From the NCBI GenBank assembly GCA_035632395.1, contig DASQGX010000138.1, positions 1-42,995 of the forward strand: a stretch of DNA of 42,995 nt, read 5' to 3'. This DNA comes from Stellaceae bacterium (GTDB taxonomy: Bacteria; Pseudomonadota; Alphaproteobacteria; ATCC43930; CGMCC-115725). The notes beneath the pieces were generated by a model. That model ran no database searches. It was not told the DNA's origin and saw nothing but the letters and a program-made list of their open reading frames with translations. Made by a program: the position numbers and the translations under genes. Below, piece by piece: positions 1 through 42,995 of this stretch; the first letter of the stretch is position 1, and every line of letters starts with the position of its first letter.

Positions 1-1
1 G

Positions 2-2602
2 AACTTCCTCGGCGGCACCGTCGATAACAACGGCGCCGGCGCGGTGATCACCAACAACGCCTCGACGCTCCAGAACGACGGCGCGCTCACCAACGAGAAC
101 GTCGCGCAGATCGTCAACCAGAACGGCGCGACGCTCAACAACACCGGCACGCTGACCAACCAGACCGGAGCAACCATCAGCAACGACGCGACCAGCACGT
201 TCGCCAACACCGGCACGCTCACCAACGTCACCGGCGGCGGCGCGATCACCAACAACGGCACGATGACCAACAGCGCCGGCGGCAGCGTCACCATCCAGTC
301 GGGCGCGGCGCTCAACGGCACCGGCACCTATACCCAGACCGACTCGACCAGCAACACCACGGTCGACGGCACCTGGACCCAGGCCCTGACCGATATCGAG
401 AACGGCAACCTCAATGGCTCCGGCACCGTCAACGGCGCGGTGTACAACAACACGCCGTCTGGCACCGGCCCGGGCATCACCGGCACTGCGGGCGGCATCA
501 CCCTCACCGGTCCGGTTGCCGGCACCGGCAACTATTCCGGCACCGTGACCTTCCAGGGCTCGCTGTCGCCCGGCAACACCACCTCGTCCGCGGTCAACCC
601 GAACACTCCAGACAAGACCTCGGGCACTTTCCTGCCGAACCCGACCCCGAACTTCCCGGTCGGCACCGGCTCGGCCGCGGCGATTACCAGCACCGGCACC
701 ATGATCTTCGCGCCCAGCAACACGCTCTATCTGGACGTGATGGCGCCTACCACCGGCGGTACGACCTACGACCAAATCAACACCGCGGCGGCGCAGCTCG
801 GTGGCACCATGACGCTGGTCCCGAACTCGACCGTGGCGCCCGGCTCCTACGATTTGATGCACTCGAGCGCGAACGGCATAACCGGCGATTCCGCTACCAC
901 CCAGATGCTGAGCCTCGGCGGCACGACCGACACGTACCTCAAGAGCAATACGGTGACGTCGTCCGACGACACCGCCGTGCTCGGCAGCGTCGCGTCAGAT
1001 TACGGCCTCACCGGCGTCAACAACACCTTCAGCCAGATCGGCGGCAACGGCGCGGCGGGCCAGAACGGCAATAGCGTCGCTCCGTCGCTCACCACAGCAA
1101 GCTCCGGCGCGACTTTCGCCACCGGCGGCACCGGCGGCTCTGCCTCCACCCCCGGCAGCGGCGGCAATGGCAGCGCCACGAACGTCGTCACCGGTTCCGG
1201 CACCTCGCTGGCAGTCGGCACCGGCGGCACCGGCGGCGACGCCAGCGGCGTCGGCACCGGCGGCGCTGGCGGCATCGGCAGCGCCAACTCGACCATGAAC
1301 GGCGGTACCGGCTCGGCCAACGCCATCTCGACCGGCGGCGTCGGCGGCCTCGGCACCGGCGGCGACAACGGTGGCGCCGGCGGCACCGCCACCTCCGTGG
1401 CCAATGCGACCAACGGCGTGACCGGCATCACAGCGAACGCCACCTCGACCGGCGGCAACGGCGGCAGCGCCATCGGCGGCGGCGTCGGCGGCAACGGCGG
1501 CAACGCCTCGTCCAGCGCCAACGCGGCGACCACCGACAACGTCAACCCTGCGATCGCCAATGCCTTCTCGACCGGCGGTCAGGGCGGCAGCCCGGGTGGC
1601 GTCGGCGGCACCGCGACCTCGAATGCCAATGCGTTTAGCGCCAGCAGCGGCCCGGTCGGTGCGGACGCAGTCGCCACGTCGTTCCAGAACACGGCACAAG
1701 CGACGGCCAACGGCACTTCGACCGGCGGCGGAAGCGGGACGCTGACCACCACGCTGCTCGACGGTCAGGGCAATACTCTGTTCAGCATCGGCAATGTCGG
1801 CTCGCAAGCCTCCGCGACGACAGACGGCGCCAATGCCTCGCCCAACACGCCGTCCGTCACGGCCGCAGGTTCGGCCACGATCGGCAGCCCGGCGACCTCG
1901 TTCGCCCAGAGTACGTTCGCGCAGAACGTCTCGACCACGGCGCCGATTTCGCCGTTCAGCCAGACGAACCCGATCCCGGACAACAGCTACACGCTCGGCA
2001 ATCTGATGCCGACCGGGTTGACGCCGGGCTTCTACGCGGCCAATCCGGCGGCGAGCGCGGCCTTCAACAATCCGGGCGCTTCTGTCATCGCCTCCGGCCT
2101 GTTGGGTGTCGGCGCCACGAGCGCGATCTCGACCCCGCACACCTACACCTCGTCGCTCACGTTCACGGATACGGGCGCGAATGCGGCGGGCCGCAACGTG
2201 ATCGTCAGCGTGCTCAACAACGGCAGCTCGGGCTACTCCGGCGGGAGCTTCGGCTCGCTCGAGTTCTACCTGACCGAGACCGGCAAGACCGGCAAGCTCG
2301 ACGACCAAACCTTCTCGACGCTAGCCAACGCGCTCGCCGCTCTCACCAACGTCAACTACAACCTCGGCACGGTGGCGGGCAGCGGCCTGTTCGATGTGAC
2401 CGCGAACCTGGTGTTCGACACCTCCTCGTTCAGCGGCTTCCAGACCAGCATGCTGTTCGGCTACTCGGGCACGTCGTCGGTGCCGGAGCCGGCGAGTTGG
2501 CTGTTGTTCGGCAGCGGTATCCTCGGCCTCGGTTTCCTGGAGATGCAACGCCGGCGCAAGCAGGCCGGGGCCGCCAAAGGTGCCGGCGGAATCGCGGCCT
2601 AA
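2..2602 (+). CDS. PEP-CTERM-anchored Gly/Thr/Asn-rich repeat protein, probably secreted or surface (5' end cut by window edge)
   Basis: The frame is open from the window edge: codons before the GTG at 44 read NFLGGTVDNNGAGA in frame. The N-terminal part has TLxNxG-type repeats, the centre is a GGxGG glycine-rich block, and the C-terminus is VPEPASWLLFGSGILGLGFLEMQRRRK (2480-2560), which is a PEP motif plus TM helix plus basic cluster. Stop TAA 2600-2602. Confidence 0.75.
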   Translation, partial: NFLGGTVDNNGAGAVITNNASTLQNDGALTNENVAQIVNQNGATLNNTGTLTNQTGATISNDATSTFANTGTLTNVTGGGAITNNGTMTNSAGGSVTIQSGAALNGTGTYTQTDSTSNTTVDGTWTQALTDIENGNLNGSGTVNGAVYNNTPSGTGPGITGTAGGITLTGPVAGTGNYSGTVTFQGSLSPGNTTSSAVNPNTPDKTSGTFLPNPTPNFPVGTGSAAAITSTGTMIFAPSNTLYLDVMAPTTGGTTYDQINTAAAQLGGTMTLVPNSTVAPGSYDLMHSSANGITGDSATTQMLSLGGTTDTYLKSNTVTSSDDTAVLGSVASDYGLTGVNNTFSQIGGNGAAGQNGNSVAPSLTTASSGATFATGGTGGSASTPGSGGNGSATNVVTGSGTSLAVGTGGTGGDASGVGTGGAGGIGSANSTMNGGTGSANAISTGGVGGLGTGGDNGGAGGTATSVANATNGVTGITANATSTGGNGGSAIGGGVGGNGGNASSSANAATTDNVNPAIANAFSTGGQGGSPGGVGGTATSNANAFSASSGPVGADAVATSFQNTAQATANGTSTGGGSGTLTTTLLDGQGNTLFSIGNVGSQASATTDGANASPNTPSVTAAGSATIGSPATSFAQSTFAQNVSTTAPISPFSQTNPIPDNSYTLGNLMPTGLTPGFYAANPAASAAFNNPGASVIASGLLGVGATSAISTPHTYTSSLTFTDTGANAAGRNVIVSVLNNGSSGYSGGSFGSLEFYLTETGKTGKLDDQTFSTLANALAALTNVNYNLGTVAGSGLFDVTANLVFDTSSFSGFQTSMLFGYSGTSSVPEPASWLLFGSGILGLGFLEMQRRRKQAGAAKGAGGIAA

Positions 2603-2628
2603 CATTCACTGAAGGACTATCGGACGAC

Positions 2629-2658
2629 GAGGCCGCCGCAAGGCGGCCTCTTTTTTTT
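2629..2658 (+). terminator. Rho-independent terminator between convergent genes
   Basis: Stem GAGGCCGCC / GGCGGCCTC with a 4-nt loop (GCAA), followed by T8. It lies 27 nt after the stop of the PEP-CTERM gene. Confidence 0.75.
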
Positions 2659-2663
2659 GCCGC

Positions 2664-3560
2664 TTACTGCGCGGCGTCGATCGCGATCAGCGACGACCGC
2701 CGGCCGACCGCAAGGAATTTCGCCGGATTGAGCGGCCGGCCGTCGATCCGCACCTCATAGTGCAGATGCGGACCGGTGCTGCGGCCGGTGCTGCCGACCA
2801 GGCCGATGCGCTGATGCTCGTCGACGCGGTCGCCGACGCGGACCAGAATCCGAGACAGGTGAGCATAGCGCGTCTGGATGCCGTTGCCGTGGCTGATCTC
2901 GATCATTCGTCCGTAGGCGCCGTCGACACCAGCGAAGTCCACAATCCCTGGCGCCGTGGTGTAGACGGCTTCGCCGTATTCGGCCTCAAGGTCGATGCCG
3001 GGATGGAAGGCACGCTCGCCGTTGAACGGGTCGCGGCGGATGCCGAACGGACTGTTGATGGCGTAATGCAACAGCGGCGCGGCGAACGGCATGCGCGCAA
3101 TCAACTGTTCGAGCTGTGCCAGACGGCTCGGGTCGAGCGCGGCGTCACGGATCGCCGCCAACGGGACCAACGGTCCGCCTTCGTCGGTGCGATGCGCAGG
3201 GGCAGCATGATGCAGCAAGGTCTCGAGATTGACGCCGGCAGCGCGTAGTTGCGCGAGGCCGGCGTTCTCGCGTGCCAACAGCACCGGATCGAGGATGGTT
3301 GCATGGCCGCGCAGCGGCTCGGCTTCGACGGTTTTGGGCGCGGGCTTCGGCGGCACGGCGGGCGCCGCCTGGGCTACGGTGGCAGTCGGCTTGGTTGCCG
3401 CTGCGGGCTTCGCAACGACCGCCGCGGGATGCGGCGCAACGGGATGTACCAATGCGCGCAATGCCAGCGCGCCGACCGCGAGATGCAGACTGGCGACCAG
3501 CAGGACGCTGACCGAAATCGGACGCACGATCGCGCGATACGCTGAGACGAGCGAACTCAC
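2664..3560 (-). CDS. M23 family metallopeptidase (LytM domain) with N-terminal TM helix and Ala/Pro-rich linker
   Basis: HPGIDLEA (HxxxD) and GPHLHYEV (HxH) zinc motifs, and the block GLVGSTGRSTGPHLH. The hydrophobic N-terminus is ISVSVLLVASLHLAVGALAL. Confidence 0.9.
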   Translation of the reverse strand: MSSLVSAYRAIVRPISVSVLLVASLHLAVGALALRALVHPVAPHPAAVVAKPAAATKPTATVAQAAPAVPPKPAPKTVEAEPLRGHATILDPVLLARENAGLAQLRAAGVNLETLLHHAAPAHRTDEGGPLVPLAAIRDAALDPSRLAQLEQLIARMPFAAPLLHYAINSPFGIRRDPFNGERAFHPGIDLEAEYGEAVYTTAPGIVDFAGVDGAYGRMIEISHGNGIQTRYAHLSRILVRVGDRVDEHQRIGLVGSTGRSTGPHLHYEVRIDGRPLNPAKFLAVGRRSSLIAIDAAQ

Positions 3561-3632
3561 GATGGCCTTGATTTCCCCCCGAACCCGAAACGGGTCCAGG
3601 AGCGAAGATAAGGCCGCGCCGTTAAAGCTGGC

Positions 3633-4466
3633 TTAACCCTCGGGTGACGGCGGGACGTGCGCGGTCAAACCGCGTTTGGACAGGACGGTCCAAGCCTCTT
3701 CCGCGGTATTGGCGAACTCGAACAGCGCCAAGTCGTCGCGATTTATGGTTTCGGCTTCGGCGAGCGCGTCAAAGTTAATAACTCGTTTCCAATAATCGGT
3801 GCCGAACAGGATGATCGGCACCGACGGCGCCTTGCGCGTCTGCACCAGCGTGAGGATCTCGAACAGCTCGTCGAAGGTGCCGAACCCGCCCGGGAACGCC
3901 ACCAGCGCATTGGCCCGCATCGCCAGATGCATCTTGCGCATGCCGAAATAATGGAATTGGAAGGTGAGCTCGGGCGTCGTGTACGGGTTCGGATGCTGCT
4001 CGTGCGGCAGCGATATGTTGAAGCCGATGGTCGGCGCGCCGGCCTCGTGCGCGCCGCGATTGGCGGCTTCCATGATGCCGGGACCGCCGCCGGTGGCGAT
4101 GACGTTGTCGCGCCAGCGGCGATGTGGCGCGAAGGCGCCGCCGCGTTCCGACACGATGCGGCCGAGGTCGCGTGCGGCCTGATACCACGCGACGCGCAAA
4201 TCGATGCGTTGACGCTCGACGTCGGTCTTTGCCGCCTGGCGCAGCGCCACCGCGCGCTCGGGCGATGGCGTGCGGGCGCTGCCAAAGACGACGACCGTCG
4301 AGCGCACGCCCCAGTCACGCAGCAGAAATTCGGCTTTGGCGTATTCGATGGCGAAGCGCAGGTCGCGCAGCTCGTCACGCGTCGAGATGAAATCGCTGTC
4401 GAGCACCGGCAGTATGTAGCTCGACGAGCGCTCTTGCGGCGTGCTGGGTGGCGGGGCATCCGGCAT
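3633..4466 (-). CDS. LOG family / TIGR00730 Rossmann-fold nucleotide-binding protein (phosphoribohydrolase-like)
   Basis: GGGPGIMEAANRGA and PGGFGTFDELFE (PGGxGTxxE) motifs. Confidence 0.85.
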   Translation of the reverse strand: MPDAPPPSTPQERSSSYILPVLDSDFISTRDELRDLRFAIEYAKAEFLLRDWGVRSTVVVFGSARTPSPERAVALRQAAKTDVERQRIDLRVAWYQAARDLGRIVSERGGAFAPHRRWRDNVIATGGGPGIMEAANRGAHEAGAPTIGFNISLPHEQHPNPYTTPELTFQFHYFGMRKMHLAMRANALVAFPGGFGTFDELFEILTLVQTRKAPSVPIILFGTDYWKRVINFDALAEAETINRDDLALFEFANTAEEAWTVLSKRGLTAHVPPSPEG

Positions 4467-4539
4467 GCTGTTATTTCCCTTCCGATTACGGCCGCCGCAT
4501 CATGTCACGCCGTCATGGCGACGGGAACGCTTGCGACAC

Positions 4540-6408
4540 TTATTTGGCGGCGGCGTAATCGTAATCGCCCTGCGCCTGGAGCCAGCGCGCCTCGGCCACG
4601 GCAAGGGCGCGGGCCGCATCGGCACGCGCTTTCGCCATTGCCGCCGCCTGGGCGGGAGCGCGCGTGAACAGGTCCGGCGCGGCCAGCGCGGCGTCGAGTT
4701 CTTTGATCTGCGCGCCAAGCGCCGTCACTTCGCGTTCGGCCGCATCGGCGCGCTGCTTCAGTGGTTTCAGGCGCCGGCGCTTGTCGCTGTCGCTTTCGCG
4801 CCGTGGCGCCGGCGTGTCGCTCTCGATGGTTCGCGTTGCGGTGTTGCCCGGCGACAGCAGGAAACGGCGATAATCGTCGAGATCGCCATCGAACGGCTCG
4901 ACGCGGCCATCGGCGACCAGCATCAGCCGGTCCGCCGTTGCCTCGAGCAGCCTGCGGTCGTGGCTGACCAGGATCACCGCGCCGGCGAAATCGTTGAGCG
5001 CGGTCAGAAGCTCATTGCGCGCGTCGATATCGAGATGGTTGGTCGGCTCGTCGAGAATGAGCAGATTCGGTTTATCGAGCGTCGCCAACGCCAGCATCAG
5101 CCGCGCGCGCTCGCCGCCCGATAGGCTCGCCACCTTCGTCGTCGCTTTGGTCGCGGAGAAACCGAAGCCGCCGAGCTGCGTGCGGAGCGCCTGAACTGGC
5201 AGCTTTGGCCGGAGCTCCGCCAGAGTCTCCAGCGGCGTCAGGCGGCCGTCCAGTTCCTCCAGCTGATGCTGCGCGAAGTAACCGGGCACCAATTTGCGTG
5301 CGCGCGTAAGCTCGCCGCTCATCGGCGCCAGCTTGCCGGCGAGCAGCTTGGCGAAGGTCGACTTGCCGTTGCCGTTCTTGCCCAACAGCGCGATGCGATC
5401 GTCGGGATCGAAACGCAGCGACAGATGCGCCAGCACCGGCCGGCCCGGTTCGTAACCGACCGACACCCGATCCATGGTGACAAGCGGCGGGCTCGCCGGC
5501 AGCGGCTCCGGCAGCCGGATCGGCGCGACGTGCTCGTCGACCGGCACCGCGACCATTTCCATGCGCGCCAGCATCTTGAGACGGCTTTGTGCCTGGCGCG
5601 CTTTCGACGCCTTGGCGCGGAAGCGGTCGACGAAAGCCTGCATGTGCTTGCGCGCGGCTTCCTGTTTCTTGGCGAAGGCGGCCTGGTTGGCGCGCTGGGC
5701 CGCGCGCGTTTCGACAAAGGTGTCGTAGCCGCCGGTGTAGAGCGTGAGCTTGCCGTGCTCGAGATGGAGGATGAAATCGACCGCCGTGTTGAGCAGATCG
5801 CGGTCGTGACTGACGATCAGCACGGTGCCACGATAGCGGCGCAGAAAGTCTTCGAGCCAAAGCAGGCCTTCGAGATCGAGATAATTGGTCGGCTCGTCGA
5901 GCAGCAAGAGATCGGGTGCAGCGAACAGGATCGCCGCCAGCGCCACGCGCATGCGCCAGCCGCCGGAGAATTCGGCGCAGGGCCGCGCCTGTTCCGCGGC
6001 CGAGAATCCAAGGCCCGACAGGATGCTCGCGGCACGCGCCGGCGCGGCATAGGCGTCGATCGCGTCGAGCCGCGCGTGGATCTCGCCGATTGCGTGGCCG
6101 TCGATTTCAATTTCGGCTGCCGCCATCAAAGCGGCGCGCTCACGATCGGCGGCCAGCACGGTGTCGAGCAGGCTGACGTCGCTGCCGGGCGCCTCTTGCG
6201 CCACCGCGCCGATCTTCCAGTCTCTTGGCCACGCAACGTTGCCGCCGTCGGTTGCAAGCTCGCCGAGGATCACCTTCAGCAGCGTCGATTTTCCCGCGCC
6301 GTTGCGGCCGACCAGACCGATGCGCCGGCCTGCCGGCAGATTGGCGCTGGCGCCGGCCAGGATCTCGCGGCCGGCGATACGGACGGTGACGTTGTCGATG
6401 CAAAGCAT
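4540..6408 (-). CDS. ABC-F family ATPase (two ABC domains, no TM domain, C-terminal coiled coil)
   Basis: Two Walker A motifs (GRNGAGKST, GKNGNGKST), two signature motifs (FSGGWRMR, LSGGERAR), two Walker B motifs (LLLLDEPTN, LLILDEPTN), and a charged C-terminal tail. Confidence 0.9.
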   Translation of the reverse strand: MLCIDNVTVRIAGREILAGASANLPAGRRIGLVGRNGAGKSTLLKVILGELATDGGNVAWPRDWKIGAVAQEAPGSDVSLLDTVLAADRERAALMAAAEIEIDGHAIGEIHARLDAIDAYAAPARAASILSGLGFSAAEQARPCAEFSGGWRMRVALAAILFAAPDLLLLDEPTNYLDLEGLLWLEDFLRRYRGTVLIVSHDRDLLNTAVDFILHLEHGKLTLYTGGYDTFVETRAAQRANQAAFAKKQEAARKHMQAFVDRFRAKASKARQAQSRLKMLARMEMVAVPVDEHVAPIRLPEPLPASPPLVTMDRVSVGYEPGRPVLAHLSLRFDPDDRIALLGKNGNGKSTFAKLLAGKLAPMSGELTRARKLVPGYFAQHQLEELDGRLTPLETLAELRPKLPVQALRTQLGGFGFSATKATTKVASLSGGERARLMLALATLDKPNLLILDEPTNHLDIDARNELLTALNDFAGAVILVSHDRRLLEATADRLMLVADGRVEPFDGDLDDYRRFLLSPGNTATRTIESDTPAPRRESDSDKRRRLKPLKQRADAAEREVTALGAQIKELDAALAAPDLFTRAPAQAAAMAKARADAARALAVAEARWLQAQGDYDYAAAK

Positions 6409-6451
6409 GGCGGCGGCTGGTCGGCGGTCGTCGCCGCGATTGAGAAGAAAC

Positions 6452-6526
6452 TGGAGCGGGCGAAGGGATTCGAACCCTCGACCCCAACCTTGGCAAGGTT
6501 GTGCTCTACCCCTGAGCTACGCCCGC
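6452..6526 (-). tRNA. tRNA-Gly (anticodon GCC), CCA encoded
   Basis: The reverse complement reads GCGGGCG-UA-GCUC-AGGGGUA-GAGC-A-CAACC-UUGCCAA-GGUUG-GGGUC-GAGGG-UUCGAAU-CCCUU-CGCCCGC-U-CCA. It folds by hand into a full cloverleaf with a GTTCGAAT T-loop. Confidence 0.9.
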
Positions 6527-6604
6527 GCTCCGAACGGCGGCGATCATGCAAAACCCCGGCGGGCATTGCAAGCCGCGAAGCCGCCTTGGTTTACGGGATC
6601 GGTC

Positions 6605-7375
6605 TTAAGCGGCGCTTAAGGTGGCCGGTACCACCGCGGAGACCTCGTCAACCACAAGGCCGAATTGCTCGCGCAGCCCGGTTACGCCCGCTGGCGTCAC
6701 CCTTATGCCGCGCCCCCGCGGCCCGTTGCCGCGCTCGAGCCAACCGAGCGCCGTCAGCCGCGCCAACATCCGTACGCCCGCCGGTCCCGCCAGATGGTTG
6801 CGGCGTTCGGTCCAGTCGAGACATTTGCGCGCCATGCCGCGACGGTCAGGTTTCAGATCGTCGAGCGCGACGCCGAACGCAGCGAATCGTTCGCGGCCTT
6901 CTTGGGTAATGACGTAGCGCTCGTCGTCGCTGGCGATTTCGGACAGCCAGCGCTGCCGCACCAGCGCGTCCGCCAGCGCGACGCCGAGCCTGCCCGCAAT
7001 ATGGTCGTAACAGCTGCGCGCCGCGCGCAATTGCCGCGCCTGAGGCGAGCGTGGCGTTTCCAAGCTCTTCACCGGCGGCGCGAGGCCGGCGAGTCCTTCA
7101 AGCACGTGCGCGACTTCGGTGTTGGCGAGGCAATAGTAGCGATGCCGGCCGGCGCTGCGGAGCTTCAACAATCCGCCGGCGACCAGCTTGCCGAGATGGT
7201 TGCTCGCCGATTGCGCCGAGATGCCGGCGGCATAGGCAAGCGCAGTGGCTGGTTGGGCGCGGCCGTCGAGCAGCGCGACCAGGATCGCGGCGCGCGCCGG
7301 ATCGGCAATCAGTGCGGCAGGCACGGCGACATTGGCTTCCATAAGCGGCTCCGGCGGATGGGCGTGAGTCCACAC
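6605..7375 (-). CDS. ArsR/SmtB-type winged-helix regulator with a long duplicated C-terminal extension
   Basis: The N-terminal ArsR HTH is ADPARAAILVALLDGRAQPATALAYAAGISAQSASNHLGKLVAGGLLKLRSAGRHRYY. At 256 aa it is about twice the usual ArsR size. An alternative start is at 7342 (MEANVAV). It is divergent from the MFS gene. Confidence 0.75.
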   Translation of the reverse strand: MWTHAHPPEPLMEANVAVPAALIADPARAAILVALLDGRAQPATALAYAAGISAQSASNHLGKLVAGGLLKLRSAGRHRYYCLANTEVAHVLEGLAGLAPPVKSLETPRSPQARQLRAARSCYDHIAGRLGVALADALVRQRWLSEIASDDERYVITQEGRERFAAFGVALDDLKPDRRGMARKCLDWTERRNHLAGPAGVRMLARLTALGWLERGNGPRGRGIRVTPAGVTGLREQFGLVVDEVSAVVPATLSAA

Positions 7376-7396
7376 TATATGGCAACGCCGTGGAAT

Positions 7397-7416
7397 GTTT
7401 CACCCGCGGGTGAAAC
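7397..7416. promoter_or_regulatory. Perfect 20-bp palindrome, probable operator in the ArsR/MFS divergent intergenic region
   Basis: GTTTCACCCG|CGGGTGAAAC is perfectly self-complementary. It generates the mirror-image MFHPRVK ORF starts on both strands in the ORF track. Confidence 0.6.
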
Positions 7417-7448
7417 AATCAGACGCGCGCAGTCTCTATCGTCCGCGC

Positions 7449-8855
7449 ATGACCGACGAAAACGCTTCTTCCATGCGCGGTGTTGGGCGCGGTGTCGGCG
7501 CCGCGCTTGCGGCCGCCAGCCTCGGCTTCGGCCTGATCCAGCTCGATGTCACCATCGTCAACGTCGCGTTGCCGCGCATCGGGACGGAACTGCACGCGCC
7601 GGTCGACATGCTGCAATGGGTGGTGGACGCCTATGCATTGGTCTTTGCCGTGCTGCTGTTGAGCGCCGGCGTGCTCGGCGACCGTTCCGGTGCGCGGCGA
7701 ATTTTCCGCGCCGGTCTTGCGCTGTTCGCCATGGCCTCGCTCGGCTGTGGGTTTGCGCCTGGCACCGGTGCGCTGATCGCGATGCGGGCGGTGCAAGGTG
7801 CCGGCGCGGCGGCAATGCTGCCGGCCTCGCTGGCGCTGCTCAACCATGCTTGCCATCACGACGGTCGGCTGCGGGCGCGTGCCGTCGGCCTATGGACGGC
7901 CGCAGGCGGCGTCACCATCGCCGCCGGTCCGCTGATCGGCGGTTTGCTGATCGCAGCCGGCAGCTGGCGAACGATCTTTCTGGTCAATCTGCCGATCTGC
8001 GTTGTGGGCGCGTGGCTGACCACCCGCGTCGACGAAATCGAACGCGCGCCGCGCGCACCGCATTTCGATCTCGCCGGCCAAGTGTTGGCGATCGCGGCAC
8101 TGACCGGTCTGACTGGCGGTGTCATCGAACTGCGGCCGTTGGGTCTGGACCATCCGTTGGTGCTGGGCGGTTTCGCCGTTGCGCTGATCGCGGGCACCGC
8201 CTTCGTCCGCTGCGAGGCACGCAGCCCTGCGCCGATGTTGCCACTAAGTCTCTTCCGTCTGCCGAGTTTCAGTCCGGCAGTCGGCTTCGGCGTTCTCGCG
8301 AACCTGACTTATTACGGCATCGTTTTCGTGCTCAGCCTCTATCTCCAGCGTGTGCTCGGCTATAGCGCCTTCGCCGCCGGCTTGGCGTATTTGCCGCTGA
8401 CCGCGACCTTCATCGTCTCGAATGTCGCCAGCGGCTGGGTTATGGGTCGTGCCGGCACGCGCCGGCCGATGATCGCCGGCGCGCTGGTCGGTGCTGCCGG
8501 TTTCGCACTACTGCTCGGACTCGGAGCGGGCACGCCTTATTGGCGCATGCTGCCCGGCTTTGCGCCGATCCCGCTCGGCATGGGGTTGGCGGTGCCGGCG
8601 ATGACGACCACCATCCTGTCGGCAGTCGACAAGACCGCCTCAGGCGTCGCCGCGGCCGTCCTCAATGCCGCGCGCCAGGCCGGCGGCGCGATAGGCGTCG
8701 CACTGTTCGGTGCCTTTGCCGGCAACGGTCATATCGTCGCCGGCGTGCACGCAGCCGTGTTGACGGCGGTGGCGGCGATGCTGACGGCTGCCGGCCTGGC
8801 CGCCTGGGGCATCGCCGATCATCGGACCATCGCGCTGAGGCCGGAACGCGCCTGA
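7449..8855 (+). CDS. MFS transporter, DHA2 (EmrB/QacA-like, 14-TM) drug/proton antiporter family
   Basis: LGFGLIQLDVTIVNVALP near the N-terminus, LGDRSGARRIF (MFS motif A-like), and many TM segments. I moved the start from 7395 to the ATG at 7449 because 7395 lies inside the palindrome. Confidence 0.85.
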   Translation: MTDENASSMRGVGRGVGAALAAASLGFGLIQLDVTIVNVALPRIGTELHAPVDMLQWVVDAYALVFAVLLLSAGVLGDRSGARRIFRAGLALFAMASLGCGFAPGTGALIAMRAVQGAGAAAMLPASLALLNHACHHDGRLRARAVGLWTAAGGVTIAAGPLIGGLLIAAGSWRTIFLVNLPICVVGAWLTTRVDEIERAPRAPHFDLAGQVLAIAALTGLTGGVIELRPLGLDHPLVLGGFAVALIAGTAFVRCEARSPAPMLPLSLFRLPSFSPAVGFGVLANLTYYGIVFVLSLYLQRVLGYSAFAAGLAYLPLTATFIVSNVASGWVMGRAGTRRPMIAGALVGAAGFALLLGLGAGTPYWRMLPGFAPIPLGMGLAVPAMTTTILSAVDKTASGVAAAVLNAARQAGGAIGVALFGAFAGNGHIVAGVHAAVLTAVAAMLTAAGLAAWGIADHRTIALRPERA

Positions 8856-8867
8856 TTCCGGAAGGTC

Positions 8868-8896
8868 CTTGCCATTATTGTGCCGCACCGCCATTT
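8868..8896 (+). promoter_or_regulatory. Candidate RpoH (sigma-32)-type promoter
   Basis: CTTGCCA-N14-CGCCATTT compared with the E. coli sigma-32 consensus CTTGAAA-N13-15-CCCCATNT. It lies 22 nt upstream of the thioredoxin-TPR gene start. Confidence 0.3.
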
Positions 8897-8917
8897 ATCT
8901 GGGCGGAAAGGACCCCA

Positions 8918-9853
8918 ATGGACGCAATTATCGGCAAGCCCGGCAAAGGACCGGCGCCCGGCGGCGCAGTTGACGCCGCGATCAAGGACGGCTCGACCGC
9001 CACGTTCATGACCGACGTCATCGACGCCTCGGCCCAGGCGGCAATCGTCGTCGACTTCTGGGCGCCATGGTGCGGCCCATGCAAGCAGCTCGGCCCGGCG
9101 CTCGAAAAAGCGGTGAAGGACTCGAAGGGCGCGGTGCGCCTGGTCAAGATCAACGTCGACGAGAATCCCGAACTGGCGCAGCAGATGCGCATCCAGTCGA
9201 TCCCGGCGGTCTATGCTTTCAAGGACGGCCGACCGGTCGACGGTTTCGTCGGCGCCCTGCCCGAAGCGCAAGTGAAGCAATTCGTCCAGCGCCTGGCGGC
9301 GCTCGCCGGCGGCGAAGCCCCTTCACCCATCGCCGATGCGCTGGCGCTCGCCAAGGAAGCAAATACCGCCGGCGACACGGCACGCGCCGTCAACATCTGG
9401 ACCCAGGTGCTGCAGCACGAGCCGGAGAACGTCGATGCGCTGATCGGTCTGGCGCGTGCCGCGCTGGCCAAGAAGGACATCGCCGGCGCCAAGGCGTTGC
9501 TCGAGCGCGTGTCTGCCGACCAGGCGAACCACGCCGATGTCGCAGCAGCCAAGACGGCGCTCGAACTCGCCGAAACCGGGCAGAAAGCGGCCGGTGAGAT
9601 CGGCAAACTCGAAGCCCGGCTCGCCGCCGATGCCAAGGACCATCAGGCGCGGCTCGATCTCGCCGTGGCGCTCTTCGCCGCCGGCGAGCGCGAGAAAGCG
9701 ATCGACCAGCTGTTCGAGATCATCAAGCGCGATCGCGCCTGGAACGAAGAAGCGGCCCGCCGGCAGCTGCTGAAATTCTTCGAGGCGATCGGCCTCGCCG
9801 ATCCGCTTACGGTGGCCGCCCGCCGCCGGCTTTCGGCGATCTTGTTCGCATGA
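8918..9853 (+). CDS. Thioredoxin-domain plus TPR co-chaperone (YbbN/CnoX-like)
   Basis: VVDFWAPWCGPCKQL thioredoxin motif with an alpha-helical TPR-like C-terminal half. The track ORF (from 8540) overlaps the MFS gene, so I re-set the start to the ATG at 8918. Confidence 0.85.
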   Translation: MDAIIGKPGKGPAPGGAVDAAIKDGSTATFMTDVIDASAQAAIVVDFWAPWCGPCKQLGPALEKAVKDSKGAVRLVKINVDENPELAQQMRIQSIPAVYAFKDGRPVDGFVGALPEAQVKQFVQRLAALAGGEAPSPIADALALAKEANTAGDTARAVNIWTQVLQHEPENVDALIGLARAALAKKDIAGAKALLERVSADQANHADVAAAKTALELAETGQKAAGEIGKLEARLAADAKDHQARLDLAVALFAAGEREKAIDQLFEIIKRDRAWNEEAARRQLLKFFEAIGLADPLTVAARRRLSAILFA

Positions 9854-10497
9854 CCGATCCGGCGCCCACACTGCCCGATCGCCTGGTGCTGTTTCCGCTC
9901 ACCGGCGCGCTGCTCCTGCCCGGCGGGGTGCTCCCGCTCAACATCTTCGAGCCGCGCTATCTGGCGATGACGGACGTCGCGCTCGGTGAAGGCCGCATGA
10001 TCGGCATGATCCAGCCGCTCGAAGGCAAGGGCGACGCTGGCGATCCGCCGACCTATAAGACGGGCTGCGCCGGCCGCATCATCGAATTCCGCGAAAGCGG
10101 CGACGGCCGTTATCTCATCAACCTCGAAGGCGTATCGCGCTTCGATGTCGCCGAGGAACTACCCAGGACGGAGCTCTTCCGCCGCGTCCGGCCCGACTGG
10201 TCGCGCTATGCCGGCGACGCCGACGAGGTCGAGCTGCCGGGCTTCGACGCCGCGCGGCTGGTTGAGAAACTGACACCGTTTCTGCGCCGTCACCGTATAA
10301 AGGCGGATCTTTCCGCTGCCAATTCGGTGCCGGCAGTGCGTCTGGTCGATGCCGTGGCGATGATGGGACCATTTGCGCCGGCCGAGAAGCAGGCGCTGCT
10401 CGAAGCCGCTCCCGCTGAGCGCGCGCGCCTGTTGACCAAGCTTGTCGATATGGCGCTGTTGGCGTCGGCGTCCGAAATTGCCACGGCGCGACATTGA
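9850..10497 (+). CDS. LON peptidase substrate-binding (LonN) domain protein
   Basis: [29 protein letters not shown] is the typical Lon N-terminal domain opening. ATGA start/stop overlap with the upstream gene. Confidence 0.85.
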
Positions 10498-10499
10498 GC

Positions 10500-10718
10500 A
10501 TGGCCATGGCCGACATCGATCCGCAACTTCTCGAGATTCTGGTCTGTCCGTTGACCAAAGGGCCGCTGGTCTACGACCGCGCCGCGCAGGAGCTTTTGAG
10601 CGCGGAGGCTGGCCTCGCGTATCCGATCCGCGACGGCATTCCGATCATGCTCGCCGATGAAGCGCGGCCGCTGCGAGACGAAGAAAAAGCGCGCCTCAAA
10701 ACCAAACCGCAGCCGTGA
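10500..10718 (+). CDS. Trm112 family protein
   Basis: [14 protein letters not shown]...[17 protein letters not shown]. Start is ambiguous between TTG 10494, ATG 10500 and ATG 10506. Confidence 0.8.
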
Positions 10719-11089
10719 ACGCATCGCCCTGGCCGGTTGAAATCCGCCTCAAGCCGGCGGACAAAGTGCTCGAAGTCGATTTCGACAGCGGCGAAACCTT
10801 TCGCCTGCCGGCGGAGTATCTGCGCGTCGAAAGCCCGTCGGCCGAAGTCCAGGGTCATTCACCGAACCAGAAGCAGATCGTCGCCGGCCGTCGCCACGTC
10901 GGTATTCTTGCGATCGAGCCGGTCGGGAATTACGCGATCCGCATCAAATTCGACGACCTGCACGACACCGGCATCTATTCGTGGACTTATCTCTACGAAC
11001 TCGGCCGCGCACAGGACAAAAAATGGCGTGCCTATCTCGCCGAACTCGACGAGCGGGGCCTGTCGCGCGAGCCGCGGCGCCACGGCTGA
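10715..11089 (+). CDS. DUF971 (gamma-butyrobetaine hydroxylase-like N-terminal) domain protein
   Basis: [26 protein letters not shown]...[31 protein letters not shown] overlap with the Trm112 gene. Confidence 0.75.
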
Positions 11090-11174
11090 GCCCTATCGCC
11101 GCCACAATTGATTTAGATCATCTCCGAATCCTGCCACGCCGTTCATAACTAGCTATCATCCGGAGCCTGTCCGT

Positions 11175-11720
11175 ATGCGTGCTGCCACCTATTCGCCTGT
11201 CGCCAAATCTTTGCACTGGCTCGTCGTCATCTTGATTGTGGCGCAGCTCGCGCTCGGTTGGCTGATGCCGGGCGCAAAGCGCACGACGCCGCCGGACGTC
11301 CTCAACAACTGGCACATGTCGATCGGCGTCATCATCCTGGCGGCGATCGTCATCCGCGCGCTATGGCGGCTATTCGCCGGCACGCCAACACCGGAGCCGG
11401 GACCGCGCTGGCAAATCGCCGCCGCCGAGGCGACGCATGTGATCCTTTATCTGCTGGTATTCGCGTTGCTGCTTAGCGGCTGGGCCGATGCCGTCGCGCA
11501 TAATTGGGTGATCACGCTGTTTTGGACTGTGAAATTACCGTCCGTGCTGCCGGCCGGCGCCGGCTGGGTACGCGCCGTCGGCGAACTCCATTCCGATATC
11601 GTCTGGGTCCTGCTCGGCCTGGTCGGGATGCACGTCGCGGCGGCGCTCGGCCACCATTTCATTCTCGGCGACAACGTGCTGCGCCGCATGCTGCCGGCAC
11701 GGACCGACGACCGCTCCTAG
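11175..11720 (+). CDS. Cytochrome b561 family (CybB-like) membrane protein
   Basis: YSPVAKSLHWLVVILIVAQLALGW and HMSIGVIIL, four TM helices with conserved His residues, and a C-terminal HHFILGDNVLRRML. Confidence 0.8.
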   Translation: MRAATYSPVAKSLHWLVVILIVAQLALGWLMPGAKRTTPPDVLNNWHMSIGVIILAAIVIRALWRLFAGTPTPEPGPRWQIAAAEATHVILYLLVFALLLSGWADAVAHNWVITLFWTVKLPSVLPAGAGWVRAVGELHSDIVWVLLGLVGMHVAAALGHHFILGDNVLRRMLPARTDDRS

Positions 11721-12940
11721 AGTCGCTCGCCGCGCACCAGCCGCGGCAGGTTGCCGCCGGCGCCCATGGCATGGCGCATCAGCGCCTTTTTCAACCGCGG
11801 CATGCGGTTGACCGCAGCCAAACCTAGATCACGCACCAGACCGACGCTTTTCAGATCGTTGGAAAAAAGCCGCGTCAGGCCGTCGGTGACGGCGGCGAGC
11901 GTCACCGCATCGAGACGCCGCCAACCTTCGTAGCGTGCCAGGAGATCGGCGGCGCCGACATCGAGGCCGAGCCGCCGCGCGTCCACCGTCAACTCGGCCA
12001 AGCTGGCGACGTCGCGCAAACTCAGGTTGAGCCCCTGGCCGGCGATCGGATGGATCGCGTGCGCCGCCTCGCCGACCAGCGCCAGCCGCGGCGCGGAATA
12101 GCGCTCGGCATGCAGGAACGACAGCGGATAGGACCAAACCGGTCCAGCGAGCGTGACTGCACCAAGGAAATCGCCGAAGCGGCGTTGCAGCTCGGCGGCG
12201 AACCGCTGTTTCGGCAAATCCAAGAGCTGTGGCGCGCGCTCGCGGCTTTCGGTCCAGACGATGGACGACCGATCGCCTGTCATCGGCAGGATCGCGAACG
12301 GACCGGACGGCCGGAAATGCTCGACCGCGACGCCGCGGTGCGGCTTTTCGTGCGCCACGCAGGCGACAATCGCGGTCTGGCGGTAATCCCAAGTCAGCGA
12401 CTTGATGCCGGCGTCTTGGCGCAACTTCGAATTCCGGCCGTCACAGGCGGCGACAAGACCGGCCTTGAGGCGCGATCCGTCGTCGAATTCGACCAGCGCC
12501 GCCGCACCGATGTCGCTCACACGTGCGACGCCAGCGGGCGCGATGTATTGCAGGTTGCGAAAGCTGCGCGCGCGCTCGTACAGCACGCGGCGCAGCAGGC
12601 CGTTCTCGACGATGAAGCCGAGCGGCTGATCGCCAATATCGGCGTGGTCGTAATGCAGGAAGAACGGCGAGCCGCCGTCGGCGACGCGGATCTCGAGAAT
12701 GGCGCCGGCGTGCGGTGCCAGCGCGTCCCAGACGCCGAGACCGGCCATCACCTGCTTCGAGCCATGCGCCAAGGCCGTGGTGCGCCCGTCGAACTTCGGC
12801 GCCAGCATGGTAGCGAGCGCGACACGGTCGATCAGCGCGACCTCGAGCCCACCGGCGGCGCAGGCGAGCGCCAGGGTGACGCCGGCCAGGCCGCCGCCGA
12901 CCACGGCGATTTCGACACGCGTCTCCGCCTTTGGCGCCAT
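11717..12940 (-). CDS. UbiH/UbiF/VisC/COQ6 family FAD-dependent ubiquinone-biosynthesis hydroxylase
   Basis: IAVVGGGLAGVTLALA (GxGxxG) and LVGEAAHAIHPIAGQGLNLSLRD. I moved the start from 13033 to the ATG at 12940 (MAPKAETRVEIAVVGGG). Its stop overlaps the cytochrome b561 stop within CTAG. Confidence 0.85.
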   Translation of the reverse strand: MAPKAETRVEIAVVGGGLAGVTLALACAAGGLEVALIDRVALATMLAPKFDGRTTALAHGSKQVMAGLGVWDALAPHAGAILEIRVADGGSPFFLHYDHADIGDQPLGFIVENGLLRRVLYERARSFRNLQYIAPAGVARVSDIGAAALVEFDDGSRLKAGLVAACDGRNSKLRQDAGIKSLTWDYRQTAIVACVAHEKPHRGVAVEHFRPSGPFAILPMTGDRSSIVWTESRERAPQLLDLPKQRFAAELQRRFGDFLGAVTLAGPVWSYPLSFLHAERYSAPRLALVGEAAHAIHPIAGQGLNLSLRDVASLAELTVDARRLGLDVGAADLLARYEGWRRLDAVTLAAVTDGLTRLFSNDLKSVGLVRDLGLAAVNRMPRLKKALMRHAMGAGGNLPRLVRGERL

Positions 12941-13001
12941 GGCGCGACAATGGCGGGGAAGCCACGCGCTGTCCAGGTGCGGCGGCGCCGCCGAGAAACG
13001 C

Positions 13002-13038
13002 AAAAAAATACCGGGGTGGGACCATCGCCCCACCCCGG
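13002..13038 (-). terminator. Rho-independent terminator of the amt gene
   Basis: On the minus strand: CCGGGGTGGG-8 nt loop-CCCACCCCGG, followed by TATTTTTTTG. It lies 22 nt after the stop. Confidence 0.75.
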
Positions 13039-13059
13039 TTCACTTGATCAATCGGTCGG

Positions 13060-14382
13060 CTATTCGCCTTCCGTGCCGATGGCGTAGGCAGTTTCGCCGT
13101 GCACCGCGTCGTCGCCCACCTTCAAAGTCGCGTCGTCCATGCGCAACGGCGTCACGAACGAGATGACTTTGAGGATGATGAACGTGGCGATGACGTTGTA
13201 GGCGATGATGAAGGCCGCGCCGTAGATCTGAAGCACGAATTGATGGATATCGCCGGTGTAGAACAGGCCGCTGATGCTGACGCCCGGCGCATCCTTGTCG
13301 GTGCCGATATATTGCAGCATCGCCGGATTGGCGAGGAGACCGGTCAACAGCCCGCCGGTGAGGCCGGCGACGCCGTGCGTCGAGAAGACGCTCAGCGTAT
13401 CGTCCACCCGCATCATCAGCTTCGTCTTCTGCAGCTTGTTCATCGCCAGCCACGGAATGATGCCGGCGCAGATGCCGATGACGATGGCGCCCAAGCCGTC
13501 GACGTAACCGGCGGCGGGCGTGATCGCTACCAAGCCGGCGATCATGCCGTTGACCGCACCGATGACGGACGGCTTGCCGTAAGCCATCTTGTCCATCAGC
13601 GTCCAAACCAGCAGACCGACGGCGGTCGCCGTGTTGGTGTTGAGCACCGCGGCGCCCGCGTCGGCATTGGCGAAGTACGGATCGCCGCCGTTGAAGCCGT
13701 TCCAGCCGATCCACAGGATGCCGGCGCCGACCAGGGTCACCAGCAGGCTATTGGGCGGGAAGCTCTCGCGGTCCTGCTTCAGCCGCGGACCGACCATCGC
13801 GGCGGCGACGAAGCCGGACGAGGCCGCCGCAAGATGGATGACGTATCCGCCCGAGAAGTCGGCCACGCCCATGCTCGCCAGCCAGCCGCCGCCCCACAGG
13901 CTGAACGCGCCCACGGTGTAGACAAAAGTCATCCACAGCGGACAGAACAGCACCCAGGCGCAGAAGCTCATGCGGCCCAAAACCGAGCCGGCAAGGATGA
14001 TCACCGTGATCGCGGCGAACACGAACTGGAAATACATCAGCGTCGACATCGGGAACGCCAACGGCGGCATGCCCGATGCGGCGGCGGGAATCGTCGCCTG
14101 GCCTAAGGTGAAGCCGGCGGAGATCGCGAGGCTCGGCGTACCGAGGAACGGCAGCCATTGCGGCCCGAACGCCATGTTGTAGGCGAACAGGACCCAGACG
14201 ACGAGCACCGAGGCAAAGGCGTACATCGACATGAAGGCGGAGTTGATCGCCCACTTCTTCTTGACGATACCGCCATAGAGCACCACCAGGCCGGGAATGC
14301 TCTGCAAGCCGACGAAAGTCGCGGCGGCCAATTGCCATGCATTGTCGCCGGTATCCAACCATTTGGGTGACGGAACGAGCAT
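13060..14382 (-). CDS. amt: Ammonium transporter (Amt/MEP/Rh family), paralogue 1
   Basis: DNAWQLAAATFVGLQSIPGLVVLYGG, DFSGGYVIHLAAASSGF, WIGWNGFNGG, FSTHGVAGLTGGLLTG, and a C-terminal GDDAVHGETAY. Confidence 0.9.
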   Translation of the reverse strand: MLVPSPKWLDTGDNAWQLAAATFVGLQSIPGLVVLYGGIVKKKWAINSAFMSMYAFASVLVVWVLFAYNMAFGPQWLPFLGTPSLAISAGFTLGQATIPAAASGMPPLAFPMSTLMYFQFVFAAITVIILAGSVLGRMSFCAWVLFCPLWMTFVYTVGAFSLWGGGWLASMGVADFSGGYVIHLAAASSGFVAAAMVGPRLKQDRESFPPNSLLVTLVGAGILWIGWNGFNGGDPYFANADAGAAVLNTNTATAVGLLVWTLMDKMAYGKPSVIGAVNGMIAGLVAITPAAGYVDGLGAIVIGICAGIIPWLAMNKLQKTKLMMRVDDTLSVFSTHGVAGLTGGLLTGLLANPAMLQYIGTDKDAPGVSISGLFYTGDIHQFVLQIYGAAFIIAYNVIATFIILKVISFVTPLRMDDATLKVGDDAVHGETAYAIGTEGE

Positions 14383-14446
14383 CGAAGACCCCCCTGTTGG
14401 GTTGCGAGGCAGCAGGAAACTTTTGGGGCACGGTCAACCGGGCCCG

Positions 14447-14465
14447 GGTGACCGCACGGGTCACC
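14447..14465 (-). promoter_or_regulatory. Perfect 7-bp inverted repeat just downstream of the sigma-54 promoter (operator or 5'-UTR hairpin)
   Basis: GGTGACC-GCACG-GGTCACC, located between the promoter (14481-14495) and the amt start (14382). Confidence 0.4.
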
Positions 14466-14480
14466 GCCGTCCCAGCAGAG

Positions 14481-14495
14481 GCAACCCGCGTGCCA
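14481..14495 (-). promoter_or_regulatory. Sigma-54 (RpoN) -24/-12 promoter for amt
   Basis: The minus strand reads TGGCAC-GCGGG-TTGC, a perfect match to TGGCAC-N5-TTGC, about 100 nt upstream of the amt start codon. Confidence 0.65.
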
Positions 14496-14718
14496 ATGGC
14501 GCGGCGCCGCCGATTCACGGCGGTCGACTTCCGTGTCGCCGCCAGCGCATGGTCAAACGTGCGCGCTCTGACCATAAAAACGGCAGCCTGCGCACGGATC
14601 GGGCACCGTGGCATCGCCGCGGACGCGTACAGCCCGGTCGCCCGGCCGTGGCCCGCGGCGTGCTTTGCACGGCAGCGGGATTTGGCTATGGATCGAATCC
14701 GTCGAAAGAGGGGCAGCC

Positions 14719-15051
14719 ATGTTCACCCGCCGGCACGTCGGACCGCTCGCCGGGCTGGCTGTCGGCCTGCTGGGGTTTGCCGCTGCGGCCGCGGCGCAGC
14801 CGGCCGCTACCGTCATGCGCTGCACCAATCCGGCCAGCGGCGCGACCTGGCAGATCCATATCGATTTCGCGCAGGGTACTGTCGACGCCAACGCTGCCCG
14901 GATCAGCGACGACGAGATCGCTTGGCACGACGCCGAGGACGGCGGTAATTACACGCTCGACCGCAAGACCGGCAAGCTGACCGTGATCGTCGCGTCCAGC
15001 ACCGGCGGCTATTTTCTCCATGATCGCTGCACGCCCGACAAAGCCGACTGA
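14719..15051 (+). CDS. Small secreted protein of unknown function (110 aa, signal peptide, two Cys)
   Basis: MFTRRHVGPLAGLAVGLLGFAAAAAAQP is signal-peptide-like. GAAAGAGGGG lies upstream of the ATG. The gene sits 26 nt upstream of the PP2C-kinase gene. I re-set the track start from 14608. Confidence 0.6.
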   Translation: MFTRRHVGPLAGLAVGLLGFAAAAAAQPAATVMRCTNPASGATWQIHIDFAQGTVDANAARISDDEIAWHDAEDGGNYTLDRKTGKLTVIVASSTGGYFLHDRCTPDKAD

Positions 15052-15077
15052 CGCGGCGCAGCGGCGCAGAGGCGGCG

Positions 15078-16784
15078 ATGGCTGAGCGCGTCGCGGGCGT
15101 CGAGGCCAGCGTCGGTTTCAGTTCCGAAACCGGGCCGCGGCCGCGCAACGAGGATTTCGCCGGCGTCGTCTTCGGCGCCGAGCTGCCGGTGCCGCGCCGC
15201 GACGTGGTCGCGGCGATCTCCGACGGTATCGGTGGCGCCAAAGGCGGCCGCGTCGCCGCCGAAATCGCCGTACGCGGTTTCCTCGACGGCTTTTGCGATC
15301 TGCCCGAAACCATGGAAGTGCGCCGCGCGGCGGCGCGGATCGTCGACTCGCTCAACAGCTGGTTATTTGCGCAGGCGCGCCACGATCCCGAGCTGACGCG
15401 CATGGGTTGCACCTTCACCGCCTTGGTGCTGCGCGGCCGTGTCGTTCACGTCCTGCATGCCGGCGACAGCCGCGCTTACCGGCTCCGCGGTGACCGCTTG
15501 GTGCGGCTCACCGCCGATCACGTGCGCGACGACGGCAGCGGCCGCTCGCATATCCTGACCCGTGCGCTCGGTGTTGAGACCGAGGTGCGTCTCGATTACG
15601 CCAGCCAGCCAGTGGCGCTGCACGATCGGTTTCTCTTGTGCAGCGACGGCGTGCACGGCGCGCTGAGTGAGGACGGCATCGCCGACATCCTGCGCGAGCG
15701 CTCGGCGCCGGGTGATACGGCGCGGGCGCTGGTTGCTGCGGCGTTGCAGGCCGGCAGCGGTGACAATTGCACCGCTTTGGTGCTCGACGTCGTCCGCTTG
15801 CCGAGCGCAGATTCGGCCGATATCGGCGCGCCAATCCTGCAGCTGCCGCTGATCCCGGTGCCGGTTACGGGCGAGACGGTCGACGGTTTCGTGCTCAAAG
15901 CGCTGGTGTCCGAAGGCCGCTATAGCCGCCTGTTCGGCGCGGTCGATGAGATCGACGGCGGCGAAGTGGTGCTGAAATTCCCCAAGCCGCAAGTCGCCGA
16001 GGTGGCAACCTACCGCGCCGCCTTCATCCGCGAGGCCTGGGTCGGCGCTCGCGTCAACAGCCCATGGGTCGGCCGCGTCATCGAACTGCCGCCAGGGCGC
16101 CAAACCTGTCTCTACACCGTCATGCCGCTTTATCAGGGCGAGCTGCTGGAGACGCGCTTGGCGCGGCCGCCGGCGCTCGGCCTCGAGGAAGGCCGCGCGA
16201 TCGCCGCCAAGCTGGCGCAGGGTGCGGCGGCGCTGCACCGCGCCGGAATCATCCATCGCGACATCAAGCCCGATAATGTCATTCTCGAAGCCGGCGGCGC
16301 GCTCAAGCTGATCGATCTCGGCGTGGTGCGCATTCCCGGCCTGGAAGATTTTCCGCCCTCGGATATCCCTGGCACTGCCGCCTACATGGCGCCCGAGATG
16401 TTCGCCGGCGAAGCCGGCAACGTCGCGACCGACATCTATGCCCTCGGCGTCACCCTCTTCCGCGCCTTCACCGGCGAATTCCCGTACGGCAACGCCGACG
16501 CGACCAGCCCGCCACGCCGCGACCGGCCAAAGGAGCTTACGACGCTGCGGCCGGATTTGCCGGCGTGGCTGCAAGCGGCGCTCAGCCGCGCTATCGCCCG
16601 CGATCCCGTGGAGCGGTTTCGGGACATGAGCGAATTCGCCGGCGAGATGGAGGCGGGTCCGGTGCGGCTGGCAACGCCGGTCCGCCGGCCGCAAACCTTA
16701 CTCGAGCGCGCGCCGGTGCGGTTCTGGCAAGGCGTTGCCGTGATCCTTGGGTTGGCGTTGCTGGCGGCCTTGGCCCTGCGCTAA
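15078..16784 (+). CDS. Fused PP2C-type Ser/Thr phosphatase and Hanks-type Ser/Thr protein kinase with a C-terminal TM anchor
   Basis: PP2C motifs: NEDF, SDGIGG, GDSRAY, CSDGV, GDNCT. Kinase motifs: VVLKFPK, HRDIKPDNVIL, DLG, TAAYMAPE. The C-terminal hydrophobic helix is FWQGVAVILGLALLAALAL. Confidence 0.9.
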   Translation: MAERVAGVEASVGFSSETGPRPRNEDFAGVVFGAELPVPRRDVVAAISDGIGGAKGGRVAAEIAVRGFLDGFCDLPETMEVRRAAARIVDSLNSWLFAQARHDPELTRMGCTFTALVLRGRVVHVLHAGDSRAYRLRGDRLVRLTADHVRDDGSGRSHILTRALGVETEVRLDYASQPVALHDRFLLCSDGVHGALSEDGIADILRERSAPGDTARALVAAALQAGSGDNCTALVLDVVRLPSADSADIGAPILQLPLIPVPVTGETVDGFVLKALVSEGRYSRLFGAVDEIDGGEVVLKFPKPQVAEVATYRAAFIREAWVGARVNSPWVGRVIELPPGRQTCLYTVMPLYQGELLETRLARPPALGLEEGRAIAAKLAQGAAALHRAGIIHRDIKPDNVILEAGGALKLIDLGVVRIPGLEDFPPSDIPGTAAYMAPEMFAGEAGNVATDIYALGVTLFRAFTGEFPYGNADATSPPRRDRPKELTTLRPDLPAWLQAALSRAIARDPVERFRDMSEFAGEMEAGPVRLATPVRRPQTLLERAPVRFWQGVAVILGLALLAALALR

Positions 16785-16849
16785 CCGCGCAAATCCTGAA
16801 GCGGAATCACACTGCCTAAAATTTAATCAGCGTCAATAATGCTGACTAA

Positions 16850-16902
16850 GAATCCGGCAGCTTTTGCTTATCCACAGGGCAAATCGCCTGGAATCCGGCG
16901 GC
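16850..16902 (+). repeat. Direct repeat GAATCCGGC(A/G)GC x2, 41 bp apart, upstream of the amtB promoter candidate
   Basis: Copies at 16850-16861 and 16891-16902. Each is followed by a CTTTTGC / CTTTGC element. Confidence 0.3.
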
Positions 16903-16920
16903 CGATGCGGCTTTGCAGGA

Positions 16921-16935
16921 TGGCACGAATCTTGA
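16921..16935 (+). promoter_or_regulatory. Candidate sigma-54 promoter for amtB (imperfect -12 element)
   Basis: TGGCAC-GAATC-TTGA. The -24 element is perfect, and the -12 element is TTGA rather than TTGC. It lies 68 nt upstream of the ATG at 17003. Confidence 0.35.
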
Positions 16936-17002
16936 GTTCGGAAAGGCGGCCCACCCGCTTGGGGGGAGCCGTGCTTTGGCCCATCGGGAAAGGTTTCACC
17001 CT

Positions 17003-18454
17003 ATGTCTTGGAATTCGCCGTTCGCTTCATGGATGCGAAGCGCCCTCCGGCTGGTGCCGGTGGTCGCGTTCGTGCTGCTGCTGCCGCTGATGGCAGCGCA
17101 CGCGCAACAGGCCGCGCCCGCCACGCCGGGGCCGGCCGCCGCCGCACCGGTCGCCGCTGCACCGGCGGCACCGCCGGCGCCGCCCGCTTGCGGCGGCAAG
17201 GTGCTGACGAAATGCACCCCCGATTCCGGCGACAGCGCCTGGATGCTGGCGTCGGTCGCACTGGTGCTGATGATGACGGTGCCGGGCCTCGGCCTGTTCT
17301 ATGGCGGCATGGTGCGCAAGAAGAACGTCGGCGACACGGTGATGACGAGTTTCTTCATCACCTGCCTGGTGACGGTGCTGTGGGCGGTGTGCAACTACAG
17401 CTTCGCGTTCCGCGCCGGCACGCCATTCATCGGCGGCCTCGATCGCGCCTTCCTGCAAGGCATGCTGAGCGACATCTCGAACAACACGGGCAATCCCAAT
17501 CCGCTGGCGCCGACGATTCCCGAGACTGTCTACATGTGCTTCCAGATGACGTTCGCGATCATCACGCCGGCGCTGATCGCCGGTTCGTTCGCGGAGCGCA
17601 TGAAGTTCTCGTCGATGTGCGTGTTCATCGCGCTGTGGGCGACGATCGTCTACGCGCCGGTCGCGCACTGGGTGTGGGGGCCGGATGGCTTCCTCAACAG
17701 CAGCAACGACGCCGCGCCCATCAAGGTCCTCGACTTCGCCGGCGGCACTGTCGTGCACATCAATTCCGGCGTTGCCGGCTTGATGACGGCGCTGATGCTC
17801 GGCAAGCGCAAGGATAGCGGACCGGCGCACAACGTCGTGCTGACCTTCATCGGCGCTTCGCTGCTGTGGGTCGGCTGGTTCGGCTTCAATGCCGGCTCGG
17901 CGGTCTCAGCCGGCATGCAGGCCGGCATGGCGATGACCGTGACGCAGATCGCCACCGCGATGGCGGGCCTAACGTGGATGTTCGTCGAATGGGCGCTGCG
18001 CGGCAAACCCACCGTGATCGGCATCTGCTCCGGCGCGGTCGCCGGTCTGGTCGCAATCACGCCAGCTTCGGGCTTCGTCGGTCCGGTTGGCGCGCTGGTG
18101 ATCGGAGCAGCAGCGGGCGTGATCTGCTACTGGGGTGCCACCGGGCTCAAGCATGCGTTTGGCTATGACGACGCGCTCGACGCCTTCGGCGTCCATGCGG
18201 TCGGCGGGATCACCGGCGCGTTGCTCACCGGCGTCTTCGCCATCCAGCAATATGGCGGCACGCCCGGCCTGATCGAAGGCAACGCGATGCAGGTCGTCAA
18301 CCAGGCCGAAGGCATCCTCATCGTCCTGGCCTACGACGCCATCGTCACCCTGATCCTGCTCAAGGTGATCGATGTGGTGATGGGCCTGCGCGTCGAGGAA
18401 GAGATCGAACGCGACGGCCTCGACCTCGCCTTGCACGGCGAGATCGTCCAGTAA
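17003..18454 (+). CDS. amtB: Ammonium transporter AmtB-type, paralogue 2, with a long Ala/Pro-rich N-terminal extension
   Basis: DSAWMLASVALVLMMTVPGLGLFYGG, DFAGGTVVHINSGVAGL, LWVGWFGFNAGS, DAFGVHAVGGITGALLTG, and a C-terminal GLDLALHGE. I re-set the start from TTG 16913 to ATG 17003. Confidence 0.9.
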   Translation: MSWNSPFASWMRSALRLVPVVAFVLLLPLMAAHAQQAAPATPGPAAAAPVAAAPAAPPAPPACGGKVLTKCTPDSGDSAWMLASVALVLMMTVPGLGLFYGGMVRKKNVGDTVMTSFFITCLVTVLWAVCNYSFAFRAGTPFIGGLDRAFLQGMLSDISNNTGNPNPLAPTIPETVYMCFQMTFAIITPALIAGSFAERMKFSSMCVFIALWATIVYAPVAHWVWGPDGFLNSSNDAAPIKVLDFAGGTVVHINSGVAGLMTALMLGKRKDSGPAHNVVLTFIGASLLWVGWFGFNAGSAVSAGMQAGMAMTVTQIATAMAGLTWMFVEWALRGKPTVIGICSGAVAGLVAITPASGFVGPVGALVIGAAAGVICYWGATGLKHAFGYDDALDAFGVHAVGGITGALLTGVFAIQQYGGTPGLIEGNAMQVVNQAEGILIVLAYDAIVTLILLKVIDVVMGLRVEEEIERDGLDLALHGEIVQ

Positions 18455-18481
18455 GCCTAGCGTCTCTCCTGTGGTGCACTT

Positions 18482-18510
18482 GGGGCGGCGCAAGCCGCCC
18501 CTTTTCTTTC
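18482..18510 (+). terminator. Rho-independent terminator of amtB
   Basis: GGGGCGGC-GCAA-GCCGCCCC followed by TTTTCTTTC. Confidence 0.8.
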
Positions 18511-18584
18511 GGCGATATTATCGTTCGCAGACCACGGCTTCGATGGCGACATCTGGCAGGATCCGCACAAAACGTTTCCGCGGA

Positions 18585-18980
18585 TCAGCTTTGCGCTCTG
18601 GACTTGTTCAGGGTCACGGCGGCGCGCACGAGCGTCTTCAATGCCTTCTCGTTTATTTTCCCGCCTTCGTGGAAATCGATGGCACGCCTTGTGTTGCCGT
18701 CAAGACTGGCATTGAAGAGGCGCGAAGGGTCCTCCAGGGCCGCTCCTTTGGCGAAGGTCATCTTCACGACGTTCTTGTACGTCTCGCCGGTGCAGATCAG
18801 TCCGGCGTGCGACCAAACCGGAACCCCTCGCCACTTCCACTCCTCGACGATTTCGGGGTCGGCTTCCTTGATCAAGGTACGGAGCCGGCTGAGCATTTTG
18901 CCGCGCCAATCGCCGAGCTCCCTGATTCTCGCGTCGATCAGCTGAGAAGGAGACTTGCCTTTCTGGGACGCGCTCTTCAT
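18585..18980 (-). CDS. DUF1801 (YdhG-like) domain protein
   Basis: IRELGDWRGKMLSRLRTLIKEADPEIVEEWKWRGVPVWSH...MTFAKGAAL. ATG at 18980 is preceded by GGAGAGA. The track start at 19040 is a TTG. Confidence 0.75.
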   Translation of the reverse strand: MKSASQKGKSPSQLIDARIRELGDWRGKMLSRLRTLIKEADPEIVEEWKWRGVPVWSHAGLICTGETYKNVVKMTFAKGAALEDPSRLFNASLDGNTRRAIDFHEGGKINEKALKTLVRAAVTLNKSRAQS

Positions 18981-19156
18981 GCCCGTCTCTCCTCGTTGTT
19001 TCCGAGGCTTTGATAAGGACCTGCTGGCACCTGTTGCCAATAGGCCTTAACCGCTGTCTTACGGTTGCTTCCTTGGCGATCCTCGACTCTTAGCGTATGA
19101 TTAACCGGTTATCCCCGGGAATCACAGAGTTTTCCCCCGATTTTAGGGACCGCGCC

Positions 19157-21490
19157 ATGGTAAGCATCGATGCCGGCCGCAGCCGGACCCGCGCCCGCGA
19201 AGGCATCCATTGGCCGCGCTTGGCGGTGCGTCTGATCGGCGGTTTGGTGCTGCTGGCGGCGCTGTTCGTCGGCCTGGCGCTGGCCAGTTACGACCGGCAC
19301 GACCCGTCTTGGAACCATGCCGTAAGCGGCCCGGTCTTGAACCTGATGGCGCTGCCCGGCGCACAGCTGGCCGATGCGCTGTTACAAGCCTTCGGTGCGG
19401 CCGCCGTGCTGGTGCCGTTGTTCTTGGCCGATTGGGCGGCGCGCCTGCTGACGCGTTATGGCCTGCGCCGCTTCTGGCTCAAGCTGCTGCTGGCGCCGTG
19501 GACTGTGCCGCTGGCGGCGCTGGCCTTGTCGATCCTGCCGTCGCCGTGGTGGTGGCCGATTCGGTCCGGCATCGGCGGCTTCGTCGGCCAGCTCGCGCGC
19601 CAGGGTGCCGGTCATCTCGATATTGCGCCGCCACTGTCGGCGATGGCCGCCGCCGCGCTGGTCGGCACCATTCTTCTCTATGTCTTCGGCGCGTCGGCGA
19701 GCAGCCGCGCCGCGCGCGCGCCGCGCCAGAAACCGGCGAGCATGGGTGCACGCCTCTTCGGCTGGCTGCCGCGGCCGCACTTGCCGCGCTGGCGCCGCGT
19801 TGCCGTCGATCGTCCGGTCGCGCTCGAGACCGGACCGCGGCGCGAGCCGCTACTGCTCGATGCGACCGGTGCCGATAGCTTCGACGAGGACGCGGTCGAG
19901 ACACCACCGCGCCGTTCGGCCGCAGTCGATCTGCCGCCGCGCGAGCGCAAGGTGAAGCGGCTGCGCCAAGCGTCGCTCGCGCTCGAAGCCGCCGATCAGG
20001 TGCTGCCGTCGCTCGAGCTGCTCGCGGAAGTACCACCGACACGCACTGCCGCGGTCAACGAGGAAGCCTTGCAGCAGAACGCGCGCCTCCTCGAATCGGT
20101 GCTGGAGGATTTCGGCGTCCGCGGCCAGATCGTCAAAGTCCGGCCCGGCCCGGTGGTCGCGCTTTACGAGCTCGAACCCGCCGCCGGTATCAAGGCTTCG
20201 CGCGTCATCGGCCTAGCCGACGACATCGCTCGCTCGATGAGCGCGCTGTCGGCGCGCGTCGCGGTTATCCCCGGCCGCTCGGTGCTCGGCATCGAGCTGC
20301 CGAATGCGCGTTCCGAGATGGTGTTTCTGCGCGAATTGCTGGCGTCCGAGGCCTACGAGCATAGCAGCGCCAAGCTGCCGTTGGTGCTCGGCAAGGACAT
20401 CGGCGGCGCGCCGGTGATCGCCGATCTCCAGCGCATGCCGCATCTGCTGATCGCTGGCACCACCGGCTCCGGCAAGTCGGTCGGCATCAACACGATGATT
20501 CTGTCGGTCCTCTATCGGTTGTCGTCGGACCAGTGCAAGTTCATCATGATCGATCCGAAGATGCTTGAGCTGTCGATGTACGACGGCATTCCGCATCTGC
20601 TGGCGCCGGTCGTCACCGAGCCCCGCAAGGCGGTCGTCGCGCTCAAATGGACGGTGCGCGAAATGGAGAACCGCTATCGCGCCATGTCCAAGCTCGGCGT
20701 GCGCAACATCGAGGGCTACAACCAGCGCATCGCCGAAGCCAAGGCCAAAGGCGAGGTGCTGATGCGCCGAGTCCAGACCGGCTTCGACGAGGAATCAGGT
20801 CGCCCGGTGTTCGAGGAGCAGCCGCTGTCGAACGAGCCGCTGCCGCTCATCGTCGTCGTCGTCGACGAGATGGCCGATCTCATGCTGGTCGCCGGCAAGG
20901 ACATCGAGCATGCCGTGCAGCGCCTGGCGCAAATGGCACGCGCCGCCGGCATCCACATCATCATGGCGACGCAACGGCCGTCGGTCGATGTCATCACCGG
21001 CACGATCAAGGCGAACTTCCCGACGCGCATCAGCTTCCAGGTCACCAGCAAGATCGACAGCCGCACCATTCTCGGTGAGGCCGGCGCCGAGCAGCTTCTG
21101 GGCCGCGGCGACATGCTGCACATGGCCGGCGGCGGCCGCATCACCCGCGTCCACGGCCCGTTCGTCTCCGACCAGGAAGTCGAATCCGTCGTCCGCTTCC
21201 TCAAGGAAAACGGACCGCCGCCGACCTATCTCGAGGACGTCACCGCCGACGAAGAGGACGAGATGGCGGCTTTCGCCGAAGACGGCGAAGGCTCGGGCGA
21301 TCAGCTTTACGATCAAGCGGTCAACCTGGTGCTGCGCGAACGCAAGGCCTCGACCAGCTTCGTCCAGCGACACCTGCAAATCGGCTATAACCGCGCCGCG
21401 CGCATCATCGAGCGCATGGAGAGCGAAGGTGTCATCAGCGCCGCAAACCATGTCGGCAAGCGCGAGGTCTTGGGCCGCGGCCGCGACTGA
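19157..21490 (+). CDS. ftsK: DNA translocase FtsK
   Basis: N-terminal TM helices and a Pro/Arg-rich linker. The motor domain has GTTGSGKSV (Walker A) and VVVVDEMADL (Walker B). The C-terminal gamma wHTH is SFVQRHLQIGYNRAARIIERMESEGVIS. Confidence 0.92.
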   Translation: MVSIDAGRSRTRAREGIHWPRLAVRLIGGLVLLAALFVGLALASYDRHDPSWNHAVSGPVLNLMALPGAQLADALLQAFGAAAVLVPLFLADWAARLLTRYGLRRFWLKLLLAPWTVPLAALALSILPSPWWWPIRSGIGGFVGQLARQGAGHLDIAPPLSAMAAAALVGTILLYVFGASASSRAARAPRQKPASMGARLFGWLPRPHLPRWRRVAVDRPVALETGPRREPLLLDATGADSFDEDAVETPPRRSAAVDLPPRERKVKRLRQASLALEAADQVLPSLELLAEVPPTRTAAVNEEALQQNARLLESVLEDFGVRGQIVKVRPGPVVALYELEPAAGIKASRVIGLADDIARSMSALSARVAVIPGRSVLGIELPNARSEMVFLRELLASEAYEHSSAKLPLVLGKDIGGAPVIADLQRMPHLLIAGTTGSGKSVGINTMILSVLYRLSSDQCKFIMIDPKMLELSMYDGIPHLLAPVVTEPRKAVVALKWTVREMENRYRAMSKLGVRNIEGYNQRIAEAKAKGEVLMRRVQTGFDEESGRPVFEEQPLSNEPLPLIVVVVDEMADLMLVAGKDIEHAVQRLAQMARAAGIHIIMATQRPSVDVITGTIKANFPTRISFQVTSKIDSRTILGEAGAEQLLGRGDMLHMAGGGRITRVHGPFVSDQEVESVVRFLKENGPPPTYLEDVTADEEDEMAAFAEDGEGSGDQLYDQAVNLVLRERKASTSFVQRHLQIGYNRAARIIERMESEGVISAANHVGKREVLGRGRD

Positions 21491-21574
21491 TCCGCGTCCT
21501 CCCATAAATCCGCCACAAAGCGCGGTCTAATGGCGTGCGACAAGCCTCGACAATCCGCCGCCGGACCCCGATAT

Positions 21575-22228
21575 ATGAGCCGCATGAATTTCCGCCCGCC
21601 CGCACATCTGCCATCGCGCCGTCTGGTGCTTGCTGGGTTGGCCACGGCGCTCGCGTTGCCGCGCGCGGCGCAGGCCGCGCTGAAGCCGGCCGATCAAATC
21701 GATCTCGAACGCATCCAGTCCTATCTCAATGGCATCCACACCATGGAATCGCCGTTCGATCAGGTCGCCGGCGACGGCTCGACCTCAACCGGGACGATTT
21801 ATCTGTCGCGGCCGGGCCATATGCGCATCGTTTATGACCCGCCGCATCCCATCCTCATCGTCGCCACCAACGACGAGGTCTATTACTACGACGGCCAGCT
21901 CGGCCAGGTGACCTGGACCGATCTCGACAATACGCCGGCGTGGTTCCTGCTGCAGAACACCGTCGAGCTCGGCGGTGAAATCCGGATCGACGACGTCCGG
22001 CACGAACCCGGCGTGATCCGCGTCAGCGCGACCGAAACCAAGCGGCCCGAACGCGGTCATGTCACCATGGTTTTCAGCGAATCGCCGTTGCAGCTCCGCC
22101 AATGGACGATCCTCGACGCCCAGAACAAGACGGTGACGGTGACGCTCAACAGCCCGCGGTTCGGCATGCCGCTCAACCCGCAGCTGTTCATCTGGCAGGA
22201 TCCGCGCGGCCAGGCTTCCGGCGGCTGA
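21575..22228 (+). CDS. lolA: Outer-membrane lipoprotein carrier LolA family protein
   Basis: Signal peptide RRLVLAGLATALALPRAAQA, then LERIQSYLNGIHTMESPFDQV...GTIYLSRPGHMRIVYDPP. It follows ftsK as in the conserved ftsK-lolA synteny. The start is ambiguous (21530/21575/21584). Confidence 0.75.
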   Translation: MSRMNFRPPAHLPSRRLVLAGLATALALPRAAQAALKPADQIDLERIQSYLNGIHTMESPFDQVAGDGSTSTGTIYLSRPGHMRIVYDPPHPILIVATNDEVYYYDGQLGQVTWTDLDNTPAWFLLQNTVELGGEIRIDDVRHEPGVIRVSATETKRPERGHVTMVFSESPLQLRQWTILDAQNKTVTVTLNSPRFGMPLNPQLFIWQDPRGQASGG

Positions 22229-22294
22229 ACGCGCAAGCCTCCCCCGCGATAAGCGCGTTGCTGGCGCGGCAAGGCTTGGCCAATATCTCGCTTC

Positions 22295-23080
22295 GTGCCG
22301 AACGAACCCGTCCCGCAATCCGTGCGCACCGCGCCCCTGGTCGGCGTGCAATGCTGCACGCGGCCGCTACGCGGCCAGCCAACGCACGCGGTCGTCGAGA
22401 AATATATTCGTGCCATTCTTGAAGGTGCTGATGCGGTGCCGTTGCTGGTGCCCGCCCTCGACGATATAGCGCCGGAGGCCTTGGTGGCGCAGCTCGACGG
22501 CCTGTTGCTGCCCGGTTCACGCTCGGACGTCGGCCCGGAGCATTACGGCGGGCCGCCGCCGGCGCCAGAGCGCGAAACCGATCCGGCGCGCGACAGTGCC
22601 GCCCTGCCGCTGATCCGCGCGGCGCTCGCTGCCGATCTTCCAGTGCTGGCGATCTGTCGCGGCATCCAGGAGGTCAATGTCGCCCTCGGCGGCACATTGC
22701 ATCCGGCGGTGCACGCCGTCTCTGGCCGCCTCGATCATCGCGCCGAGCCCGACCTGCCGCTCGACGAACGCTATGCCTACGATGCACACGATGTGCGTCT
22801 CGCGCCCGGCGGCCTTTTCGCGACGCTTGTCGGCGCTGAGACCGTCGCGGTCAACTCGCTGCATTACCAGGGTATCGACCGGCTGGCGCCGGGACTCATT
22901 GTCGAGGCCACCGCTCCCGATGGCCAGATCGAAGCCGTGCGCGCACCGGCAGCGCGTTTCTTCGTCGGCGTGCAATGGCATCCCGAGCACCGTGCCGGCG
23001 ACAACGCATTCTCGCGCGCCCTGTTCCGCGCTTTCGGCGAAGCCTGCCGCGCGCACGCGGCGCGCCGTGTCGGCGCATGA
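22295..23080 (+). CDS. Gamma-glutamyl-gamma-aminobutyrate hydrolase family (PuuD-like, peptidase C26, class I glutamine amidotransferase fold)
   Basis: VLAICRGIQEVNVALGG (nucleophile Cys) and GVQWHPE (His/Glu). Confidence 0.8.
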   Translation: MPNEPVPQSVRTAPLVGVQCCTRPLRGQPTHAVVEKYIRAILEGADAVPLLVPALDDIAPEALVAQLDGLLLPGSRSDVGPEHYGGPPPAPERETDPARDSAALPLIRAALAADLPVLAICRGIQEVNVALGGTLHPAVHAVSGRLDHRAEPDLPLDERYAYDAHDVRLAPGGLFATLVGAETVAVNSLHYQGIDRLAPGLIVEATAPDGQIEAVRAPAARFFVGVQWHPEHRAGDNAFSRALFRAFGEACRAHAARRVGA

Positions 23081-24009
23081 ACGACGGCTTCTGGTCGCTC
23101 GCCGACGCCGATGCCGTCTTCACCGTCGCGACCCCGGACGGCGCGCTGCTGCCCGTGAACGAGCTGCATTCGCGCGGCGCGGCCGGAGCGGCGCTGCTGC
23201 TGGGTCACGCCAACGGCCTGCCGGCCGGCTCTTACGCTCCGTGGCTCACGGATCTCGCGCGCGACGTCCATGTTTTCGCCTTCGATGCGCGCGGCCATGG
23301 CGGTGCGACGTGGCCGGCCGGTCCGCTCGACCAGGTCTTTCACGTCGATCGCTTTGCCGACGATTTGCGGCTTGTCGCCGAAGCGGTGATTGCGCGCCTC
23401 GGCGCGACGCCGCTGTCCTATGTCGGCCACTCGCTCGGCGGCGCGGCGGCGCTCGATCTTGCCGCCGCTGGCCGGCTGCCCGATTTTACCGGCGTGATGC
23501 TGCTCGAGCCGCCGGTGTTTCCGCCGCTGGACTCGCCGGTGCGCGCCGAAGCCGAAGCCCGCCAGACGCTCCTGGTTGAAGGCGCCAAGCGCCGCCGCGC
23601 CGATTGGCCGAGCATCAAGGCGTTCCATGAGCGGCTCAAAAACGGCAACAGCCCGTTCACGCGCTTCGCACCGGAGATGCTCGACGCACATTGCCGCGCG
23701 GCGCTTAAACCCAAAGCCGACGGCAGCTTCACGCTCGCCTCGCCGCCCGAGGTCGAATCCGCGATCTTCACCGCCCATCGCCACAGCGATACCTGGTCGC
23801 GTCTCGACCGGATCGAACGTCCGCTCGATCTCGTCGGCGGCGATCCCAATCGTCCTGATCGCGACTGGGTCGCGCGCGCCATGCCGGAGATGGCACGGCG
23901 GATGAAGCGCGCGCGGCTGACCCCGCTCGCCGGCATCGGCCATCTGATGATCCAGGAAGATCCGGCGCGGTTGCTGGCGCTGGTGCGGCGCTGGCTCGGA
24001 TGTGCCTGA
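23077..24009 (+). CDS. Alpha/beta hydrolase fold protein
   Basis: YVGHSLGGAAAL nucleophile elbow (GxSxG) and a C-terminal GIGHLMIQEDP. ATGA overlap with the upstream gene. I re-set the track start from 22975. Confidence 0.8.
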   Translation: MNDGFWSLADADAVFTVATPDGALLPVNELHSRGAAGAALLLGHANGLPAGSYAPWLTDLARDVHVFAFDARGHGGATWPAGPLDQVFHVDRFADDLRLVAEAVIARLGATPLSYVGHSLGGAAALDLAAAGRLPDFTGVMLLEPPVFPPLDSPVRAEAEARQTLLVEGAKRRRADWPSIKAFHERLKNGNSPFTRFAPEMLDAHCRAALKPKADGSFTLASPPEVESAIFTAHRHSDTWSRLDRIERPLDLVGGDPNRPDRDWVARAMPEMARRMKRARLTPLAGIGHLMIQEDPARLLALVRRWLGCA

Positions 24010-24159
24010 TTCCGGCATGCGGCGCGTGCGTCTTTTGCATGCCTCAGGCCTCCAAATCGCCCGGATCGCTCCCTAACTAATTTGCAGAAGCTGTCCGCAG
24101 TTTGCTGTGGATAGGCCGGGGGGCCGCATAAGACCCTTCGACTCCTCAAACGGACTTCG

Positions 24160-24200
24160 GGCGCCCGGTCACTCCCCCCTGACCGGGCGCCTTTAATTTT
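24160..24200 (+). terminator. Strong rho-independent terminator-like hairpin 150 nt downstream of the hydrolase stop
   Basis: GGCGCCCGGTCA-CTCCCCCC-TGACCGGGCGCC (12-bp perfect stem) followed by TTTAATTTT. Confidence 0.6.
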
Positions 24201-24263
24201 GGCTTCTGACTCAAGGCCTTGGCCGCCTTGACCGGCTCCCTTTTCCGTGCACGATGCGGCGCC

Positions 24264-25184
24264 ATGAACGGAATGCTGAATGGCCGCGTCGCGCTGGTGA
24301 CCGGCGGCGGCCGCGGGATCGGCCGGGCAATCGTTGAGGCCCTGCATCAGGCCGGTGCGGCGGTAGTGATCGCCGACAATGGCACCAGCATTGGCGGCAC
24401 CGGGGCCGATCCGACCGTGGCCGCGGCCTTGGCCAATGCGCTCGGCGAGCGTGCCGCTGCCTTCACGGAAAGCATCGCGGCGCCGTCGGCCGCCAAGGCC
24501 GCGGTCGATTTCACCGTCAGCCGCTTCGGCGGTCTCGACATCCTGGTCAATAACGCCGCCATTCTGCGCGACGCTTTCGTCTTCAAAGCCGATCCCGGCG
24601 ACTGGGAGGCGGTGCTGCGCACGAATCTGTTCGCGCCGTTTTACCTGGTTGCCGCGGCGACGCCCGTGATGCGCGATCAGGCGAAAGCCAAACGCGGCGG
24701 CGGCGCCTGGGGCCGCATCATCAATCTAGTTTCGACCGCCGGTTTCTACGGCAATTACGGCCAAGCCGCTTATGCCGCCGCGAAAGCCGGCCTTAGCGGG
24801 TTGACGCGCGTCATCGCGCTCGATATGGCGCGCAGCCAGGTCGCCTGCAATGCGGTCGCGCCGTTTGCCGCAACGCGCGTGACCGAAAGCATCAATCCGC
24901 AGAATCCGGCGCAGCAGGCTTACAAGGACACCGCAATGAAAATTCCGGCGCAGCCGGTCGCGGACCTGGTAGCGTATCTGGCTGGCGACGCCGGCGCCAA
25001 GATCACCGGTCAACTCTTCGGCGTGCGCGGCCGTGAGGTTTTCCTCTTGTCGCAGCCGCGCCCGGTAGCCACCGCGGTGGCCGAAACGCCTGAAGAGCTG
25101 GGCGCGGCTGTGGCTGCACTGGCGCCGCATTTCGTCTCGCTCGAAACCGATCTCGAAGCGTTTGCGAACCGGCCGGTTCTTTGA
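24264..25184 (+). CDS. SDR family oxidoreductase (MFE-2-type 3-hydroxyacyl-CoA dehydrogenase-like, with C-terminal extension)
   Basis: VALVTGGGRGIGRAI (TGxxxGxG), NNAAI, and YGQAAYAAAKAG (YxxxK). Confidence 0.85.
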   Translation: MNGMLNGRVALVTGGGRGIGRAIVEALHQAGAAVVIADNGTSIGGTGADPTVAAALANALGERAAAFTESIAAPSAAKAAVDFTVSRFGGLDILVNNAAILRDAFVFKADPGDWEAVLRTNLFAPFYLVAAATPVMRDQAKAKRGGGAWGRIINLVSTAGFYGNYGQAAYAAAKAGLSGLTRVIALDMARSQVACNAVAPFAATRVTESINPQNPAQQAYKDTAMKIPAQPVADLVAYLAGDAGAKITGQLFGVRGREVFLLSQPRPVATAVAETPEELGAAVAALAPHFVSLETDLEAFANRPVL

Positions 25185-25212
25185 TAAGGTCTATTCTATA
25201 GACCTATAGAAT
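25181..25212 (+). promoter_or_regulatory. AT-rich promoter/operator: two overlapping perfect palindromes
   Basis: GGTCTAT-TCT-ATAGACC (25188-25204) overlaps ATTCTATAG-AC-CTATAGAAT (25193-25212). A possible -35 TTGATA (25181-25186) and -10 TATAGA (25205-25210) are 18 nt apart. The element lies about 20 nt upstream of the di-iron gene start. Confidence 0.55.
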
Positions 25213-25232
25213 TGAAGCCGAGGACGCGGATT

Positions 25233-33709: not shown

Positions 33710-33857
33710 CGGCTCGGTCGTCGGTTTCGGCGGCGGAATCGCGGCGGCAGCGCGGCGGTTTTGCGGCAAATGGCGAATCGCAGCGCGATCATCGCAAATG
33801 CCGCACGTGGCCGCCATCGTGCTGTGGTAGAAGCATCGCCGGAACGGCGGATTTTCG

Positions 33858-35831
33858 ATGGCGCGTCCGGACAAAGACGAATCGTGCGGCGACCGGCGCC
33901 CGCGCGGATCGCGGAAGCCGTCACGGCAGAATTTGGGGCGGTGGCTGCTTTTCGCGGCGTTGTGGACGTGCCTTGCGGGCGTCGGCGCGCTTGCCTATTT
34001 CGCGCTGACGCTGCCCAGCACCGATCAGCTGACCGCCGCCCAGCGCCAGCCTTCGGTGACCATCCTGGCTGATGACGGTTCGTTGGTCGCAACTTTTGGT
34101 GAGCTTTTCGGCGAGCCGCTGCGCCTGCGCGAGATGCCGCATTATCTGCCGGAAGCGGTGATCGCCACCGAAGATCGCCGGTTCTATCACCATTTCGGCA
34201 TCGATCTCATCGGCATGGCGCGCGCGCTGTTCGCCGATCTGCGCGCCGGCCACATCGTCCAGGGCGGCAGCACCATCACGCAACAGCTGGCCAAGAATCT
34301 GTTTCTGACGCCCGACCGGACGATCGGCCGCAAGATCCGCGAAACCATGCTCGCGCTATGGTTGGAGCATCAATTCACCAAGAACCAGATTCTCGAGCTC
34401 TACCTCAACCGCGTCTATCTCGGCGCCGGCACCTACGGCGTCGACGCCGCGGCGCACCGGTATTTCAACAAATCGGCGCGCGACATAACACTCTACGAGG
34501 CGGCAGTGATTGCCGGACTGCTCAAGGCGCCGTCGCGCTTCAGCCCGGTTAACGACCGCGCCTTGGCCGCCGATCGCGCCGATCAGGTGCTGCAGAACAT
34601 GGTCGAAGCTGGCTACATCACCGCTGCACAAGCGCGCGCCGCCGAACGCCAAAAGAGCCAGCTCGCCGAAGCGGGCCGCGCGCCGCCTGGCAGCCGCTAT
34701 TTCGCCGACTGGATTGCCAGCCAGATCGGTAGCTTCGCCGATATCAATGGCCAGGACGTTATCGTCACCACCACGCTCAATCCCAAGATGCAGGCCTATG
34801 CCGAGCGCGCAGTGGCAAATACGCTCGCCGCCGACGGCGCTGCCGATCATGTGACGCAGGGCGCGCTCGTCGCCATGTCGCCGGATGGCGCCATCCGCGC
34901 GATGGTTGGCGGCAGCAATTACAATGAGAGCCAGTTCAACCGCGCCACCCAGGCAGAACGTCAACCGGGTTCAAGCTTCAAGCCATTCGTATATCTGGCG
35001 GCGCTCGAGCGTGGCATCAAGCCGACGGACATCTTCAACGACGCGCCGGTCCGTATCGGTAACTGGGAGCCGCACAATTACGAGAACACTTATCGCGGTA
35101 ACGTCACCGTCGCGGACGCCATCGCCTATTCAATCAACACGGTCGCGGCGCAGGTGATCGAACGCGTCGGTGCCGCTAATGTCATCGCCGTCGCGCGTCA
35201 GCTCGGCATCACCACGCCGCTGCCGGACGACGACAGCCTCGCGCTCGGTACCGGTAGCGTCACGCTCATGGAGCTCACCGCGGCCTACGCCGCCTTCGCC
35301 AGCGACGGAATCGCAGCTTGGCCGCACGCGGTGCTGGAAATTCGCGATACGCACGGCAACGTGCTCTACCGGCGTTCCGGCTCCGGCGCGCCGCGCGTCA
35401 TCGATGCCGACATTGCCGGCGAAATGAACCAGCTGCTCGAAGGCGTGATCCAACGCGGCACCGGTCGTGCCGCGGCGCTCGATCGTCCGGATGCCGGCAA
35501 AACCGGCACCACACAGGATTTCCGCGATGCGCTGTTCGTTGGTTACACCGCCGATTTGGTCTGCGGTGTTTGGTTCGGCAACGACGACAATTCGCCGATG
35601 AAGCGTGTGACCGGCGGGACGCTGCCGGCGCGGACCTGGCGCGCCTTCATGGCCGATGCGACCCGCAACATGCCGGTACGCGATCTGCCGGGGCCGAGCG
35701 CGTTCGTCGCGGTTGACAACGCCTTCGGCCGCACGGCGCCGCCGCCACCATCGGCGCAGGGCGGATCGCCGCCGCCGAATCGCCCAGGCATTCTCCAAAG
35801 CCTGATGAATGCGATCTTCGGCTCGCGGTGA
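33858..35831 (+). CDS. Class A penicillin-binding protein (glycosyltransferase GT51 plus transpeptidase)
   Basis: EDRRFYHHFGID, GGSTITQQLAKN, and RKIRE for the transglycosylase. SSFKP (SxxK), YSINT (SxN) and KTGTT (KTG) for the transpeptidase. Confidence 0.9.
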   Translation: MARPDKDESCGDRRPRGSRKPSRQNLGRWLLFAALWTCLAGVGALAYFALTLPSTDQLTAAQRQPSVTILADDGSLVATFGELFGEPLRLREMPHYLPEAVIATEDRRFYHHFGIDLIGMARALFADLRAGHIVQGGSTITQQLAKNLFLTPDRTIGRKIRETMLALWLEHQFTKNQILELYLNRVYLGAGTYGVDAAAHRYFNKSARDITLYEAAVIAGLLKAPSRFSPVNDRALAADRADQVLQNMVEAGYITAAQARAAERQKSQLAEAGRAPPGSRYFADWIASQIGSFADINGQDVIVTTTLNPKMQAYAERAVANTLAADGAADHVTQGALVAMSPDGAIRAMVGGSNYNESQFNRATQAERQPGSSFKPFVYLAALERGIKPTDIFNDAPVRIGNWEPHNYENTYRGNVTVADAIAYSINTVAAQVIERVGAANVIAVARQLGITTPLPDDDSLALGTGSVTLMELTAAYAAFASDGIAAWPHAVLEIRDTHGNVLYRRSGSGAPRVIDADIAGEMNQLLEGVIQRGTGRAAALDRPDAGKTGTTQDFRDALFVGYTADLVCGVWFGNDDNSPMKRVTGGTLPARTWRAFMADATRNMPVRDLPGPSAFVAVDNAFGRTAPPPPSAQGGSPPPNRPGILQSLMNAIFGSR

Positions 35832-35840
35832 GTCGGCGGC

Positions 35841-36629
35841 TCAGCTGCCGGTGGCCGGCACCAGTCGGCGATAGACGTCGCTCAACACGACGGCACCGAG
35901 GGCGGCGATCAGAAAGTCGGCCAGTGTGCCGACTAGTCCGCGCAGGATGTAGAGACCCATCGGTGTGTTTGTCGCGTCGCCAACGCCGAAGCCGGTGAAC
36001 ACCGCGCCCATGACGATCTGTACGCCAAGAAGCAGCGGCGCGGTGGCGAACAGCCAGCACAAGACGATGCGCCAGCCGTTGCCGCGCGTCGCGTTCCAGG
36101 CGCCGCCGATACCGATCGGCCGGCCGGCGGCGGCGGCCGGAAAGAGCAAGGAGAGACGCGCCATCGCCAGCAATAAGGCCGCGAGGGCCGCCAGATCGAG
36201 CGCCACGACGTCGATCTCGAGGCTGACGCTGCGATCGCCGACGATCGTGCCGGCGAACAATATGGCGGCCAACACAACGCCGAGCGCGGCGTACAGCGCG
36301 AAGGTATAAAGCAGAAACCGGCACCACGGCCCGAGCCACGGGCGATGGTTGGCGCCACCGAACAGCTGCGCTTGATACCAGCGCACACCGAAGGCGTTGA
36401 GGCAGAGCGCGCCGGCGACCAGATCGAACAGGTCGGGCAGGGCCCGGAGCACGATGCTGCTTTCGCCGAAATTCGGCGGCAGCACGGCCGGAATGATGGA
36501 TACGCCGAGGAGAATCAACAGGGGCAGCCAGCCGAGTTCGAGCACGCTGCCGATTTGGCCGAAGACGGCACGATACGCGCCCACCGTCACGTCCGGAACG
36601 GGCACCTTCTCGGTCGACAAATCGGTCAT
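35841..36629 (-). CDS. Integral membrane protein of unknown function (about 6 TM)
   Basis: Repeated hydrophobic helices. I recognise no catalytic motif. Confidence 0.6.
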   Translation of the reverse strand: MTDLSTEKVPVPDVTVGAYRAVFGQIGSVLELGWLPLLILLGVSIIPAVLPPNFGESSIVLRALPDLFDLVAGALCLNAFGVRWYQAQLFGGANHRPWLGPWCRFLLYTFALYAALGVVLAAILFAGTIVGDRSVSLEIDVVALDLAALAALLLAMARLSLLFPAAAAGRPIGIGGAWNATRGNGWRIVLCWLFATAPLLLGVQIVMGAVFTGFGVGDATNTPMGLYILRGLVGTLADFLIAALGAVVLSDVYRRLVPATGS

Positions 36630-36666
36630 CGGAGCCCCTCGGCGGCGCGGGGGCCCAATCTATCGG

Positions 36667-37359
36667 CTAGCTCACGGCCTCGTCGAGAGCGTAACCGGCC
36701 GCACGCACCGTGCGGATGACGTCGGTGCGGCCGCCGCCGTTGAGCGCCTTACGCAGCCGGCGGATGTGGACGTCGACGGTACGCAACTCGACCTCGGCGT
36801 CGCGTCCCCAGACCGCGTCGAGCAGCTGCTCGCGCGAAAACACACGGCCGGGCCGTTCCATCAGGAAGCGCAGCAGACGGAACTCGGTCGGTCCAAGATG
36901 GATCGGCTTGCCGCCGCGTGCCACCTTGTGCGCCGACAGATCGAGCGCCAGGTCGGAAAAGCGCAGCGTCTCGGCCGTCGATGCCGGCCGCGCGCGGCGG
37001 ATAACGGCCCGCAGCCGCGCGATCAGCTCGTTGGGGCTGAACGGCTTGACAACATAGTCGTCGGCGCCGGAATCGAGGCCACGCACGCGATCGCCTTCCT
37101 CGCCGCGCGCCGTCAGCATAATCACCGGCAGGTCGCGCCACGCCGGTGTCCGCCGGATCTGGCGGCACACTTCGATGCCGGAGACGCGCGGCAGCATCCA
37201 GTCGAGCAAAACCGCGTCGGGCTTCGCCTCCTTGAGCTGCAGCAGCGCCTCCTCGCCGTCGTGCGCGGCGCTGACCGTGAAGCCTTCTTTCTCGAGGTTG
37301 TAGCGCAGCAGCGTCAGCAGCGCCGTCTCGTCTTCGACAACCAGAACCGCGGGCCGCAT
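36667..37359 (-). CDS. phoB: Phosphate regulon response regulator PhoB
   Basis: VLVVEDE, AVLLDWMLPRVSG, IMLTARGEE, GADDYVVKPF, and RTVDVHIRRLRKAL. It is the last gene of the pst-phoU cluster. Confidence 0.9.
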   Translation of the reverse strand: MRPAVLVVEDETALLTLLRYNLEKEGFTVSAAHDGEEALLQLKEAKPDAVLLDWMLPRVSGIEVCRQIRRTPAWRDLPVIMLTARGEEGDRVRGLDSGADDYVVKPFSPNELIARLRAVIRRARPASTAETLRFSDLALDLSAHKVARGGKPIHLGPTEFRLLRFLMERPGRVFSREQLLDAVWGRDAEVELRTVDVHIRRLRKALNGGGRTDVIRTVRAAGYALDEAVS

Positions 37360-38108
37360 CAGGCTTGATCCTCATCGAGGTCGTCGACGTCCGCGACGTC
37401 GGCGTTGGGCGCCAGCGCCAGGCTGGTGCGGTCGCGTTTCGGCCGCACCTGGGCGAGCGGCGTGCCGTGCACCAGGAAGTAGAGCGTTTCGGCGATGTTG
37501 GTGGCGTGGTCGCCGATGCGTTCGAGATTCTTCGCCATGAACAGGAGGTGCGTACAGGCGGTGATGTTGCGCGGGTCCTCGATCATGTAGGTCAGGAGTT
37601 CCCGGAACAGGCTGGTGTAGAGATCGTCCATCTCCTCGTCGCGCAGCCACACCGCCAGCGCCTTTTCAGCGTCGCGTTCGACGAAGGCGTCGAGCACGTC
37701 CTTGATCATGCCGCTGCCCAGCCGTCCCATGCGCGGAATGCCGGAAACCGGCTTCACCGCCGGCGTCTGGTTGAGGGCGATGGCGCGTTTGGCGACGTTG
37801 GCGGCGTAATCGGCGATGCGCTCGAGGTCGGACGCGATCTTGAGGCCGGCGACGATCTGGCGCAGATCGCGAGCCAGCGGCTGGCGCAGCGCCAGCAGCC
37901 GCACCACCAGGCTTTCGACCTCGCGCTCGAGCTCGTCGACGCGCGCGTCCGACTTGACCACCCGCGCGGCCAGCTCGCTGTCGCGCTTCGCCACCGCCTC
38001 GATCGACGCGGCGAGCTGGCTCTCGGCCATGCCGCCCATCTCGGCGATGATGTTGTCGAGCCGCTGCAGCTCCTGGTCGTAGCTCTTGATGATATGTTCG
38101 GAAACCAT
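37359..38108 (-). CDS. phoU: Phosphate signalling complex protein PhoU
   Basis: Duplicated PhoU repeats (DLERIADYAANVAK and NLERIGDHATNIAE). Confidence 0.9.
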   Translation of the reverse strand: MVSEHIIKSYDQELQRLDNIIAEMGGMAESQLAASIEAVAKRDSELAARVVKSDARVDELEREVESLVVRLLALRQPLARDLRQIVAGLKIASDLERIADYAANVAKRAIALNQTPAVKPVSGIPRMGRLGSGMIKDVLDAFVERDAEKALAVWLRDEEMDDLYTSLFRELLTYMIEDPRNITACTHLLFMAKNLERIGDHATNIAETLYFLVHGTPLAQVRPKRDRTSLALAPNADVADVDDLDEDQA

Positions 38109-38122
38109 GTTTCGTCTGTTCC

Positions 38123-38992
38123 TCAGCCGAAGCGCCCGGTGATGTAGTCTTCGGTCTGGCGTTCCTTGGGATGCGTGAAGATGGTCTCGGTCGTATCGAA
38201 CTCGACCAACTGCCCCAGGTACATGAACGCCGTGTAGTCCGAGCTACGCGCTGCTTGCTGCATATTGTGCGTGACGATCACGATGCAATAGTCGGACTTG
38301 AGATCGGCGATCAGCTCTTCGATGCGCTGCGTCGAGATCGGATCGAGAGCGGATGCAGGTTCATCAAGAAGCAGGATTTCGGGCTTGACTGCGATCGCGC
38401 GGGCGATGCACAGGCGCTGTTGCTGGCCGCCCGACAGTGACAAGCCGCTTTCGCGCAGCTTGTCCTTGACCTCGTCCCACAACGCCGCGCGCCGTAGCGC
38501 CTCTTCGACGCGTTCGTCGAGATGGCGCGCGCCGAGCCGTTCGTACAGCCGGACACCGAAAGCGACATTGTCGTAGATCGACATCGGGAAAGGCGTCGGC
38601 TTTTGGAACACCATCCCAATGCGCGCACGCAGCAGATTCAAATCCTGGCGTGGGTCGAGGATGTCCTGGCCGTCGACCAACACCTCGCCGGTGGCCCGCT
38701 GGTCGGGATAAAGCTCGTAAATGCGGTTGAGGACGCGCAGGAGTGTCGACTTGCCGCAACCCGACGGACCGATGAAGGCAGTGACGCATTTGTCGTGCAG
38801 CGTCAGGTTGATGCCTTTGAGCGCCTCGTAGGCCTTGTAATAGAACCGCAGGTCCTTGATCTGGACCTTCGGCTGCGCTTGATCCTTGGCCTCGGCGGTC
38901 GGGCTTGGGGCGGGCGTGTCCACGGCGGGCATTTGTATCAGATGAGGGCGTGTCCGGCTGGGGGTTTCGATGGGCTGGATTTCGTAGGTCAT
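38123..38992 (-). CDS. pstB: Phosphate ABC transporter ATP-binding protein PstB
   Basis: [30 protein letters not shown], and the typical PstB ending YITGRFG. Confidence 0.92.
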
Positions 38993-39834
38993 TTGCCGAA
39001 CGTGCTCCAGTTGGCGACCATCCGCGCGACAATGTTGAGCGCGAGGATCGCGAGAGTGATGAGCAACGCGCCGCCCCAGGCGAGAAGCTGCCAGTCCGCA
39101 TAAGGACTGAGCGCGAACTGGAAGATGACCACCGGCAGATTGGCCATCGGCGCGTTCATGTTGCTGCTCCAGAACTGGTTATTGAGCGCAGTGAACAACA
39201 ACGGTGCCGATTCGCCGGCGATGCGCGCGACGCCCAGCATCACGCCGGTCAACATGCCTTGCATGGCGGCTCGATAGACCACCATGACGATAACCTTCCA
39301 CTGCGGCGCGCCAAGCGCGACGGCCGCCTCGCGCAGGCTGGCTGGCACCAGCGTCAACATGTTCTCGGTGGTGCGCACTACAACGGGCACGAGAATGATC
39401 CCCAGCGTCGCCGCGCCTGCCCAGGCCGAGAAATGGCCCATGCGGACCACCATCACCTCGTAGACGAAGAGGCCGATGACGATCGACGGCGCCGACAGCA
39501 GAATGTCGTTGATGAAACGCACGGCGTGGGCCAGGCGCGAGCCGCGCGCGAACTCGGCAAGGAAAGTGCCGGTCAGGATGCCGATCGGCGCACCGACCAG
39601 CGTGCCGACGACGGTCATCATGAAGCTGCCGTAGATCGCATTGAGCAGGCCGCCGACATTGCCGGGCGCTGGGGTGTTCTTGGTGAAGAAGTCGGCTGAC
39701 AGCGCCGGCAAGCCGTGCTGCAGCAGCGACCACAGGATCAGGAACAGCACGATCAGGCCGGTCGCGGTCGCCAATAGCGACAGCGACATGATGGTGAAAT
39801 TGGCGGCGCGGCGGCGCGCATAGATGCTGATCAC
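38989..39834 (-). CDS. pstA: Phosphate ABC transporter permease PstA
   Basis: GTG start at 39834 in a GTGA overlap with the pstC stop. [14 protein letters not shown] permease EAA loop. The track ORF (to 40476) is an out-of-frame extension over pstC. Confidence 0.85.
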
Positions 39835-40820
39835 GCGCCCTCCTTCGTCGACAAGCGCCACAGCATGAAGTTGGCGATGGCCAGGACGATGAACGTGATG
39901 ACGAAAAGGATCAGGCCAAGCGCGATCTGCGACGAGGTGTAAATGTCGCTCACCGCTTCGGTGAACTCGTTGGCCAGCGTCGCCGATATCGTCGTACCCG
40001 GCGCCAGCAGCGACGCGCGGATATGGTGGGCGTTGCCGATGACGAAGGTGACCGCCATGGTCTCGCCCAATGCGCGGCCGAGCCCCAACATCACGCCGCC
40101 GACGATGCCGACGCGCGAATGCGGTATGACGATCGAACGCACGACCTCGGCGGTGGTCGCCCCCATGCCGTAGGCGCTTTCGCGCAGCATCGCTGGCACG
40201 GTCAGGAACACGTCGCGGGTCACCGCCGCGATGAACGGCAGCACCATCACCGCCAGGATCAGTCCGGCGGTCAGCACGCCCAGGCCGTAGGGCGGACCCT
40301 GGAACAGCGCGCCCAAGACCGGAACGTTGCCGAGCGTGTCGATCAGGAACGGCTGCAACGTGGTTTGCAGCACCGGTGCCACCACGAACAGGCCCCAGAC
40401 GCCGTAGATGATGCTGGGAATCGCCGCCAACAGTTCGACCAGCATACCGATCGGCCGGCGCATCAGCGGTGGACAAAGCTCAGTGAGGAAAATAGCGATG
40501 CCGATCGCCACCGGTACCGCCAGCAGCATGGCGATCAGGGCGGTGAGCACGGTGCCGTAAATCGCCGGCAGCGCGCCGAAGGTGTCTTTGACCGGGTTCC
40601 AGGCCTCGCTCACCAGGAAATCGAGACCGAACTTGCGGAAGGCCGGCATGGCGCCCGCCGCCAGCGACAGCACTACCGCACCGAGCAGCACCAGGACGCC
40701 GACGGCGAAGGCTCGGGTCAGGCCGCGGAAGAGGGTGTCGCCCAGACGCTGACGCCGCATGGCGTGGGGCGCGAGCCCCACGGCGGCGATTGCCGGCGGG
40801 CCGTGCAAACGAGCCTCCAC
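39831..40820 (-). CDS. pstC: Phosphate ABC transporter permease PstC
   Basis: [16 protein letters not shown] loop and six TM helices. An alternative start ATG at 40760 (MRRQRLG) fits the Pho-box position better. Confidence 0.85.
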
Positions 40821-40849
40821 GCTGTTCTCCGTGCTCCCACTCTTTTGGT

Positions 40850-40889
40850 CCGACAGGGTTACGCGCCTTTCATTGCGCTTTTATGACAG
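40850..40889 (-). promoter_or_regulatory. Candidate Pho box upstream of pstC
   Basis: The minus strand reads CTGTCAT-AAAA-GCGCAAT-GAAA-GGCGCGT-AACC-CTGTCGG, i.e. 7-nt units with 11-nt phasing. The outer units match the CTGTCAT consensus and the inner units are poor. Confidence 0.35.
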
Positions 40890-40914
40890 TCGGCCCGAAT
40901 CGCGGGCACTGGCC

Positions 40915-42318
40915 CTAAGCTGCTGTCCCCGCTTGGATTTTCTGACTGGCGATGGCCGGCAGATGGACCGTGAAAACCGAGCCCTGGCCGAGCTCGCTGT
41001 CGATTTCGAATACGCCACGGTGATGGCTGACGATGTGCTTGACGATGGCAAGCCCAAGGCCGGTTCCACCTAATGCGCGCGAGCGCGCGGCATCGACCCG
41101 GTAGAAACGTTCGGTCAGTCGGGGAATGTGCTCGTGCGCGATGCCAGCGCCATGGTCGCGCACTGCAACCGCGACGCCGCCCCGCTCGCCGGGCCGCGCG
41201 CCGGTGAAGGTCCGGCTCGACAGCCGCGCCACAATTTCGATTGCGGTGCTCTGGTCGCCGTATTTCAGTGCGTTGTCGAACAGGTTCTGGAAGACCTGGA
41301 CGAGTTCGTCGAGATCGCCGGCGACCGGCGGCAGGTCGGGCGCAATGTCGAAGACGAAGCGCATGCCGCGCGCCTTTGCCCGCGGTTCCAGGGGGTCGGC
41401 CGCTTGGCGCAGCGCGATCTCGATCCGCACCGCCTCGGTCGGCGCGCGGTGTTCGTTCATCTCGATGCGCGACAACGAGAGCAGGTCTTCGACCAAACGG
41501 GTCATGCGCGCGCCTTGTTCAGCCATGATGCTGAGAAAGCGGTCGCGCGCCGGCGTATCCTCGCGTGCCGGACCGCGCAGGGTCTCGATGAAGCCGACGA
41601 GTGTGGCCAGCGGCGTGCGCAGCTCGTGGCTGGCATTGGCGACGAAGTCGGCGCGCAACCGCTCGGCCCGTTTCAATTCCGTCAGATCGTGCAGGAGCAG
41701 AACGGCGGCGGCACCTTCCGCCTCGGGCATCAGACGGGCGACCACGGCACGCAGATGACGCTCGACCGGGCTGGTCAACTCGAATTCGACGGTGCGCGTG
41801 GCTTCGCCTTTGAGCACCTGATCGGCCGCCGCCAGCACCGCCGGATGGCGCAGCGCGCCGGCCAAGTCGCGGCCCTCGATGCGGTCGCCGAATAGGGCTG
41901 CGGCGGCAGCATTGGCCCGCACCACGCGGCGATTGCCGTCGAGCAGCAGCAGCGGTTCGGGCAGGGTCGCCAGCACCGAACGTGCCGATTCGAGTGCGCT
42001 GTCACGCGCGCGGATCTCGGTGCGCACGCTTCGTGCCCACCGCCCCAGCGCCAACCATAGGTCGCGGACCGAAGGACTCAGGCTCTGGACTTCGGGTGCC
42101 GGCTCGTTCGCTGCCATGCGATCGAGCGCGCTGCGAACGCCGGCGACGCCGCCGATTAGCGGTACCAGCAACAGCGTGACGCCGGCATAGATGACGGCCG
42201 CCGCCGCCAGCGCCGGCCCCGGTGCGAGCCAACCGCCTAGTACGAGGATCGCCAGCACGATGAATGCCGGTAACACCGTAACCAGCCCGCCGAGCAGCAC
42301 GCGTGCTGGCGTATTCAC
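40915..42318 (-). CDS. phoR: Phosphate regulon sensor histidine kinase PhoR
   Basis: Two N-terminal TM helices, a PAS-like region, the H-box SHELRTPLATLVGF, the N-box FQNLFDNALKY, and G-boxes DHGAGI and GTGLGLAIVKH. GTG at 42318 is preceded by GGAG-N7. An alternative ATG is at 42390. The remainder of the track ORF (to 42987) is antisense to mutS. Confidence 0.85.
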   Translation of the reverse strand: MNTPARVLLGGLVTVLPAFIVLAILVLGGWLAPGPALAAAAVIYAGVTLLLVPLIGGVAGVRSALDRMAANEPAPEVQSLSPSVRDLWLALGRWARSVRTEIRARDSALESARSVLATLPEPLLLLDGNRRVVRANAAAAALFGDRIEGRDLAGALRHPAVLAAADQVLKGEATRTVEFELTSPVERHLRAVVARLMPEAEGAAAVLLLHDLTELKRAERLRADFVANASHELRTPLATLVGFIETLRGPAREDTPARDRFLSIMAEQGARMTRLVEDLLSLSRIEMNEHRAPTEAVRIEIALRQAADPLEPRAKARGMRFVFDIAPDLPPVAGDLDELVQVFQNLFDNALKYGDQSTAIEIVARLSSRTFTGARPGERGGVAVAVRDHGAGIAHEHIPRLTERFYRVDAARSRALGGTGLGLAIVKHIVSHHRGVFEIDSELGQGSVFTVHLPAIASQKIQAGTAA

Positions 42319-42435
42319 GATTTGGCTCCGAATTGAATCGTTCGCATCTCTGCCAGTGTAGCCTCTCCGGGGCGCCAGCGGCAGTTGCATGCGGCGGACG
42401 TACCCGGCCGTTTTATCGCGTGCTAGCTTGCGCGC

Positions 42436-42995
42436 ATGACGCGGGAAGCAAGCGCGCTCGACAACGCAGGCGAATCCCCGGCGCCGGCCGGGCGCCCGGC
42501 CGCGCCGGTCAGCCTCGCCGCCGATGCGACGCCGCTGATGGCGCAATATCTCGAGATCAAGCGCGCCCATCCCGATTGCCTGCTGTTCTATCGTATGGGC
42601 GATTTCTACGAGCTGTTCTTCGATGACGCCGCCCAGGCGGCACGCGCGCTCGACATCACGTTGACCAAGCGCGGTAAGCACGACGGCGAGGACATCCCGA
42701 TGTGCGGCGTGCCGGTCCACGCCGCCGACGCCTATCTCGCCCGGCTCATCCGCCAGGGCTTTCGGGTGGCGGTTTGCGAACAAGTCGAAGACCCGGCCGA
42801 GGCCAAGAAACGGGGCAGCAAGACTCCGGTGAAGCGCGCTGTCATCCGCATCGTCACGCCGGGCACGCTGACCGAAGACAATCTGCTCGACGCACGGCGC
42901 AACAACTATCTCGCTGCGCTCGCCGAGGCGCAGGGCGAGCTGGCGCTCGCGTGGCTGGATCTCTCGACCGGCGATTTCGCCCTGCAAACCGTTGC
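42436..42995 (+). CDS. mutS: DNA mismatch repair protein MutS, N-terminal fragment (3' end runs off the window)
   Basis: My hand translation gives [12 protein letters not shown]...[89 protein letters not shown]. This is the canonical MutS mismatch-binding domain, including the GDFYE Phe-x-Glu motif. It is absent from the ORF track because no stop codon occurs before the window end. Confidence 0.9.

Follow-up and report, generated by a model that had tools for sequence, protein, structure and literature searches.

Why should a gene for a fused serine/threonine kinase and phosphatase lie between two ammonium transporter genes, neither of which is accompanied by a gene for a PII protein? For canonical AmtB, the fast nitrogen-dependent control of the channel is carried out by GlnK. 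An earlier note on this DNA had proposed that the fusion protein is a self-contained switch that regulates the ammonium channels, in place of or in addition to PII. We examined the complete stretch (42,995 bp, an entire contig; hereafter the window) and compared it with 80 genome loci, most of which share 75-94% identity with the query and are arranged divergently in the same way.

Organization of the locus

Profile searches verified both transporter genes. Amt1 (13060-14382, minus strand) matches Pfam Ammonium_transp with E=1.1e-89 and TIGR00836 with 374 bits, and Amt2 (17003-18454, plus strand, with an ORF extendable to a TTG at 16913) matches Ammonium_transp with E=6.3e-116. Both proteins keep the twin pore histidines, in the contexts quoted in the earlier note. 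Between the two genes, on the plus strand, are a 110-aa ORF (14719-15051) preceded by a GAGG Shine-Dalgarno sequence and, starting 26 nt past its end, a 568-aa ORF (15078-16784) encoding the fusion. The earlier account of a signal-peptide protein followed by a larger one is confirmed. A tblastn search of the window with E. coli GlnK and GlnB as queries returned nothing better than E=3.6 in all 42,995 bp, in line with the earlier remark that no PII-like ORF precedes either amt gene; as the window is a single contig, a PII gene may lie elsewhere in the genome.

Immediately downstream of the Amt1 stop codon is a terminator-like hairpin (13010..13039, minus strand) of 13 pairs followed by a T-run, which suggests that Amt1 is transcribed separately. 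A hairpin search located another such element 3' of Amt2 (18482..18501, plus strand), and no terminator was detected between the fusion and Amt2. Upstream of Amt1, 98-113 nt from its start codon, lies a sigma-54-type -24/-12 element, TGGCACGCGGGTTGCC (14480..14495, minus strand). Sigma-54 promoters are typical of nitrogen-limitation genes. An element of this kind with at most one mismatch is directed at Amt1 in 62 of 74 orthologous loci and occurs on the other strand in one of the 74; a search for a sigma-54 element serving the small-fusion operon found none. A weaker sigma-54-like element with two mismatches, TGGCACGAATCTTGAG (16921..16936, plus strand), is located about 70 nt upstream of Amt2.

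The conserved unit comprises three genes

The unit that is conserved is the trio of Amt1, small protein and fusion, and not the pair of amt genes that bracket the window's locus. Amt1 and the small protein accompany the fusion in all 64 informative genome loci, defined as those with at least 2.3 kb of sequence upstream of the fusion. The genes that flank the trio are varied, with 31 clusters to one side of it and 24 to the other, and the trio is kept even where these flanks lack any nitrogen genes. Furthermore, it occurs in at least four gene orders. Amt1 is divergent from small protein and fusion in the window and most genome loci, the Amt gene is convergent with them in two Steroidobacteraceae MAGs (L100 and L101), and the orders Amt-fusion-small and Amt-small-fusion are found in L108 and L112, respectively; fragments from L109-L111 are compatible with rearranged orders. 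The MAGs that carry the trio bear the labels of three orders, which belong to the Alpha- and Gammaproteobacteria. Module proteins are also better conserved than housekeeping neighbours, as in L009, where Amt1 and the fusion show 86% and 78% identity versus 55% for FtsK. The three genes have been inherited and moved together, and we consider a functional linkage among them, taken alone, to be highly probable.

Amt2 is a neighbour outside this module. It is a canonical AmtB-type transporter with a signal peptide and is part of an amtB-ftsK-lolA chromosomal backbone. Only in the closest relatives does it adjoin the fusion; it is 2.6-3.8 kb away in L002, L003 and L007 and missing from most loci. 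The earlier idea of a switch tied to the ammonium channels is supported for Amt1 but not for Amt2.

Features of the three components

The 568-aa protein carries complete PP2C and Hanks kinase motif sets, as had been noted. A PP2C domain (approximately residues 20-240; PP2C_2, E=5.8e-13) with its metal-binding Asp residues precedes a kinase domain (approximately 270-530; Pkinase, E=3.2e-29) with K300, E319, H393, D395, N400, DLG and APE, and neither domain varies in its catalytic residues among 23 diverse members of the family. NCBI names this family "bifunctional protein-serine/threonine kinase/phosphatase". The only hydrophobic segment is a C-terminal TM helix (residues 545-568), preceded by the juxtamembrane motif ERAPVRFWQ, and a tail anchor with an ERNPxxFWQ motif is kept in family members from 27% to 100% identity. 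The protein thus has no periplasmic sensor domain, in agreement with the earlier description. Because almost nothing of it is left on the periplasmic side, the small protein could be coupled to the kinase only indirectly.

A single hydrophobic segment at the N terminus of the small protein (residues 6-26) precedes AxA; the protein consists of this signal peptide and an all-beta domain of about 75 aa between invariant Cys35 and Cys104. Its invariant motifs are CTNPxSG, TVD, WHD, DGGNYTLDR and SSTGGYF; it matches neither a Pfam family nor a PDB fold. Of 21 loci tested that are linked to NarK, FNT or APC or lack the trio (L081-L099, L102 and L103), none has it. The small protein is an obligatory third component of the module and no bystander.

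Amt1, 440 aa long and without a signal peptide, shares about 35% identity with canonical AmtB. Aligned with EcAmtB and A. fulgidus Amt-1, it keeps the twin-His pair and equivalents of D160, W148, F107 and F215, while the S219 equivalent is an Asp inside the invariant motif GWNGFNGGDPYF. Conservation over 67-72 orthologues shows two trio-specific positions on the cytoplasmic side: Ser212, in the TM5-6 loop, and Thr431, in the C-terminal segment HGETAY. All 72 trio-linked Amts have Ser or Thr at both, and the divergent L108 is among them. In an outgroup of only two sequences, the nearest non-trio Amts, the same positions are Asn and Glu (HGEEAY instead of HGETAY); one of these two relatives has glnK directly upstream. 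The trio-specific residues are not present in Amt2.

The fusion family adjoins transporters of four folds

The statement in the earlier note that PP2C-kinase fusions sit beside nitrate-assimilation transporter genes was borne out by a neighbourhood survey of more distant relatives. A NarK/MFS, FNT or APC gene adjoins the fusion-family gene in 21 of 22 non-redundant plasmid or chromid contexts, in 17 of which the transporter gene is immediately upstream and co-directional. The gaps between transporter and fusion genes are 1-92 nt, and the genes often nearly overlap. This linkage spans Alpha-, Beta- and Gammaproteobacteria. Fusion-family genes frequently reside inside nirBD/nas or cynS clusters or have glutamate-synthase-like genes as neighbours. 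Since NarK, FNT, APC and Amt represent four unrelated folds, a shared mode of recognition is not obvious, and the ERNPxxFWQ tail motif cannot be specific for one partner.

The kinase/phosphatases of nas clusters are 27-55% identical to the window's fusion and share its N-terminal PP2C domain, Hanks kinase domain, ERNPxxFWQ motif, C-terminal TM anchor and location beside a nitrogen-source transporter gene. In contrast, their partner is NarK or FNT rather than an Amt channel, the transporter gene is upstream in the same operon rather than divergently transcribed, and there is no counterpart of the small periplasmic protein. We take PA1782 to be the P. aeruginosa gene of this kind. It has been listed only as a third Ser/Thr kinase (PMC8560001). 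Another example is ppkB of Pseudomonas sp. UW4, which lies downstream of nasA in a nitrate/nitrite-assimilation cluster (PMC3596284). The literature searched holds no experimental characterization of the family and no report of transporter phosphorylation by its members.

A possible phospho-gated ammonium channel

We consider it about as likely as not that the trio constitutes one three-component ammonium-uptake module in which the fusion phosphorylates Amt1 directly. Phospho-gating of Amt1 is the best-supported candidate mechanism. The fusion would be anchored in the membrane beside Amt1 and would reversibly phosphorylate the cytoplasmic face of the transporter, with Thr431 and Ser212 as the best candidate sites, and the phosphorylation state would rapidly open or close Amt1 according to nitrogen status. 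The small protein could be an Amt1-specific accessory that binds the channel from the periplasmic side and serves as a sensor, a modulator or an ammonium-recruiting factor.

Plant AMT1 is phospho-gated at C-terminal Thr460 by CIPK23, and fungal Mep2 is controlled via the Npr1 kinase; the C-terminal region and the TM5-6 loop govern gating in both. The action proposed here would likewise be that of a Ser/Thr kinase on one of these regions of an Amt trimer, and Thr431 (in the conserved HGExAY segment) and Ser212 are correspondingly placed. However, by alignment Amt1 has an Ala at the T460-equivalent position. Moreover, Mep2 has a long C-terminal extension whereas the tail of Amt1 is about 30 aa, and only in the window's system are kinase and phosphatase fused, membrane-anchored and encoded next to the channel. 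The lasting linkage of the trio across many soil bacteria and at least four gene orders suggests that bacteria, like plants and fungi, can switch ammonium uptake by phosphorylation.

A rather unlikely alternative is that Amt1 (elsewhere NarK or FNT) is the sensor, that its flux or occupancy controls the fusion as transmitter, and that the fusion phosphorylates PII, glutamine synthetase regulators or transcription factors instead of the transporter. The fusion's want of a sensor domain of its own favours this reading, transporters of four folds are easier to accept as signal sources than each as a substrate, and anammox bacteria have sensor proteins in which an Amt is fused to a histidine kinase, with 6eu6 and 8qj3 as distant Amt matches. 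Yet the neighbourhood holds no conserved downstream target, and direct phosphorylation is a better fit both to the trio-specific cytoplasmic Ser/Thr residues of Amt1 and to the tethering of both catalytic domains, which favours a membrane substrate.

It is quite unlikely that the fusion instead acts on nitrogen assimilation generally (on PII, for example) and shares a regulon with Amt1 without physical coupling. Such co-regulation would accord with the nitrogen-assimilation genes common near the wider family, and cyanobacterial PII is phosphorylated and is dephosphorylated by the PP2C PphA. It would also accord with the second amt gene and glnK that lie, in that order, directly beside the trio in five loci (L035, L063, L065, L071 and L073). 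Against it, the tight spacing in the wider family points to a stoichiometric partnership, the trio survives in flanks devoid of nitrogen genes, and Amt1 and the small-fusion operon are apparently under different promoters.

We find it very doubtful that the fusion has replaced GlnK for both Amt proteins and that the genome no longer controls ammonium transport through PII. The window lacks a PII gene, and Amt2 is the next gene after the fusion, from which no detected terminator separates it. In addition, the closest cultured relative of Amt1, from Acidithiobacillus caldus (64% identity), has glnK directly upstream, which implies that glnK was lost from the Amt1 lineage. However, Amt2 is rarely beside the fusion, it has its own sigma-54-like element and lacks the trio-specific residues, and the amt-glnK pairs adjoining other trios imply that the module works alongside PII without strictly replacing it. 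Thus, 'in addition to' PII fits better, 'in place of' was too strong, and PII may act on Amt1 itself where glnK is next door. Finally, that the genes are adjacent merely through synteny inherited in a single, recently diverged clade, as the similarity of most surveyed loci might suggest, is extremely improbable given the varied flanks, the rearranged loci that already contradict it, the taxonomic spread of the trio and the transporter linkage of the wider family.

Relation to other regulatory systems

A phospho-gated Amt1 would address the same problem as AmtB-GlnK, the quick and reversible shut-off of an Amt channel, and both the conserved C-terminal region and the pore architecture are retained in Amt1, whose closest cultured relative is glnK-linked. 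Unlike that system, the window and most trio loci have no glnK beside Amt1, and the proposed regulator is a covalent-modification enzyme pair rather than a plug protein.

The best domain matches of the fusion are to PknB-PstP, Stk1-Stp1 and PknA (PknA kinase domain, E=8.5e-27; PstP, E=7.8e-18), and the Stp1 and Stk1 NCBIfam models match below their cut-offs. In those systems kinase and phosphatase are separate proteins, whereas the window encodes one tail-anchored chain; those kinases carry extracellular PASTA or other sensors after a mid-protein TM helix, unlike the sensorless fusion, and such pairs have roles in cell wall synthesis and division.

The anammox Amt-histidine-kinase proteins of the Ks-Amt5 type also couple an Amt-family protein to a protein kinase for signalling. 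There, a histidine kinase is covalently fused to a non-transporting Amt domain, whereas the window encodes separate proteins, a Hanks-type kinase and an Amt1 whose pore is intact by alignment.

An amt gene, a small-protein gene and a kinase/phosphatase gene form the conserved unit

Pfam and NCBIfam profiles, ORF features and tblastn bore out in every particular the sequence-level description in the earlier note, which placed two Amt-family genes on either side of a small secreted protein and a PP2C-phosphatase/Ser-Thr-kinase fusion. Both Amt1 (13060-14382, minus strand; E=1e-89) and Amt2 (17003-18454, plus strand; E=6e-116) match Pfam Ammonium_transp and score above the TIGR00836 cut-off, and the 568-aa protein (15078-16784, plus strand; hereafter the fusion) contains Pkinase (3e-29) and PP2C_2 (6e-13) domains. 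The 110-aa ORF between Amt1 and the fusion (14719-15051, plus strand) has a GAGG ribosome-binding site and encodes a protein whose single hydrophobic segment, at the N-terminus, precedes a cleavage region rich in Ala. The ATG of the fusion, which has its own AGAGG, lies 26 nt past the small-protein stop codon. On the Amt1 side the next gene encodes a UbiH-like flavoprotein (11717-13033, minus strand), and beyond Amt2 are genes for a DUF1801 protein (18585-19040, minus strand), FtsK (19097-21490, plus strand) and then LolA. The earlier note had also remarked that neither amt gene is preceded by a PII gene, and this was confirmed by tblastn searches that used the E. coli proteins GlnK and GlnB as queries and found no PII-like sequence in the 42,995-base window, an entire contig. 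With no glnK adjacent to it, Amt1 was not counted as the transporter of an AmtB-GlnK pair.

The linkage of fusion orthologues to amt genes, on which the proposal in the earlier note depended, is without exception among the informative loci. A scan limited to a single genome for each species yielded 80 loci, all of them in MAGs (labeled as Stellaceae of the Rhodospirillales, Xanthobacteraceae, Roseiarcus, Methylovirgula, Rhodomicrobium and Hyphomicrobiaceae), in which the fusion is 74-94% identical to the query. An Amt1-type gene, at a distance of 3 kb or less, and the small-protein gene are present in all 64 loci that offer 2.3 kb or more of sequence upstream of the fusion. Amt2 directly adjoins the fusion in L004, L005 and L044 (L-numbers denote the homologous loci compared), lies approximately 0.4 kb away in L049 and L077 and 2.6-3.8 kb away in L002, L003 and L007, and is missing from most other loci. 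Synteny thus rules out Amt2 as a module member. The bracket of two amt genes described in the earlier note is not the unit; adjacency to Amt2 is limited to the closest relatives, and what is conserved is the trio composed of Amt1, the small protein and the fusion.

The flanks of the trio are diverse, with 69 right flanks falling into 31 clusters and 62 left flanks into 24; loci L104-L106 have a phosphodiesterase gene on one side of the trio and an acyl-CoA carboxylase gene on the other. Module proteins are better conserved than their housekeeping neighbors, as in L009, where the identities of Amt1 (86%) and the fusion (78%) compare with 55% for FtsK. Two Steroidobacteraceae contigs (L100 and L101), also with unrelated flanks, carry the small-protein gene followed by the fusion gene and then a convergent amt gene whose product is 83-85% identical to Amt1. 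A search for the most divergent small-protein relatives, which are 39-51% identical among themselves, gave eight additional loci. In L108 the order is Amt, fusion and small protein, all co-directional, and the respective identities to the window proteins are 75%, 62% and 45%. The order in L112 is Amt, small protein and fusion, the fragments L109-L111 are compatible with the L108 and L112 orders, and L113 and L114 are arranged divergently, as in the window. The trio is therefore kept together in at least four gene orders, which is the strongest evidence in this analysis for joint function, and a functional linkage of its three genes is very likely. The identity of the fusion (73-94%) across MAGs labeled as belonging to three orders and two classes suggests that the trio has spread horizontally.

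The two Steroidobacteraceae contigs have an additional called gene (L100, 9991-10374; L101, 9835-10224, minus strand) placed between the amt and fusion genes and overlapping the fusion 3′ end. Its product of 127-129 aa has no Pfam match; the gene could represent a fourth component, or the call could be spurious.

The fusion belongs to a family encoded beside nitrogen transporters

Among solved structures, the fusion best matches the kinase domains of PknA and PknB and the phosphatase PstP. Like its family, the fusion has an N-terminal PP2C domain with the metal-binding Asp together with the Hanks kinase catalytic residues, and in a 23-member alignment (27-100% identity) the PP2C metal ligands and the kinase Lys, HxD..N, D[FL]G and APE are invariant. 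Its sole hydrophobic segment, residues 545-568, is at the extreme C-terminus (...LLERAPVRFWQGVAVILGLALLAALALR), where the tail anchor is preceded by an ERNPxxFWQ-type motif. The same tail pattern, wherein ERNPxxFWQ is followed by 17-20 hydrophobic residues and then the stop codon, occurs in almost every one of the 22 further family members examined. We found no dedicated NCBIfam or Pfam model for this family, and the name used for it is the NCBI product name.

A tblastn search of annotated plasmids and chromids gave 42 records (25-55% identity), nearly all annotated as ‘bifunctional protein-serine/threonine kinase/phosphatase’. We examined 22 non-redundant contexts among these, mapping unannotated records by tblastn, and found the fusion gene near a NarK/MFS, FNT or APC gene in 21 of them, which bears out the association with nitrate transporters mentioned in the earlier note. 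The transporter gene is immediately upstream and co-directional in 17 contexts, with gaps of 1-92 nt (13 annotated records), and its product is an FNT protein in 12 cases, a NarK-type MFS protein in four (Methylocystis, Catenovulum, Thioclava and Vibrio) and an APC permease in one. In four more contexts (Skermanella, Azospirillum thermophilum, a Comamonadaceae plasmid and Shewanella), the transporter gene, of the NarK/MFS or FNT type, is divergent, convergent or approximately 2 kb away, and only one context, an IS-flanked Acidithiobacillus caldus copy, has no transporter gene near the fusion. Frequent neighbors of the family include nirBD, assimilatory nitrate reductase and cynS genes. No small-protein homologue is present in any of the 21 loci tested that are NarK/FNT/APC-linked or outside the trio set (L081-L099, L102 and L103). 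The fusion in the window represents the branch of this well-defined family that is linked to Amt.

This family is already known to annotation pipelines, and its location in nas clusters has been remarked on. A genome paper notes the arrangement nasA-ppkB-nasDEC, with speculation on transporter phosphorylation (PMC3596284), PA1782 is merely listed as the third Ser/Thr kinase of P. aeruginosa (PMC8560001), and a P. putida RB-TnSeq preprint makes no mention of the fusion gene. In the literature searched, we found no functional study of the PP2C-kinase fusion family, and no prior description of the branch linked to Amt, the periplasmic protein that is its obligatory partner, the acidophile-related divergent Amt subfamily or the trio-specific candidate phospho-sites.

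Several individual contexts are of additional interest. On the A. caldus megaplasmid (NZ_CP005987.1), where loci L102 (39570-41267) and L087 (160110-161801) are approximately 120 kb apart, an Amt1-type transporter gene and a fusion gene are both present and unlinked. The fusion copy is IS-flanked and lies beside glnT and glutamate-synthase-like genes, and the small-protein gene is absent from both loci fetched. FNT-fusion pairs repeatedly adjoin cynS on Acinetobacter, Sulfitobacter and Psychrobacter plasmids (L085, L096/L115 and L097), sometimes on small mobilizable plasmids; cyanate or nitrite may be the substrate of the FNT partner, and the pairs are apparently mobile. In a plasmid of Burkholderia sp. 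PAMC 26561 (L083), the fusion gene follows genes for an APC-family permease and an FMN-binding glutamate-synthase-family protein, and this permease neighbor indicates that the family is not restricted to inorganic-nitrogen transporters.

Amt1 is a divergent transporter with candidate phosphorylation sites

Amt1 matches PF00909 (301 bits; cut-off 23.2) and TIGR00836 (374 bits; cut-off 343) over its full length, and Amt2 likewise exceeds these cut-offs (388 and 436 bits, respectively). Alignments with EcAmtB and A. fulgidus Amt-1 reveal that equivalents of H168/H318, D160, W148 and F107/F215 are kept in both proteins. Amt1 is not a canonical AmtB, as it scores 250 bits against the NF007947 equivalog cut-off of 657; Amt2 also falls under this cut-off (386 bits), yet it retains S219. 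In Amt1, S219 is replaced by Asp and F213 by Asn within the motif GWNGFNGGDPYF, which is invariant in 67 orthologues. Its identity to Amt2, to E. coli AmtB and to most Amts encoded on plasmids is only approximately 35%, and the plasmid collection contains just two close relatives, from A. caldus (64%) and Acidiphilium multivorum (62%). Each of these species is an acidophile, and the motif is shared by the two proteins. A PII gene (glnK) directly precedes the A. caldus relative within an ntrC-glnA cluster, and thus the Amt1 subfamily can be PII-coupled; that gene position is empty in the trio lineage. The acidophile relatives of Amt1, together with sample and MAG names that include SPRUCE peat, palsa/bog, Roseiarcus and Methylovirgula (L001-L080, L100 and L101), suggest that the trio is characteristic of acidic soils and peat.

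Contact between the TM5-6 loop and the C-terminal region controls gating in AmtB, plant AMT1 and Mep2. When 72 trio-linked Amts (including the divergent L108 protein) were compared with the two outgroup sequences, those from A. caldus and Acidiphilium multivorum, six positions proved to be Ser or Thr in the trio set alone, two of which are cytoplasmic by alignment to the AmtB topology. The first, Ser212, is at the end of the TM5-6 loop and is Asn in the outgroup and in AmtB. The second, Thr431, is located three residues past the His of the C-terminal HGETAY; the outgroup has HGEEAY, and the residue is Asn in E. coli AmtB and Ile in Amt2. A Thr where non-trio relatives, here two outgroup sequences, have Glu is what would be expected of a phospho-switch.

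Other possibilities did not fit. T460 of AtAMT1;1 lies two residues before the His of HGG/HGE; the equivalent position is Ala426 in Amt1 (GDDAVHGETAY), and a T460-type site was therefore rejected. Amt1 also lacks the long C-terminal extension of the fungal Mep2 (Npr1) type, whose autoinhibitory region carries the phospho-site: it ends at residue 440, 12 past H428, and its alignments to Mep2 structures end at residue 433-434. Thr419 was rejected as a candidate as well, being unconserved in L108 and L109 and found also in the A. caldus protein that is linked to glnK.

The small periplasmic protein

The mature domain of the small protein, approximately 75 aa in length, has 23 invariant positions in 55 sequences, including two terminal Cys, two Trp, several Asp and an SSTGG run. 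An AlphaFold (AF2) model predicts a seven-strand β domain with pLDDT >90 over residues 30-100. No Pfam or NCBIfam profile matches the protein, and a Foldseek comparison with the PDB returned no significant match (best E=0.19). A 90%-clustered protein collection contains 1,256 homologues, some of them in Steroidobacteraceae (Gammaproteobacteria) MAGs, and a profile search of 1.8 billion representatives gave 243 relatives that are essentially all short secreted proteins of approximately 70-200 aa; one match of 3,594 aa (P0272) was dismissed as a repeat artefact. Lipobox-like signal peptides are present in some relatives. Because the fusion is nearly absent from the periplasm and the small protein accompanies Amt-linked fusions only, its partner is likely to be the periplasmic face of Amt1. 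We speculate that its role is ammonium-binding or pH-related, and an Amt1 subfamily with Asp at S219 combined with a fold-orphan periplasmic protein may be relevant to ammonium capture at low pH.

Expression signals

A near-consensus sigma-54 element, TGGCACGCGGGTTGCC (14480-14495, minus strand), is located approximately 100 nt upstream of Amt1. Of 74 orthologous loci, 62 have an equivalent element directed toward Amt1, and one has such an element on the opposite strand. The pattern is not enriched window-wide (25 matches versus 19 expected), and the weight of the Amt1 element comes from its position and cross-locus conservation alone. Given this conserved element, Amt1 is probably induced by nitrogen limitation. 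No sigma-54 element for the small-protein/fusion operon was found in any locus at one mismatch or fewer. A strong terminator-like hairpin follows Amt1; Amt2 is likewise followed by one of its own and has a sigma-54-like site that is weaker. A scan with the NtrC-site consensus gave a chance number of matches, none of them in intergenic regions, and a sigma-70 scan gave no sites. The Amt1 5′ UTR also contains an inverted repeat, GGTGACCCGTGCGGTCACC (approximately 14449-14467, minus strand), between the sigma-54 element and the start codon, which might form a regulatory hairpin or bind a protein.

Possible post-translational control of ammonium uptake

PII/GlnK proteins are the textbook control of bacterial ammonium channels and, to our knowledge, Ser/Thr phosphorylation of Amt channels is known from plants and fungi only. 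The best-supported reading of our observations is that the trio would be a three-component ammonium-uptake module in which the tail-anchored kinase/phosphatase controls Amt1 post-translationally, an arrangement that would resemble GlnK in its function and the plant and fungal kinases in its mechanism. Direct phosphorylation of Amt1 by the fusion is a plausible proposal, and we give the overall reading, with this step included, an even chance of being correct.

As a rival to this reading, the transporter might be a sensor, with the kinase signaling elsewhere. It might also be that the genes are co-regulated only, and that PII or assimilation enzymes are the targets. The version in the earlier note, wherein the kinase/phosphatase replaces PII for both channels, is weakened because adjacency to Amt2 is not conserved and because a second amt gene followed by glnK lies right beside the trio in five loci (L035, L063, L065, L071 and L073). 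The second Amt in these loci is AmtB-like and approximately 66% identical to Amt2, and in L065 (5963-9180, minus strand) Amt1, amt and glnK follow each other on one strand. That an amt-glnK pair adjoins the trio suggests a division of labor, with the AmtB type under PII and the Amt1 type linked to the kinase.

Control of Amt1 by the fusion could also be one instance of a broader pattern, which we consider somewhat improbable at present, wherein tail-anchored fusions, that of the trio included, would be a general proteobacterial phospho-switch for NarK, FNT, APC and Amt transporters. The trio would then represent the first bacterial Amt phospho-gating, independent of CIPK23 in plants and Npr1 in fungi, and its periplasmic partner would be of a previously unseen kind, possibly an ammonium-binding or pH-sensing accessory suited to acidic soils. 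The rapid shut-off of nitrate/nitrite uptake by ammonium in heterotrophic bacteria has long been known, and a general phospho-switch, if it exists, would account for it. With the delimitation of a three-gene module that occurs widely among Proteobacteria of peat and soil, and with Thr431 and Ser212 named as candidate phospho-sites, bacterial Amt phospho-gating becomes directly testable. Furthermore, the module is part of a much larger family found beside nitrate, nitrite/cyanate and amino-acid transporters, Pseudomonas included, and so the post-translational control of several nitrogen uptake routes could share an explanation.

Other features of the window

A phosphate-regulon cluster unrelated to the trio occupies 36667-42987 (minus strand), with genes for a PhoB-like response regulator, PhoU, PstB, two Pst permeases and a PAS-histidine kinase (PhoR-like). 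Long ORFs at 44-2602 (plus strand), 6665-8365 (plus strand), 22864-24018 (minus strand) and 25191-27323 (minus strand) have no Pfam match at E≤1e-5, and an MFS transporter gene (7395-8855) overlaps the second of them. Some of these ORFs are probably wrong-strand or wrong-frame artefacts in sequence of 66% G+C, and the 852-aa ORF at the 5′ end of the window may be a real orphan.
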